57,167 bases of DNA from an uncultured Candidatus Saccharibacteria bacterium (GTDB taxonomy: Bacteria > Patescibacteriota > Saccharimonadia > Saccharimonadales > Saccharimonadaceae), in NCBI GenBank assembly GCA_964535835.1, contig CAZHUZ010000001.1, forward strand, positions 53,800 through 110,966, written 5' to 3'. The notes beneath the pieces were generated by a model that was given only the letters and a program-made list of their open reading frames with translations, did no database searches and was not told the DNA's origin. Both the position numbers and the translations under genes were made by a program. Shown piece after piece: positions 1 to 57,167 of this stretch; the first letter of the stretch is position 1; every line of letters begins with the position of its first letter.

Positions 1-123
1 TTGTCAGTCCATCGAGCAAGCTATGATGTGTATGATTGTGCAAATGCACAAAATCACTAGGCTGTAATGCCTTTGATGCGGCCTTGTTGTCCCCTCTAGT
101 CATATATAATCTATTATACCGTA

Positions 124-147
124 AACGCGAGCCTCTAAGCTCGCGTT
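124..147 (-). terminator. candidate intrinsic terminator hairpin downstream of the 166-408 gene
   Basis: 9-bp perfect stem AACGCGAGC / GCTCGCGTT with 6-nt loop. The U-tract on the minus strand is weak (TTACGG). Confidence 0.35.
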
Positions 148-165
148 ATTCATACGAAGTATCGA

Positions 166-408
166 CTATTTTCTAAATTTCTTTATCTGATCAAAGACAA
201 ATTTGCCAATGAGCGCTGGAGATGAAAATTTGGCCGTGTTAGCTGCGATACCCTGAATATGATCGACGGTTACCTGGGTTGATTCGGCAATTGATTTAAT
301 CTGTCGAGATACTTTGATGAGTATAACCACTAATATTGTTGCCAACAATAAAAATAGGGCTAAAAATATCGAGAGGATGATTACTAAAATTTCTGCTGCT
401 TCAGACAT
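166..408 (-). CDS. small single-pass membrane protein, function unknown
   Basis: 80-aa ORF with ATG start and GGAG about 7 nt upstream. One long hydrophobic helix (ILVIILSIFLALFLLLATILVVILI) followed by an amphipathic tail. Confidence 0.45.
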   Translation of the reverse strand: MSEAAEILVIILSIFLALFLLLATILVVILIKVSRQIKSIAESTQVTVDHIQGIAANTAKFSSPALIGKFVFDQIKKFRK

Positions 409-448
409 ATGTCTCCTTTGCTTTTGATGCGTACAGTCACTACGAAAT

Positions 449-484
449 GAGCGTGGTGTACTCTATAACAAGTATACCACGCTC
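449..484 (-). terminator. candidate intrinsic terminator after the GlsB-like gene
   Basis: 13-bp stem GAGCGTGGTGTAC / GTATACCACGCTC with one mismatch, followed on the minus strand by ATTTCG. Confidence 0.4.
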
Positions 485-513
485 ATGTTCTAACTCTTAT
501 CCCCCTAACTTGA

Positions 514-795
514 TTAGACAGTGCGTCGACCAGTAACTAGCTTGAAGATAAACAAGACAATAACAGCGCCAACGGTCGCGACAACGAGTTGCCGAACAGT
601 GCTAGAACCATCGCTTGTACCAGCAATGCCGAGCATTGGTAGCAATAGATTTGCGACAATCGCACCGACGATACCGACAACGATATTTGCTAGTACACCC
701 ATAGAAGCATCAGTCTTCATGACCATGCTCGCGAGCCAACCGGCAATACCACCGATAACGATCGTTCCTAGCCAACCTCCTAAACCTGCGTCCAT
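514..795 (-). CDS. GlsB/YeaQ/YmgE-family (transglycosylase-associated) small membrane protein
   Basis: 93 aa. Gly-rich TM helices (GGWLGTIVIGGIAGWLAS, IVVGIVGAIVANLLLP) are typical of this family. ATG start with GGAG RBS. Confidence 0.7.
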   Translation of the reverse strand: MDAGLGGWLGTIVIGGIAGWLASMVMKTDASMGVLANIVVGIVGAIVANLLLPMLGIAGTSDGSSTVRQLVVATVGAVIVLFIFKLVTGRRTV

Positions 796-936
796 AACTC
801 TTCTCCTTTATTTAATTATGAACTCAGTCTACCATGTGGATATAACAACAAAATGTACGCTGCTTCACAAAATCAGCAGATCATGCTTCTACAGGGAAAA
901 GTGTGTAATGTCTTCGTTATTTTATGAGAATAGCTA

Positions 937-1821
937 CTATTGTCTCGTGAGTCGGTCTGTTAAATAACGACGAAATCCTTCACCAATTTTAGGATGACGA
1001 AGCGCAACTTCTACCAATGCCTGTAAGTATTTGACCGGATCACCGGCATCAAGCCATGTGCCTTCAACAACCTGCCCGTATACTTTGCCTTGTTCGGCTA
1101 GTCTGTTGATGTTTGTCGAAAGAGTGAGCTCGCCTTTTGCATCAACATTTCTTTCCTCAAGTATAGGGAGAATTTCTGGCGTAAGAATATAACCAAGCAG
1201 GCTAGTGTAGTCACTCGGACGATTTGCTTCACCCGGTTTTTCAACCAGTCCGGTTACTTCTAAGGTACCGTTTCCGAGATCCTGACCAATAGCAGCCATG
1301 CCATACATATCTCCATCGCCAGGACCCGCCTTCATAAGTGATACGATATTTTTGCCGCCGGAACGATTGTACGCTTCTTTGAGTTGCACGGCTCGTGGCA
1401 CTTCACTGTGATAAAAATCATCGGCTGTCAAAACAAAAAATGGTTCATCGTCATCAATCATATGTTGCGCATTGAGTACTGGCAACGCATTTCCTTTTGG
1501 CTCACCTTTTTGACGAATATAGACAAAGTTTGCCATCTCAGCAATCGCCTTGAGACGGTCAGCCATCGCTTCTTTGCCCTTTTCGCGCAGTTCAGATTCC
1601 ATGCCGTCAGAACGGTCAAAATGATCCTCTATCGCTCGCTTGGTTGATCCTGTCACGATGATGATGTCGGTAACGCCTGCTGCCACGGCATCTTCGACAA
1701 CAAGCTGAATTACCGGTTTATCAATTATTGGTAGCATTTCTTTGGGCATAGCTTTTGTCTGAGGCAAAAAGCGTGTGCCAAGACCTGCGGCCAAGATAAT
1801 CGCTTTGGTTGGTTGTTTCAT
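937..1821 (-). CDS. galU: UTP--glucose-1-phosphate uridylyltransferase
   Basis: N-terminal AIILAAGLGTRFLPQTKAMPKEMLPI nucleotidyl-transferase signature. The ORF-track start is TTG; the internal ATG at 1821 is preceded by GGAGG, so it is preferred. Confidence 0.85.
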   Translation of the reverse strand: MKQPTKAIILAAGLGTRFLPQTKAMPKEMLPIIDKPVIQLVVEDAVAAGVTDIIIVTGSTKRAIEDHFDRSDGMESELREKGKEAMADRLKAIAEMANFVYIRQKGEPKGNALPVLNAQHMIDDDEPFFVLTADDFYHSEVPRAVQLKEAYNRSGGKNIVSLMKAGPGDGDMYGMAAIGQDLGNGTLEVTGLVEKPGEANRPSDYTSLLGYILTPEILPILEERNVDAKGELTLSTNINRLAEQGKVYGQVVEGTWLDAGDPVKYLQALVEVALRHPKIGEGFRRYLTDRLTRQ

Positions 1822-1835
1822 TATGACCTCCAATC

Positions 1836-3293
1836 TTATAATTTTTCACGAATAAGTTTTTGAGCGAGTCCCGGATTGGCCTTACCGTGAGATTGTTTCA
1901 TGATTTGCCCTACGAGGTAACCAATTGCTTTTTCATTACCACTACGGAAATCTTCAATCGCTTTTTGTGAAGCCGGATCAGCCAATACTGTATCGACGAT
2001 AGCTGAAATCTGTCCTTCGTCACTCACTTGGAGAAGATTCTTTTTTTGTGCTATCGTTCTAGGGCTGTCAGAGTCCTTTTGCATGGTGACAAATATCTCT
2101 TTTGCCGCCGTAGAATTCACCTCATTGTTATCAACCATCTCTGTTAATTCTATGAAAAATTCATCCGGGATACGATCATGATGAGTATCAGTAGTGGCAT
2201 CGCTATCAGCAGCTTCACTAACCGCACTTGCAAACCATAGAGCCGTACGTCTCGCCGCGCTGTTATTACCGGATTGTATGAGCCGTTCGACGAGCTGCAC
2301 TGTGGGCTGAGAACTGAGTAATGCCACAATAACCGTATAGTCGAGCTTGAGATCATCAAGCATTGATCGATAATGGTCTGGGAGAGACGGCATCGATTGT
2401 CGTGCCTTTTCGATACGCGCAGCATCAATACGAACCGGTGGTAAATCAGCATCAGGGAAATAGCGATAGTCGTGTGCGTTTTCTTTACTGCGCTGTGAAA
2501 CGGTCTTTTGTTTTGCTTCATCCCACCCTCGAGTTTCCTGGACAATCACGTTGCCTTTCTCAAGCTCTTCAATCTGACGATTGATCTCGTATTCAGCTGC
2601 TTTTTCGACTGAGCGAAAAGAGTTGAGGTTTTTTGTCTCAGTACGGGTACCCCAAGTGTCAGTTTTGCTGACTGATACGTTTATATCAAAACGCATATTG
2701 CCATTGTAGAGGTCTCCATCAGTCACATCAGCATAGGTCATCAGCATGTAGAGCTCTTGGGCATATGCCTTGGCCTCAGCCGGACTATGCATATCAGCTT
2801 CAGATACAATCTCAATCAAAGGAGTACCGGCGCGGTTGTAATCAACCAAGCTGTAGTCCTCACCGGCTGGATGCGTCAATTTACCCGCATCTGCTTCTAG
2901 ATGTGCATGATGGATACGGACAGTCTTTGTCTCACCATCCGGCAATGAGAATTGTACTGATCCGGCAAGTATAATAGGCTCAGCGAGTTGAGTAATTTGG
3001 TATCCGAGGGGTAAATCAGGATAAAAATAGTGTTTTCGCTCAAACCGACTCAGTGGCGCGATCTCAGCATTGAGAGCAAGCCCAGCACGAATCGCCAAAG
3101 TAATCGCTTCTTCGTTGAGCACCGGCAACGTACCCGGTAATCCGAAACACAATGGGCTCACTGTCGTATTGGGCGCTTTACCGCGCGCGTCATTATCTGC
3201 ACTCGTAAATAATTTTGTACGTGTCTTTAACTGGACATGGCACTCGATGCCGATAGTTGGTTTGTATTGTTGGCGTATCGCTGGCGATATCAT
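1836..3293 (-). CDS. gatB: Asp/Glu-tRNA(Asn/Gln) amidotransferase subunit B
   Basis: 485 aa. IGIECHVQL start region, HLEADAGK motif and C-terminal YqeY-like tail (GYLVGQIMK). ATGA overlap with the upstream gene. Confidence 0.95.
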   Translation of the reverse strand: MISPAIRQQYKPTIGIECHVQLKTRTKLFTSADNDARGKAPNTTVSPLCFGLPGTLPVLNEEAITLAIRAGLALNAEIAPLSRFERKHYFYPDLPLGYQITQLAEPIILAGSVQFSLPDGETKTVRIHHAHLEADAGKLTHPAGEDYSLVDYNRAGTPLIEIVSEADMHSPAEAKAYAQELYMLMTYADVTDGDLYNGNMRFDINVSVSKTDTWGTRTETKNLNSFRSVEKAAEYEINRQIEELEKGNVIVQETRGWDEAKQKTVSQRSKENAHDYRYFPDADLPPVRIDAARIEKARQSMPSLPDHYRSMLDDLKLDYTVIVALLSSQPTVQLVERLIQSGNNSAARRTALWFASAVSEAADSDATTDTHHDRIPDEFFIELTEMVDNNEVNSTAAKEIFVTMQKDSDSPRTIAQKKNLLQVSDEGQISAIVDTVLADPASQKAIEDFRSGNEKAIGYLVGQIMKQSHGKANPGLAQKLIREKL

Positions 3294-3706
3294 AGGGCCC
3301 CCAGATCTTTTAGACCCCGCTTGAAACTGGCGAGTGCTTGTCGAGTTAGCTTGGGAGTAATATGCACGTTATCTTCATGAGCAATACGGTTACGTAATTT
3401 ATGCGCTGCCCATATAGCGTTGCGTTGGCTAAACACCCTAGCTGCACTTACCATGCGTTCACCAATTGTCTGCCCTCGATAGCCTGATTCACGCAGCGCA
3501 CGATCAAGTAATTTATCTGCTTGCATAACAGCAAATTGTTGAGAAGATGGATCACTCCCAAGCGAGGACTCAATAGCCAACCAATCTTGTTGGTAGACAG
3601 TTTTATCGAGTCGAGAACGACCTTTTTTGCCGAAACCGATGATGAGTAGCAAGATCACCCCAATAGTCAACAGTCCAGCCAACATAACAACAATCATGTT
3701 ATCCAT
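3290..3706 (-). CDS. membrane-anchored protein with C-terminal HEPN/DUF4145-like R-N-x3-H motif
   Basis: One N-terminal TM helix (IVVMLAGLLTIGVILLLIIGF) and a soluble helical domain ending AAHKLRNRIAHED. It sits inside the gatCAB operon with a stop/start overlap to gatB, and its start lies within 8 nt of the gatA stop. The start could be 3706 or 3697. Confidence 0.55.
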   Translation of the reverse strand: MDNMIVVMLAGLLTIGVILLLIIGFGKKGRSRLDKTVYQQDWLAIESSLGSDPSSQQFAVMQADKLLDRALRESGYRGQTIGERMVSAARVFSQRNAIWAAHKLRNRIAHEDNVHITPKLTRQALASFKRGLKDLGAL

Positions 3707-5093
3707 TACTTCGCTCCAATTCTTTTGCAGCCTTAAGTACAATGCCGTCGTTTCTCATCGGCGCTATCACCTGCAAGCCTATTGGTAGGCCAGCTGACGT
3801 ACTCCCGGCAGGTACGCTGATCGCTGGTAACCCAGCAAGACTAGCGGGAACGGTCATAATATCAGTCAGATACATCTGTAGCGGATCACTTGTGTTTTCA
3901 CCCAAACGAAACGCAGGTGTCGGTGCAACAGGGCTAATCAAAATGTCATAATGAGCAAACACTTCTTTAAATTCATCGATAATTTTGGTACGAACTGTCT
4001 GGGCTTTTTTATAATAGGCATCATAATAGCCGCTACTGAGAACATAATTTCCTATCAATATACGACGTTTGTTTTCATCCATAAAACCCTGAGTGCGAGT
4101 GTTGGCATAGACGTCAGCGATACTATGACCACTGGCTGCTACACCAAATTTTATACCATCAAATCGTGCCAAGTTTGAAGTCAGCTCGGCTGGGACAACG
4201 ATATAGTATACTGCGAGCGCATAATTTTGCATCGGCATAGAAACGTACTCCACGTTATGGCCCTGTTGCTTGGCAAACGTCATCACATGCTCAACTGCTG
4301 ATTTTACTTCAGGATCAACCTCATCGGTCATTGATTGTTCGATAACTCCAATCTTGAGAGGACTCGGTAATGGATCGTCTAGCGAGTTAATTGCGATAGT
4401 GGTACTGTCGTGAGGATCAACGCCGCGCATACAATCCAACACTAATTGAGCGTCATCTACCGTTGACGCGATCGGGCCGACGACATCCGTGCTACTTGCC
4501 ATCGCAACTACCCCATATCGACTCACTGATCCATATGTAGGTTTGAGGCCAACCACGCCATTATAGCTTGCTGGCTGTCGAATAGAACCGCCGGTGTCTG
4601 AGCCGAGAGCAAATGGTACAATCCCAGCTGCGACAGCCACAGCCGAACCACCTGAACTACCACCTGCTACCCGCTCAGCATCAGCGATATTTCGCGTGGG
4701 ACCAAAATATGAATTTTCTGTGCTACCACCATGAGCAAAAGCATCGAGATTGGTTTTTCCTATACAAATAGCCCCTGCATCCTCTAATTTTTCGATGACA
4801 GTTGCTTGATATGGCGCAAAAAAATTCTCCAACATATGAGCGCTAGCCGTAGTACGGCTATCAAACGTCAAAATATTGTCCTTGGCCAAAAACGGCACAC
4901 CACCAAGTCGACCAATATCTTCACCTGCTGCAATACGTCGGTCTATTTCATCAGCACGACGTAGTGCTCTCGTCTCAATCACCTCCAAAATGGCATTACA
5001 CTCATCACGCTTTGCACGATCAATGGCCTGTTCAATAATCTTGCGAACGCTGGTGCCGTTTGTAATTTGCTGTGTGATATCACTAATCGTCAT
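3699..5093 (-). CDS. gatA: Glu-tRNA(Gln) amidotransferase subunit A
   Basis: 464 aa. Amidase signature GGSSGGSAVAVAAG and a Ser-cisSer-Lys family layout. ATGA overlap with gatC. Confidence 0.95.
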   Translation of the reverse strand: MTISDITQQITNGTSVRKIIEQAIDRAKRDECNAILEVIETRALRRADEIDRRIAAGEDIGRLGGVPFLAKDNILTFDSRTTASAHMLENFFAPYQATVIEKLEDAGAICIGKTNLDAFAHGGSTENSYFGPTRNIADAERVAGGSSGGSAVAVAAGIVPFALGSDTGGSIRQPASYNGVVGLKPTYGSVSRYGVVAMASSTDVVGPIASTVDDAQLVLDCMRGVDPHDSTTIAINSLDDPLPSPLKIGVIEQSMTDEVDPEVKSAVEHVMTFAKQQGHNVEYVSMPMQNYALAVYYIVVPAELTSNLARFDGIKFGVAASGHSIADVYANTRTQGFMDENKRRILIGNYVLSSGYYDAYYKKAQTVRTKIIDEFKEVFAHYDILISPVAPTPAFRLGENTSDPLQMYLTDIMTVPASLAGLPAISVPAGSTSAGLPIGLQVIAPMRNDGIVLKAAKELERSNG

Positions 5094-5380
5094 AGCACTT
5101 TTTTCACCTTTATATGACCGTCATGCGTTGCTGGGGCGTTTTTGAGGAGATTATCACGATCAATATTGCTTTGGCCCACAACATCAGGACGTGTTACATT
5201 TTCTAGTCCTGTCACTTGATATGTTGGCTCAACACCTGCCGTATCTACTTCGTCAAGCTGTTCAACATATCCCAAAATATCCTGCAATTGAGATCGAAGC
5301 GACTCAGCTTCATCATCACTCACCATCAATGCAGATAGTGCCGCAAGACGTTTAACGTCATCAATAGTAATTGCGCTCAT
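5090..5380 (-). CDS. gatC: Asp/Glu-tRNA amidotransferase subunit C
   Basis: About 96 aa, with position and size typical of gatC. The track start is TTG; the ATG at 5380 (MSAITIDDVKRLA...) is preferred. Confidence 0.85.
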   Translation of the reverse strand: MSAITIDDVKRLAALSALMVSDDEAESLRSQLQDILGYVEQLDEVDTAGVEPTYQVTGLENVTRPDVVGQSNIDRDNLLKNAPATHDGHIKVKKVL

Positions 5381-5403
5381 TATACTCAATTATATCAGAT
5401 CAC

Positions 5404-6450
5404 CTAGTAGGTAGACGAGTCACTCGAGCTATCAAAAGAGCTTGAATCGTATGATGAACTATCATAGAGGCTCGAATAACTTGTTGTCAGTTTAAAGCAT
5501 TTTTCTCCCGTACCATGTGTTGAGAAGTCAGCATACGTCGAATACTCACTATCATACGTTGAGCGTGAACCGTAGCCTGATGATTTACTCGTATCAGTGA
5601 CAAATGTTGCACATAGTTGATATTTTCCACCTACTTCTTTTTTATAATCATATCGTGATAGACGCTTCTTTGTTTGTGCATCCAGGTCGCTTAATTCAGA
5701 TAGGTCAGATGGTAATCTGTTCTTGTCGCTGTAGTATGAATTTATTACCATACTGATAGAATGGAGATCTTCGGCGGTTTTTTGATCACGATCAGCGCCT
5801 TTAATTGTTGATAGTGAAACTGTCAGAAGCGCAATCATAATAGCTAGGCTCAGTATGCCAAGCGCTATAACAAAAGTTTTACGACGTACTTTTGGATGGT
5901 GAGTGTAGGCAAAAAACAATCCAGCGGTCGTCATAACAGATAGAACGAGTGGTAATACAGCACGTAGCAAAGTGTCGCTCGCATCATCATCGATACCTAT
6001 GACAATACGTAGCAGCGCATACACTATCGAAAGAGCTATGCTGGCAATAGCAACTACCACCCAAAATGAGAATAAACCGACAATCAGTTTGTGCATAAAG
6101 CGTTGTTCGTTTGCCGGATTATTGATAGCGTGGTTGCGTGCGCGTAGATAGAAAAACAAGGTAAATGGCACCCATACGATCATCATTGCCACTATCCACA
6201 AGGCAAATTCGCCCATAAACCTCTGCGCTAGCGGGCTGTCGACGCCAGCCCAATGATTGATAAGTGCAAAGTAGCTATAATTTATTACTCCTGCAGTGAC
6301 AAGCAAGCCAAATGTAGAGAGAGCAAGTTCTAGGGTATACCACGACATCCCGCCTGTTAATTTTTCTCGCCAATTCGTTTTGGATACACGAGGCGGTTGT
6401 GCTAGTGGTGATGATTGCGGTTCGACGGCCATAGTTCTGTCTGATTCCAT
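5404..6450 (-). CDS. multi-pass membrane protein with extracytoplasmic pilin-like module and Ser/Tyr/Asp-rich tail
   Basis: 348 aa, about 6 TM helices. The segment YYSDKNRLPSDLSELS...YDYKKEVGGKYQLCATF resembles the globular head of GspG/type IV pilin-like proteins. The tail is low-complexity (SSLYDSSSYDSSSFDSSSDSSTY). ATG start with GGAG RBS. Confidence 0.55.
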   Translation of the reverse strand: MESDRTMAVEPQSSPLAQPPRVSKTNWREKLTGGMSWYTLELALSTFGLLVTAGVINYSYFALINHWAGVDSPLAQRFMGEFALWIVAMMIVWVPFTLFFYLRARNHAINNPANEQRFMHKLIVGLFSFWVVVAIASIALSIVYALLRIVIGIDDDASDTLLRAVLPLVLSVMTTAGLFFAYTHHPKVRRKTFVIALGILSLAIMIALLTVSLSTIKGADRDQKTAEDLHSISMVINSYYSDKNRLPSDLSELSDLDAQTKKRLSRYDYKKEVGGKYQLCATFVTDTSKSSGYGSRSTYDSEYSTYADFSTHGTGEKCFKLTTSYSSLYDSSSYDSSSFDSSSDSSTY

Positions 6451-6494
6451 ATAGCTCCTTAAGGGTTACTTATCTTCAAGTATATCACTTACTC

Positions 6495-8465
6495 CTACAA
6501 AGACTGCTTAATCTCATCGATCAGATCGCGTAACTCAGCAGCCTTTTCAAATTCCAAATTAGCAGCTGCAAATTCCATTTGACCCGTAAGTTCTTTGACC
6601 AGATGCGGGTATTCATCCTTGGGGATTTTTTTGAGATTTATTTTATCTTTTTTCGCGTCGTCTTTTTGAGGGATGATCGCCCGCAAGCCTTCATCGACAG
6701 CTTTGTTCACGCTCTTTGGGGTGATACCATGTTCACGATTGTATTCTTGCTGGATGCTGCGGCGCCGATTAGTCTCATCAATTGCACGTTTCATTGAGTC
6801 AGTCATAGTATCGGCATACATGATAACCTTTCCGCGCTCATGACGAGCTGCACGTCCTATGGTCTGTATAAGTGCTTGTGATGAGCGTAGAAAACCTTCC
6901 TTGTCTGCATCCATGATTGATACCAAACTTACCTCAGGCAAATCTAGTCCCTCACGCAACAGATTGATACCGACCAACACATCATAGACGCCGAGACGCA
7001 GGTCACGCAAGATATCACCACGTTCCAAAGTGTCAACATCACTGTGTATATATGCCGTCTTAATGGAGAGTTCTGATAAATATGTCGTGAGATCCTCAGC
7101 CATTCGTTTAGTAAGCGTCGTAACCAAGACTCGTTCACGCTGACTAATACGAGTTCGGATCTCGTTTAGTAGATCATCAATCTGCCCTTCGCTCGGACGA
7201 ACGTCTATGATTGGATCGAGTAGCCCTGTTGGACGAATCACCTGCTGCACAGGCACGGGTGTTCGGGCAAGTTCGTACGGCCCAGGTGTGGCCGATACGT
7301 ACACGACATCCCCGATATGCTTTTCAAATTCCGTAAAAGTCAAAGGACGGTTGTCGAGTGCACTTGGCAATCGAAATCCGTGTTCTACGAGCACCTCCTT
7401 GCGTGCTCTATCGCCATTGTACATACCTCTCACCTGAGGAATTGTCATATGTGATTCATCAATCAATAATAAATAATCATCAGGGAAATAATCCATCAAC
7501 GTCGCCGGCTGATCACCAGGTGCTCGATTCGTGAGATAACGGCTATAATTTTCGATACCTTTGACAAATCCGGTTTCTTCCAGCATCTCCAGATCATATT
7601 TGGTACGTTGCTGTAATCGCTGAGCTTCGAGCAATTTATTATTTTGTTCGAACCACTCTAAACGTTCGGCAAGCTCGTCTTTGATTTGTACAATCGCTTT
7701 TTCGAGTTTATTTTTTGGAGTGACATAGTGAGAGCCAGGAAAAATCTTTATCTCGGAGGGTTCATCAGTTATTTCACCTGTCAACGGATTAATTTTTGTT
7801 AGTCGCTCAATATCGTCACCAAAAAATTCTATGCGGTATGCTTCTTCGCCGCCACTTGGAATCACGTCAACTGTATCACCCCTCACTCGAAAAGTTGAAC
7901 GATGAAAATCAATATCATTGCGTTGATATTGAATATCATTAAGATGGCGCAATAATTTGTCCCGTTTGCGGGTCTCACCGCGACGAATACGAATAGCCAT
8001 ATCGCCATAGTCTTCCACCGAACCGATACCGTAGATACAGCTCACGCTCGCTACGATAATAACATCTCGTCTGCTAAGGAGGGCAGCTGTCGCTGCATGA
8101 CGTAATCGATCAATCTCTTCGTTGATCTTGCTATCCTTTTCGATGTAAGTATCGGAGCTCGCGATATACGCTTCAGGCTGGTAATAATCAAAATAACTCA
8201 CAAAATAATGAACTTCATTATCAGGAAAAAATTGTTTGAATTCTGAGAATAACTGAGCAGCAAGTGTTTTGTTATGCGCCAACACCAGCGTCGGCACTCC
8301 TCGACTCTTGATGATATTGGCCATAGTAAATGTTTTACCCGACCCAGTTACACCGAGAAGCGTTTGTTCTCTTTCTCCCTTTTCAAATCCACTCAGTAAC
8401 TGAGTGATAGCGCTTGGTTGATCACCTGTTGGGTGATAGTTACTCTGCAAACGAAATGTTATCAT
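6495..8465 (-). CDS. uvrB: excinuclease ABC subunit B
   Basis: Motifs GDQPSAI, Walker [13 protein letters not shown], and a C-terminal UVR motif ([10 protein letters not shown]). Start set at MITFRLQ (ATG 8465). Confidence 0.95.
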
Positions 8466-8487
8466 ATAGTTATTATACTTGCTTACT

Positions 8488-8511
8488 ACCATTTACTAAT
8501 TACTATTTACC
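8488..8511. repeat. copy of the GGTAAATAGTAA motif in the uvrB / LOG divergent promoter region
   Basis: The reverse complement of 8500-8511 is GGTAAATAGTAA, identical to 48136-48147. The adjacent TAGTAAATGGT (reverse complement of 8488-8498) also recurs at 48143-48153. Confidence 0.5.
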
Positions 8512-8527
8512 CATTACCATAATTACT

Positions 8528-9211
8528 ATGTCTCATACGCACAAACATGAAAAAAGAGTATGGCTACCTGACGCCCATCTAGTAAAAGCTATCCAACACT
8601 CCACCGACCAATTACGTAGCAGTGACGAAGAATTTGAGCGTGCTTTTCGTATCCTCAAAAAATACCCTATGCGCGTCACGATATTTGGATCAGCTCGTCT
8701 GCGACCAAGCGACGTACATTATAAGCATGCCAAAGAGCTCGCCAAAGCACTGTCACAAGAAGGCTATACTATCGTGAGTGGCGGTAGTGGCGGGATCATG
8801 GAAGCAGCCAATCGTGGCGCATTTGAATCGGGTGGGAGCGCGGTTGGATTTAATATTATCTTGCCTCATGAGCAAAAAACCAATCAATATACTACGGATA
8901 ATCTATCATTTCATTATTTTTTTACTCGCAAAGTGATGATGACATTTTATATGCATGCCTACATATACTTCCCTGGTGGATTTGGGACATTTGATGAGCT
9001 GTTCGAAGTCATGACATTGATTCAAACAAAGAAAATGCCATCGGCTCCTGTTATATTGGTCGGCACAGAGTATTGGAAAAAACTTGATCATTTTATTCGC
9101 GAACAGATGCTTGGCACTGGCTTGATTTCACCTGGTGACGAAAAAATTTATACCATCACTGATGACATCGATACAATTTGTAGGCTAATCAATACAGACT
9201 ATGACAACTAA
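8528..9211 (+). CDS. LOG / TIGR00730-family Rossmann-fold nucleotide-binding protein (putative nucleoside 5'-monophosphate phosphoribohydrolase)
   Basis: Motifs GGSGGIMEAANRGA and PGGFGTFDELFE. Start set at ATG 8528 (MSHTHK). Confidence 0.85.
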   Translation: MSHTHKHEKRVWLPDAHLVKAIQHSTDQLRSSDEEFERAFRILKKYPMRVTIFGSARLRPSDVHYKHAKELAKALSQEGYTIVSGGSGGIMEAANRGAFESGGSAVGFNIILPHEQKTNQYTTDNLSFHYFFTRKVMMTFYMHAYIYFPGGFGTFDELFEVMTLIQTKKMPSAPVILVGTEYWKKLDHFIREQMLGTGLISPGDEKIYTITDDIDTICRLINTDYDN

Positions 9212-9921
9212 CGGATAGGCTCTAATGATTCAAGAGAGGTATTAAATATCTCATCAGCTTCAAGTATTTTTGCATCTTTACAGAATAAATCTCTCTGTTG
9301 TTGTGAAGTCTGATCCTGTTTAGCAGAGGGAAGTTCGGCTAGATTATAAAAATAATATTCTCCCACATGATATATTCGCCGCATTGTCGATAACTCATCT
9401 GGTAAGTAAGCGTAATTCTTTTCAGGTTGTTTGGCAGACTTGAAATAATCAGCGAGTAAAACATTTTTATCGGCTACACGAATAGTCATCTGATCACCAT
9501 TCATCCGCTTTACTTTGAGACCGGGCGCTGAACCACGAATATTACGATAGAATAGTACCCTGCAGTCATCATCCATAATTGATTTAATACTCGCAAATGT
9601 ATATGAATCGTCAACACTATCATAATAATATGCTATGTTGTTTTTGTATCCATATGGTACACGAAATAATACTTTTGTCTCCTTTAGTTGTAATAGATCA
9701 GTGTTAATCCTCCGCCAAGTTATATTATCCCTGACAATAGTTCGAGGTATAAACCCAGTATTTTTAGGCAGGGCTGGAACTTTCTCAGCCGCAACTTGAG
9801 TTTTGATTGTTGCGTCTGCCGACAGGAAGAATATCGTCATAAATCCAATGATTATTACACCAAATAATACCCAGCCAGTAATGGGATTTAATTGTTTTGT
9901 CAGTATTTCTTTTATATCCAT
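9208..9921 (-). CDS. hypothetical N-terminally anchored secreted/membrane protein
   Basis: 237 aa with ATG start and a single N-terminal TM helix (WVLFGVIIIGFMTIFFL). No recognisable motif. It is the last gene of the central-carbon operon. Confidence 0.5.
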   Translation of the reverse strand: MDIKEILTKQLNPITGWVLFGVIIIGFMTIFFLSADATIKTQVAAEKVPALPKNTGFIPRTIVRDNITWRRINTDLLQLKETKVLFRVPYGYKNNIAYYYDSVDDSYTFASIKSIMDDDCRVLFYRNIRGSAPGLKVKRMNGDQMTIRVADKNVLLADYFKSAKQPEKNYAYLPDELSTMRRIYHVGEYYFYNLAELPSAKQDQTSQQQRDLFCKDAKILEADEIFNTSLESLEPIR

Positions 9922-9953
9922 GTGCGATCCTTGTCTGTAGTCATTATACCTTA

Positions 9954-11147
9954 TTAACCATCTGATATCTTTAATTGATTATAAACCGAGTTACGAATAG
10001 TCGGGTTGTTCAAGTACGTACTCACAATATATGATTCTAGTGCTCTACCTGCAAATTTAGTAGAATGATTATTCAAAGTTCGTTGATCAAAAATATCTTG
10101 ACTTATGTCGATCACGTTATATGAGATAACGAGCGTATCACCAGACATACAATGACCAGCATTATGCCAAAATAGAAATCGCTCATTAATAGCACCAAGC
10201 CAATCATTCGGCTCAATAAACTTTTCATCTGAAGATAATAGATCAAATAACGATTCTCTTGGTTGAATACAATTAGATAGATAATTGTGTACTCCGCGCC
10301 AGCTCATGACATGGTTAGAGATATGGGCGGCTGGTTCATCATGATCTAATCGATTGGTCACAATTTCACCAATATGCCTTACAAATCGCTGGTGAGTGAT
10401 CTCACCACTAAAAGCCAATATTTCGTTTATATAGTGAATCATTGCAGACACATAAAAGATAGTGTATCCATCCATCAAAGTCTGCTCGGTCAATACTGAA
10501 CCGATAACCCCCGCTTCTTTACTATGTAACAAACCATGATTTCTCTTAATGCTGGGTAGCTGATTAAGTTTTTTAATTGAATCAAGATCTACAAACTTAA
10601 TTTGTCGCTTTTCAAAGTCATTTTCCTCGAGACGTTCGTACGCTTGATATAGTTTATCGGACCAGTTTGTATCTTCAATATACCTTGCAATAACCATAAT
10701 GGTAGGTATTGGCAATTTTCGAAGCAGACTTTTGACATTTTTGTATCCCAAGAAATCAATTGTTTTTTGTGGTGGTATGTCACTAATAATTTTTTTCAGT
10801 ACAGAATTCTTAATAGCATTTACCTGAGGTGGAGAGACTAACTTATTTATATATTGTTTTAACTTTGTAGAATAATCAAGATTAGAAGTGAGGTGATGGC
10901 TATCGATAATTTCTTTTAAAAACTTATCGTCCAGCAATACACGTTGACGCAAAGCCTCATACAGTTCATGCTGTGTTGTATCCCGTATATCAAGCCCAAG
11001 ATCATAGTGTATCCTCGCTACTGTCTGATCTATATAACCAAGTATCGTTACATCTATGCTTTGCCCTCCACTAGCTTTTTCAAGCACGCTTAAATCATAA
11101 GCTCTTGCACGGGATGTGAGAAGCCAATTTTCAAGTCGATTCCTCAT
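9954..11147 (-). CDS. hypothetical protein
   Basis: 397-aa intact ORF with ATG start, 8 nt downstream of the fba stop. No family recognised. Confidence 0.5.
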   Translation of the reverse strand: MRNRLENWLLTSRARAYDLSVLEKASGGQSIDVTILGYIDQTVARIHYDLGLDIRDTTQHELYEALRQRVLLDDKFLKEIIDSHHLTSNLDYSTKLKQYINKLVSPPQVNAIKNSVLKKIISDIPPQKTIDFLGYKNVKSLLRKLPIPTIMVIARYIEDTNWSDKLYQAYERLEENDFEKRQIKFVDLDSIKKLNQLPSIKRNHGLLHSKEAGVIGSVLTEQTLMDGYTIFYVSAMIHYINEILAFSGEITHQRFVRHIGEIVTNRLDHDEPAAHISNHVMSWRGVHNYLSNCIQPRESLFDLLSSDEKFIEPNDWLGAINERFLFWHNAGHCMSGDTLVISYNVIDISQDIFDQRTLNNHSTKFAGRALESYIVSTYLNNPTIRNSVYNQLKISDG

Positions 11148-11155
11148 AATATCTA

Positions 11156-12064
11156 CTATATCTTTTTGTTTGTTGAACCAAATGCTTCAATCTTCTCTTC
11201 GACAACCCGTTGAACGGCATCGTACACCGTTGGCATGAGCTTGACGACTGCATACTCTTTAGGATTGTCATGGAGAACCTTTTCCAGCGTCGTACGAAAT
11301 ACATAGCGCATATCACTGTTAATATTGATCTTGCTTACACCGATCTTTGCTGCTTGCTCAAAATAATGCAGTGGCGTGCCGCTACCACCATGCAAGCTAA
11401 TCTGACATCCTATCGAATCACGTATTTGTTGGAGCAAATCAAGATCAAGTTGTTTTGGAACAGGATATTTACCATGTAAATTTCCGATCGCAGCGGCAAA
11501 GGTGTCAATACCCGTCGCCTCTACAAACGCCTTTGCACCTTCTGGAGTACTAAATGTCTTTTTTATCTCATCATAATTGATATCTTCTTCATGTAGATTA
11601 CTGCTGCCACCAAAATAATGAGGCTCAGACTCCACTAATGCTCCTGTAAATTTTGCATACTCAACGACTTCTTTAGTCTTGGCAATAATTTCTTCGTCTG
11701 AGGCATTATGATTTGCTTGACTGACATCGATATGGATAAACTCAAAACCAACATCGATAGCACGCTTGCAATCCTCAACTGTCGGGCTGTGATCGAGATT
11801 GAGATAGACCTCAATACCGTATTCTTTAGCGTAGTTATCGACCATATCGCGGATATTTTCGAGTCCCATCGCCGACACTTCACCATCACTAACTTCTATG
11901 AGCACCGGAGAATTTTTTGCTTGTGCAGCCCTAGCGATTGCAATGAGTGTTTCTTGATTATCGACATTAAATGCGCCAACGGCGAAGTGTTGTTGACGAC
12001 TGCGCTGCATCAAATGACGTGCGCGCAAACAGTTATCTCGAATATCATGAATAGTAAGGCCCAT
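11156..12064 (-). CDS. fba: class II fructose/ketose-bisphosphate aldolase
   Basis: FAVGAFNV...ETL start region, LNLDHS, HIDVS and LHGGSG motifs typical of class II aldolases. Confidence 0.85.
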   Translation of the reverse strand: MGLTIHDIRDNCLRARHLMQRSRQQHFAVGAFNVDNQETLIAIARAAQAKNSPVLIEVSDGEVSAMGLENIRDMVDNYAKEYGIEVYLNLDHSPTVEDCKRAIDVGFEFIHIDVSQANHNASDEEIIAKTKEVVEYAKFTGALVESEPHYFGGSSNLHEEDINYDEIKKTFSTPEGAKAFVEATGIDTFAAAIGNLHGKYPVPKQLDLDLLQQIRDSIGCQISLHGGSGTPLHYFEQAAKIGVSKININSDMRYVFRTTLEKVLHDNPKEYAVVKLMPTVYDAVQRVVEEKIEAFGSTNKKI

Positions 12065-12066
12065 AA

Positions 12067-13107
12067 TTAGTCCAACCTCTTTGCTTTATAGTTAGATGGT
12101 GCTTTTTCTAACCATTCTTTTAGCTCACGCGTTGTCAAGAGACCTTCTTGCGCACCCGGATATAGGACGACGCTTGCCGGCGTAATCGGCGCAAGCTGCA
12201 ACGCTCCTTCAAGGCTATATCCTTTTATGAGTGCACCAATAAAAGTACTGGCGTAGGCATCACCGCATCCAGTCCGCTCAACAGGAGGCGCAACGTCAGG
12301 ATAAATCGGCATAAATAAGTGTTGCTTGCCATCGCTTGCATAACTACCTGCTGGACCATCGGTGATGAGCACTATTTTTGGTCCGAGATCATGCATTTTC
12401 GCAAGTAACTCTTTGACGTTGTCATAATTACCGCCCGTAACCTGTACGGCCTCTTCGCGATTGAGCACAACTACTTCGGAGCGTTTATATACATGATGTA
12501 AGCGCTTGGCGCCAAACTTTATCTGAAATGTGCCTGGCTGAAATGCCAGTTTGACCTCAGGATAGCGATCGAGCCACTCCATAATATCGTCATGCATATC
12601 GACTGCATTTTCTGCGATAGAACTAAAGTATACCCATTTTGGGATCTCACTCTTATGGAGATGTGGCCAGTGATAATCATAGTGTTCATGGTTAATGAGG
12701 ATGGTACGATCATCTTTATACCACAACACGTAGTGATAATTTGTCTTTTTGCCACGTTGCAATTTGATCAAAAATGTATCGACACCTTTTTTGGCAAGAG
12801 TATCAACTACCTGACGTCCACGATCATCATTGCCTAAGTTGGTTGCCAATGAGCTATTGAGTCCAAGCTTGGCGAAGTTGACCGCCGCATTTGCAGCATT
12901 GCCAACTCCATAAATAACTGTTGAGCGCTCAAAAGGCACTTTCATGCCGTAGGGAATCTCAAGCCACTTTTCACCCTTGCCGTTATCCTGCACCCTACCC
13001 TGGTCTTCAAACAATCGTATAAAATCATCAATAACCGTATCTCCAACCGAGATAACATCGATACCGTATGGATTGTCGTTTACATCATCTTTTCGTTCAT
13101 CTGACAT
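12067..13107 (-). CDS. PfkB-family carbohydrate kinase
   Basis: GVGNAANAA N-terminal motif and C-terminal TGCGDAYASTFIGAL (PfkB signature 2). AAGGAG RBS. Confidence 0.8.
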   Translation of the reverse strand: MSDERKDDVNDNPYGIDVISVGDTVIDDFIRLFEDQGRVQDNGKGEKWLEIPYGMKVPFERSTVIYGVGNAANAAVNFAKLGLNSSLATNLGNDDRGRQVVDTLAKKGVDTFLIKLQRGKKTNYHYVLWYKDDRTILINHEHYDYHWPHLHKSEIPKWVYFSSIAENAVDMHDDIMEWLDRYPEVKLAFQPGTFQIKFGAKRLHHVYKRSEVVVLNREEAVQVTGGNYDNVKELLAKMHDLGPKIVLITDGPAGSYASDGKQHLFMPIYPDVAPPVERTGCGDAYASTFIGALIKGYSLEGALQLAPITPASVVLYPGAQEGLLTTRELKEWLEKAPSNYKAKRLD

Positions 13108-13109
13108 GA

Positions 13110-14108
13110 TTATTCTCCTTGGTGATACTGTGGATTAATTTTGATAAAGTCTTTTACTGATTCACAGATATGTGGGGCAGTGAGGTGAAAATAATCAAGT
13201 AATTCTTCAGGCTTGCCGGACTCTCCAAAGCGATCATGTATACCCAGCCGTCGTATCGGTACGGGTAGTGTATCTGACGCAAGCTCACACACTGCACTGC
13301 CAAATCCTCCGGCAATTTGCGCCTCTTCAACGGTAACGGCACGACCGCATTTTATGAGAGAGGGCAAAATAGTATCCTTGTCGAGTGGTTTTATAGTTGG
13401 CACATGTAACACCTCGGCCTCTATACCGGCATCAGCCAACAATTCTGCTGCTACGAGGCATTGATAGGTCATCGTACCCGTTCCCAGCAGACAGACATCA
13501 GTTCCTTTGCGAAGAACATAGGCTCGCCCAATTTCAAACGGTGATTCATCCGTGCTATATACGGGTGTTGGCTCTCGTGCAAGGCGTAGATAGGTTGGAC
13601 TGTCCTGGCGAGCAATAGCTAGTGTTGCTTTTTCAGCCTCTTTACTGTCACCGGGTGCAATCACTATCATATTTGGCAACACCCGCATCATTGCAATATC
13701 TTCAAGCATCTGGTGTGTCGCACCATCTGGACCAACCGAGATACCGGCATGTGAACCGACGATGCAACTAAACCGTTCGTTGAGGCATAGTGTTGTACGT
13801 ATTTGCTCCCAGTTTCGTCCGGGACTAAACGCAGCATAACTACTAGCAAAGGGTTTCTTGCCCATGCCACTCATCCCCGCAGCGACAGTGACAAGGTTTT
13901 GCTCAGCTACACCGACTTCGACAAAACGCTCCGGATGCGCTTCCTTAAATAAATGCATTTGCGTCGACTCTGTTAGATCAGCACAGAGTGCTACAACTCG
14001 CTCGTCTTCATCACCCGCCTGCTTCAACCCTTTGCCAAAACCTTTGCGGATGGGTTCTGTTTCGATATTAGAATTACCAATTTTTGAATTAAGGTAAAAG
14101 TTATTCAT
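13110..14108 (-). CDS. transketolase, C-terminal (pyrimidine-binding) subunit
   Basis: VEVGVAEQNLVTVAAGM and GPDGATHQ motifs. Start set at ATG 14108, giving an 8-nt overlap with the N-terminal subunit gene. Confidence 0.85.
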   Translation of the reverse strand: MNNFYLNSKIGNSNIETEPIRKGFGKGLKQAGDEDERVVALCADLTESTQMHLFKEAHPERFVEVGVAEQNLVTVAAGMSGMGKKPFASSYAAFSPGRNWEQIRTTLCLNERFSCIVGSHAGISVGPDGATHQMLEDIAMMRVLPNMIVIAPGDSKEAEKATLAIARQDSPTYLRLAREPTPVYSTDESPFEIGRAYVLRKGTDVCLLGTGTMTYQCLVAAELLADAGIEAEVLHVPTIKPLDKDTILPSLIKCGRAVTVEEAQIAGGFGSAVCELASDTLPVPIRRLGIHDRFGESGKPEELLDYFHLTAPHICESVKDFIKINPQYHQGE

Positions 14109-14961
14109 GTTCACTCCTGATTTTTCCTTCGAGTGTACGTAGTTTTTTGAGAGCATCACGCGCCTGTTCGCTATTTGGTGGAGCCCCATGCCAATGATAG
14201 TCATATTCCATAAAATCAACACCTCTACCCGGAACCGTATGAGCTATTATTACGCTTGGCTTATTGGTGATTGCACGCGCCATGCTACATGCGTCAATGA
14301 TGCTTTCGATATTATTGCCATCGATTTCCTGGACATGCCAGCCAAAACTCTCCCATTTTCCCCGTAGGTCCTCAAGTGGCATAACATCTTCTGTATTGCC
14401 GTCGATCTGAATATTGTTGCGATCAATGATGCCGATGAGATTGTGCAATTTGTACTTACCTGCAAACATCGCTGCTTCCCAGATATTTCCTTCGTTTAGT
14501 TCGCCATCACCCATCATGACATAGACCCAGCGTTGTGGACCGTGATCCATATAGTGCATGACATACGCCATACCGGCTCCCTGACTAAGGCCTTCACCCA
14601 AGGGACCGCTTGTCGTCTCCATACCCGGCAGACGCGTGCGCTCTGGATGGCCCTGTAATCGACTACCAAATTGACGAAGTGTCTCTAGCTCCTTAACCGG
14701 AAAATATCCGGCACGAGCCATCGTCGCATATCTCACCGGCACAGTATGGCCATTGCTAAGTATGAGAATATCTCTATCTTTTTGATCTGGATCATGTGGG
14801 TCGTGATTCATGACGTTAAAATACAGTGCAGTAAAAATATCAGCCATTCCGAGCGGGCCTGCACTATGACCTGATCCGGCCTGTTCAAGCATCTTTATAA
14901 TATCCTGACGAATTGTGTTCGCCATAGCATCGAGTTGTTTCAATGTCAGTTGCCCACTCAT
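14101..14961 (-). CDS. transketolase, N-terminal (TPP-binding) subunit
   Basis: GSGHSAGPLGMADI and GDGELNEGNIWEA motifs. Confidence 0.9.
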   Translation of the reverse strand: MSGQLTLKQLDAMANTIRQDIIKMLEQAGSGHSAGPLGMADIFTALYFNVMNHDPHDPDQKDRDILILSNGHTVPVRYATMARAGYFPVKELETLRQFGSRLQGHPERTRLPGMETTSGPLGEGLSQGAGMAYVMHYMDHGPQRWVYVMMGDGELNEGNIWEAAMFAGKYKLHNLIGIIDRNNIQIDGNTEDVMPLEDLRGKWESFGWHVQEIDGNNIESIIDACSMARAITNKPSVIIAHTVPGRGVDFMEYDYHWHGAPPNSEQARDALKKLRTLEGKIRSEHE

Positions 14962-15004
14962 TACCTATCATTTTACCATAAGCATAAATTTCAGTTGAGA
15001 CAGT

Positions 15005-15664
15005 CTACATTCTATGATAATAAACTCGTATCTGGTCTACTATATCGTCATAGGCTAGTTTGATATCATCCTGTGTCCAAAGTGCCCCGCCTATATTTAG
15101 AACGTCTATGCCCCCATCTGCAAGCATTGCCACATTAATTCGATTAATCCCACCATCCCAGCCAATCTCTATGTCATGACGAAGATTACGTACCTGTGCA
15201 ACTTTATCTAATACTGACATATCAATACCTGCACTTTGTTCACCTAGTCTACCCGCAAAAAGTAAAACATGATCAGACTCATAGATATATTTTGTTGCTC
15301 TTTCAACTGTAGTCTCGGGTAATAGTGCGATACCCGCCTTTATACCAAAACGTTTTACATGCTGAATGTATGACAAAACATCACCTTGTGATTCATAATG
15401 AAATATAATCATATGTGGGTTAAGGCTTACTAATGTCTCGAGGTGTTCTCCGGGTGACTGGTACATCAGATGTATATCAACCACCATACTTTCCGGCCAC
15501 CAAAGCTGAATCGGATTAATATTATGATGTGGTGCGAAGATACCATCCATTAGATCGACTTGAACCCGCGACGCAAACGACACTTTTTCTATCAATGTCT
15601 TATATCGGCTGGGGTCTTCGGAGTCCGACAGGACTGCAGGACATACTATCGGATATTGCCCCAT
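15005..15664 (-). CDS. divergent ribulose-phosphate 3-epimerase-like TIM-barrel protein
   Basis: VDLMDGIFAPHHN and DIHLM match the RPE metal-ligand motifs (H/D-x-D-x-MDG, D-x-H-LM). Pentose-phosphate operon context. Confidence 0.6.
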   Translation of the reverse strand: MGQYPIVCPAVLSDSEDPSRYKTLIEKVSFASRVQVDLMDGIFAPHHNINPIQLWWPESMVVDIHLMYQSPGEHLETLVSLNPHMIIFHYESQGDVLSYIQHVKRFGIKAGIALLPETTVERATKYIYESDHVLLFAGRLGEQSAGIDMSVLDKVAQVRNLRHDIEIGWDGGINRINVAMLADGGIDVLNIGGALWTQDDIKLAYDDIVDQIRVYYHRM

Positions 15665-15667
15665 GGG

Positions 15668-16099
15668 CTACGTTCTCCTTGTCAAGATTGAAGCTAAAAC
15701 TAATCTCAAAGATAATATAAATAGACCCACAATCGGCAACCACCGTACTAAAAATTGTAGAGATGTAGGCAAGATGACAAGATATGATAGTGCTACTATC
15801 GTAGCCAATATGAGGTATATACCCAAAAATACAACTCGGTCAATTATATTACGGTCAATTTGATATGATTTTGCAATCAATACGTAAATGATATCAAATA
15901 CCAGAAATGTTCCTAGAAAATAGATTAATTGACCTATATAGGACATTGCCGGACCCTTGTCATACATCATTTCCATTGCTGAAAATACCAACAATATAAA
16001 CCCTACCAACAATATACGCGCAGCTACCCCCCAATAGGATAAGGCCGAAATAAGATATCTCAAGAATATATGGTAGCTATAACGATTATGTTCGGTCAT
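15668..16099 (-). CDS. hypothetical 4-TM membrane protein
   Basis: 143 aa, hydrophobic throughout, ATG start, packed 3 nt from the rpe-like gene. Confidence 0.5.
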   Translation of the reverse strand: MTEHNRYSYHIFLRYLISALSYWGVAARILLVGFILLVFSAMEMMYDKGPAMSYIGQLIYFLGTFLVFDIIYVLIAKSYQIDRNIIDRVVFLGIYLILATIVALSYLVILPTSLQFLVRWLPIVGLFILSLRLVLASILTRRT

Positions 16100-16128
16100 T
16101 TTATTTAACTATAAAGGTCTTTCTGTTC

Positions 16129-16581
16129 TTACGCAAGATCATCTAGCTGTCGATTACGTCGTCGATAGCGCTCGGCATTGGCAAACGGTGTCCCTAACCA
16201 GGCATCAATAATTTTTTTCCACTCACTGGGATCATCATCGAGCACCCGCGCGGGAAGACACAATACATTGCTGTCATTGTCATTTCGCGTTGCTTTCGCT
16301 TCAAAACTATCCCATATCACACTCGCTCGAATACCACGAAAACGATTTGCCGCCATCGCCATACCTTGCCCGCCGGTACAGAGCAGAATTGCTCGTGGAT
16401 CATCACTCGTATCGCCGATCACCTTTGTGCAAGCAAGTGCCGCAAACTGCGGAAAATCGTCATGCGGATCAAGCTCTTTGTCACCAATGTCATGAACGTC
16501 ATGCCCTCGTTTACTGAGGTAGGCAAAGACATCTTCTTTGAGATGAAATCCGCCATGATCGCTCCCTAGGTATATTCTCAT
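16129..16581 (-). CDS. rpiB: ribose-5-phosphate isomerase B (RpiB/LacA/LacB family)
   Basis: Motifs MRIYLGSDHGG and LLCTGGQGMAMAANR. Confidence 0.85.
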   Translation of the reverse strand: MRIYLGSDHGGFHLKEDVFAYLSKRGHDVHDIGDKELDPHDDFPQFAALACTKVIGDTSDDPRAILLCTGGQGMAMAANRFRGIRASVIWDSFEAKATRNDNDSNVLCLPARVLDDDPSEWKKIIDAWLGTPFANAERYRRRNRQLDDLA

Positions 16582-16584
16582 ACG

Positions 16585-17598
16585 TTATTTTCCTATTGTT
16601 TTTGCGACATCTGCCGTCAACTCAACGAGGCGATTACTATAGCCCCATTCATTGTCGTACCATGCAACAACTTTGAGCATGTTACCACCAATTACTGCCG
16701 TCAAAGGCAAATCAACGATACAGCTATGACTGTTTCCTTTAAAATCACACGAGACCAGTTCTTCCTCGGTTACATCTAAAATACCTTGGTAAAACGGTTC
16801 TTTGGCTGCAGATCGAAATGTGTCATTGACTTCTTCGACAGTTACATCTCGTTTGAGCAGGACAACAAAATCACTCATGCTTACAACAGGTGTCGGAACA
16901 CGTACTGATAAACCACCGAATCTGTTCTCAAGCGCAGGCAATGCTTTTGCTGCAGCAATACTTGCTCCCGTTGTCGTCGGAACGATGTTCTCCGCTGCAC
17001 TACGTGCTTCACGCAAGTCTTTGGCAGGAGCATCTTGAAGTTTCTGGCTAGCAGTATAACTGTGGACTGTTGTCATCATGGCTTTTTCAATACCAAAATG
17101 ACTCTCAAGCACACTCATTACAGGCGTGATGCAATTCGTAGTACACGACGCATTACTGACAACATCTGTTGCGCCCTTGATCTTGTCATCATTGACACCT
17201 AACACGATAGTATCAGCGCCTTCACCTTTTGCTGGAGCCGAGATAATGACTTTTTTTGCACCAGCAGGGTCGATATGCGCGCGGGCCTTTGCAGGATCTA
17301 CAAAAAACCCAGTTGATTCGATCACGACATCAACACCCATCTCTTCCCAAGGCAAATTTGCTGGTTCTTTTTCGGCGAGTACCTTTATGTGCTTGTCATC
17401 GACAATGATGCCATTGTTGTCATGGCTTACTTTGTGTTCGTATTCGCCATAGTTTGAATCATGTTTTAGTAAGTGAGCCAATGTTTTTGTATCAGTCAAA
17501 TCATTGATAGCGACGATTTCCAGATCACTGCGATCAAACGCAATCTTAAACGCGTTGCGACCGATACGCCCGAATCCATTAATTGCTAGTTTTGCCAT
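16585..17598 (-). CDS. gap: type I glyceraldehyde-3-phosphate dehydrogenase
   Basis: Motifs INGFGRIGR, SNASCTTNC (active-site Cys) and WYDNEWGYS. Confidence 0.95.
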   Translation of the reverse strand: MAKLAINGFGRIGRNAFKIAFDRSDLEIVAINDLTDTKTLAHLLKHDSNYGEYEHKVSHDNNGIIVDDKHIKVLAEKEPANLPWEEMGVDVVIESTGFFVDPAKARAHIDPAGAKKVIISAPAKGEGADTIVLGVNDDKIKGATDVVSNASCTTNCITPVMSVLESHFGIEKAMMTTVHSYTASQKLQDAPAKDLREARSAAENIVPTTTGASIAAAKALPALENRFGGLSVRVPTPVVSMSDFVVLLKRDVTVEEVNDTFRSAAKEPFYQGILDVTEEELVSCDFKGNSHSCIVDLPLTAVIGGNMLKVVAWYDNEWGYSNRLVELTADVAKTIGK

Positions 17599-17690
17599 TG
17601 TTCACCCATCCTTCTTTTAAACCGTTAGCATATTCGCTCTTTAGTATATATCGTCTGTCCATCGAAGTGCAATCCGTTATAATAGAATCC

Positions 17691-19160
17691 ATGAAAAAGC
17701 ATCAGCTGTTGACGCTGGCAAAGAAATACTACGATGACGATCAGATCGCTGAGCTGACGAGCGCGATCGACCTCGCAACTGAGAAACATGCTGGGCAAAA
17801 ACGAAACAGCAACGAACCGTATGTTACTCACCCTTTGGCAGTCGCGAGTGTGTTGATCGAATGGGGTATGGATATCGATACGGTTATCGCTGGGGTTTTG
17901 CACGATACCATCGAGGACACCGATACTAGCTTCGAAGAAATCGAGAAGTTCTTTGGTCGTGACGTTGCTTTTTTGGTTGAGGGAGTAACAAAAGTCAGTC
18001 GTGCGCGTGCCGGTATGAAAGACCTCAGTCATTATCTCCCAGAAACCAAAGACAATCTCACCAAACTACTTATTGCAGTAGGCCAAGATGTTCGCGTGAT
18101 TATCATCAAGCTTGCTGACCGATTACACAATATGCAGACATTGCGACATATGCCACCCGCCAAGCAGCAAAAAATTGCTCGTGAGACCATCGAGGTTTTT
18201 GCCCCTATTGCCGATCGCCTCAACATGGGACGTGTTCGTGTCCAGCTCGAAGAATTAGCATTTTCCTACCTCGACCCTAGCGAATACAATCGCCTCAAAA
18301 AAGAGATCAGTGTACGAATAGGCAAAAGTCGCAAACAATTCAACCAAGTCCGTACGACAATTGATTCAAAGTTAAACGACGAAAAGATCACCCATGAGAT
18401 TGATGGCCGCGTCAAAAGCGTATATAGCCTCTACAAAAAACTTCGGAAAATTCCTGATATAGATGAAATTTACGATATCTTAGCCTTACGAGTAATTGTT
18501 GATGATGTTACAACCTGCTATCTTGTACTGGGCATCATACACGGTTTGTATCCACCTATGGTCAATCGTATCAAAGATTACATAGCGCGGCCAAAGCTAA
18601 ATGGTTATCAGAGCCTTCATACAACTGTTATGGCCAACAACGGACAAATTATAGAATTCCAAATTCGTACATCTCAGATGCATGATTACGCCGAGCGGGG
18701 ATTGGCGGCGAGCTTTCACTACAATGAGCAAAAGCTGACTGATGCATATCAAAAAGGTCATATCGCTGAGATGCCCGCTGATTTGCGCTGGATACGCGAG
18801 CTACAGGAAGTTGCTGCCCAACTCAGTGAAGGTAAAGAAGTTGATGTCGAGCATCTCAAAATCGACCTCTTTGGTGATCGAATTTTTGTGTACTCACCAA
18901 AGGGAGATATATACGATCTCCCCGAAGGCGCAAGCCCATTAGATTTTGCCTATCGTATCCACAGTGATCTCGGAGAAAAAGCATCAGGATTTATCGTCAA
19001 TGGCAAGATGGAAAAATTTAACTACAAACTACAAAATGGTGACGTCGTCGAAGTTATCACAAAGAAAAATGCTAAACCAAACCAAGATTGGCTAGGATGG
19101 GTATTTACATCCCATGCTCGTAGCAAGATTCGCACACAGCTCAATCGCAACAAAAAATAA
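17691..19160 (+). CDS. RelA/SpoT-family (p)ppGpp synthetase/hydrolase, short form (HD + synthetase + TGS)
   Basis: HD hydrolase motifs (HPLAVA, HDTIEDT, DRLHNM), a synthetase core (YQSLHTTV, EFQIRT) and a C-terminal TGS (IFVYSPKGDIYDLPEGASPLDFAYRIHSD). The protein ends about 40 aa after TGS, so no ACT/RRM domain is present. Start at ATG 17691. Confidence 0.9.
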   Translation: MKKHQLLTLAKKYYDDDQIAELTSAIDLATEKHAGQKRNSNEPYVTHPLAVASVLIEWGMDIDTVIAGVLHDTIEDTDTSFEEIEKFFGRDVAFLVEGVTKVSRARAGMKDLSHYLPETKDNLTKLLIAVGQDVRVIIIKLADRLHNMQTLRHMPPAKQQKIARETIEVFAPIADRLNMGRVRVQLEELAFSYLDPSEYNRLKKEISVRIGKSRKQFNQVRTTIDSKLNDEKITHEIDGRVKSVYSLYKKLRKIPDIDEIYDILALRVIVDDVTTCYLVLGIIHGLYPPMVNRIKDYIARPKLNGYQSLHTTVMANNGQIIEFQIRTSQMHDYAERGLAASFHYNEQKLTDAYQKGHIAEMPADLRWIRELQEVAAQLSEGKEVDVEHLKIDLFGDRIFVYSPKGDIYDLPEGASPLDFAYRIHSDLGEKASGFIVNGKMEKFNYKLQNGDVVEVITKKNAKPNQDWLGWVFTSHARSKIRTQLNRNKK

Positions 19161-19610
19161 TCAAGTTTCTATCAAGCGTTCATCAACAACGCGCATCAGT
19201 GCTTTTTCGATAAAATCATCAAAGTAAAATCCGCTAAATGATATGTGCAACAACTCATCAAGCGTTACCCATCGGTATGACTCATGCTCATAACTTAGTG
19301 TCACTGACAAAGAGGATGTTCGCACAATATACAATTGCTTTTCAACAAGTGCGTCAACACCGGGCACAATTGTCGTCATCGCACTTACTTTATGTAACTG
19401 CGCTGGATCGACCACAATACCCGTTTCTTCATATATCTCTCGTACCACTCCATCACGAGGCTGCTCATCTTTTTCAATTATCCCACCAGGCAGATCAGCC
19501 GAATATGATAATCTCGGATATTTGGTATGCTCGCCAATTGTCAACAACAGTACACGATGCTCGACATTGACGACAAGGCACTTAGCCACAAGGCCATTAA
19601 TTTTTTGCAT
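19161..19610 (-). CDS. NUDIX hydrolase
   Basis: Nudix box GGIIEKDEQPRDGVVREIYEETGI. The track start is TTG; the ATG at 19610 is preferred. The stop abuts the relA/spoT stop in convergent orientation. Confidence 0.8.
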   Translation of the reverse strand: MQKINGLVAKCLVVNVEHRVLLLTIGEHTKYPRLSYSADLPGGIIEKDEQPRDGVVREIYEETGIVVDPAQLHKVSAMTTIVPGVDALVEKQLYIVRTSSLSVTLSYEHESYRWVTLDELLHISFSGFYFDDFIEKALMRVVDERLIET

Positions 19611-19629
19611 AGAAAACGACAATGACAGA

Positions 19630-20163
19630 TTATTGCTGTGCGCTATAACGCTCGCGGCATTGCTTGATAACTGTTTTTGCTTCCTCTACATCACCCCACC
19701 CAAGTACTTTTGTGCTACCTGGTTTTTTGAGGTCTTTATAGTGCATAAAGTGATGTTCTATTTTCTGTTTCCATCGATCATGGAGATCGGCTAATGATTG
19801 AATAGCGTTGTCGGTATTGCGGTCATCCTCTGGAACACAGATAATTTTATCGTCTACTTCGCCGTCATCTTCAAATTTGAGAACACCAATTATTTTGGCG
19901 GTTAAGAATACTCCTGTTGGGATAGGATCATTAGTAAGTACGAGCGTATCTAGTTCGTCCCCGTCCTCATCGAGAGTTGCTGGGATAAATCCATAATTGA
20001 CCGGCTTGGCAAAAATACTTGGCTCTACCCTATCGAGTTGAAATGCTGCCACATGGCGATTCCATTCGATCTTGAGTGTTGACCATTTCGGCACTTCTAT
20101 AACTGTGTTAACGACACCGTTATCAATATCTCCAGGCGTCAAGACTTTATTAAAATCAGGCAT
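19630..20163 (-). CDS. ppa: inorganic pyrophosphatase (family I)
   Basis: VIEVPKWS..K.E, YGFIPATLDEDGDELD and DDKIICV motifs. Start at ATG 20163. Confidence 0.9.
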   Translation of the reverse strand: MPDFNKVLTPGDIDNGVVNTVIEVPKWSTLKIEWNRHVAAFQLDRVEPSIFAKPVNYGFIPATLDEDGDELDTLVLTNDPIPTGVFLTAKIIGVLKFEDDGEVDDKIICVPEDDRNTDNAIQSLADLHDRWKQKIEHHFMHYKDLKKPGSTKVLGWGDVEEAKTVIKQCRERYSAQQ

Positions 20164-20352
20164 AAGATAGCTCCTTATCTTATTTATAATTGCTTGTTTG
20201 CTAAGTATATTATACCTGTTGTTACTGGTAAGTAATAGATCTCTACGACTAAAAAGCAAAACGAGATAGGCAAAAAGCAAAAAAGACTATGTACGATAAT
20301 CCGTAATGCTTTTTGCATATCCCTAATTGCCAGTCAGTGTTATACTGACGCC

Positions 20353-21027
20353 ATGCTCATCATTGCACACCGGGGATCTCGCGGTACTCATCCCGAAAAT
20401 ACAATTCCTGCCCTGCGCGAAGCTATTACATCAGGCGCCGATATGATTGAATTTGATGTACGCCTGACACGTGACGGCGAGCTTGTACTTTTTCATGATT
20501 TTCACCTATATCGTACGCACAAACAAATAAATATTGTACGCACCCTCACACTTGATGAATTGCAAAAACGCACTGCAGGGAGCGAATACCCGGTCGTTAC
20601 CCTCCGCCAAGCGCTCAAAGAATGCGTTGGCAAACTTTTCATCAATATAGAAGTCAAAGATCGTGGCTCTGGTAAAAAAACTATTGAGCTGCTGACGACA
20701 GAGTACCGAAAAAATATCAAAGACATTATGATATCCTCATTTTCCGCACGAGAACTTGGGGCCATCAGAAAACAAAACAAAAAAATTGCGCTCGCTTACC
20801 TGCAACATGTCAATCCTTACGCATTCTTAGCTTTTGAGAGATCTCTCCATCTCAGTGCAGTTGGATTTCATCGCCTTCATGTGCCACATCTTGCTATCAT
20901 TGCTGCCAAAAAACTCGATATGTTGACGTACGCCTACACAGTCAACCGCAAAGCAGCGATTATACAACTGGAGGACAAGGGTATTGATGCTGTCGTAACT
21001 GACTATCCTCGAAAATTTGCACAATAA
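20353..21027 (+). CDS. glycerophosphodiester phosphodiesterase family protein
   Basis: Motifs IIAHRGSRG..PENT and IEFDVRLTRDGELVLFHD. Confidence 0.8.
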   Translation: MLIIAHRGSRGTHPENTIPALREAITSGADMIEFDVRLTRDGELVLFHDFHLYRTHKQINIVRTLTLDELQKRTAGSEYPVVTLRQALKECVGKLFINIEVKDRGSGKKTIELLTTEYRKNIKDIMISSFSARELGAIRKQNKKIALAYLQHVNPYAFLAFERSLHLSAVGFHRLHVPHLAIIAAKKLDMLTYAYTVNRKAAIIQLEDKGIDAVVTDYPRKFAQ

Positions 21028-21043
21028 CCTCGCGACGATTTAG

Positions 21044-21994
21044 CTATTTTCGACCGAGCTCTTCGAGATACTCTCGGATCTTGAGTGCTGCCGTAGCGCC
21101 CTCACCCACGGCACTCGCAATTTGGGCTGTCGCACCTGAGCGGACATCGCCACTCGCAAATATTCCCGCTATGTTTGTGCGTAAGTTGTTATCGGTTTTT
21201 ATCATGCCAATTTCGTCGAGTTCAATGGCTGAATCTTTTAGAAAACCTGTATTCGGTAGTAGCCCCACAAAGACAAACACCCCATCTACATCAAATGTGA
21301 CCGATTTGCCATCATGAGTACCCTTGACACTCGTAACAGTTTTGCCGTTTGATGAAATTATTTCATCAGTCGTCGTCGCTAAGTGGACGGTGATCTTGCC
21401 CTCGCTAACAGCCTTTTCGAGATCGTGTTGCAGTACATCACTGGCCCGCAATGTCGAACGTACGAGCAAATCGATGTGTGAAGCAAATCTCGTCAAAAAC
21501 AGTGCTTCCTGCACGGCTGAATTACCGCCACCCACAACAGCCAATTTCTTGTCACGATAAAACGCTCCATCACAAGTAGCACAGTAATGCACTCCTCGAC
21601 CGTAAAACTCCGCTTCACCAGGAATACCTAGTTTTTTATAATCACTCCCCGTTGCAATCAAAACTGCTTTTGCCTTTAGTGTACCGTCGAGCAATGTCTC
21701 AACTTCTTTATGATCACCTTTGTCAATGATATTTGTCACTTCACCATAGCGTATATCAGCGCCAAATCGTTTGGCCTGTGCTTCTAGTTGTTCGGCCAGT
21801 TTAAGTCCTTCGATACCGTCGGCAAAGCCAGGGTAGTTATCAACCCAATCAGTTGTAGCCGCCAGACCACCGACCACGCCTTTTTCGAGTAATACCGTAT
21901 CGACATCTTCACGTGTCGTATACACCGCTGCACAGAGAGCACTCGGTCCTGCGCCAATCATGATGACATCGTGGAGAGTAGTATCAGCTTCCAT
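21044..21994 (-). CDS. trxB: thioredoxin-disulfide reductase
   Basis: FAD motif IGAGPSAL, redox-active CATCDG, NADPH motif GGGNSAV. Confidence 0.9.
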   Translation of the reverse strand: MEADTTLHDVIMIGAGPSALCAAVYTTREDVDTVLLEKGVVGGLAATTDWVDNYPGFADGIEGLKLAEQLEAQAKRFGADIRYGEVTNIIDKGDHKEVETLLDGTLKAKAVLIATGSDYKKLGIPGEAEFYGRGVHYCATCDGAFYRDKKLAVVGGGNSAVQEALFLTRFASHIDLLVRSTLRASDVLQHDLEKAVSEGKITVHLATTTDEIISSNGKTVTSVKGTHDGKSVTFDVDGVFVFVGLLPNTGFLKDSAIELDEIGMIKTDNNLRTNIAGIFASGDVRSGATAQIASAVGEGATAALKIREYLEELGRK

Positions 21995-21996
21995 AC

Positions 21997-22248
21997 CTAT
22001 GCTACCGCCGCCATCAGAGCGCCAGGATTCCAGCCGATAGAGGCTACTTGCTCGTCGCCTAATTCGTCCTTTACCGTGACAACAGGCACAGTCCGCGCCC
22101 CACTAAGTGCGATGATTGACGCTTCAGCCTCTTTGTCTTCATCGATATTGATCACGCTGTACGTTTTGTTTTTCATATCGAGCAGTCGTTTGACCTGGAC
22201 ACAGTACGCGCACGTCGTCCGCGTATAGACGGTGATTTGTTTTGACAT
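21997..22248 (-). CDS. glutaredoxin-like (NrdH-type) redoxin
   Basis: About 83 aa with a CAYC active site early in the protein (ITVYTRTTCAYCVQVKRLL) and TVPVV. It lies 2 nt upstream of trxB. Start at ATG 22248. Confidence 0.75.
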   Translation of the reverse strand: MSKQITVYTRTTCAYCVQVKRLLDMKNKTYSVINIDEDKEAEASIIALSGARTVPVVTVKDELGDEQVASIGWNPGALMAAVA

Positions 22249-22339
22249 TTTTAGATATCCCCCTTTGTTCTGTATCCCATTATATAGCGTCAAAAAGCAT
22301 AATCAATACGCTATATATTGTGTTTTTTAGTACGTTTTG

Positions 22340-22912
22340 CTATTTTACTGATTTTACTTCGACGATAAATGTCAGTGGTCCAAAAGGTCGCCCCGATCCA
22401 TCGTCGGTGCTTCCATAAGCTTTGTCGGCAGGAATTGTGAGCTTGTATACGCCACCCTCTTTTGTGCCGGTGAGTCCCTCAGTCCAGCCTTTGATGACTC
22501 CATTAAGCGGAAAATCAATCGGGGTTGTTGTGCCATTTTTGTTGGTACTATCAAAAATCTTGCCGTCGGCCGTCCAGCCAAAATAGTTGGCATTGATGGT
22601 CGAGTCGGCTGCAACTTCTTTGCCAGTACCTGCAACGAGCTCTTCTTTGACGAGCTCAGTTACGCTTGCAGCGTCAAATGGCGCGGCACTATAGCCATCA
22701 AGCGGACGAAGTGACTTTTTCGTCTCCTCTTGTTGCTTGCGATACTGCTCCATCATTTTTTCTTGATCGATTTGAGACTGGCTTTTGACTGGTGTATTCG
22801 CTGCTGGCAGCATAAAAATGAAAAAGGAACCGATAGTACCAACTGCCATTACAATTGCAATTACCCAGATCGCAATGCGCTGTGAACGACTCGTCGAAAT
22901 CTCTGACGCCAT
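22340..22912 (-). CDS. membrane-anchored FKBP-type peptidyl-prolyl cis-trans isomerase
   Basis: N-terminal TM helix. FKBP core GKIFDST...VIKGWTEGL...IPADKAYG. Confidence 0.8.
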   Translation of the reverse strand: MASEISTSRSQRIAIWVIAIVMAVGTIGSFFIFMLPAANTPVKSQSQIDQEKMMEQYRKQQEETKKSLRPLDGYSAAPFDAASVTELVKEELVAGTGKEVAADSTINANYFGWTADGKIFDSTNKNGTTTPIDFPLNGVIKGWTEGLTGTKEGGVYKLTIPADKAYGSTDDGSGRPFGPLTFIVEVKSVK

Positions 22913-22950
22913 AGAACCTCCTGAAATTAGTATGTACTAGTATAGCAGTC

Positions 22951-24720
22951 TCAGCCGGCAATATCGAACCGTTTGAGTGATTTTTTGTCGTCATTTTGCA
23001 AACTGAGTAACTGTCCGTAGATACCATCAGTTCGTGCTAGCTCATGTGGCGTTCCAATCTCGTCGACACGACCACCCTTGATGGTAATGATCTGATCAAC
23101 ATGCGCAATCGTACTGAGTCGGTGAGCGATAATAATGGTCGTTCGCCCTTTCATGAGTCGATCAAGCGCTTGCTGTACAAGCTTTTCCGATCGACTATCG
23201 AGACTACTCGTCGCTTCATCGAGAATGAGAATCGGTGCGTCTTTGAGAATTGCTCTGGCGATTGCAATCCTCTGTTTTTGTCCGCCGCTTAGCTTAACCC
23301 CGCGTTCACCGATCTCGGTATCGAGTCCGTGCTCTAACTTACTAATAAACTCCCACGCATTGGCCGCTTTGGCGGCTGCCTTGATCTCGTCATTGGTCGC
23401 CTCAGGACTCGCGTAGGCAACGTTCTCACGGATTGTCCCACTAAACAGTGCTGGGTCTTGAAATACCACCGCGATATTCTCACGCAAACTCGTCTGTGTC
23501 ACGCTCTGTATCGGTGCCCCATCTATTAGAATCTGTCCGGAATCGGGATCATATAATCGCAGCAATAGACTCGTTATTGTCGTCTTCCCTTCGCCGCTCT
23601 CACCGACAAGCGCGACCTTTTCGCCCGGCATAACCTCAAACGTTACATTATGCAGTACCCTCTCATCTTTGTTGTAACCAAAAGAAACATCGTCGTAGGT
23701 GATTGTTGCTTTCTTGATAGTAAGCTTCTTGGCATTAGGGTGATCAGCAACGGCAGGCTTCGTTTCCATTACCGAAAAGAAATCCCTAGAACCAGCAATC
23801 GCTTTCTGCGTATTGTCGACAATGAAACTCATATTAAATATTGGGAATCTCATCATGGCGATAAGCTGAATCATCAGCACCATCTCACCAAGAGTAAACT
23901 GTCCTTGTGCCGTCCGCACAAACAAATAAGCAAATATCGCAAAGAATATGATATTGAGCGCCAGCCGTCTCGTGATATCCATATTGTGCCAATAGCCGGA
24001 TTGTTTTTGTGTAATATCGACCGTTCGCTGCATATGATGCTCAAAATGGCCAAACTCAAGCTTCTCCTGTATAAAGCTCTTTACGACCCTGATTTGTGCC
24101 ACAACTTCAGCAAATCGACCACTCGCCACATCCGTCTCGTGGTTTTTCTCGTCTTGCCATTTCTGCCATTTTTTACTCGTCAGTGCTGTCAGCCACATAA
24201 ATACCGGATACAACACAAACAACAGGAGCGCTAGCTCCCAGCTATATATACATACAATGATAAGTGTCAATATAATCGTCAAAAACATCTGGAAGAAATT
24301 GTTGGCAAACATATTGGCAAATTGCGTTACTTCGGTAATTGTCCGATTGAGGCGATTGATGATCGTCCCCGTCAGCTCGTTATCGTAATATCCCTGCGGG
24401 AGCGTCAAGAGATGCCGATAGTACTGTTCACTCAATTGCTTTTTGAGTTTGGCGCTCATAACGTCTCCTAAGTAGCCGCCCCAATTTGTAAAGAGCGTAT
24501 TGCTCACGTCGATAACAAATAACCAAACTGCAATCCATAGCGCACCCGTCACATCAGCACGCCCAGACTGTATAGAACCGACGATGAGATCGGTTGCCGC
24601 TTTAAACAAAAAAGGTGATGCTAGCGAGGTGACACTCATCAACACCGAAAAGATCGTGATGCCAAGATAGTACGGCCAGAGATTTCGGGCATAGCCAAGC
24701 ACGCGAAAAAGTATTTTCAT
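22951..24720 (-). CDS. ABC exporter, fused permease/ATPase (MsbA/MdlB-like)
   Basis: Six N-terminal TM helices, Walker A GESGEGKTT, signature LSGGQKQR, Walker B ILILDEATS. Confidence 0.9.
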   Translation of the reverse strand: MKILFRVLGYARNLWPYYLGITIFSVLMSVTSLASPFLFKAATDLIVGSIQSGRADVTGALWIAVWLFVIDVSNTLFTNWGGYLGDVMSAKLKKQLSEQYYRHLLTLPQGYYDNELTGTIINRLNRTITEVTQFANMFANNFFQMFLTIILTLIIVCIYSWELALLLFVLYPVFMWLTALTSKKWQKWQDEKNHETDVASGRFAEVVAQIRVVKSFIQEKLEFGHFEHHMQRTVDITQKQSGYWHNMDITRRLALNIIFFAIFAYLFVRTAQGQFTLGEMVLMIQLIAMMRFPIFNMSFIVDNTQKAIAGSRDFFSVMETKPAVADHPNAKKLTIKKATITYDDVSFGYNKDERVLHNVTFEVMPGEKVALVGESGEGKTTITSLLLRLYDPDSGQILIDGAPIQSVTQTSLRENIAVVFQDPALFSGTIRENVAYASPEATNDEIKAAAKAANAWEFISKLEHGLDTEIGERGVKLSGGQKQRIAIARAILKDAPILILDEATSSLDSRSEKLVQQALDRLMKGRTTIIIAHRLSTIAHVDQIITIKGGRVDEIGTPHELARTDGIYGQLLSLQNDDKKSLKRFDIAG

Positions 24721-24909
24721 ATATGTGTATTATGACAAAGACAAGAAAGTTTTCCTAATAAGAGATCGTCATCCGGTGTGGATGACGTCTCCCCAAAAGG
24801 TTGTGGTAATTGCCCACAAGTCTCTCCTTTTGTACTTCCTATCCCACGGCGCAATCTAGCATCAAACCGTTAGCGAGTTCACATTTTTATATTTTATTGT
24901 CGATACATA

Positions 24910-27405
24910 CTAGCTACGTAATTGTTTACCAAAAATGACTCGTCTCATTGGTACAACCAACATTGTCGTCACGACAGCGATGCCGAACGCTGTTATGGCT
25001 TCGACGAGCGTAATCGGAGCAAAATGGAAAAGTTCTCGTATCGGCTGCACGCCATAAATGACTGTCAAAGCGAGCGCCACAATCGCTACAATGATAGCCA
25101 GCGCGTTAACTTCGCCACCGCCAAATGCCTGCGCAACCACTCTCTTGCCAGAGATGACAAGTATCATCAGAACGTTTGTTAGGATGATCAGCAAAAAGGT
25201 GATCGCTCGTGCCTTGTCCTCAGACCATCCCATGTCAAGCATCAGCCAATGCCCAACAACAATAACCCCCGATATGAACAGTCCTGTCACCGCACTCAGC
25301 AAGACCATCGAGCGACTAAATAGCGCTGATCCTAGCTTGCGCGGTGGGCGCTCCATCGTGTCCGGCTCCTCATCTTCGCCCTCAAAGATAAGCGTACAGC
25401 TCGGATCGATAATGAACTCTATAAACACGATATGAATAGGCAACAGCACAAGCGACCAGCCAAAGAAAACCGGTACGAGCGATAGCATAATAATCGGCAT
25501 ATGTACCGTCAATATGTAGATCATGGCTTTTTGTAGGTTGGCGAATATTCGTCTACCCGTTCGTACGCCTTGCACGATCGAAGCAAAATTATCATCAAGC
25601 AACACTATCGAAGCAGCCTCACGAGCGACGTCGGTACCTCGCTGACCCATTGCAATTCCGATGTGCGCTGATTTGAGCGCCGGTGCATCATTGACGCCAT
25701 CACCCGTCATTGCCACTACTTCACCATTATCTTTGAGTGCGTTGACGATCAATAGCTTTTGCGCCGGTACAACACGACTAAATATCGATGTCGTCTTGAT
25801 TACTTCATCACGCTCCGACTCACTCATGGCGGCAAAATCATCACCCGTCACGACGCGTTCGCTATCGAGTCCAATCACACTCCCAATCCGCCTCGCTGTC
25901 TCAGCATAATCACCCGTAATCATGATGACGCGTATACCCGCCTTACGACAAAGCGCTACCGCATCTGCAGCCTCTGCCCTGATCGGATCAGCCAATGCAA
26001 CCAATCCTAGAAATGTATAGCTGTAGGCATCACGCTCTTTCGGTAACTCATCTCTTGGTGCTCCTTTTGCAACAGCAATAACTCGCAATCCTTTACTGGC
26101 TAGTTCTTTGACACGAAGTCGTAGCTGTTCACTGTGTTTGCCCTTGACACCACAAAGCGCAAAGACCACCTCAGGCGCGCCTTTGAGCGCGACAACCTCC
26201 TGCTTCTCTCCATTACCCCAGACGTGTACAACCGAGAGGGATGATTCTTCGAGTGGATACTCTTTGATGATCGTCATTTCGCCATAGACACTGCTGATGT
26301 CATCGTGCAATCCTGTGCCGGCTTTGATAAACGCCTCCTCCATCGGATCAAAGGGTTTTATCTGCGACGCTAAGACGCCATAATCAACTACCTGTGTATA
26401 GTCGTCACTTCCATGAATGCTCTCACTACCATGTGCATCCGTCACGCAGTCGACCTGCATACAATTTTCTGTCAATGTTCCGGTTTTGTCAGTACAAAGA
26501 ACCGTCGCGCTCCCAAGTGTCTCGATCGTCTGACTCTTGCGCGCCAAGACATTATTTTTGGCAAGCCGCCAAGCACCCAGTGCCATAAACACTGTCAAAA
26601 CGACGGGAAATTCCTCAGGCAATATCGCAATCGAAAGCGTCAAGCCAGCCAAAAACCCATGTAGCAAATCACCTCTCGTAAACCAATAGACAAGTGCTAG
26701 CAGTACCGACGCCGCTACAGCCACAACCGCCAGTGTCTTGACGACACGATCAACTTCGCGCTTGAGCAACGTCTTTTCAGGTTTAATTGTATTAAGTGAG
26801 CTACCTATCTGACCAATCTCAGTTTCACCGCCAATCGCTGTTACTTCAGCCATCCCATGACCTTTGACAATCATTGATCCAGAAAAAATCTTTCGTTTTT
26901 TCTCATCGTCAGTCACCGCCTCGTCTTTGTCGACCGGTATGGACTCACCCGTGAGGAGCGACTCATCTGCCATTATATTCTCAGCATCAAGCAGTACCGC
27001 ATCAGCCGGCACACGCTCACCCTCCGACACCAAAAATACGTCGCCGACGACTAGCTCTCGACTCGGTATCACCATATGCTTACCATCTCGGATGACATTG
27101 CAGCTCGGACTCGCAAGCCCCCTCAGAGCTTCGAGCGCTTTTTCGGTCTTGCTGTCTTGATAGAGCTCAATACCGATAATCACTAGGACTGACACCATCA
27201 ACACCATCGCCTCAGTCTTGTCACCGAGCAAGAAATACACAACCACAACCGAAACGAGTAAAAAGATCATCGGCTCCGTCAAAACACCGACAATTATCTT
27301 GATAAAACTTCGTTTTTCCCTATCGGGAAGTGCATTATAGCCCTGCGATTGTTGTCGCGCTTTGGCTTCGATCGTTGTAAGACCTTTGACGGTATGTGCA
27401 TTCAT
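24910..27405 (-). CDS. P-type cation-transporting ATPase (P2-like; ion specificity not assignable)
   Basis: Motifs TGES, PEEFP (TM4), CTDKTGTLTEN and MTGDGVNDAPALK. There is no CPC/CPx heavy-metal motif. Start set at ATG 27405 (MNAHTVKGLTTIEA = Cation_ATPase_N-like). The ORF stays open upstream to 27558. Confidence 0.9.
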   Translation of the reverse strand: MNAHTVKGLTTIEAKARQQSQGYNALPDREKRSFIKIIVGVLTEPMIFLLVSVVVVYFLLGDKTEAMVLMVSVLVIIGIELYQDSKTEKALEALRGLASPSCNVIRDGKHMVIPSRELVVGDVFLVSEGERVPADAVLLDAENIMADESLLTGESIPVDKDEAVTDDEKKRKIFSGSMIVKGHGMAEVTAIGGETEIGQIGSSLNTIKPEKTLLKREVDRVVKTLAVVAVAASVLLALVYWFTRGDLLHGFLAGLTLSIAILPEEFPVVLTVFMALGAWRLAKNNVLARKSQTIETLGSATVLCTDKTGTLTENCMQVDCVTDAHGSESIHGSDDYTQVVDYGVLASQIKPFDPMEEAFIKAGTGLHDDISSVYGEMTIIKEYPLEESSLSVVHVWGNGEKQEVVALKGAPEVVFALCGVKGKHSEQLRLRVKELASKGLRVIAVAKGAPRDELPKERDAYSYTFLGLVALADPIRAEAADAVALCRKAGIRVIMITGDYAETARRIGSVIGLDSERVVTGDDFAAMSESERDEVIKTTSIFSRVVPAQKLLIVNALKDNGEVVAMTGDGVNDAPALKSAHIGIAMGQRGTDVAREAASIVLLDDNFASIVQGVRTGRRIFANLQKAMIYILTVHMPIIMLSLVPVFFGWSLVLLPIHIVFIEFIIDPSCTLIFEGEDEEPDTMERPPRKLGSALFSRSMVLLSAVTGLFISGVIVVGHWLMLDMGWSEDKARAITFLLIILTNVLMILVISGKRVVAQAFGGGEVNALAIIVAIVALALTVIYGVQPIRELFHFAPITLVEAITAFGIAVVTTMLVVPMRRVIFGKQLRS

Positions 27406-27660
27406 TATGTCTATTATATATCCTTCATTTTTCGTACCTTTTATGGTATTATATCTATTCACGTTCTGGCATCCAGCTAGGGCGACGATCGAGAGGAGTG
27501 TCATCATCCATTTCGGAAGACGACACACGACCCGAACACCGCAAGCACAGCTACGCATCGCGCGTCACAAGGGATCCGAGCAGACCACACGGTTGCTCAC
27601 ACCCCCTTCTGACGCCAAACGCGTCCGTGTGCCCAAGATGAAGAGGGCGTAACTCCCCTC

Positions 27661-27700
27661 GCCGGTCCCGACCACGCAAGATTCCACGGTCGGGACCGGC
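27661..27700. repeat. perfect 13-bp GC-rich hairpin within a GC-rich non-coding segment
   Basis: GCCGGTCCCGACC, a 14-nt loop, then GGTCGGGACCGGC. There is no flanking U-tract on either strand. Confidence 0.7.
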
Positions 27701-27738
27701 ACTCATCCACTTTCATTCGACAAAAAGGAAGTGATAGT

Positions 27739-27924
27739 ATGGTCGATGGTGTCAATGGTGACCCCACTGCAATCATCCGGAGGAACAAAAACCGCGCCGA
27801 AAAACTGATGCTCGAACACGGCGTCGACTGTCGTCGATCAGATCGCGATTGTAGACACCACCGAGAAATCTCGAAACTCCGCGGAGAAAACGAGAAATTG
27901 GCTCAACAGCTCAAACCGCGTTAA
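27739..27924 (+). CDS. hypothetical 61-aa basic protein
   Basis: ATG preceded by AAGGAAG at 7-nt spacing and followed by hairpin 27945-27968. C-terminal heptad-like ISKLRGENEKLAQQL. No family recognised. Confidence 0.35.
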   Translation: MVDGVNGDPTAIIRRNKNRAEKLMLEHGVDCRRSDRDCRHHREISKLRGENEKLAQQLKPR

Positions 27925-27944
27925 TCAGCCATCAAAACAATATG

Positions 27945-27968
27945 CCCGGGAGCGACTCCGCTCCCGGG
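27945..27968. terminator. probable bidirectional terminator hairpin between the 61-aa ORF (+) and the Cys-rich peptide gene (-)
   Basis: 10-bp perfect stem CCCGGGAGCG / CGCTCCCGGG with a 4-nt loop. A/T-rich on both sides (TAAAAATTT on plus; ATTGTTTTG on minus). Confidence 0.6.
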
Positions 27969-27992
27969 TAAAAATTTCGACATTTCCAGCGA

Positions 27993-28229
27993 TTAAACCG
28001 TCGTCATATCGCCTGTTGGCGGCTCAAAATTTGGCGTTTGAGAGCCCGCATCTTGTGACTCATTTTTGCAGTCACATCCGTCATCGCAGGTGCAACATTT
28101 GCAGCATTTGCACGGTGAGCCAGCACCAGCTTCTTGTGTTGCTGATGACATAGATGGATTCATCGTCTCGTCATTCGTCATATCATTATTCATCATCGTT
28201 TGGTCCTGAGTATCTTGAGTTGGTTCCAT
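27993..28229 (-). CDS. Cys-rich, Met/Asn/Asp-rich small protein (metallothionein-like or RiPP-precursor-like)
   Basis: 78 aa. The block CKCCKCCTCDDGCDCK holds 8 Cys in 16 residues. ATG with GGAGG 6 nt upstream; terminator hairpin downstream. Confidence 0.55.
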   Translation of the reverse strand: MEPTQDTQDQTMMNNDMTNDETMNPSMSSATQEAGAGSPCKCCKCCTCDDGCDCKNESQDAGSQTPNFEPPTGDMTTV

Positions 28230-28313
28230 TATATCCCTCCGATTTACCTTTTATTCTATATGTTATTTTATCTGTTTTGGATCATATGTATGTGACCTAG
28301 ATTACATACAGAT

Positions 28314-28517
28314 CTATATATCGTTCTTTAGCTCTACACCCGCCTCACGGAGCAGCCTGATCGCTTTTGGGCCAACTCCATGCAGCTGTAATAATTCTTT
28401 CTCGCTATAATTTCGCAGTTGCTCACGCGTCGTAACCCCAATCACTGCGAGGGCACTCAGTGCGGGACGGCCAATAGATGGCAGATCACCTTCGGGCGAG
28501 AGACTACTTTTTCCCAT
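28314..28517 (-). CDS. small helix-hairpin-helix DNA-binding protein
   Basis: About 67 aa with an HhH motif LLQLHGVGPKAIRLL. Start set at ATG 28517, overlapping the upstream membrane-protein gene. Confidence 0.5.
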   Translation of the reverse strand: MGKSSLSPEGDLPSIGRPALSALAVIGVTTREQLRNYSEKELLQLHGVGPKAIRLLREAGVELKNDI

Positions 28518-28713
28518 TGAGATATTTACCGGCAATACTTAGGGCAAACGATGACAATATGATAAACACCAGAGTCAGCAGTGTCTTCATCAAAAATATA
28601 TGCGTAGGTGAACTCTGCTGATCATTATCCGGCATATTAAATACCATCAATACTCCGGTGATACCAAAAAGTATTGATGCTACGATAAAGATTTTAGTTG
28701 CGATTTTTTGCAT
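28504..28713 (-). CDS. hypothetical 2-TM small membrane protein
   Basis: 69 aa with two hydrophobic helices and an ATG start. Confidence 0.45.
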   Translation of the reverse strand: MQKIATKIFIVASILFGITGVLMVFNMPDNDQQSSPTHIFLMKTLLTLVFIILSSFALSIAGKYLNGKK

Positions 28714-28783
28714 AGATAGTTCCTGTTTATACCACTAGTATACTCTATACGCATAAGCATATATGGACTTTGTATCATTTTTG

Positions 28784-28792
28784 TGCTATAAT
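28784..28792 (+). promoter_or_regulatory. extended -10 promoter element (TGCTATAAT)
   Basis: TGnTATAAT consensus about 40 nt upstream of the 28832 ATG, which has its own GGAGG RBS. Confidence 0.45.
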
Positions 28793-28831
28793 ATATATGT
28801 TCTATTCCATCGATCTCGATCGGAGGCAGCC

Positions 28832-29326
28832 ATGACACTTTGTGTCGGACTGTTCGGGACATGTGGTCGCAGCACCTGGCGTGACGCCTTCATAAAGCGT
28901 TACGAAGAACTCGACATTCAGTACTTCAACCCGCAAGTTGACGACTGGAAGCCAGAGGACGCTGAGATCGAAGCTGAGCATCTGGCAGAAGATGCTGTCA
29001 TTCTCTTTCCGATCACCGGAGAGACCTATGGCACTGGCTCGCTGTCAGAAACTGGCTTCTCGGCACTCCAGGCACTCCGACTCAATGCTCACCGCGACTT
29101 CGTTGTCATGATCGAGAGAGATCTCGACCCCAGCCTCGATGACGCAGTGGCTCGCAAAGAGTCGATCAGGGCACGAGCACTCGTTGCCAAGCATCTTGAG
29201 AAACTCGACATGGCGAATATCTACATCGTCGATTCACTCGAAGACATGTTGGCGCTCAGCATCGAGCTCTACCACATCGCCCAAGTCAGACTACGCATCG
29301 AGAGCTACCGGCTTCGAAGCACCTGA
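28832..29326 (+). CDS. nucleoside 2-deoxyribosyltransferase-like protein
   Basis: About 164 aa. N-terminal VGLFGTCGRSTWRD...FNPQV and ILFPITGETYGTGSLSETGFS resemble the Nuc_deoxyri_tr2-type family. Start at ATG 28832 with GGAGG RBS. Confidence 0.55.
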   Translation: MTLCVGLFGTCGRSTWRDAFIKRYEELDIQYFNPQVDDWKPEDAEIEAEHLAEDAVILFPITGETYGTGSLSETGFSALQALRLNAHRDFVVMIERDLDPSLDDAVARKESIRARALVAKHLEKLDMANIYIVDSLEDMLALSIELYHIAQVRLRIESYRLRST

Positions 29327-29356
29327 CAACCAGAAATCGCTAACCGAGAACGGTTC

Positions 29357-29380
29357 GCCCGCGCTGAAATATGCGCGGGC
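29357..29380 (+). terminator. intrinsic terminator after the deoxyribosyltransferase-like gene
   Basis: 8-bp GC stem GCCCGCGC / GCGCGGGC with an 8-nt loop, followed by ATTCTCGTTTTATGATTTTG. Confidence 0.65.
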
Positions 29381-29389
29381 ATTCTCGTT

Positions 29390-29866
29390 TTATGATTTTG
29401 TTCGTATGTAGTGACAGGTATACCCACCCGGGTGTTTTTGTAGATAATCCTGATGCTCGTCTTCGGCTGACCAAAATTTGACATACGGCTCAAGACTCGT
29501 TGTGGCATTGCCATCATACAATCCGGAAGCATCTATGCGCTCGATTGCTTGCTCGGCGAGCTGTTTTTGCTCAGCTGTCTCATAAAAAATTGCCGATCGA
29601 TAGCTCGTGCCGATATCGTTGCCCTGCTGGTTGAGCGTCGTCGGGTCATGGATGCGAAAAAAGAAATCAAGCAGCACACTATAGCTCGTCACACTAGGGT
29701 CATAGGTAACTTTGAGCGCTTCAGCATGACCAGGATGATGCTCATAGGTTGGATAGTCATTTTTGCCGCCCATATATCCCACCTCGGTATCGATCACACC
29801 CGGTTGATCACGAAACAATTCCTCCATGCCCCAAAAACAGCCACCAGCGAGATATATTGCCTGCAT
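29390..29866 (-). CDS. msrA: peptide-methionine (S)-S-oxide reductase
   Basis: GGCFWG active-site motif near the N-terminus. Start at ATG 29866 ([16 protein letters not shown]). Confidence 0.9.
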
Positions 29867-29949
29867 ACAACTAGTATATCGCCGCTCCACGCAAAATAAT
29901 GTGATCGGTATCACTGATTTATCATCATGCTGTATCGTATACTGCTACT

Positions 29950-30321
29950 ATGCACCCAAAACCCGATCTGACCGACGAGCAACGCGCCGTGTTGTTTGAC
30001 CGAGCGACAGAAACACCATTTAGCGGTGCTTTGCTCGGTGAGTCACGCGACGGCAATTATACATGCGCAAACTGCGGCAACATACTATTTGATTCTGGTA
30101 CCAAATTTGAATCACATTGCGGTTGGCCGAGTTTTGATCAGGCTCGCGAGGGAGCTGTCACCTACTCTGCTGATGATTCGCACGGCATGATCCGCACCGA
30201 AGTCACCTGCGCCAACTGTGGCGGACATCTCGGGCATGTATTTGACGACGGACCTCGTGAAACCACCGGCAAACGGTACTGTATCAATTCGCTCTCGATG
30301 AAGTTCAAAGCAAAAAATTAA
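29950..30321 (+). CDS. msrB: peptide-methionine (R)-S-oxide reductase
   Basis: Two CxxC zinc pairs (CANCGN, CANCGGHLGHVF) and the catalytic motif RYCINS. Confidence 0.9.
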   Translation: MHPKPDLTDEQRAVLFDRATETPFSGALLGESRDGNYTCANCGNILFDSGTKFESHCGWPSFDQAREGAVTYSADDSHGMIRTEVTCANCGGHLGHVFDDGPRETTGKRYCINSLSMKFKAKN

Positions 30322-30399
30322 TCCTCAAAATACTACACTAAATCTAGCCCGCATAGATGACATATGATACTATTCCGAAGTAATATTTGGGATACCTAT

Positions 30400-30969
30400 A
30401 TGAAACGCTATAAGCAGCAAAATGGAATTACTGAAATTATACTGGCATTTGTTGGTTTATTTATCATTGCTTCTATTATGGATGGTAATTCGTCTGGATC
30501 GTCAAATGTTAATACGTTTATTGCAATTAGCGGTTTAGTAATCGGTGGGTTTCTGTATGTAAAATATCATGACAAATTAAACGCACCAATCAGATTTTCA
30601 AATAGACCTGCTCAATTATTTGCCGATTTGGCAAAGGTTGATGCTATGAGTGGAGTAGAGTTTGAAAATTATGTAGCTGACCTATTACGTGCACGAAATT
30701 ATCGCGTGCAGATGCTTGGCGGGAGTGGTGATGGTGGTGTTGACCTCGTCGCACAACTCGGTATGGAAAAATATGCCATACAGGTCAAACGATATAGTAA
30801 ACCAATCAGCCGCAATGCAGTCTCCGATGCCGTCGCAGGTAAGAGCCTCCACCGCTGCACGCATGCGATGGTCATCACAAATAGCTACTTCACACCAAAG
30901 GCTCGTGGCTATACGCGACTTGCTAAATGTCAGTTAGCGAATAGAGAACTGCCCACCAAATTGATCTAA
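30400..30969 (+). CDS. membrane-anchored Mrr-type (PD-(D/E)xK) restriction endonuclease domain protein
   Basis: Two N-terminal TM helices, then FENYVADLL...GGSGDGGVDLVA...YAIQVKRY, matching the Mrr_cat D...D-x-(Q/E)-x-K core. The start could be 30364 or 30400. Confidence 0.7.
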   Translation: MKRYKQQNGITEIILAFVGLFIIASIMDGNSSGSSNVNTFIAISGLVIGGFLYVKYHDKLNAPIRFSNRPAQLFADLAKVDAMSGVEFENYVADLLRARNYRVQMLGGSGDGGVDLVAQLGMEKYAIQVKRYSKPISRNAVSDAVAGKSLHRCTHAMVITNSYFTPKARGYTRLAKCQLANRELPTKLI

Positions 30970-31020
30970 TCAGCAAATTATCCAAGATAAAAGTTAAACG
31001 GTTTGGTTTTTTTATTTGGG

Positions 31021-31797
31021 CTAATATTCATAGACTAATTTATTTCGTAAAATCTCGTTATCGATATTGTCAAAGAATAGCAATAACATTTCAAAACACT
31101 TTTCATAATCAGATTTTGATAACTTTACGTAATCATCTTGGTCGTATTTACTATCGTCAATACCTGCCGCCTTAAGATTGGAAAAAAAATTTGAATCTGG
31201 GAATGACTGGTTATGAACAATAATGTGCCGTAACTGCCAATACTCATGTATTCCTGAAACATATTCATCTTCAATTTTAATATCAAAATATCCCTTGAGT
31301 ATTCCTTGAACTTGTTTCATATTTTGAAAATTTAGTCGTTCTCTTGGATTTTTATCACCCTCAAGTTTCTCGATCAATAATTCACCCAGCTCGCTATCGG
31401 ACGACGCGATTAATATTTCATCAAGTGAGAAGCTGATGCTGCTACCTTTTTTCACTTTTAACTTTCTAAAGTTTTTTATCACCAGAGTATCGAACATTGA
31501 TCGCATAACTGATTCTGCATTACCAACAAGTAGTACCGTCGCCTGAGAGTATAGTAAGCTACTAATTTCCTTCTGTTTTTCTTCTACAGAACGAGCCATA
31601 TTATCAAAAACAGTATTAGCGTTCTTAACTTGCTTTTTGTATCCTATCGGTAAGTCAGTTAAGCCATCTCGTAGCCTTCTGAAAGAGTCTGTATAGATAG
31701 AATGTAAATTTCTAAAACTCGTAAATATTGCATCAATATCTGCTGTAGATGCTTCAAATTCTGATTTTACTGTTACAGCTATACTTTTCTTTGTCAT
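31021..31797 (-). CDS. HEPN-like putative RNase, third gene of the helicase-methylase operon
   Basis: 258 aa, mostly helical by composition. R-x4-H motif WQLRHIIVHN at residues 190-195. Starts 12 nt after the methyltransferase stop, with a GGTGAAGGG RBS region. Clearly more A+T-rich than its neighbours by eye. Confidence 0.5.
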   Translation of the reverse strand: MTKKSIAVTVKSEFEASTADIDAIFTSFRNLHSIYTDSFRRLRDGLTDLPIGYKKQVKNANTVFDNMARSVEEKQKEISSLLYSQATVLLVGNAESVMRSMFDTLVIKNFRKLKVKKGSSISFSLDEILIASSDSELGELLIEKLEGDKNPRERLNFQNMKQVQGILKGYFDIKIEDEYVSGIHEYWQLRHIIVHNQSFPDSNFFSNLKAAGIDDSKYDQDDYVKLSKSDYEKCFEMLLLFFDNIDNEILRNKLVYEY

Positions 31798-31809
31798 TAC
31801 CCTTCACCT

Positions 31810-34716
31810 TTACTTATGTTGGTATGATTCAATAACTTTTTGATCTTCGTCTGATATTCCATAGATTTTATAAATAAATTGATCGTTGTATCGAATATCA
31901 TTTTCAGTGTGAATCAAACTCTCTAATGGTATAACAAACGGGATTTTAGCCAGATCGCTCGTGTTAATCGGTAGAGCGCCTCCCTGCATATGCTGAAGCT
32001 TATATTTTTCACGATACCAGAAATTGATTAGATTTGAATTGAGCAACGCTTCAATATACTCTCCATCATCTGGATTTTTAGGCACAATTACATTTACTTT
32101 CCCACCAAGCGATTGATTGTTCTGAACATATGTAGCCCTAATACGTCCCGTCATCCTGGAAGTATAAATTACATCTGAATTAAGCTGTTTTTGTGCAGAT
32201 TGTCCTCCGTAGTCATCAATGTACTTATCTTCATATTTAATCTCGCCCTCATGAATCTGCGATGCTTCAATGAACTGAATATTAGAGCCTACCTTCTTAT
32301 ACGTAACCTTTTGCGTCGCAGAGGAAGCACAGAATATATCCGCCACACTGTCATCGCCAAGGCGAACACTTGTGCTTATATCAATTTTTTTCAAGATATC
32401 TCTGTATTCACTCACACAAACAGGCTCCTCAATCGGCTGAGGCAAGAGGATTTTCTTTAGCGGATTAGTGAGATCATAAATATTATTGAACTCACGATAG
32501 GTGATTGATTCATCTGGAGGACTATTTTGTAAAAGTGACACAAAAGTATAGGTGGCTGCCGAAAACACTTTTGCCCGTGCAAAATCCGATAAACTCACGA
32601 GTCGAATATCTCTAATAATATCTCTAAGACCTTTACAATTATCAAGGATCAGATACTGCTGAGGAGAAATATATGCGAGTATACCGGATATACTCAACTG
32701 TTTTATACCAAGCTCGAAGAAGTACGTGTATAGGTTTATCATTTTAGAGTGATGGGCTATTTTATAATCAGCAATTATCTCTTTAGTGCTTTTATCTATC
32801 TTGCGATAATCAATATATGGAGGGTTGCCGATCACTATGTCAAATCCATTCACCCCAAACATGTAATCGATATCAAAGAATTGAGCACATTTGGTACTGT
32901 CAAATGGGTCAAACGACTGTAGCTGCTTGGATCGCTGGCTACTGCTCAGACCAACCTGTGCCGTGAGAGACCGGTACTCTTGGCGTAGTTTTTGTTTGGA
33001 CTCTTTGGACCGAGCACGGAAATACTTGTCCCGCAGATCGGCAAGCTTGTCTCCGAGATTGTTTTCGCCAAATATATCGAGTGAATCACCCTCGGCAAGA
33101 GGTATCAAACTATTTGCTGTGATAAATTTGAAATCAAGGTTTGGCAATGGTTCATTTCGGAGCTTTTCCGGCACTTCATCGACTACCAGACTCAGCCATG
33201 CTCGCAGACGAGAAATGTCCGCCGCCATGGGATTGATATCGACACCATAGATGGTACTTTGCATAATACCGAGCTTGACTTCGTATTCATCAAGCTTGCG
33301 ATCGATACGCTGAAATATCCGTACCAGTAACTGCATCATACCCATAGGAAATGCTCCCGAACCACAGGCTGGGTCCAATACTTTTAGACGCTCTAAAGCT
33401 CGGCGTACTTCGTCACGATCGGCAGGACGCTTTTCAAATAGATGCTTAGTCTGATTGCTTTCGTCATTTGCCCACTCTTGTTCGGAAGTATCGATAAGCT
33501 TGTCGACGACGATAGTATGGTCAAGCACCTTACCATCGAGCTGGGTATAAAGATACTGCCTCAAGCTCTCACGACACATATAATCGACGATCTCACGTGG
33601 GGTGTAAAATGCTCCACTCGCTTTGCGTGCGTTTACTTTGGTCTCATCTACTTGTTCGGCAAGTAGGTTTTCAAATATTCGTCCGAGCATCTCGGGATCG
33701 ATAGCAACTTGCTCAAAATCAGGTGTTGATTCATCGGTTGTAAAATTGTATTCGTCAAAAAAATGAAATATATTTGCAAAATAGCCTGTCGGGAAACTAA
33801 TCGCATCATTCTGATCGAGCTCCGACTCATCAAATAGTCCGCCATTGAGATACGGTGTCTTCTGATCTTTGCGTTCGTCGATAGGAGTATTGAGCGTCGC
33901 AAAGAAAAGTTTGCGTAAATGTTCCACATAGTAGGTATCAGAGTTTGTGGTCACTGCAAAATATTTTTCACTCTCATTGATCACACCCTTTTTTCGTAAA
34001 AACCATACAAACAACAATCGTCCGATGAGGCGGTTAGTATACTGTTTTGCATCATCGTTTTCAAAGATATTTTTAGATACCAGGTGCTGTGTGAGATCGG
34101 TGAAAAACCGAGCAATTTCTTTGTAAAATTTCTTGTTTACTTCCTGCAATTGGAAACTATCCCACAATGCACTATGGAGACGCTCCTGCTCAAATATCCC
34201 TGACATATCAGACCAATTAGACAAAATAGTTTTTGCAGTATTGGTCAAATGGCCCTCTAATGTCAGTACTCTCACGAGTCCACGATTGCTGAGAGCGATT
34301 GTCATCGCATCGCCATCAGGATGCAAAAAAAAGTCTATCCCAATCGGTAGTTTTTGCTGACGAGTAAATTCAGCATCTTCGTAATTTGGCGTGAAATGCA
34401 CCGCAGCCATGATGCGTTGGCGCATACTTTTTTTGGCATCCTTGCCCAGACAGTAAAGTTTCGCCTGTACATGAGCATCGGGATCAACATTGAGACTGAC
34501 ACATGCTCGCTGACTCGTCAGAACAGGGTGCTTCAGAAACCATCCTTCGTGTTGGATGACTTTTTGATCCTGCAAAAACGCCTCGGTGTCTGACATAGAC
34601 GCGCCTAGTAATGCTACAATGCGTCGCGCCAATTCAAGTCCATGATCGTAGCCTGGATCTGATTTGAGCATATTTACTAATCGATCGATATCTTGCATGC
34701 TAGTTCGGTTTGGCAT
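31810..34716 (-). CDS. Eco57I/type IIG-like gamma-class N6-adenine DNA methyltransferase with C-terminal TaqI-like target-recognition domain; no recognisable nuclease domain
   Basis: 968 aa. Motifs: FYTPREIV (motif X), VLDPACGSGAFP (motif I), IYGVDINP, GNPPYI (motif IV). TRD-like LNSNLINFWY...GGALPINTSDLAKIPF. N-terminal helical region RLIGRLLFVWFLRKKG. The start overlaps the helicase gene by 17 nt. Confidence 0.9.
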   Translation of the reverse strand: MPNRTSMQDIDRLVNMLKSDPGYDHGLELARRIVALLGASMSDTEAFLQDQKVIQHEGWFLKHPVLTSQRACVSLNVDPDAHVQAKLYCLGKDAKKSMRQRIMAAVHFTPNYEDAEFTRQQKLPIGIDFFLHPDGDAMTIALSNRGLVRVLTLEGHLTNTAKTILSNWSDMSGIFEQERLHSALWDSFQLQEVNKKFYKEIARFFTDLTQHLVSKNIFENDDAKQYTNRLIGRLLFVWFLRKKGVINESEKYFAVTTNSDTYYVEHLRKLFFATLNTPIDERKDQKTPYLNGGLFDESELDQNDAISFPTGYFANIFHFFDEYNFTTDESTPDFEQVAIDPEMLGRIFENLLAEQVDETKVNARKASGAFYTPREIVDYMCRESLRQYLYTQLDGKVLDHTIVVDKLIDTSEQEWANDESNQTKHLFEKRPADRDEVRRALERLKVLDPACGSGAFPMGMMQLLVRIFQRIDRKLDEYEVKLGIMQSTIYGVDINPMAADISRLRAWLSLVVDEVPEKLRNEPLPNLDFKFITANSLIPLAEGDSLDIFGENNLGDKLADLRDKYFRARSKESKQKLRQEYRSLTAQVGLSSSQRSKQLQSFDPFDSTKCAQFFDIDYMFGVNGFDIVIGNPPYIDYRKIDKSTKEIIADYKIAHHSKMINLYTYFFELGIKQLSISGILAYISPQQYLILDNCKGLRDIIRDIRLVSLSDFARAKVFSAATYTFVSLLQNSPPDESITYREFNNIYDLTNPLKKILLPQPIEEPVCVSEYRDILKKIDISTSVRLGDDSVADIFCASSATQKVTYKKVGSNIQFIEASQIHEGEIKYEDKYIDDYGGQSAQKQLNSDVIYTSRMTGRIRATYVQNNQSLGGKVNVIVPKNPDDGEYIEALLNSNLINFWYREKYKLQHMQGGALPINTSDLAKIPFVIPLESLIHTENDIRYNDQFIYKIYGISDEDQKVIESYQHK

Positions 34717-37700
34717 AGTTGTATACTATCTCCATATTTTCCAGTATATGCTGTTTCGTCGATGCCTCCATCAGATATTTTGTTGGCTCAGTAATTAACA
34801 ATAGATCGGCGTCAGTCAACGGCTTATTTTGCTTGATTCGATCGTATGCTTTTCGCATACCATTCTCAAGTTGTTTCTCATACACACGATTTGTGCCACG
34901 TGTGAGAGCGTTGAAGATATCTGTCGTGTCTATACCTAGATTTGTCACGAGATAGTCTAGCACTTGGGTGTAAGATGGTTTCATCTTGCTGTCGCGTGGA
35001 CTCTCATACTCACTCGTCGCCAACATCTGTCCATAGCGAGAGATACGCGCTTCAACCGCCTCTTTGTCAAATTCTATTGCATCACGTATAGGATGGTTAT
35101 CCTCAGCTGTAGTCTGCATGTATGATAGCGCCGCGAGTGTATCAAATAGCTGCATCGTCCCTGCTCGTGGTTGTGATGCATAGAACCGCTGATGACCACC
35201 GATAACTTCAACTGATTCCTTGTTTTCTGCGTTTTTCACGTCAAATCGTACAAGTGTCAGAGCATCAGGGACGTTTTTGTTAACGACAGTCTTTGCAGGC
35301 AGCATACCCCATTTCCTCTTCGGTATACCATGATAAACACGACGTTTCGTTTCAAGATCCGACTCGGTGTCAAAACGGCGTAGGTCTGCGATATATCCAT
35401 CCTCGCCCAACGAGAAATCAGCTTCTTCCTCTAGGGCAGTCATGGCCTGTTGACGTAGTTGTTCATCTCCCGTAAGGAGTTTGAGCGTCGCATCGATATC
35501 AAGGTCATTTGCCGCATCGTCCAAGAAATCTACTGGTTTGGCTTTTTCTCCCAGGATTGACTGGTCTGTTCCTACTGTGTTGCGGATTAAATCAACCTTG
35601 TGTTGCAATCTTTCTACGAGACGGAGGTACTGCTCGAGTTGATGCTGTGGGTGCATATTGTAGATATATACGTTTTTATGCAGAGAACCGAGACGATTTA
35701 TACGACCATTGCGCTGGATCATCCGAACAGGATTCCAGTGCAAATCATAATTGATCAACACACCACAATCCTGTAGATTTTGTCCTTCACTCAGTACATC
35801 GGTACTAAATAGATAATCAAGTTCGGTATCAAGCGGCCCCATTTCATAGTGTTTTGCTATCGGTGCAAAACGTCCTGTGTAGTTTTCTACTAGTTTTTTG
35901 TTATGACCCGTAATGAATGCTGCATTTTCATGGTTGATCGCGTTACCAGTAAGCTGTGGGATACGCTTTTTTAGATACTCTATGGTATCAGCATAGAATG
36001 AAAATATGAGCACCTTTTTGCCGGCTGGCTGAGTATTGCGCAGATTTGATAGATGAGCCGCAAACGCCTCAAGCTTTTTATCTTCATCTGTCAATATTCT
36101 GACACATTGGAGAGCGCAATCAATAATCTTGAGATCGAATTCTATATCTGCTTTTAGCTCTGCGATATTGTGTGTGCGCTCTGAGATGTCGCTAGATTCT
36201 TCGTCGGTATCAAACACAATCTCAGTATCATCATCGCTAAATTCTTTGCGGATAGTATCGATATCTTTGATGGTGATCAGCTTGCCCTGATCGAGAGCAT
36301 CACGAAACGTCAGCAGTCTATCACGATACCTTCGTATGCTGATATCCAAGCTCTGCGGTGATGATTCAAGCCGCTTGAGATACCCAATACGAATAATATT
36401 ATGGATACTCATCTGAATACGTAAACGAAATCCATCTGATCCCTCTAGTTTATAAGCTCGAAGCTCCTCTACCGTCTTGTCATAAAATCTGTGCTGGTAC
36501 AGCATATCTCTATACAACGGCAATCCCAATGATAATACGAGTTGAAATATCATATCAAACGGAGAATTAGTCGGCAGCGCATCTTCGTCGATCATAGGTT
36601 TTTCGAGCGACCTAAGTGGATGTGATGAACGCTGCGTTTTTTCGAGTAATTCTTCTAGGCTATACGCAAATATTTTTGTAATAGGCAATGTGCCGTTGAA
36701 TGCACTCAGAACATCGCGAATCTTTTCAGCCTGTACCGACGTAAAGTCATAAGGCAATGAATCAACTATACCTTGAGGGAACTGTTTGAGGTTACCCTCT
36801 GAGTCTTTCAACCCGCCATAAGTTGCCTCAATACCCTGTCGTGTCGCCCGAACCATAAAGTGCGACAATGCAGGACGAAGTGCCTTTTTTACTTTGTTAA
36901 AATTAATTGTCTTACCTTGTTTAGCTTGCGCTTTAATTGAGGCATCAAGCGAACGGATCACTTCATCAAAATCACGGCTGCGAGGTGGTTCTTTTTCTTC
37001 ATTTGGTGTGTATAAAATTTTGTATGCACTACGGCTACCTTTTGCCGCAAGTTGGATTTGGTTGGCAAAATCAGACAGCTGATTGTTGATGGGTGTTGCT
37101 GTGAGCATGAGCACGTGGCTATTGGGATTCGCCGCCAACCAATCAAACATCATCTTGTACCTAGCGCCATTTTCTGATCGAAGATTGTGCGCCTCATCAA
37201 TCACAAATAGTCTCACTTGCGCGTCTTTATCTATTTGTCGTCGTCGATTTATCTCATCCTCGTTATGAAGTGATATGATCGAAACATCTGTTAAACCAAA
37301 TCCTTTTGATAGCTCACTTGTCCACTGGTTTTTGAGCGAAGCGGGCACTATTATCTCTACACGCTGTCGACCCTCCGGGCTATGTATATAATGATCGATC
37401 ACGCTCCCCGCAGTATATGTCTTGCCCAGCCCCACCGAATCAGACAGCATCGCCAATCGATAGTTTTTTAATTTTTTGATAAGTAGATTTGCATTACGCC
37501 GCTGAAATTCATATAGACTATTTTCGCGATTAAGTACATCATCATCCTCTAGCTCTTCTTTATATAGTTGATAGAGTGTAGCGATATACATCTCATATGG
37601 ACTAAACATCTGATCACCTACCGTCGACGTACTGAGGAGGCGACTAAATTCACCCGTCCATTCCTCTGCCTCATTCCAAAACTGATCAAACCAAAAGAGA

Positions 37701-38230
37701 TGCCCAATTTCTTGCGTCTCAGTCTTTGGCATAGAGGTGATGATACGTCCGTCTGCCTCCACGCTATTGAGTTCGGTGTTCCCCGTTAGACCTGCTCGCG
37801 TAAAATTACTCGACCCAATGATAGCGACATTTTCATTTGATCCATAGTTGCCAAATATATATGCTTTTGCGTGGAAAAAGGTCTTTTTGTAAATTTTTAC
37901 TTCTAGCTTATCTTCCTCTATTAGTGTGCGAATCCTGACGATAAGGTCTTTGTACGAAGACGTCTGCTCAAGCATTTCTAAATCACTAAAAATATCTTGA
38001 TCGGGGAAATCAATCTCAGGGTTTGATTTTTTATAACGAGGCGCAAGTGGTTCTTGGCCGATAAGTAATCTGATTTTTTTAAAATTTTCTAACTTATCAA
38101 TTAATAACTGTGTGCCAGGCAAGTCCCAATAGCCAGTCGCAATCGAAATTTCATCGTAGTTCTCACATAGCTGATCAAGAGTATCCTTGAGGACTCTCCT
38201 ATTATTATCGATTATTTTTGGCAATGACAT
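34700..38230 (-). CDS. PLD(HKD)-family nuclease domain fused to SNF2/SF2 helicase with about 330-aa uncharacterised C-terminal region
   Basis: 1176 aa. HKD motif FHAKAYIFG...IIGSSNFTRAGL. Helicase motif I SVGLGKTYT, motif II VIDEAHNLR, motif III LMLTATP, motifs V/VI LSEGQNLQ and QRNGRINRLG. Confidence 0.9.
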   Translation of the reverse strand: MSLPKIIDNNRRVLKDTLDQLCENYDEISIATGYWDLPGTQLLIDKLENFKKIRLLIGQEPLAPRYKKSNPEIDFPDQDIFSDLEMLEQTSSYKDLIVRIRTLIEEDKLEVKIYKKTFFHAKAYIFGNYGSNENVAIIGSSNFTRAGLTGNTELNSVEADGRIITSMPKTETQEIGHLFWFDQFWNEAEEWTGEFSRLLSTSTVGDQMFSPYEMYIATLYQLYKEELEDDDVLNRENSLYEFQRRNANLLIKKLKNYRLAMLSDSVGLGKTYTAGSVIDHYIHSPEGRQRVEIIVPASLKNQWTSELSKGFGLTDVSIISLHNEDEINRRRQIDKDAQVRLFVIDEAHNLRSENGARYKMMFDWLAANPNSHVLMLTATPINNQLSDFANQIQLAAKGSRSAYKILYTPNEEKEPPRSRDFDEVIRSLDASIKAQAKQGKTINFNKVKKALRPALSHFMVRATRQGIEATYGGLKDSEGNLKQFPQGIVDSLPYDFTSVQAEKIRDVLSAFNGTLPITKIFAYSLEELLEKTQRSSHPLRSLEKPMIDEDALPTNSPFDMIFQLVLSLGLPLYRDMLYQHRFYDKTVEELRAYKLEGSDGFRLRIQMSIHNIIRIGYLKRLESSPQSLDISIRRYRDRLLTFRDALDQGKLITIKDIDTIRKEFSDDDTEIVFDTDEESSDISERTHNIAELKADIEFDLKIIDCALQCVRILTDEDKKLEAFAAHLSNLRNTQPAGKKVLIFSFYADTIEYLKKRIPQLTGNAINHENAAFITGHNKKLVENYTGRFAPIAKHYEMGPLDTELDYLFSTDVLSEGQNLQDCGVLINYDLHWNPVRMIQRNGRINRLGSLHKNVYIYNMHPQHQLEQYLRLVERLQHKVDLIRNTVGTDQSILGEKAKPVDFLDDAANDLDIDATLKLLTGDEQLRQQAMTALEEEADFSLGEDGYIADLRRFDTESDLETKRRVYHGIPKRKWGMLPAKTVVNKNVPDALTLVRFDVKNAENKESVEVIGGHQRFYASQPRAGTMQLFDTLAALSYMQTTAEDNHPIRDAIEFDKEAVEARISRYGQMLATSEYESPRDSKMKPSYTQVLDYLVTNLGIDTTDIFNALTRGTNRVYEKQLENGMRKAYDRIKQNKPLTDADLLLITEPTKYLMEASTKQHILENMEIVYNYAKPN

Positions 38231-38297
38231 TAACTCTAGTATATCTTTTTCGCCCCTGTTTTTCTATACATCTCAAATAATAATGTATTATAAATCA

Positions 38298-38969
38298 ATG
38301 CGAAGATTTAAATACTATGACCTCATACTTGCGCTATTTGCTGCAGTACTATTGATATCAAACATATCCGCAACAAAAGTGGTGTCGTTTGGACCTATCA
38401 TCACCGATGGCGGTGCCGTGCTCTTCCCGATCATCTACATACTAGGTGATATACTGACAGAAGTGTATGGCTACAAGCATGCTCGTCGTGCAATATGGAT
38501 GGGATTTATTATCATGCTACTTGGAGTCGTCGTGTTTACTATTGTGCGGTATATGCCGCCGGCATCTGTATACACAGATCAAGCAGCGTTTGAAGCTGTC
38601 TTAGGATTTTTCCCGCGTATCGTGGCCGCCAGTCTCGTTGCCTATCTCGTCGGAGAATTCACTAACTCGTACATTCTCGCTCGTCTCAAAGTAAAGTCCA
38701 AAGGCAAGCATCTGTGGCAACGCCTGATGGCGTCATCAGTCCTCGGTGAACTATTTGATACAACGATATTTGCCTTTATCGCTTTCGGCGGAATTATCGT
38801 CGGCTGGGAAATGGTCATCTACATCCTCGTCGGCTGGGCGTTTAAGACCGGCGTCGAATTTCTCTTTTTACCCGTCACCTATCGCATCATCAACTTTCTC
38901 AAACGGTCAGAAAATATCGATCACTACGATCGCAAGACGGATTTCTCGCCATTTCATTTCAGTGCTTGA
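38298..38969 (+). CDS. yhhQ: queuosine-precursor transporter (YhhQ/VUT family, DUF165)
   Basis: Multi-TM protein with FPIIYILGDILTEVYGY and TTIFAFIAF motifs. The start could be 38283 or 38298. Convergent 16-nt overlap with tgt. Confidence 0.75.
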   Translation: MRRFKYYDLILALFAAVLLISNISATKVVSFGPIITDGGAVLFPIIYILGDILTEVYGYKHARRAIWMGFIIMLLGVVVFTIVRYMPPASVYTDQAAFEAVLGFFPRIVAASLVAYLVGEFTNSYILARLKVKSKGKHLWQRLMASSVLGELFDTTIFAFIAFGGIIVGWEMVIYILVGWAFKTGVEFLFLPVTYRIINFLKRSENIDHYDRKTDFSPFHFSA

Positions 38970-40156
38970 GCACGATATCGTTCGAGCATCAACTGTTTAT
39001 ACTCGGCAAATTCCCCGCGCTCAATTGACTCACGGATATTGTCAACTAATCGCAGGATAAAGTGCTCATTGTGATATGACGCAAGCGTCGCTGCGAGCAT
39101 TTCTTTAGAGCGAAAAAGATGATGAATGTAGGCTTTTGTATAAGTTTTGCATACATGACATGTACAATCGTCCTGAAGTGGCGAGAAATCTTCACGGTAT
39201 TTGGCTGCTTTGAGATTATACCGACCATCGAGTGTATAGATAGCGCCATTGCGCGCTTCTCGTGTTGGAGCAACACAGTCAAAGGTATCCGCACCCGCTT
39301 CGACTCCAGCAAAAATATCAGATGGCTCACTGATGCCGAGGAGATGTCGTGGCTTGTCTTCGGGCAACTCCTCGCACACCCAGCGGACGATCTCACCGAG
39401 ACGTGATTTTTCGATTGCACCACCGATACCAAACCCATCGAATTCCATCGCTCCCAAATACTGCGCGGTCTCACGCCGCAACTCCTCGATATTGGCGCCC
39501 TGCAACACACCAAAAAGTGCTTGATAGGGCCGGTCGAGATTATCATTTTGTAATTTACGAAAATGCTCAAGCGAACGATGCGCCCAACGATGCGTACGAT
39601 CAAGTGCCTCACGATGATAGGATGGTTTATCCGCAAGTGACGTCAATTCATCAAACGCAAAGCAAATGTCAGCACCGAGTCCATGCTGTATCTCCATTGA
39701 AACTTCTGGCGTAAATCGATGGATAGCTCCATCACGATGAGATTTGAATGTCACACCGTCTTCATCGACAAAGGCTTTTCGGGTGCTTTTTTCGGCGATC
39801 GTGGCTTCGTCACTCACCATAGAAACAACTTTTTTATAGCCACTACCGAGTGACAGTACTTGAAACCCACCCGAATCGGTATAGGTCGGACCACCCCACG
39901 ACATAAATTTGCTCACTCCTCCTGCTTTTTCGACGAGCGCAGGACCAGGTTGTACAAAAAGGTGGTATGCATTGGCAAGTACGGCTTGTGCTCCGAGACT
40001 ATGCATCATATCAACCGTGAGCGCTTTCATAGCAGCTTTGGTACCAACGGGTATAAATGCCGGTGTCTGTATATCGCCATGAGGTGTATGGATAGTACCT
40101 GTGCGCGCAAGCGAATTACTATCGCGGTGTTTGATATCAAACGAAAATGTCTTCAT
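38954..40156 (-). CDS. tgt: tRNA-guanine transglycosylase (queuine tRNA-ribosyltransferase)
   Basis: TPAFIPVGT, DSGGFQV and GIGGA motifs, plus a C-terminal zinc site CTCHVC...H. Confidence 0.95.
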   Translation of the reverse strand: MKTFSFDIKHRDSNSLARTGTIHTPHGDIQTPAFIPVGTKAAMKALTVDMMHSLGAQAVLANAYHLFVQPGPALVEKAGGVSKFMSWGGPTYTDSGGFQVLSLGSGYKKVVSMVSDEATIAEKSTRKAFVDEDGVTFKSHRDGAIHRFTPEVSMEIQHGLGADICFAFDELTSLADKPSYHREALDRTHRWAHRSLEHFRKLQNDNLDRPYQALFGVLQGANIEELRRETAQYLGAMEFDGFGIGGAIEKSRLGEIVRWVCEELPEDKPRHLLGISEPSDIFAGVEAGADTFDCVAPTREARNGAIYTLDGRYNLKAAKYREDFSPLQDDCTCHVCKTYTKAYIHHLFRSKEMLAATLASYHNEHFILRLVDNIRESIERGEFAEYKQLMLERYRAQALK

Positions 40157-40197
40157 GCTTGATCGATTATACTACTGTTGCGCGATAATTGTTTGTA

Positions 40198-40707
40198 TCA
40201 TTCCTCGGCGTCGAGCTCGAATCGATATGCGATGGCGGCGCCGTAGACGGCGTAATAGGCGAGGTGTCCATGATAGCGACCTGCACTCTTGCTGACAACT
40301 TCTGCGGCACGAGGTGTTTCAGACAAAAATCTCTCGTAAGCTTCTTGTTGGTATTTGATAAGCTGATAATCCCCGTGTACCGTTGCCAGAGCAGCTCCGT
40401 TGGTGTTGACCGTGAAAAAATCACCTTGACCTTCGTCTCCGACAAGTGCCGCAATTGTTTCATATGAGCTAACACCTAGATTGATAGCACTGATTTTATT
40501 GTGCTCTCCATCAAATACCCGTGAATTGCCCGCCATAATCGCTCGATGTCCGACACTAAATACATATGATACTTCCTCAGCCGACTGATGACCACGATAC
40601 ACGATCATAGCATTTGCGAGCATGAGCTCCAGCATGTCAGCATTGCTATCGGTCAGATCCTCACGAGGAAAATCAGGTTGTGGCTGGAGGGTGACGAAAT
40701 CTGACAT
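40198..40707 (-). CDS. hypothetical acidic protein
   Basis: 169-aa intact ORF with ATG start, locally G+C-rich. No motif recognised. Confidence 0.45.
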   Translation of the reverse strand: MSDFVTLQPQPDFPREDLTDSNADMLELMLANAMIVYRGHQSAEEVSYVFSVGHRAIMAGNSRVFDGEHNKISAINLGVSSYETIAALVGDEGQGDFFTVNTNGAALATVHGDYQLIKYQQEAYERFLSETPRAAEVVSKSAGRYHGHLAYYAVYGAAIAYRFELDAEE

Positions 40708-40775
40708 AATGCGAGATTATACTCCAGAAGCCGCCCCTCTATCAAACATGAGCATCAACCGTCAGTATTGGGTGC

Positions 40776-41387
40776 TTAACTATCCATATATCTTTCGGCT
40801 GCCTCACCCATGGTCGTGAGTGCCGTCATCAAACCTCGAAAATATGATAATTCACTATCGGCGCTATCGGGCTGATCAGCGTACATTGCTTCGCCAATCA
40901 AGAGCATCTCTACCAAACCATCATCGTTAATGTTTTGTTTATCAATTGCCTCACAATGCGCATCAACGAAATCGAGGACGGCATAATGATATGATCGATC
41001 GTCATAAACGTCGTTATCGATAGTAAAATTCATTACTGAACCTTTTAGTAATGCCCTCATATCGGGAGGCGCTAAGGGTATCATCGCATCAATTGCTACG
41101 ACTGCTCCTGACAAAAACGCCAGCGAAGCACGTTGCGAATCGTCGGTCGCAAGATAGTCGCAACCTCCAGCAACCTGGCGAATAGAATGTAGTCTGCCAT
41201 AGTACTGCGCGAAGACATGAATGGATTTAAATAGCGGAAGACTACCATAGATCTTGAACGCTTCGCGTTGAATACGTGCGCGTAACTCAACCGGAGATGC
41301 CGTCGTCTCATACAAACTGAGGACACGCTCTGCAGGGTCTATGTACCATTCTCCATGCTCTCTGGTAGGATACATTTGACTACTCAT
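40776..41387 (-). CDS. hypothetical acidic protein
   Basis: The track ORF starts at GTG 41471 and would overlap the divergent gene. The ATG at 41387 (MSSQMYPT) is preferred, giving about 203 aa. No motif recognised. Confidence 0.45.
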   Translation of the reverse strand: MSSQMYPTREHGEWYIDPAERVLSLYETTASPVELRARIQREAFKIYGSLPLFKSIHVFAQYYGRLHSIRQVAGGCDYLATDDSQRASLAFLSGAVVAIDAMIPLAPPDMRALLKGSVMNFTIDNDVYDDRSYHYAVLDFVDAHCEAIDKQNINDDGLVEMLLIGEAMYADQPDSADSELSYFRGLMTALTTMGEAAERYMDS

Positions 41388-41446
41388 ATCAAGACAGTAA
41401 TATATAATGTCCTTTATCGCAAGCGTATTAGTGCTATGATAAAGAC

Positions 41447-42922
41447 ATGGAGAGTACACTTCATTTACCACTGATCATTGTAATACTTCATCTCATAAAC
41501 CTCTTTTGTCTGATAATCCTGATTCGTAGCGGTATACAGATACTCTACGATCACCCAAAACTCTACTGGACCGATCACACAAGTGATGAAAACTGGTGGA
41601 TACGATTTGGTAAAAAGATCATGCCAAAAGATCGTCTCTGGACGGCACGTGACGAAGCCGAAGCACCACCAAAAGCATTGCTCGCCCTGCCAGGCAAAGA
41701 CGAAGCACTAGGCGCCGGACGACACTGGCACTTCGCTACAGCAGTTATCTGGGTACTGTCCGGACTGCTCTATATCGGGTATCTCGTCATTAGTGGTCAA
41801 TGGAGTCGCGTCATCCCGACAGATGTAAATGTTTTTTCTGATGCTATCACCGTACTCGGCAATTACCTCAGCCTGCACATCCTTGAGGAAGGCGCTCACT
41901 ACAATGCACTTCAGCAACTCAGCTACGGATTTGTCATTTTTATCCTTGCGCCACTCCAGATATTGACGGGACTCGCTATGTCGCCAGCATTCATCGGAAA
42001 ATACCAAGGCTTCCTAAAAATCTTTGGCAATAGTCGCCAAGTTGCGCGAAGTCTGCATTTTATCGGCATGATCGTCTTCTCGCTCTTCATCCTCGTGCAT
42101 GTCACGATGACGATTGGTTTTCATTTCTACACCAGTATCAAACGCTTTATGACCGGCTCAACTGATATTGATTTTGCAACTGCACTGACTGGATTTTTGA
42201 TGGTAATGATACTGCTTGTAGCGTTTAACATATGGGCAACCGTCATCACAGTCCGCAACCCGATAAAACTTCGTAGTGATTTGGTAAAGTTCTACGCCCC
42301 GATAATTCACCTACTATTTGGACGCATGAAATCAAGCCAAAAATACACCAAAAAAGACATCTCTCCGTTTTTCCGTGTAAATGGCTACCCGCCAAAAACC
42401 GAGGAATACAAAAAACACTATGAAAATGATTTCAAAGACTGGCATCTCACCGTTGGCGGTATGGTAGAAACACCTCTCAAATTGTCACTCGCAGAGATAA
42501 AATCCATGCACAAACAAACGCAGATCACCAAGCACAACTGTATCCAAGGCTGGTCAGGTGTTGCCGAGTGGGCGGGCGTGCCGATGCGTGACATCCTAAA
42601 ACTGTGTAAACCAACAAAAGCCGCAAAATACGTCGTCTTCCACTGTTACGACGTCTATGGTGATGGCTTTCCGTACTATGCAAGCCTTCGTACGAGCGAT
42701 ATGCGCGACAAACAAACCATACTCGCCTATGAAATGAATGGCGAAAAACTACCGCTCAACCACGGCGCACCGATCCGTCTACGAGTGGAGAAAAAGACTG
42801 GCTATAAAATGGCGAAATGGGTACACACAATCGAGTTTACCGACGACTACACCAAGACAGGTCGCGGACGTGGTGGCTACCGCGAAGACACACTACTATT
42901 TGACTGGGAAGCATCTATCTAG
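41447..42922 (+). CDS. molybdopterin-dependent oxidoreductase (sulfite-oxidase/YedY-MsrP fold) fused to an N-terminal multi-TM b-type-cytochrome-like domain
   Basis: 491 aa. About 5 TM helices in the first 300 aa. The C-terminal domain has HNCIQGWSGVAEWAGVPMRDIL and NHGAPIRLRVEKKTGYKMAKWV, typical of the Oxidored_molyb fold. Confidence 0.7.
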   Translation: MESTLHLPLIIVILHLINLFCLIILIRSGIQILYDHPKLYWTDHTSDENWWIRFGKKIMPKDRLWTARDEAEAPPKALLALPGKDEALGAGRHWHFATAVIWVLSGLLYIGYLVISGQWSRVIPTDVNVFSDAITVLGNYLSLHILEEGAHYNALQQLSYGFVIFILAPLQILTGLAMSPAFIGKYQGFLKIFGNSRQVARSLHFIGMIVFSLFILVHVTMTIGFHFYTSIKRFMTGSTDIDFATALTGFLMVMILLVAFNIWATVITVRNPIKLRSDLVKFYAPIIHLLFGRMKSSQKYTKKDISPFFRVNGYPPKTEEYKKHYENDFKDWHLTVGGMVETPLKLSLAEIKSMHKQTQITKHNCIQGWSGVAEWAGVPMRDILKLCKPTKAAKYVVFHCYDVYGDGFPYYASLRTSDMRDKQTILAYEMNGEKLPLNHGAPIRLRVEKKTGYKMAKWVHTIEFTDDYTKTGRGRGGYREDTLLFDWEASI

Positions 42923-42934
42923 TAAATCAAAAAC

Positions 42935-44125
42935 ATGAAAAAAGTATCGGCTTCGGGAAAATATTGGGCATTATTTTTAGCGACGCTCGGGCTGGTGGTA
43001 AATTTCTGGGCATGGTCACTACTAAGTCCACTCGGTACGCAACTGGCCAAAGAGCTCGTTATTAGTCCTACGCAGTTGTCACTCCTACTCGCGATGCCCG
43101 TTATCATCGGTGCGCTCGGTCGAATAGCTCTCGGTATTCTCACCGACAAACTAGGAGGTCGCTATACTTTTGCACTCGTTTGTTTTTTGACTGCACTCCC
43201 CGTCATCGGTCTTTGCATGACGCACTCGTACATCAGCCTCCTGCTCGTTGCGACACTACTCGGTATCGGCGGTGCTTCGTTCGTTGTCGGTATACCGTTT
43301 TTGAGCGATTGGTTTCCTGTCGAAAAAAGAGGATTGATAATCGGTATCTACAGCATGGGCAACGCTGGTACCGCACTATCGGGATTTCTAACGCCTCGAC
43401 TCGATGAACTATTGGGTCGTCAGCAAACATTTTTGCTAGTGGCAGCATTGCTCATAATCCTCGCTATTGTATTTTTACTATTCGGCAGAAATGCACCAGG
43501 CTGGAAACCACCTAAGACTTCATCGCTCACGCGGATAAAAAAAGCGGTAACTTTCCCGCTCACACGTGATATCTCCATGGTATACATCGTGACCTTTGGC
43601 GCATTTGTCGCTTTTGGCGTCTACCTGCCAGTCCTTTTAAGGATTGCCTACGGCCTATCACTGACCGACGCCGCCACGCGTGCAGCGGGATTTGTACTCA
43701 TCGCAACACTTGCACGTCCCATCGGAGGCTGGCTCGGAGATAAAATTGGTGGCCGCCTCGTAATCCAACTGTCACTTATCGCTATCGTCATACTCGCTTG
43801 CTTTACGGCGTTTCAATCAACGCTGGCGATAGAGACGACAATCGCTTATCTGACGCTTGCCTTTACACTCGGTTGTGCCAACGGAGCTAGTTTTGCACTT
43901 GTCGGTAAACTAACAAAACCGGAAATTATGGGAAGCGTCACTGGTGTTATTGGCGCCGCTGGTGGCCTTGGTGGTTTTTTGCCGCCTATTATCCTCGGTA
44001 TTACGCATCAGCAAACACACTCCTACACACCGGCACTCTTCATGCTTGCAGTCAGTGCGCTCATTGTTCTTGTGTATATCAGTATTCGTTTTCGAGACCG
44101 TAAGGTCTATCATATGTTTCGATGA
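42935..44125 (+). CDS. MFS transporter, NarK/nitrate-nitrite-porter-like
   Basis: 12 predicted TM helices. N-terminal region FWAWSLLSPLG...GALGRIALGILTDKLGGRY resembles the NNP family. Confidence 0.7.
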   Translation: MKKVSASGKYWALFLATLGLVVNFWAWSLLSPLGTQLAKELVISPTQLSLLLAMPVIIGALGRIALGILTDKLGGRYTFALVCFLTALPVIGLCMTHSYISLLLVATLLGIGGASFVVGIPFLSDWFPVEKRGLIIGIYSMGNAGTALSGFLTPRLDELLGRQQTFLLVAALLIILAIVFLLFGRNAPGWKPPKTSSLTRIKKAVTFPLTRDISMVYIVTFGAFVAFGVYLPVLLRIAYGLSLTDAATRAAGFVLIATLARPIGGWLGDKIGGRLVIQLSLIAIVILACFTAFQSTLAIETTIAYLTLAFTLGCANGASFALVGKLTKPEIMGSVTGVIGAAGGLGGFLPPIILGITHQQTHSYTPALFMLAVSALIVLVYISIRFRDRKVYHMFR

Positions 44126-44138
44126 TGGATCGGAATTC

Positions 44139-46718
44139 CTATACTCGCTCTGCACTAAAATCTTTGTGCGCCTGATCAGCGATAGCATCCATCAGCGTAG
44201 TGACGTCTTTGTCAGTAAGCGTACGCTCATAACTCGCTATGGCGAGACGAAGCGTGATCGTCTTGTGATCGCTATCGGCATCGGCCCGATAAATACTGAG
44301 GGGCGATAGCGCGTAATCAATCGCACCAATATCACTTGTTTCGATAACGTGCTTGGCGCTATCAACTACTTGCTCGTATAAAACATCATTGCCAACACGC
44401 AGCGATATGTCCTGTGTCACACGTGGATAGCGGGAGAGTGGTTTGTAGCTATTTGTCGCAGCGCTATGTGCATCGAGCAGGCCTTTTAGATCAAGTGAAA
44501 ATGCGGCCGTGTACTGCGGCATTTTAAAGCTACGTAGTACAGACTGTTTCAGCTCACCAATCATACCGATAAATTCACCACCTCTACTCATCACCATCGC
44601 AGAACGCGTTTGATCAAATGGAGCCGTGATCGGAAAATCAAGTGGTTCTTTGATCGGCTCAAATTTGAGTGAAAAGCCTAAGTCACGAGCCAGCTGATCG
44701 ATGAGTCGGCGGATGTGATAATACGCTGCACCATCGCGAGATTTTTTGCTAGCGTACACGCCATCGACAAATTCAATCTCGCTCGGGAGACCTTCGTCGT
44801 CATCAGCATGATATTTTTTATTGTGACCTTTCCCTACCTCGTAGAGAGTAAATTCATCATGACCTGATTTGATGTTGGCATTCACACGGTCAAGCAAACT
44901 TGGTAGCACTGAAAGTCGATAATATTGCAGATCTGGACTAAGTGCATTGCTAAGGCGAAATGCCTGTGAGATGTCTTGCTCGGCGCGTTGCATCGTCTTT
45001 TCATGCACGAAACTATAGGTCAAAACTTCATTGGCGCCACTACGTGATAGGCTCTCACGCACTAAACGCTTAATCTCGATCGATGGATTTTTAGCAGGCG
45101 GAGTGATGGTACGACGTGGCAACTCGCGTGGTAATTTGTCGAAACCATATAGTCGACCAATCTCCTCGACAACGTCCTCAGGATCGACAATATCAGTACG
45201 CCAAAATGGGATATTTACATGTAGATCATCATTGTTGTCAGTTTTGTCTTCGGGATTCCAGCCGCAATCCTCGCAGAGTGGAAACTCAACATTACCAATC
45301 AGCTGCACCATATCGTATTTGCTCATATCGAGACCGAGACGATTGCGGATAAAGTCAGGTTTGATTGTAAGCGGTGGATGAAGTTCGTTTGTCTCTATCG
45401 CAGTATTGAGGTTGATCGCATGTTCATCATAGATATCACTCGCTTGTTCACCACCGGCAACATCGATGACCGATGCCATCGTCACTGCCAGTACGGCAGG
45501 GTTTTGCAGTGGGGATTGCCCTTTATTGAACCGCGTCAATGCATCAGTGAATAGTCCATGCCGCATACTGCTACGACGGACGGCGTACATATCAAAGTTT
45601 GCGACTTCGATCACGATGTTTTTGGTCGTGTCACTTACTTCACTATCACCACCACCCATGATACCGGCAAGACCAACCGGACCTTCGCCATCGACAATGA
45701 CGATATCGCTCTCATCGAGTTCATAAGTCTTGTCATTGAGCAAACGAATTTTCTCACCTTTTTTAGCAAGCCGTGTTCCCAAATATTTACCGCGAAGCTT
45801 GTCATAATCATAGGAATGTGTTGGCTGCGCGGTCAGCAACATGACGTAGTTTGTCACGTCGACGATATTGTTTATCGGTTTACCGCCAAGTGCAATAAGT
45901 GCAGTCTGCAGCCACATGGGACTCTTTTTGACTGTCACGTCTCGCACAGCAACTGCCATAAACCGCGGCACAACGTCACTTGCTTCGTTGCTAACTGTAA
46001 GTTCTAGATCCTCTTTATTCTTCTTTCTTCCCTCTTCATTCTTCCCCGCGTACCACTCAGGAGACGCAAACTGCATACCTTGTATACCAGCGATCTCACG
46101 CGCTACACCGAGCTGTCCAAAGAGATCAGGGCGATGCGTAAACATCTTGTTTTCGATGTCGATGATCGTATCATCCAGCCCAAAGGTTTTAGCAAAGCTT
46201 AGTCCTGCCTCTAATTTTTTGACGGAACCAAATGGGGACAAATCGTCATCTGTTAATTCTATGATCCCAGCGTGATCAGTGCCAATACCTAACTCGTCAG
46301 CAGCGGCAAGCATACCATGACTTTTGACGCCGCGAAGTTCACGTACATCGAGTACAAATGGATCTTTGTCGTCATAACTAGCAGGTACTGTCGATCCGGG
46401 AGGTAGCCATATCGCCCACATGTCTGCATGAACATTTGACGCACCGCAGACAACCTCTACGAGATTGGCGGAATCTGGAATAACGAATTTAGAATAGAGC
46501 GAATTGTCACCGATAGCTATCTTGCAAACTGACAGTTTATCGGCATCGGGATGCTTCTCGCATTTGACGACGCGAACAATCAACGCATCTTTGTATTTGT
46601 CAGCAAGATCAATTACCTGCTCGACACCGCCTAGCTGTTTATTTATCTTCGTCACCAACTCATCAACTGGCAGATCGACTGTCGTAAATTGTTTGATTGT
46701 GTTTAGGCTAACTCTCAT
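44139..46718 (-). CDS. pheT: phenylalanine--tRNA ligase beta subunit
   Basis: 859 aa. N-terminal tRNA-binding (OB) domain with CEKHPDADKL, B3/4 and B5 regions, and a C-terminal FDX-ACB-like end. Confidence 0.95.
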   Translation of the reverse strand: MRVSLNTIKQFTTVDLPVDELVTKINKQLGGVEQVIDLADKYKDALIVRVVKCEKHPDADKLSVCKIAIGDNSLYSKFVIPDSANLVEVVCGASNVHADMWAIWLPPGSTVPASYDDKDPFVLDVRELRGVKSHGMLAAADELGIGTDHAGIIELTDDDLSPFGSVKKLEAGLSFAKTFGLDDTIIDIENKMFTHRPDLFGQLGVAREIAGIQGMQFASPEWYAGKNEEGRKKNKEDLELTVSNEASDVVPRFMAVAVRDVTVKKSPMWLQTALIALGGKPINNIVDVTNYVMLLTAQPTHSYDYDKLRGKYLGTRLAKKGEKIRLLNDKTYELDESDIVIVDGEGPVGLAGIMGGGDSEVSDTTKNIVIEVANFDMYAVRRSSMRHGLFTDALTRFNKGQSPLQNPAVLAVTMASVIDVAGGEQASDIYDEHAINLNTAIETNELHPPLTIKPDFIRNRLGLDMSKYDMVQLIGNVEFPLCEDCGWNPEDKTDNNDDLHVNIPFWRTDIVDPEDVVEEIGRLYGFDKLPRELPRRTITPPAKNPSIEIKRLVRESLSRSGANEVLTYSFVHEKTMQRAEQDISQAFRLSNALSPDLQYYRLSVLPSLLDRVNANIKSGHDEFTLYEVGKGHNKKYHADDDEGLPSEIEFVDGVYASKKSRDGAAYYHIRRLIDQLARDLGFSLKFEPIKEPLDFPITAPFDQTRSAMVMSRGGEFIGMIGELKQSVLRSFKMPQYTAAFSLDLKGLLDAHSAATNSYKPLSRYPRVTQDISLRVGNDVLYEQVVDSAKHVIETSDIGAIDYALSPLSIYRADADSDHKTITLRLAIASYERTLTDKDVTTLMDAIADQAHKDFSAERV

Positions 46719-46765
46719 ACTAAAGCTCCCGACGGAAGAATAATGAATGAAGAATAATGAATCAT
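46715..46765 (-). other. candidate 16-codon upstream ORF (MIHYSSFIILPSGALV) translationally coupled to pheT
   Basis: ATG 46765 is preceded by AAAGGAGAG at 5-nt spacing. Its TGA stop overlaps the pheT ATG (ATGA). Its coding sequence is the 14-nt tandem repeat. Confidence 0.25.
46735..46762. repeat. perfect tandem duplication of a 14-mer (GAAGAATAATGAAT x2) in the pheS-pheT spacer
   Basis: Read directly from the sequence. An imperfect inverted copy lies at 46816-46840 (ATTCATCATTCTATATTCTTCATTC). Confidence 0.9.
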
Positions 46766-46847
46766 AATCTCTCCTTTGACGTCTTAATCAAACCGACTAA
46801 TAATTTCTCATATATATTCATCATTCTATATTCTTCATTCTAGATAG

Positions 46848-47882
46848 TTAAAACTGCCTCAAAAAATCTAATTTTGCACTTTCAAAATGTCGGACGTCTT
46901 CGATGCCTGATTTCATCATGACGAGTCGGTCGATACCACAGCCAAACGCAAATCCGGTATACACATTTGGATCAATACCTGCTGCCTTTAGTACATTTGG
47001 ATGAATCATGCCACAGCCAAGCAGTTCAATCTTGCCTTCGTGCGAACAAACAGTGCAGCCACGCGCATCACAAAACGGACAAGTCAACCCAAACTCAAAA
47101 CTTGGCTCGGTAAATGGGAAATAATATGGGTTTACATGTACGTCGAGCTTCTTGCCATAATATTCTTCGAGGAATTTTTGAAGAGTCGCTATTAGCATGC
47201 CAGCATGGACGCCCTTGTCGACATAGACGCCTTCAATTTGATAAAAGGTGTGTTCATGACGAGCATCGAGATCTTCGTTGCGAAATACGCGGTCAGGTAC
47301 GATTGCGGCAATTGGATCGCCATGTTTTAGATTGTCAGCGTATTTTTTAAGTATGCGATTTTGCATCGTGCTAGTATGTGCTGGTGCAATCAATTGGTCG
47401 CCGTCAGCATCGGTCTCGACGGTCATAAACGTATCGTAATCATCACGTGCCGGGTGACCTTTGGGAAAATTAAGCGTCTCAAACATATGATACTGGTCAT
47501 CAATCTCACGTGATTCTTCTGCCACAAATCCCATACGAGAAAAAATATCAATAACACGTGCTATTTCGGCCGACAGCGGATGGATAGATCCATTGCTCGT
47601 CGGTAGCAATGCAGGCTGCGAGGCGTTGATATCAAATGGCGCCGTCACGTCAATTGGTGCAAGCGTAATAGTTTCTACCGACGCCTCGGCTACTTTTTGT
47701 TTGAGTTCTTGGCTGAGTTGGTTGATTGACTGACCAAATTCTGCGCGTTCACTAGGATCAAGTTTGGGTATCTCCGAAAAGAGCATTTTTAGCTCGGGAG
47801 ATTTCAATATATCTGCTTTGTTCTCCAGCGTATCAAAACGCTGCAATAATTCATCGCGGACATGAGCGATTTTGTCATTCAT
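46848..47882 (-). CDS. pheS: phenylalanine--tRNA ligase alpha subunit
   Basis: Class II aaRS motifs (HPARD, FRNEDLDARHEHTFYQIEG, GFAFGCGIDRL). Start at ATG 47882. Confidence 0.95.
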   Translation of the reverse strand: MNDKIAHVRDELLQRFDTLENKADILKSPELKMLFSEIPKLDPSERAEFGQSINQLSQELKQKVAEASVETITLAPIDVTAPFDINASQPALLPTSNGSIHPLSAEIARVIDIFSRMGFVAEESREIDDQYHMFETLNFPKGHPARDDYDTFMTVETDADGDQLIAPAHTSTMQNRILKKYADNLKHGDPIAAIVPDRVFRNEDLDARHEHTFYQIEGVYVDKGVHAGMLIATLQKFLEEYYGKKLDVHVNPYYFPFTEPSFEFGLTCPFCDARGCTVCSHEGKIELLGCGMIHPNVLKAAGIDPNVYTGFAFGCGIDRLVMMKSGIEDVRHFESAKLDFLRQF

Positions 47883-47895
47883 ACTGCGTACTATT

Positions 47896-48120
47896 CTACC
47901 GTGATAATAAGAGGTACGCAACGCCTAAGAATATCAGCATGCCAACGATCGCAACTATAGCACCGAGATTTTGCGAAATATGCGTTCCTTCTTCGATTGT
48001 ATTTTCGGTTTTTTCGTACTGGATCGGTGGTCCATCGGTCCGCATTTTTTCTTGTAATTCAGCAGCGATGCGTTCTTGAAATTCTGAGCGTGGTGATTCT
48101 TTGCGTATAAATAATGCCAT
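47896..48120 (-). CDS. hypothetical C-terminally anchored small protein
   Basis: 74 aa with ATG start and a single C-terminal TM helix. Lies 13 nt upstream of pheS. Confidence 0.4.
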   Translation of the reverse strand: MALFIRKESPRSEFQERIAAELQEKMRTDGPPIQYEKTENTIEEGTHISQNLGAIVAIVGMLIFLGVAYLLLSR

Positions 48121-48135
48121 GTTGCTATAGTAGAT

Positions 48136-48160
48136 GGTAAATAGTAAATGGTAAATAGTA
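48136..48160. repeat. tandem GGTAAATAGTAAAT / GGTAAATAGTA motif in a divergent promoter region
   Basis: Direct repeat read from the sequence. The 12-mer GGTAAATAGTAA recurs in inverted orientation at 8500-8511. Confidence 0.6.
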
Positions 48161-48202
48161 TGTGCTATACTTCATGCATAAAGTATAAGGGAGTTATGCC
48201 AT

Positions 48203-49129
48203 ATGGCCACCAAAGCCAAGACAACGTCAAAAGCACGAACAGCTAAGACACGACCCGCGGCTGCAAAAGCTGCAAAAACAACTACCAAAAAAACGACAGT
48301 CGTCAAAACTGCACCAGTCGCAGCAGTTCGACCTGTCACACGACAAAAAACATACCGACTATCAAACGACTTGTCTGGTGCACAAGTTATCGGTGAAATG
48401 GTTGGAACATTTCTGTTTGTCTCGCTTATCATGGCGAGCGGCGGCAATCCATTTTTGATCGGTATCGCACTCATCGGTTTGGTTGCAGCATTCTTTAGTA
48501 TCTCGGGTGCACATCTCAATCCTGCAATCACCTTTGGTCTATGGACGATGCGCAAAGTTTCAGCAACAAAAATGCTGTTTTACCTAATGGCGCAATTTGT
48601 TGGTGCCATCCTCGCTGTATTTGCTGTATCAGCATTTGCTGGTACAAGCCCAAGCATTTCACTATCAAGTTTCTTCCAGTGGGATTGGCGCATAGTGTTT
48701 GCTGAGCTCCTTGGTATGGCAGTATTTATGTTCATGGTAGCAGCTGCTGCAGAACGAGCTCAGACCGACAACTCAAAAGCCGTTACGATCGGTCTCGGCC
48801 TCTTTGTCGCATTGGTTATCTCAACCAGCCTGCTCCAACAAGCAATCTCAACTGAGAACACTAAATTCACAGCTGAGCAACAAAAAGAATCGTCAAAAGA
48901 CATCAGTACTCCACGCATCTTGAAGGTTGGTGGAACTATACTCAACCCTGCTGCTGCGTTTAGCCAGACTGAGACTGAGAGCCAGAACTCTGCGCTCGGA
49001 ACTCAAGAGAAATCAACCGGTGCAAGCCGCCTCACTATCGAAACCATCCTCGGCGCATTTGCCGGAGCTGCAATCGGTGGCTGGCTCTATCTTCTCCTTG
49101 CACGCAACACCGAAGAGGGTCGTCTCTAA
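48203..49129 (+). CDS. MIP/aquaporin-family channel with Lys/Ala/Thr-rich N-terminal extension
   Basis: Two NPA boxes (SGAHLNPAITFG and GGTILNPAAAFS). The first 50 or so residues, KAKTTSKARTAKTRPAAAKAAKTTTKKTTVVK, are low-complexity and basic. Confidence 0.8.
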   Translation: MATKAKTTSKARTAKTRPAAAKAAKTTTKKTTVVKTAPVAAVRPVTRQKTYRLSNDLSGAQVIGEMVGTFLFVSLIMASGGNPFLIGIALIGLVAAFFSISGAHLNPAITFGLWTMRKVSATKMLFYLMAQFVGAILAVFAVSAFAGTSPSISLSSFFQWDWRIVFAELLGMAVFMFMVAAAAERAQTDNSKAVTIGLGLFVALVISTSLLQQAISTENTKFTAEQQKESSKDISTPRILKVGGTILNPAAAFSQTETESQNSALGTQEKSTGASRLTIETILGAFAGAAIGGWLYLLLARNTEEGRL

Positions 49130-49146
49130 ATATAACGATCTCGATC

Positions 49147-49180
49147 AAAATAACCCCCGCAAATCAGCGGGGGTTATTTT
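49147..49180. terminator. bidirectional intrinsic terminator between the MIP gene (+) and rmuC (-)
   Basis: 14-bp perfect stem AAAATAACCCCCGC / GCGGGGGTTATTTT with a 6-nt loop. A/T runs give a U-tract on both strands. Confidence 0.8.
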
Positions 49181-49195
49181 ATCTATATGAAATAC

Positions 49196-50266
49196 TTAAT
49201 CTTCATCTTGTGGACGGTCGAGTAATAGCGGCTCAACACTCGGCGATGTATCAGCAATCTTGACGACGTCTCGATCCATGCGCGACAGACTCTTGTGTGC
49301 ATTGTTGAAATGACCAACTGACGTACCGAGGCTATTGCCGAGTTTTTGCATATAGGTATCATGAGCCTGAATATGTTTGCCGAGCTCTGCCACACGTTTT
49401 TGAATGTCACGTGCCTGCTCCTCGATCTGCAAACTCTTGAGTCCTTGCATAACCGTTTGCAGATAGGCTAGCAAAGTTGTCGGACTAACGATGATGACTT
49501 TTTTATCGATAAACGCGTACTCGATAAGATCACGAGCATTCGTGCCGGTTGCACCGACATTGTTTACGAGCAAATCATAATAGATTGCCTCCGACGGGAT
49601 AAACATAAATGCATAGTCAAGCGTGTTTTCTGCCGGACGAATATATTTACTGGTTTCATCGATACGATTTTTGAGATCAGTTTTAAATGCTTTGGCATGA
49701 ATATCGCGCTGCGTTTTGTCTTTTTCTTCGATTAGACGATTGTAATTTTCGAGTGAAAATTTACTATCGATCGGGATCATACGTCCTTTATCAAGTTTGA
49801 TGACTGCATCGACTATCTCGCCGTCTTTGAATTTATATTGCATTTCGTAGACGTGAGGCGGTAAGACATTTCCGAGTACGGTATCAAGGTAATATTCACC
49901 GAGACCACCGCGCTGTTTTGGGTTTTGCAGCACATTTTGCAGTGTTTTGAGCTCGCTCGTCACATCCATAACGCGACGGTTCGTTTCATCTAACCGTGCC
50001 AGCTTTTGAGTGACATCTGCAATCAGTTTGGCACTCTCGCTGAGTTGTTTTTGCATACTCCCCTGCATGAGCGCTTGGGATTTATCGAGTCGATCACTCA
50101 CGGTCGACTGTAGATTATCTTTGAGTGCCTCGACGGTTCGACCAAGCTCCGTAATATCTTGTTTGATGAAGAGTGATGAATCTTGTGGCTTGGAGCGCAT
50201 AAGCAATACAATGATGACGACCATCATAACAACGACAAGAATGATAAGTATAAGAGTAATGTCCAT
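49196..50266 (-). CDS. rmuC: DNA recombination protein RmuC
   Basis: N-terminal TM helix, long coiled-coil, and a C-terminal nuclease-like region (YAFMFIPSEAIYYD, VIIVSPTTLLAYL) typical of RmuC. Confidence 0.8.
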   Translation of the reverse strand: MDITLILIILVVVMMVVIIVLLMRSKPQDSSLFIKQDITELGRTVEALKDNLQSTVSDRLDKSQALMQGSMQKQLSESAKLIADVTQKLARLDETNRRVMDVTSELKTLQNVLQNPKQRGGLGEYYLDTVLGNVLPPHVYEMQYKFKDGEIVDAVIKLDKGRMIPIDSKFSLENYNRLIEEKDKTQRDIHAKAFKTDLKNRIDETSKYIRPAENTLDYAFMFIPSEAIYYDLLVNNVGATGTNARDLIEYAFIDKKVIIVSPTTLLAYLQTVMQGLKSLQIEEQARDIQKRVAELGKHIQAHDTYMQKLGNSLGTSVGHFNNAHKSLSRMDRDVVKIADTSPSVEPLLLDRPQDED

Positions 50267-50299
50267 GATCCTAGTATAGCCTACCGGCCATACTATCGC

Positions 50300-50773
50300 C
50301 TACCAAGCGGCGAGGAGCAATCGAGCAGCAACAACCGATATGATTGTCAGAATAAGTGCGACTGGGAAAAATAGTAAACGATTGACCCATGCGTAGTACA
50401 TATAGGCGAGACCAAATAATACAGCTGCGTATAGCGTACCAAGCCACCACGACATATCACCAACCCAGACATGAAATCCCCACAATGTCGCGATAACAGC
50501 CAGAATGACGAGGAGTGGTCGCATAATAACCGATCGTATAAGAGCGATAAGCCCCAAGAAATGTGCGACAATGAGCGCGATCACAACGGCAGTGATCGTG
50601 ACATAACCACAAGCTGAATTGTTGCCACCACACATGATGGGAGTGAGTACGTATTTTTCAAGTCCAAGCGCCAGAAGCCATGTCAGCGCTCCACTAACAA
50701 AACCTGTCAAAAAAGTCTGTACGAGAGCTACAGGCACAAATGTCTGGTATTCAATATATCGTCGGTAATCCAT
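50300..50773 (-). CDS. hypothetical 4-TM membrane protein
   Basis: 157 aa, hydrophobic, ATG start. Confidence 0.45.
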   Translation of the reverse strand: MDYRRYIEYQTFVPVALVQTFLTGFVSGALTWLLALGLEKYVLTPIMCGGNNSACGYVTITAVVIALIVAHFLGLIALIRSVIMRPLLVILAVIATLWGFHVWVGDMSWWLGTLYAAVLFGLAYMYYAWVNRLLFFPVALILTIISVVAARLLLAAW

Positions 50774-50841
50774 GAATGTCCTTTATTTATGCGAATTATA
50801 CATGATAATTGTATTTTATGCAAATTGCTGAAACGATTATG

Positions 50842-51306
50842 CTAACTCTGTGTCTTAATTTTTTGGTACCAAATACTTCCTGATAGCCCCGCGATAATAC
50901 CTCCTATAATATCAATAGGGGTATGTACTAACGCCACAACACGAGCGACACACATAACTATGACGGTAAATGACAATAAAATTGCAACTCGTTTGTTTCG
51001 AGTAATAAACCACACTGCCGCAACTATTACCACTGCCAACAATGCATGATCCGAAGGAAAACCTGGGTTGTCGATATATGCAGCACCAGCCGCTACACCT
51101 CTTTCTATAAATGGTCGCTCAACCGACGGTTGATAGAGCAAACTCATTATTTTACCGACGAGCAGAGACGTCAGCCCAGCCATAATTAATTGAGGCAATA
51201 ATCTAAAGAATTGCTTTGGGGAACTACGCATATAATTGAGAACCATGATAGCGGCGACGATAATAATAACCACAAGTGTGCCATCAGCAAGAAATCTAGT
51301 GAGCAT
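50842..51306 (-). CDS. PAP2-family phosphatase
   Basis: PAP2 motifs ERPF, PSDHA and RVVALVHTPIDIIGG. The start could be 51306 or 51324, overlapping the upstream gene end. Confidence 0.65.
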   Translation of the reverse strand: MLTRFLADGTLVVIIIVAAIMVLNYMRSSPKQFFRLLPQLIMAGLTSLLVGKIMSLLYQPSVERPFIERGVAAGAAYIDNPGFPSDHALLAVVIVAAVWFITRNKRVAILLSFTVIVMCVARVVALVHTPIDIIGGIIAGLSGSIWYQKIKTQS

Positions 51307-52354
51307 GATGTGCTGTGCCTCCATTCTCTTTTTTCATTGTGATAATTGAACTCGCGATAGATGCACCTACAATTATCAGCCCTGCGACGCCAGCGATTGC
51401 TTCGGGGATTTCTATAAACAACCCACTCAGTAGTACAAGCGCTAATATACCGATAGTATAGTGTGCGCCATGCTCTAAGTAGCGATAAGCCTTTAGCGTT
51501 TGTCGGCGAACCATAAATACGGTCAGACTCCTCACCCACAATGCACCGACACCCAGTCCAATTGCTATCAATATAACATCATTGGTAACAGCAAATGCCC
51601 CGATAACTCCATCGAAGCTAAAACTACCATCAAGTACTTGTAGGTAGAGAAATGACATAAATCCCGCAAGCATAGGATAACGACTGGGCTTGTCGGTTTC
51701 CTCTTGAGTGACAGTAAATATATCGTTTAGTTTTTGCAGCCCTAGGCTCACAATTATTCCGACCGAACCTGCCATGAGAGTATCATTTGGATGATGATTC
51801 CATGGCATGACATATAGCAATAACAAGACAACTACCGCTATCGATGTATAGATCCACCATTTGCCCATGCGCTGCAACGGTCTCTCAATAATATTTATCC
51901 AACGGACTTCACGTCGAGGGTCGAAGAAAAAGCTAAAACATAGCATCAGCAAAAACATCCCACCAAACGACGCGATCATTGGATGTGCATGATGTAGTTC
52001 CTCGGCATAGCGTACAGGATCATTGAGGGCAAGATTGATAACATCGCTCGCTGATAATCCTGCGGTCAGCATAACCAAGATGATTGGAAATACTAATCTC
52101 ATACCAAAAACAGCGATAATCATACCGACAGTCAGAAACATCGTTTGCCAAAATCGACTCATCGTCGCCAAGATTCGCGCATTTATGATCGCGTTGTCAA
52201 AACTAAATGTTATCTCAACAAGCATCAAAACTATCGCTACAAACATCGCCGACAAACCCAAGTAAACACCTACTAATACAAGTGATGATATCGTGATAAG
52301 TGCCGATATAAAGAAGATTCTAAATGGATGATGAGGATGTATCAAATGTTTCAT
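51296..52354 (-). CDS. DUF475 (TerC-related) integral membrane protein
   Basis: Duplicated SFDNAI / SFSFDGVIGAFAVTND motifs. Start at ATG 52354. Confidence 0.7.
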   Translation of the reverse strand: MKHLIHPHHPFRIFFISALITISSLVLVGVYLGLSAMFVAIVLMLVEITFSFDNAIINARILATMSRFWQTMFLTVGMIIAVFGMRLVFPIILVMLTAGLSASDVINLALNDPVRYAEELHHAHPMIASFGGMFLLMLCFSFFFDPRREVRWINIIERPLQRMGKWWIYTSIAVVVLLLLYVMPWNHHPNDTLMAGSVGIIVSLGLQKLNDIFTVTQEETDKPSRYPMLAGFMSFLYLQVLDGSFSFDGVIGAFAVTNDVILIAIGLGVGALWVRSLTVFMVRRQTLKAYRYLEHGAHYTIGILALVLLSGLFIEIPEAIAGVAGLIIVGASIASSIITMKKENGGTAHHAH

Positions 52355-52366
52355 TGTCACTTGTTA

Positions 52367-52768
52367 TTATATCTTATTATCTTTACGATCTTTGTTTCGA
52401 ATCATTTGCCATGGCCATCTCCCCTCAATCTCCATCTGAAACTCGATGCTCAAAAATGCCCGAACAAGTACTATAATCGCCAGCACTAGTACTGAGTCCA
52501 AACTGAGATCACCACCAACAGAACGGATAATATCTCCGGCCACTAAAAATTCTAGCCCAATTAATATACTGCGTGCGAGATTCCAACGATAATCATTGTA
52601 AAGCCCGTCATAATTATGGCCACTAAAAAATTTTACGGCCGCATGAAATGTCGCAATGATCGCGCCAGCCAAAATGACAATGATGCCGACAAAATCCAAG
52701 AATAACCCTATGTTTTGTGCAAAATCTTGAAAATTAAATAATGAGTACCCAATTGCTATGTCTTGCAT
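52367..52768 (-). CDS. DUF1622 membrane protein
   Basis: 133 aa. LARSILIGLEFLVAGDIIRS is characteristic of DUF1622. Confidence 0.65.
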   Translation of the reverse strand: MQDIAIGYSLFNFQDFAQNIGLFLDFVGIIVILAGAIIATFHAAVKFFSGHNYDGLYNDYRWNLARSILIGLEFLVAGDIIRSVGGDLSLDSVLVLAIIVLVRAFLSIEFQMEIEGRWPWQMIRNKDRKDNKI

Positions 52769-52769
52769 G

Positions 52770-54155
52770 TCATGCTTGTCCTGTTCCCATGGCGTAAAAT
52801 AATACGGCAGCAGCTATCGCCATGATGATAAATGCTCCCCATATACCTATGTTTGACCATAGTGTGTTTTTGTACTCACCCATAATCTCACGATTATTGC
52901 CAATACGTGCAATCATGAAGAGCAACGGTACGGCTGCAACCCCATTGACAACCGCAGTAAATATCAATGCTTTTATCGGATCAATTCCGACGAAGTTAAT
53001 TGATAACCCAATGAGCGTTGCGATGATAATTACTAGATAAAATCCAATTGCACGATGGAACTTCCTCCATAATCCTTCGCGCCAACCGAGCGATTCTGAT
53101 ATCGCATATGAAGCTGAGCCTGCAAGTACGGGTACGGCAAGCAGCCCGAGTCCTATGATTCCTATAGAAAAGATTATTTTGGCCAGTAAACCAGCATTTG
53201 GAAAGCCACTGACAAGTGGTTCAAGCGCCTTTGCCGCATCAGATGCGCTATTGATTGATGTGATACCATTTGAAAACAGCACGGATGCACATACGATAAC
53301 GATAAACCAAGCTGTGACACTCGCCAATGTCATACCAGTGAAATTGTCGATACGCAACCGATGCAGGAAATGCTTTGTCGCGACTGGATCTTTGCCGATT
53401 TTTGTCACATTGTGTTTTTTGATCTCCTCCTCAACAACTTCCGAAGTATCCCAAAAAAACAAATAGGGCGAAATTGTCGTACCTAATATACCGACAAATA
53501 TATAAATTGTTGCAAAATCAAGCTTTGGCACTGTCGCAAATGTCGCCTTAAATATATCACCCCACGGCTGACCTATGACAAACGCTGTCACCGGATAAGC
53601 GAGCAGAGCAATTGCCAGCCATTTGAGTAATTTTGCATAGATGCGATAAGGGACGCCGACTTCTAGCATTGCAACACCTATCGCAAACCCAATTGCTAGC
53701 AGCTCAAACGGTATATCGACAAACAATTGCATTGTTGCTGCCATCGCCCCAATATCAGACCCAATATTTATTGTGTTTGCAATGACAACCAGCGCAACGG
53801 CAGTATAGAGCATTGGTTTGCTGTAATGTTCTTTGAGATTTGCCGCAAGTCCCTTGCCTGTTATAGCGCCTATGCGGGCACATGACTCCTGTACGGCTAA
53901 CAGTAGTGGATACATGAGAGGAAATGCCCACAGCAATCCGTGACCATGTGCTGCGCCAACTTGTGAATAGGTAGCGATACCAGAGGGATCATCATCGGCC
54001 GCACCTGTAACAAGGCCGGGGCCCAAAATATGCAAAAAACGGCTGTACCGTTTGTGATTGACAGCTGATTTCGCCAGTGCTATTGCTTGGCGTTCGGCAT
54101 GATTAATTTTTTTCTTGAAAGGCCAGAATTTCATGATATTGGTTATGGTTATCAT
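52770..54155 (-). CDS. NRAMP-family divalent metal cation transporter
   Basis: GPGLVTGAADDDPSGIATYSQ motif and about 11 TM helices. The start is ambiguous (54155 or 54134). The longer track ORF would overlap corA. Confidence 0.85.
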   Translation of the reverse strand: MITITNIMKFWPFKKKINHAERQAIALAKSAVNHKRYSRFLHILGPGLVTGAADDDPSGIATYSQVGAAHGHGLLWAFPLMYPLLLAVQESCARIGAITGKGLAANLKEHYSKPMLYTAVALVVIANTINIGSDIGAMAATMQLFVDIPFELLAIGFAIGVAMLEVGVPYRIYAKLLKWLAIALLAYPVTAFVIGQPWGDIFKATFATVPKLDFATIYIFVGILGTTISPYLFFWDTSEVVEEEIKKHNVTKIGKDPVATKHFLHRLRIDNFTGMTLASVTAWFIVIVCASVLFSNGITSINSASDAAKALEPLVSGFPNAGLLAKIIFSIGIIGLGLLAVPVLAGSASYAISESLGWREGLWRKFHRAIGFYLVIIIATLIGLSINFVGIDPIKALIFTAVVNGVAAVPLLFMIARIGNNREIMGEYKNTLWSNIGIWGAFIIMAIAAAVLFYAMGTGQA

Positions 54156-54196
54156 CACTATAGCATATGACCTATCATGTCTGATACTATTAGGGT

Positions 54197-55114
54197 ATGC
54201 TTCACTATCTGTCGTCGACGACTTCCCAGCAAAAGTTAAAAACAACCTCATCGACCAAAAACAGCAAATGGATCAGGTGCGAGAAACCTGATGAATCAGA
54301 AACTGCTGAATTAGTAGCACTCGGTCTGGATGCAGATCTCATCGCTGACGCTCTCGATCCACACGAGGTACCGCGTATTGAGCAAAGTGACGGGGTGTTA
54401 TATTTTATCACGCGCGTCCCAGATGTTGGTGATGCATTTAATAGTTTTACGACGCCTATTATGTTTGCTCTGACCGATGACTATATCATAACTCTCAGCC
54501 GTGACTCCCTCGGGAGGTTATGGCAGCCATTTATTGATTCACAGCAAATCACCAGTAGACACCAGCAATTACTTTTGCTGATGCTCGACATGATATCACA
54601 ACAATATTATTCACGCGTTGCAGCGATCAATCGTCAAACTCGTGCGGCGACATCTGACCTCGGATCACTGAGCTCTCGCGATATCGCGACACTGGTCGAG
54701 TATGAGCGCAAACTCAATGATTATCTCGATGCGCTCATACCAGCGAATACTGCAACAGAAAAGTTATTATCCGGTAAGTATTTACGCCTAACCGAAGATG
54801 ACCGCGACCTCGTCGAGGACTTATCAATTGATCTCGAACAGGTTATCGTCCGCTGCAAAAGTCTCTTGCGTACCATCACAAATGTACGCGATAGCTACCG
54901 AGCAGTGATGGACTCTCAGTTAAATGAAACAATCCGCCTGCTCACCGTCATCACACTCGCCGTCACCATACCGACAATGGTCTCAGGCCTCTTTGGCATG
55001 AATGTCAATTTACCACCTGAAGTCCAATCGCCCCTCACATTTTGGGCAATCGCCGCTATAAGTGTCATGATTAGCCTCAGCCTAGTCTACTATTTCCTAC
55101 GAAAACGGTCATAG
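54197..55114 (+). CDS. corA: CorA-family magnesium/cobalt transporter
   Basis: C-terminal two TM helices with the GMN signature (GLFGMNVNLP). Confidence 0.8.
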   Translation: MLHYLSSTTSQQKLKTTSSTKNSKWIRCEKPDESETAELVALGLDADLIADALDPHEVPRIEQSDGVLYFITRVPDVGDAFNSFTTPIMFALTDDYIITLSRDSLGRLWQPFIDSQQITSRHQQLLLLMLDMISQQYYSRVAAINRQTRAATSDLGSLSSRDIATLVEYERKLNDYLDALIPANTATEKLLSGKYLRLTEDDRDLVEDLSIDLEQVIVRCKSLLRTITNVRDSYRAVMDSQLNETIRLLTVITLAVTIPTMVSGLFGMNVNLPPEVQSPLTFWAIAAISVMISLSLVYYFLRKRS

Positions 55115-55158
55115 CGTTTTGGCAAGAAGTACTCAATCGATTACAATAATGAGTCGAT

Positions 55159-56088
55159 ATGAATGATATAGCGATAGTATTTCTAAACGAAATAAAGGAT
55201 TTCCTCTCTACTCCAAACTCAATGCGCTCGTTGTTGATATTATTGTTATCTATCCTCGTAGCATACTGGCTCAGTAAATACATCTCTCGCGGGATAATTC
55301 GTCTTGCGCAGTTTATTGCGGTACGCTCAGATACTACTACCGATGAAGACAAACGGGTTTTGCTACGACGCGTTGAGACGTATCTCAGTATTGGGATTGC
55401 CATAGTGCGTGCACTTATCGTCGGCATTGTCGCATTTTATACGTGGCAATTGCTCAGTCCAGGCGTCAATCTATCCGCTGCTACTATCGGTGCAAGCGCA
55501 TTTTTTGTAGTGATTGCAGGTGCAACTGTTGGAATGATTTTACGTGACCTCACAGCTGGCGCAACGATGATCGCAGAGCGCTGGTTTCATGTCGGAGACT
55601 TTATACGTGTCGAACCGTTTACTGACGTTGGCGGGGTTGTAGAGCGCATGACACTACGATCTACAAAGCTACGTAGTCTTAATGGTGAGGTGATATGGCT
55701 ACACAATCAACATATTCAGGGAGTCAAAGTCACCCCACGTGGTCTCCGCCGCTTGGCAATTGACATCTTTGCCAACAATGAAAAGGTTGGCAGAAATTTG
55801 ATTGAAAAAGTAATTGCGGCGATGCCTGTCGGCACACTCAAACTTGCAACCAAACCAGAAATCGTTGCATGCGAGAAATGGGGTGAGAAATTATGGCATT
55901 TTGTTGTTATAGGTGAAACTACTCCAGGCCGAGAGTGGTTGATGGACACCTATTTCCTCAGCTCGCTCGAAGAAGTCGATGCTCGCCGCAAAGGACCAAC
56001 TACCTTTGTTCGTAAACCGATAGCTCGTTACTCTGACGAACGAGCAGAACGCAGTTTTAGACGAGCGGTACGATTACAAAAGAAATAG
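55159..56088 (+). CDS. mechanosensitive ion channel (MscS family)
   Basis: Three TM helices, then a beta-domain motif GDFIRVEP...GGVVERMTLRSTKLRSLNGEVIWLHNQHI. Confidence 0.8.
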   Translation: MNDIAIVFLNEIKDFLSTPNSMRSLLILLLSILVAYWLSKYISRGIIRLAQFIAVRSDTTTDEDKRVLLRRVETYLSIGIAIVRALIVGIVAFYTWQLLSPGVNLSAATIGASAFFVVIAGATVGMILRDLTAGATMIAERWFHVGDFIRVEPFTDVGGVVERMTLRSTKLRSLNGEVIWLHNQHIQGVKVTPRGLRRLAIDIFANNEKVGRNLIEKVIAAMPVGTLKLATKPEIVACEKWGEKLWHFVVIGETTPGREWLMDTYFLSSLEEVDARRKGPTTFVRKPIARYSDERAERSFRRAVRLQKK

Positions 56089-56196
56089 AGCTTTGTTATG
56101 GCGTTAGAGTAAGGATTTGCTTTTTAACGTTCAATCTCCAAAGTACCTCAGAACAAAGAATTTTGTTCCTTCGAATTCCTATCGCAGAGTCAAAAA

Positions 56197-56232
56197 GAAA
56201 ATAACCTAGATCAAAAGACCTAGGTTATTTTC
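56197..56232 (+). terminator. candidate intrinsic terminator after the MscS gene
   Basis: 13-bp stem GAAAATAACCTAG / CTAGGTTATTTTC with a 10-nt loop. The T-run lies within and at the end of the 3' arm. Confidence 0.55.
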
Positions 56233-56304
56233 TATGGCTCGCCTGTACGCCTTTGCCCGAACCTATTTTGCGACCAAGCGCGAGAAATGAGATTTTCGGC
56301 GGGT

Positions 56305-56359
56305 CGCCCCCGACCCGACCCGCCGAAAAGAAGGAGCCTTGAAGCGGAAGGTGTCAATA
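56305..56359. repeat. left copy of a perfect inverted repeat of at least 55 bp (contains a GC-rich hairpin at 56293-56329)
   Basis: CGCCCCCGACCCGACCCGCCGAAAAGAAGGAGCCTTGAAGCGGAAGGTGTCAATA equals the reverse complement of 57113-57167. Confidence 0.95.
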
Positions 56360-56442
56360 ATTCCATTCTTAAATCTCATGTCTTTATAGATTGCCCCGTT
56401 AGCCTATACTCAAGATAGGGTGGCTAATGCTCACAGGGTAGT

Positions 56443-57012
56443 CTAAAGGTTCTGTATTGGTGAAAAAATGGAAGCCGATGTCTCTGGCATCGGTATATCC
56501 AATGATGAGCCGTGCATACGATTCCACCTTTCGATACGCGCCCTCACGTGATCTTTCGAAGTATAGCCTAATGAACGCATCATGCTAGTATCCGCCAATG
56601 AACGATGCGACGTAAAGGGGTGCATAGCTATTGCCGCCATTGCTATGTTTGGTATTGATGCTGGGCCAATGATGTGGGCGAATATAGCTGTTTTTGTCGC
56701 AGCGTCAGGCTTTTCAAGAGCAAAATATTTTACGCCGCGCGCACCTACTTCTAGGGCGCATTTTGCATGGGCGAGCTCATGCCCTGACGCTTCGTCTGAG
56801 AGCCAGGGCTTTGATTCTGGAAAATAGTTTCTTGACATATAGTCGTGTAGCTCACCAACGGTGTCAAAATACTGTCTCTCTGCTTTCGGAGAGAAATCGT
56901 GAATTTCGTATGGTCTGTCGTCAACTAGGTCGGCAAGATCGTCCTCCGTGAGCAAGTCGAATACACGGCGTCGTTCGCTGTCATCTAGTTGGCTAAATTC
57001 TGCATAGCGCAT
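56443..57012 (-). CDS. hypothetical protein with HExxH (HELAH) zinc-metallopeptidase-like motif
   Basis: 189-aa intact ORF with ATG start, an acidic N-terminus and SGHELAHAKCAL. No family recognised beyond the motif. Confidence 0.45.
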   Translation of the reverse strand: MRYAEFSQLDDSERRRVFDLLTEDDLADLVDDRPYEIHDFSPKAERQYFDTVGELHDYMSRNYFPESKPWLSDEASGHELAHAKCALEVGARGVKYFALEKPDAATKTAIFAHIIGPASIPNIAMAAIAMHPFTSHRSLADTSMMRSLGYTSKDHVRARIERWNRMHGSSLDIPMPETSASIFSPIQNL

Positions 57013-57112
57013 GTAAGTAATACATTATACTATTGAATGATAATTGTCAAGCTATTGTGCTGATTTTCGGTCCGTAGCTACAATGACAATCCCTTATGTA
57101 GACCTACATGCC

Positions 57113-57167
57113 TATTGACACCTTCCGCTTCAAGGCTCCTTCTTTTCGGCGGGTCGGGTCGGGGGCG
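57113..57167. repeat. right copy of the inverted repeat, truncated by the window end
   Basis: Perfect reverse-complement match to 56305-56359. The match is still running at the last base of the window. Confidence 0.95.

What the first reader, a model, noticed from the sequence alone, without database searches (positions are those of the whole stretch)
31021..38230. Tightly coupled PLD-SNF2 helicase / nuclease-less type IIG-like m6A methyltransferase / HEPN-like operon: a non-canonical restriction-plus-failsafe candidate
**Seen in sequence.** Three co-directional genes are packed with a 17-nt overlap (34700-34716) and a 12-nt gap (31798-31809).
- Gene 1 fuses an HKD phospholipase-D-type nuclease motif (HAKAYIFG...GSSNFT) to a complete SNF2/SF2 motor (GLGKT, DEAH, TATP, QRNGRINRLG), followed by an unassigned tail of about 330 aa.
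- Gene 2 is a 968-aa gamma-class N6-adenine methyltransferase (FYTP, DPACGSGAF, NPPY) with a TaqI-like TRD. I could find no PD-(D/E)xK or other nuclease motif in its N-terminus, so it looks like the modification and specificity module only.
- Gene 3 carries an HEPN-type R-x4-H motif.

**Established knowledge.** Type III and type ISP enzymes couple an SF2 translocase-nuclease to a methylase. DISARM class 1 uses an SNF2 helicase (DrmD), an adenine methylase (DrmMI) and a PLD protein (DrmC), but requires the DrmA/DrmB core, which is absent here. PrrC is an R-M-embedded latent anticodon nuclease.

**Inference.** This is a minimal three-component system. The methylase marks self. The PLD-SNF2 protein translocates on and cuts unmodified DNA. 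The HEPN protein acts as an RNA-targeting backup or abortive-infection arm.

The operon sits between msrB and the yhhQ/tgt housekeeping genes and next to a second nuclease gene, as expected of a defence island. I do not recognise this exact trio as a named defence system.
Basis: partly seen in the sequence, partly recalled or inferred. Interest (0 to 1): 0.8.

Follow-up and report, generated by a model that had tools for sequence, protein, structure and literature searches.

The report
PLD-SNF2 restriction pair plus HEPN rider
This is a widespread but unstudied two-gene DNA restriction-modification module (a motor-nuclease plus a methylase that reads the target site), here carrying a portable RNase-type "backup" gene that elsewhere rides inside other restriction systems; it is a new variant of known defence logic, not a new kind of system.

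Summary
Three co-directional minus-strand genes sit at exactly the stated coordinates, with the 17-nt overlap, the 12-nt gap and every quoted motif.

- **Conserved unit.** The unit is a pair, not a trio. Gene 1 (HKD/PLD nuclease + SNF2 motor) is followed directly by a gene-2-type methylase in 25 of 62 classifiable related loci, in both closest metagenomic relatives, and on a 15-kb Lactococcus plasmid.
- **Third position.** This slot is hypervariable: RT, TIR, AbiEii, GmrSD, ABC ATPase, Schlafen or a second PLD.
- **Gene 3.** It never recurs with the pair. All eight other contexts examined are R-M loci: six type I (five of them showing hsdS and hsdR on either side), one helicase-methylase fusion, one MmeI-type. 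Its family has only R190 and H195 invariant and links to Pfam HEPN_RiboL-PSP.
- **Gene 2 N-terminus.** It is a confidently modelled, unassigned α/β domain with no nuclease match. Conserved acidic residues mean a cryptic nuclease is not excluded.
- **Closest characterised system.** This is MANTIS (Gao_RL, BREX-related type 2), not DISARM. Its defining DUF499 ATPase and DUF3780 protein are absent here.

Verdict: a new variant of a known kind, of moderate interest.

The parts
34700..38230 (-). g1: 1176-aa HKD/PLD nuclease fused to an SNF2-type SF2 motor, with a conserved unassigned C-terminal tail
   Evidence: ORF. Pfam PLDc_2, RE_NgoFVII, SNF2-rel_dom, ResIII and Helicase_C. The catalytic and motor motifs are invariant in 18 homologues (A2). 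More than 5341 relatives at E<=1e-20.
37739..38155 (-). g1 PLD/HKD nuclease domain (aa 26-164). It has a single HKD motif (H120, K122, GSSN 139-142), so a dimer is needed to build one active site.
   Evidence: Pfam PLDc_2 at 26-164. H120, K122, G139, S140, S141 and N142 are invariant. The dimer requirement is established knowledge for Nuc and BfiI, and the MtsD dimer structure is described in bioRxiv 10.64898/2026.09.23.753747.
35531..37525 (-). g1 SNF2 helicase-like ATPase core (aa ~236-900), carrying GLGKT, DEAH, TATP and QRNGRINRLG
   Evidence: Pfam. RapA and other SNF2 proteins are the best PDB sequence matches. The motifs are invariant in A2.
34703..35530 (-). g1 C-terminal tail (aa ~901-1176), conserved within the subfamily and unassigned
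   Evidence: A5 has 11 invariant positions. No PDB or Pfam match. The tail is absent from the alignable part of the type III-linked relatives, whose matches end near residue 900.
31810..34716 (-). g2: 968-aa type IIG/IIL-like gamma-class N6-adenine methyltransferase with its own TRD
   Evidence: Pfam Eco57I, MmeI_Mtase, N6_Mtase, TaqI_C and MmeI_hel. PADLOC REase_MTase_IIG PDLC03601, 7.5e-160. 44% identical to the methylase of L. cremoris plasmid NZ_CP016750.2.
34207..34716 (-). g2 N-terminal α/β domain (aa 1-170). It is family-specific and unassigned: a possible adaptor to g1, or a cryptic nuclease.
   Evidence: AF2 model with pLDDT 91.8. No Foldseek PDB hit at E<0.001. W59, E113, D114, G126, F129 and R149 are invariant; D128 and E152 are near-invariant (A6). 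Not DUF4391 by hhalign (probability 0.2%).
33727..34188 (-). g2 helical spacer (aa ~177-330), MmeI_hel-like
   Evidence: Pfam MmeI_hel at 228-295. The highest-probability Foldseek match is MmeI 5hr4_J (probability 0.85, 132 columns); that this match falls on the spacer is inferred, not read from the output. The invariant residues of A3 lie here.
32467..33699 (-). g2 methyltransferase catalytic region (aa ~340-750), carrying FYTP, DPACGSGAF and NPPY
   Evidence: Translation. Pfam Eco57I at 488-718 and N6_Mtase at 342-399. PDB sequence matches to adenine methyltransferases and to BrxX/PglX.
31939..32262 (-). g2 TaqI-like target-recognition domain (aa 819-926)
   Evidence: Pfam TaqI_C, 6.3e-6, 26.9 bits against a cut-off of 26.5. 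In the lactococcal homologue a spare TaqI_C gene and an Mpi invertase lie beside the methylase.
31021..31797 (-). g3: 258-aa all-α protein, a divergent RiboL-PSP-type HEPN and a portable accessory embedded in R-M loci
   Evidence: No direct profile hit. The family has 312 representatives. 16 of 68 members hit PF18735, and P0299 passes the cut-off.
31213..31230 (-). g3 R190-x4-H195 motif (RHIIVH), the predicted catalytic dyad
   Evidence: R190 and H195 are the only invariant columns among 68 diverse family members (A4). The motif lies at the end of helix 177-195 in the AF2 model.
34700..34716 (-). 17-nt overlap of the g1 stop with the g2 start (translational coupling)
   Evidence: The same 17-nt overlap occurs in the 71%-identical relative L096 (7289 vs 7305). 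Overlaps of 4-20 nt occur in L010, L013, L015, L017, L097 and L102.
31798..31809 (-). 12-nt g2-g3 spacer carrying a Shine-Dalgarno-like AGGTGA/GAAGG
38238..38304 (-). Two promoter-like sites upstream of g1 (consensus matches only)
   Evidence: The total count is about 1.7 sd above the shuffled expectation (31 found against a mean of 23.8, sd 4.3), so these are candidates, not evidence. No convincing intrinsic terminator lies between the three genes.
30364..30969 (+). Convergent 201-aa Mrr_cat nuclease gene, possibly travelling with g3
   Evidence: Pfam Mrr_cat, 6.4e-25. A g3 homologue (54% identical) in L098 is also followed by a convergent Mrr_cat gene that is 47% identical over the catalytic domain. 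Seen in only 2 of 9 contexts.

Best explanation
**The pair.** g1 and g2 form a self-contained, two-subunit, ATP-dependent restriction-modification module.
- g2 is a type IIG/IIL-like enzyme body without a recognisable nuclease. It binds a short specific site through its TaqI-like TRD and marks host DNA with N6-methyladenine.
- g1 supplies what g2 lacks. Its single HKD nuclease domain must dimerise to form one active site, and an SNF2 motor drives it.
- g1 is recruited or licensed at unmethylated g2-bound sites, probably through the family-specific N-terminal domain of g2 or the C-terminal tail of g1. It uses ATP to translocate or remodel, and it cuts foreign DNA.

**The rider.** g3 is not part of that core. 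It is a divergent RiboL-PSP-type HEPN protein, a predicted metal-independent RNase, from a family that lives inside R-M operons of unrelated types. Here it fills the variable "accessory slot" that follows the pair. By analogy with PrrC/EcoprrI it most likely acts as a latent second-line (abortive) effector, released when restriction is blocked or overwhelmed.

**Shown here**
- the domain content
- the intact catalytic motifs
- the conserved coupling of g1 and g2
- the variability of the third slot
- the exclusive R-M context of the g3 family

**Inferred**
- the physical g1-g2 complex
- which protein cuts
- the site requirements
- RNase activity of g3 and its control by the R-M proteins
For: **Coupling of g1 and g2**
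- A 17-nt overlap joins them in the window.
- A g2-type methylase lies directly downstream of the PLD-SNF2 gene in all 7 of the closest genome loci that have enough flank.
- The same holds in 25 of 62 classifiable loci overall.
- It also holds in the 71%- and 63%-identical relatives, with overlaps of 17 and 14 nt.
- On the 15.4-kb L. cremoris plasmid NZ_CP016750.2, none of the 7 features annotated in the 11.4-kb stretch examined has a defence-type annotation other than the pair; the others are two recombinases, a spare TRD gene, a hypothetical protein and a replication protein.

**Intact catalytic residues**
- HxK, GSSN, Walker A, DEAH and motif VI are invariant in 18 homologues.
- The methylase motifs are present.

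**g2 lacks a recognisable nuclease**
- There is no MmeI_N or other nuclease Pfam hit.
- A high-confidence model (pLDDT 91.8) finds no nuclease fold match.

**Precedent**
- In MANTIS, a dimeric PLD-SF2 protein restricts unmethylated DNA specified by a separate N6A methylase (bioRxiv 10.64898/2026.09.23.753747).
- The type-2 BR prediction says the same (PMC12839542).

**g3**
- Only R190 and H195 are invariant in 68 diverse members.
- 16 of 68 members hit PF18735, and one passes the gathering cut-off over the full domain.
- All 8 external contexts are R-M loci, including a distant member.
- A Shine-Dalgarno-like sequence lies 12 nt after the g2 stop.

**The third slot elsewhere** holds known suicide or backup effectors: AbiEii, TIR-TPR, RT, GmrSD, ABC ATPase, Schlafen, YhcG.
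Against: - **No experiment.** In MANTIS itself, cleavage has not been reconstituted in vitro and no MtsD-MtsABC interaction was detected.
- **The family can be an add-on.** Thirty related PLD-SNF2 loci sit upstream of a complete type III Mod/Res system with its own nuclease. So the family can join a nuclease-proficient R-M system and is not always the sole nuclease.
- **Possible active site in g2.** The g2 N-domain conserves E113, D114, D128, R149 and E152 in its close family. This could be an unrecognised active site.
- **g3 has no direct match.** It has no direct profile hit and no significant fold match in PDB or BFVD. Its HEPN assignment is transitive.
- **PrrC analogy is loose.** g3 lacks the NTPase sensor domain that regulates PrrC and RloC.
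Confidence: 0.55

Rival explanations
1. g2 is a complete bifunctional type IIG restriction-modification enzyme whose N-terminal α/β domain is a divergent, unrecognised nuclease. On this reading g1 is an auxiliary motor-nuclease that extends or amplifies restriction, for example by processively degrading DNA after a first cut. This would match what it presumably does beside the complete type III systems.
For: - The best PADLOC model for g2 is REase_MTase_IIG (7.5e-160), and its alignment includes residues 44-340.
- The N-domain of the close family has invariant E113, D114 and R149 and near-invariant D128 and E152 on or near β-strands.
- 30 of 62 related PLD-SNF2 loci accompany a type III Mod plus a Res that carries RE_endonuc.
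- Milman et al. describe the g2-like gene as homologous to the type IIG gene Cj0031 (PMC9881135).
Against: - There is no D...(D/E)xK pattern. The strand where ExK would sit reads (L/V)-S-x-x-G.
- No nuclease Pfam hit.
- Foldseek matches to nucleases (EcoT38I, DpnI, RecE) have probability <=0.06 and E>=0.9.
- REBASE-derived "type IIG" labels have also been applied to nuclease-free PglX (PMC12707154).
- An obligatory, overlapping PLD-SNF2 partner across 25-71% identity is not expected for a self-sufficient enzyme.
Confidence: 0.2
2. g1 is an autonomous modification-dependent (type IV, SauUSI-like) enzyme whose C-terminal tail reads modified bases. On this reading g2 is an independent solitary methylase or type IIG enzyme, and the adjacency only reflects defence-island clustering.
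For: - SauUSI has the same order of N-terminal PLD, then SF2 ATPase, then a C-terminal reader (PMC12707154).
- g1 has a conserved 280-aa tail of unknown function.
- An Mrr_cat gene lies next door, so the site does collect defence genes.
Against: - Start/stop overlap with the methylase is conserved across many phyla.
- The tail has no SRA or other reader match.
- 55 of 62 classifiable relatives sit directly upstream of a DNA methylase gene.
- An m6A-dependent nuclease translationally coupled to an m6A methylase would be self-toxic.
Confidence: 0.08
3. The locus is a decayed or minimal remnant of a MANTIS / BREX-related type-2 system that has lost its DUF499 ATPase and DUF3780 gene and no longer restricts. 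It would act as a methylase only, with a relic helicase.
For: - g1 shares the defining N-terminal HKD plus helicase architecture of type-2 BR helicases.
- It gives partial hits to PLD_Helicase (PADLOC 3.5e-24) and to phospholipD_antiphage.
Against: - All catalytic motifs are intact and invariant.
- The two-gene arrangement recurs in 25 loci and on small plasmids, with no DUF499 among the neighbouring genes that were scanned.
- g2 is a TRD-bearing Eco57I/MmeI-type enzyme with its own family-specific N-domain, not the loader-dependent MtsC type.
- The NCBIfam score is 143 against a cut-off of 1100.
Confidence: 0.07

Closest known systems
MANTIS (= Gao_RL / Gao_29; DUF499-centred BREX-related type-2 system): MtsA-MtsB-MtsC-MtsD
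   Same: - The effector has an N-terminal single-HKD PLD nuclease fused to an SF2 helicase-like ATPase.
- A separate N6-adenine methylase defines self.
- Unmethylated DNA is restricted.
- The catalytic histidine sits at almost the same position (MtsD H122, g1 H120).
   Different: - There is no DUF499 AAA+ ATPase (MtsA) and no DUF3780 protein (MtsB) in or near the locus.
- g2 is an Eco57I/MmeI-type methylase with its own TaqI-like TRD and helical spacer, not a loader-dependent methylase.
- The g1 motor is SNF2-type (RapA is the best PDB match) and carries an extra 280-aa tail.
- The NCBIfam equivalog score is far below its cut-off (143 vs 1100).
Type III restriction-modification (Mod2Res1, e.g. 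EcoP15I)
   Same: - It is a two-gene system.
- The methylase subunit carries the specificity.
- A separate SF2 ATPase-nuclease subunit is recruited to unmethylated asymmetric sites.
- Hemimethylation and site-orientation effects are expected.
   Different: - Type III Mod is beta-class with an internal TRD, whereas g2 is gamma-class with a C-terminal TaqI-like TRD.
- Type III Res has a C-terminal PD-(D/E)xK nuclease, whereas g1 has an N-terminal HKD nuclease and an SNF2 motor.
- The gene order is reversed, with the motor gene first.
Type IIG/IIL single-chain enzymes (MmeI, Eco57I, Cj0031)
   Same: g2 shares the helical spacer, the gamma-class methylase and the single-chain TRD layout. PADLOC calls it REase_MTase_IIG.
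   Different: - The N-terminal PD-(D/E)xK nuclease of MmeI-type enzymes is not detectable; a different, unassigned α/β domain takes its place.
- An obligatory partner motor-nuclease gene overlaps it.
PrrC / EcoprrI and other R-M-embedded HEPN proteins (Anantharaman et al. 2013, PMC3710099)
   Same: An Rx4-6H HEPN protein is encoded inside R-M operons, and g3 homologues lie between hsdS and hsdR exactly as prrC does. Such proteins are predicted to be a latent second-line RNase.
   Different: - g3 has no ABC-ATPase or other NTPase sensor domain.
- It belongs to the RiboL-PSP/AbiD-F-related branch, with a long N-terminal helical hairpin.
- No activity or regulation has been tested.
SauUSI (type IV) and CglI/NgoAVII (ATP-dependent PLD restriction enzymes)
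   Same: PLD-family nuclease activity is coupled to an ATP-driven SF2 motor. The g1 PLD domain hits the Pfam RE_NgoFVII model.
   Different: - SauUSI is autonomous and modification-dependent, with an SRA reader.
DISARM class 1
   Same: It contains an SNF2 helicase (DrmD), an adenine methylase (DrmMI) and a PLD protein (DrmC). g1 gives partial DrmD hits.
   Different: - The DrmA/DrmB (DUF1998) core is absent.
- The DrmD equivalog score is 162 against a cut-off of 610.
- The PLD domain is fused to the helicase rather than encoded separately.

Membership tests
MANTIS / BREX-related type-2 (Gao_RL) | DUF499 AAA+ ATPase (MtsA/HmaC-like) in the locus | tested here: not met
   The operon has only three genes and is flanked by msrB/Mrr_cat on one side and yhhQ/tgt on the other. 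The Pfam scan of 10 neighbours shows no DUF499.
MANTIS / BREX-related type-2 (Gao_RL) | Standalone DUF3780 protein (MtsB), present in 98% of type-2 BR loci | tested here: not met
   No such gene is present. g3 has no Pfam hit, and its family is HEPN_RiboL-PSP-like.
MANTIS / BREX-related type-2 (Gao_RL) | Helicase with an N-terminal HKD nuclease replacing the TUDOR domain | tested here: met
   PLDc_2 at residues 26-164 lies ahead of the SNF2 core. However, the NCBIfam phospholipD_antiphage score is 143.5 against a cut-off of 1100, so g1 is not an equivalog.
DISARM class 1 | DrmA (helicase) and DrmB (DUF1998) core genes | tested here: not met
   They are absent from the locus and its neighbours. 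g1 scores 162.5 against the DrmD cut-off of 610.
Type IIG/IIL R-M enzyme (MmeI/Eco57I type) | Gamma-class N6A methylase plus TRD in one polypeptide | tested here: met
   Eco57I, MmeI_Mtase, MmeI_hel and TaqI_C hits, plus the NPPY and DPACGSGAF motifs.
Type IIG/IIL R-M enzyme (MmeI/Eco57I type) | N-terminal PD-(D/E)xK endonuclease domain in the same polypeptide | tested here: inconclusive
   - No nuclease Pfam hit.
- No D..ExK pattern.
- The pLDDT 91.8 model has no significant nuclease fold match.
- Conserved E113, D114, D128, R149 and E152 leave a cryptic site possible.
Type III R-M | Beta-class Mod (N6_N4_Mtase) and a Res with a C-terminal PD-(D/E)xK nuclease | tested here: not met
   g2 is Eco57I/gamma-class, and g1 has an N-terminal PLD nuclease. 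True type III pairs were seen only beside distant g1 relatives.
HEPN superfamily (RiboL-PSP-HEPN, PF18735) | Conserved Rx4-6H motif as the dominant conserved feature | tested here: met
   R190 and H195 are the only invariant columns in 68 diverse members, and the polar H191 follows R.
HEPN superfamily (RiboL-PSP-HEPN, PF18735) | Match to the family profile | tested here: inconclusive
   - g3 itself has no hit.
- 16 of 68 family members hit PF18735, with a best E-value of 1.5e-7.
- P0299 scores 32.0 bits against a cut-off of 28.4 over model positions 9-190 of 191.
- P0299 matches the g3 profile at 2.6e-14. The link is therefore transitive.
HEPN superfamily (RiboL-PSP-HEPN, PF18735) | All-α helical-bundle fold similar to solved HEPN structures | tested here: inconclusive
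   The model is all-α (pLDDT 81). Foldseek finds no PDB or BFVD match at E<0.001.
PrrC/RloC-type anticodon nucleases | N-terminal ABC-type NTPase domain regulating the HEPN domain | tested here: not met
   g3 is 258 aa with no P-loop and no ATPase hit.
PrrC/RloC-type anticodon nucleases | Gene embedded in an R-M operon | tested here: met
   This holds in the window and in all 8 external contexts.
SauUSI-type type IV enzymes | C-terminal modified-base reader (SRA) | tested here: not met
   The tail profile (A5) has no PDB or Pfam match.

The most novel reading that the evidence does not exclude
The PLD-SNF2 / N-domain-methylase pair would be a distinct, autonomous class of ATP-dependent restriction-modification system. 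Specificity and methylation would come from a nuclease-free type IIG-like subunit, and cleavage from a dimerising HKD-SNF2 subunit docked through the family-specific N-domain. No AAA+ loader would be needed, unlike in MANTIS and BREX. The gene slot after the pair would be a docking site for interchangeable abortive effectors, and the HEPN protein here would be held inactive by the R-M complex and released when restriction is inhibited.
Probability: 0.3. Interest if true: 0.65.

Novelty: new variant of a known kind. Interest (0 to 1): 0.48.

Why it matters
**A minimal comparator for MANTIS.** If the pair works as proposed, it is the minimal form of the methylation-guided PLD-helicase restriction logic just described for MANTIS. 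There, a AAA+ loader and a co-regulator are needed before the methylase can act. A two-protein version with a self-targeting methylase would be a simpler system for asking three questions:
- how an HKD-SF2 dimer is licensed by a methylase
- why site orientation matters
- what ATP hydrolysis does

In-vitro reconstitution of MANTIS restriction has so far failed.

**Annotation.** Current tools label such loci as a lone "type IIG" enzyme plus an unassigned helicase. Many genomes and dairy plasmids are therefore probably mis-described.

**A new HEPN branch.** The g3 family adds a compact, sensor-less HEPN branch that is found only inside R-M operons. It is a clean test case for the 2013 prediction that R-M complexes hold latent RNases in check.

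**Tractable homologue.** The lactococcal plasmid homologue, with its invertible TRD, is experimentally tractable and relevant to starter-culture phage resistance.

Tried and rejected
1. **Trio conservation.** tblastn with g3 and with the Mrr protein against the 80 PLD-SNF2 loci gave no hit. The two closest g1 relatives carry a DEAD helicase plus McrBC, or GmrSD, in place of g3. The trio is rejected as a unit.
2. **DISARM membership.** Rejected on cut-offs and on the missing core genes.
3. **Fold assignment of g3.** Foldseek against PDB and against BFVD gave only helical-bundle noise. PDB profile searches also gave nothing.
4. **Fold assignment of the g2 N-terminus.** There was no significant hit; the only plausible match was MmeI, which I take to fall on the helical spacer.
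5. **DUF4391 idea.** I tested whether the g2 N-domain is a DUF4391 domain. DUF4391 is fused to the distant IIG-like methylases (hhalign 94.8%) and stands alone in the type III-linked operons. hhalign of the window-type family against DUF4391 gave a probability of 0.2%, and only the helical segment 175-211 aligns with the DUF4391-bearing methylases. Homology is not shown; the two domains are only positionally equivalent.
6. **g1 C-terminal tail.** The profile search against PDB and Pfam found nothing.
7. **Phase-variation repeats or a TRD shufflon in the window.** None were found, unlike in the lactococcal homologue.
8. **Conserved third gene beside g1-g2 pairs.** All-against-all BLASTP of 13 candidates gave no hits.
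9. **Literature.** I searched for a name for the pair. Only a table entry in PMC9881135 turned up, and DUF4391 appears in two unrelated papers.

Full report
**1.

The ORF scan finds three minus-strand genes at exactly the stated coordinates:
- g1: 34700-38230, 1176 aa
- g2: 31810-34716, 968 aa
- g3: 31021-31797, 258 aa

The remaining points also check out.
- g1 and g2 overlap by 17 nt, and the g2 ATG sits inside the last codons of g1.
- g2 and g3 are 12 nt apart. The spacer AGGTGAAGGGTA looks like a ribosome-binding site.
- Every quoted motif is present.
- Pfam confirms a PLD domain (26-164), an SNF2/ResIII/Helicase_C core in g1, and Eco57I/MmeI-type methylase, TaqI_C and weak MmeI_hel hits in g2. 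g3 hits nothing in Pfam, PADLOC or NCBIfam.
- The neighbours are msrA, msrB, a convergent Mrr_cat gene, yhhQ and tgt.
- GC drops to 0.34 over g3 and the 3' end of g2, downstream of its TRD.
- No internal terminator-like site is convincing, and there are no shufflon-type repeats.

**2. The conserved unit is a pair.**

g1 belongs to a very large family, with more than 5341 proteins at E<=1e-20. Many are about 1170 aa long and 41-46% identical, and they carry only generic names. In 18 homologues the HxK and GSSN nuclease residues and all motor motifs are invariant.

A scan of one genome per species returned 80 loci. Their partners fall out as follows.
- In all seven of the closest loci with enough downstream DNA, a g2 homologue (34-42% identical) follows directly, usually with a 4-20 nt overlap.
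- Of the 62 classifiable loci, 25 have a g2-type methylase downstream, 30 have a type III Mod gene there (with a Res-like match further downstream in 25 of them), and 7 have something else (Pfam confirmation).
- The 71%- and 63%-identical metagenomic relatives have the same overlapping methylase.
- So does the 15.4-kb Lactococcus cremoris plasmid NZ_CP016750.2. In the 11.4 kb examined, the other annotated genes are a spare, inverted TaqI_C gene, an Mpi invertase, a second recombinase, a hypothetical protein and a replication protein.
- The plasmid methylase carries the same N-domain as g2 (E 7e-72) and is 44% identical to it.

**3. The third position is a variable accessory slot.**

No g3 or Mrr homologue occurs in any of the 80 loci. 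The genes that follow the pair share no detectable similarity with one another. Where they can be named, they are mostly known defence or suicide effectors:
- SMC/AAA_15 ABC ATPases
- a reverse transcriptase
- TIR-TPR
- YhcG
- AbiEii
- GmrSD (twice)
- a second NgoFVII-like PLD
- a DEAD helicase next to McrBC
- a Schlafen/AlbA_2 gene inserted between the two core genes

Two loci have a C-protein-like HTH gene overlapping the start of g1.

**4. g3 is an HEPN protein that lives inside R-M operons.**

The word-indexed search found only 12 relatives. A full profile search found 312 cluster representatives. The evidence for HEPN membership is:
- In 68 diverse members, only R190 and H195 are invariant, and F157 and Q158 are nearly so.
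- Sixteen of the 68 match Pfam HEPN_RiboL-PSP. P0299 passes the gathering cut-off over essentially the whole model.
- That family was described as distantly related to AbiD and AbiF (PMC3710099).

The AF2 model (pLDDT 81) is all-α with a long N-terminal hairpin. It finds no significant structural neighbour, so the assignment is transitive and sequence-based.

Every context examined is an R-M locus:
- five type I systems in which the gene lies between hsdS and hsdR, often with a 4-nt overlap
- a sixth type I system, this one holding the distant member P0299, which lies just upstream of hsdR with one unassigned gene between it and hsdS
- a 1415-aa ResIII-Eco57I fusion
- an MmeI-type gene

This is the arrangement that Anantharaman et al. 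(2013) generalised from PrrC/EcoprrI, proposing a latent RNase held in check by the R-M complex. Rakesh and Krishnan (2026) list HEPN among the "backup effectors" of BREX-related systems. Unlike PrrC, g3 has no NTPase sensor domain.

**5. Is g2 nuclease-less?**

The model of the first 340 residues is very confident (pLDDT 91.8). It shows an α/β domain (1-170) followed by a helical region.
- Foldseek finds nothing significant. The highest-probability match is MmeI, which I take to fall on the helical spacer, and the nuclease hits are at chance level.
- There is no D...(D/E)xK pattern.
- Within the close family, however, W59, E113, D114, G126, F129 and R149 are invariant, and D128 and E152 are nearly so.

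An unrecognised active site therefore cannot be excluded.

In more distant PLD-SNF2 partners the same position is taken by a DUF4391-like domain fused to the methylase (hhalign 94.8%). In the type III-linked operons a standalone DUF4391 gene sits between the PLD-SNF2 gene and mod. The window-type N-domain shows no detectable homology to DUF4391 (0.2%). Its equivalent position suggests an adaptor role, but this is inference only.

**6. Comparison with known systems.**

- **DISARM** is excluded. There is no DrmA or DrmB, and the DrmD score is 162 against a cut-off of 610.
- **Type-2 BREX-related systems / Gao_RL / MANTIS** are the closest described systems. They comprise a DUF499 ATPase, a DUF3780 protein, an N6A methylase and an N-terminal-HKD helicase (PMC12839542; bioRxiv 10.64898/2026.09.23.753747). 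In MANTIS the PLD-helicase is a dimer with one active site. It restricts unmethylated DNA and prefers inverted site pairs.
- **The window locus** shares that effector architecture but lacks both defining extra genes. It also uses a TRD-bearing Eco57I/MmeI-type methylase.
- **PADLOC models** would label only g2, as type IIG. The best g1 model is an "HKD+Snf2" model, whose "C3a" prefix I read (from memory, unverified) as a CRISPR type III accessory label.

**7. Mechanism and verdict.**

Most likely (confidence about 0.55), g2 recognises and methylates a specific site. A g1 dimer is licensed at unmodified g2-bound sites and cuts using ATP. g3 is a portable second-line HEPN RNase.

The main rival (about 0.2) is that g2 is a complete type IIG enzyme and g1 is an amplifier. 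This is suggested by the 30 loci where relatives of g1 accompany type III systems (Res-like matches in 25).

However, the trio is not a system, the logic has close precedents, and the pair has been seen before. It rates as a new variant of a known kind, of moderate interest, with a tractable lactococcal homologue available for experiments.

Noticed in passing
L026-L089 (e.g. L043 10004-19090; L052 9653-18782; L062 10001-18954): About 30 loci show a conserved four-gene operon. It runs PLD-SNF2 (~1080-1100 aa), then a standalone DUF4391 protein (~210-270 aa), then type III Mod (N6_N4_Mtase), then type III Res (ResIII+RE_endonuc). DUF4391 is mentioned in only two unrelated papers of the searchable library, so this association appears undescribed there.
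   Followed up: partly
L078 13311-16931, L047 15386-19348, L032 13294-16740, L068 13318-16872, L050 5134-9447, L051 13363-17931, L030 13156-17235: Distant IIG-like methylases (1150-1520 aa) paired with PLD-SNF2 carry an N-terminal DUF4391-like domain (hhalign 94.8%, E 5e-8 against the standalone proteins). The window-type methylase has a different, unassigned domain at the same position.
   Followed up: yes
window 30364-30969 (+) and L098 2357-2935 (-): A small Mrr_cat nuclease gene lies convergent to g3 in the window. A 47%-identical one (over the catalytic domain) lies convergent to a 54%-identical g3 homologue behind an unrelated MmeI-type gene. This could be a g3 + Mrr cassette, but it is seen in only 2 of 9 contexts.
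   Followed up: partly
L090 7091-7999 and L092 6228-7139: Beside g3 homologues in two type I R-M loci lies a ~302-aa protein (the two copies are 52% identical) with its own HEPN-like motif, GLRNRLTHGEY. It has no precomputed Pfam hit.
   Followed up: no
L102 (L. cremoris JM1 plasmid NZ_CP016750.2) 8763-10230: Next to the homologous pair lie an inverted, separately annotated TaqI-like specificity-domain gene and an Mpi-family invertase. This implies phase-variable specificity by TRD inversion. No such repeats or invertase exist in the window.
   Followed up: partly
L047 13427-14770: A Schlafen/AlbA_2-HATPase_c_4 gene is inserted between the PLD-SNF2 gene and its methylase, so accessory genes can also sit inside the pair.
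   Followed up: no
window 38187-38969 (+): The longest yhhQ ORF (TTG start) overlaps the g1 start by 44 nt in divergent orientation. The Vut_1 domain begins only at residue 74, so the real yhhQ start is probably further downstream, leaving room for the g1 promoter.
   Followed up: no
window 9001-11000: A second low-GC stretch (0.36, against about 0.44-0.47 around it) overlaps the start of a co-directional minus-strand gene run (9954-14961). It was not examined.
   Followed up: no
window 31001-33000: GC is 0.34-0.39 over g3 and the TRD-encoding 3' part of g2, against 0.42-0.45 for the rest of the operon. This is consistent with the specificity and accessory end having been exchanged separately from the core.
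   Followed up: no
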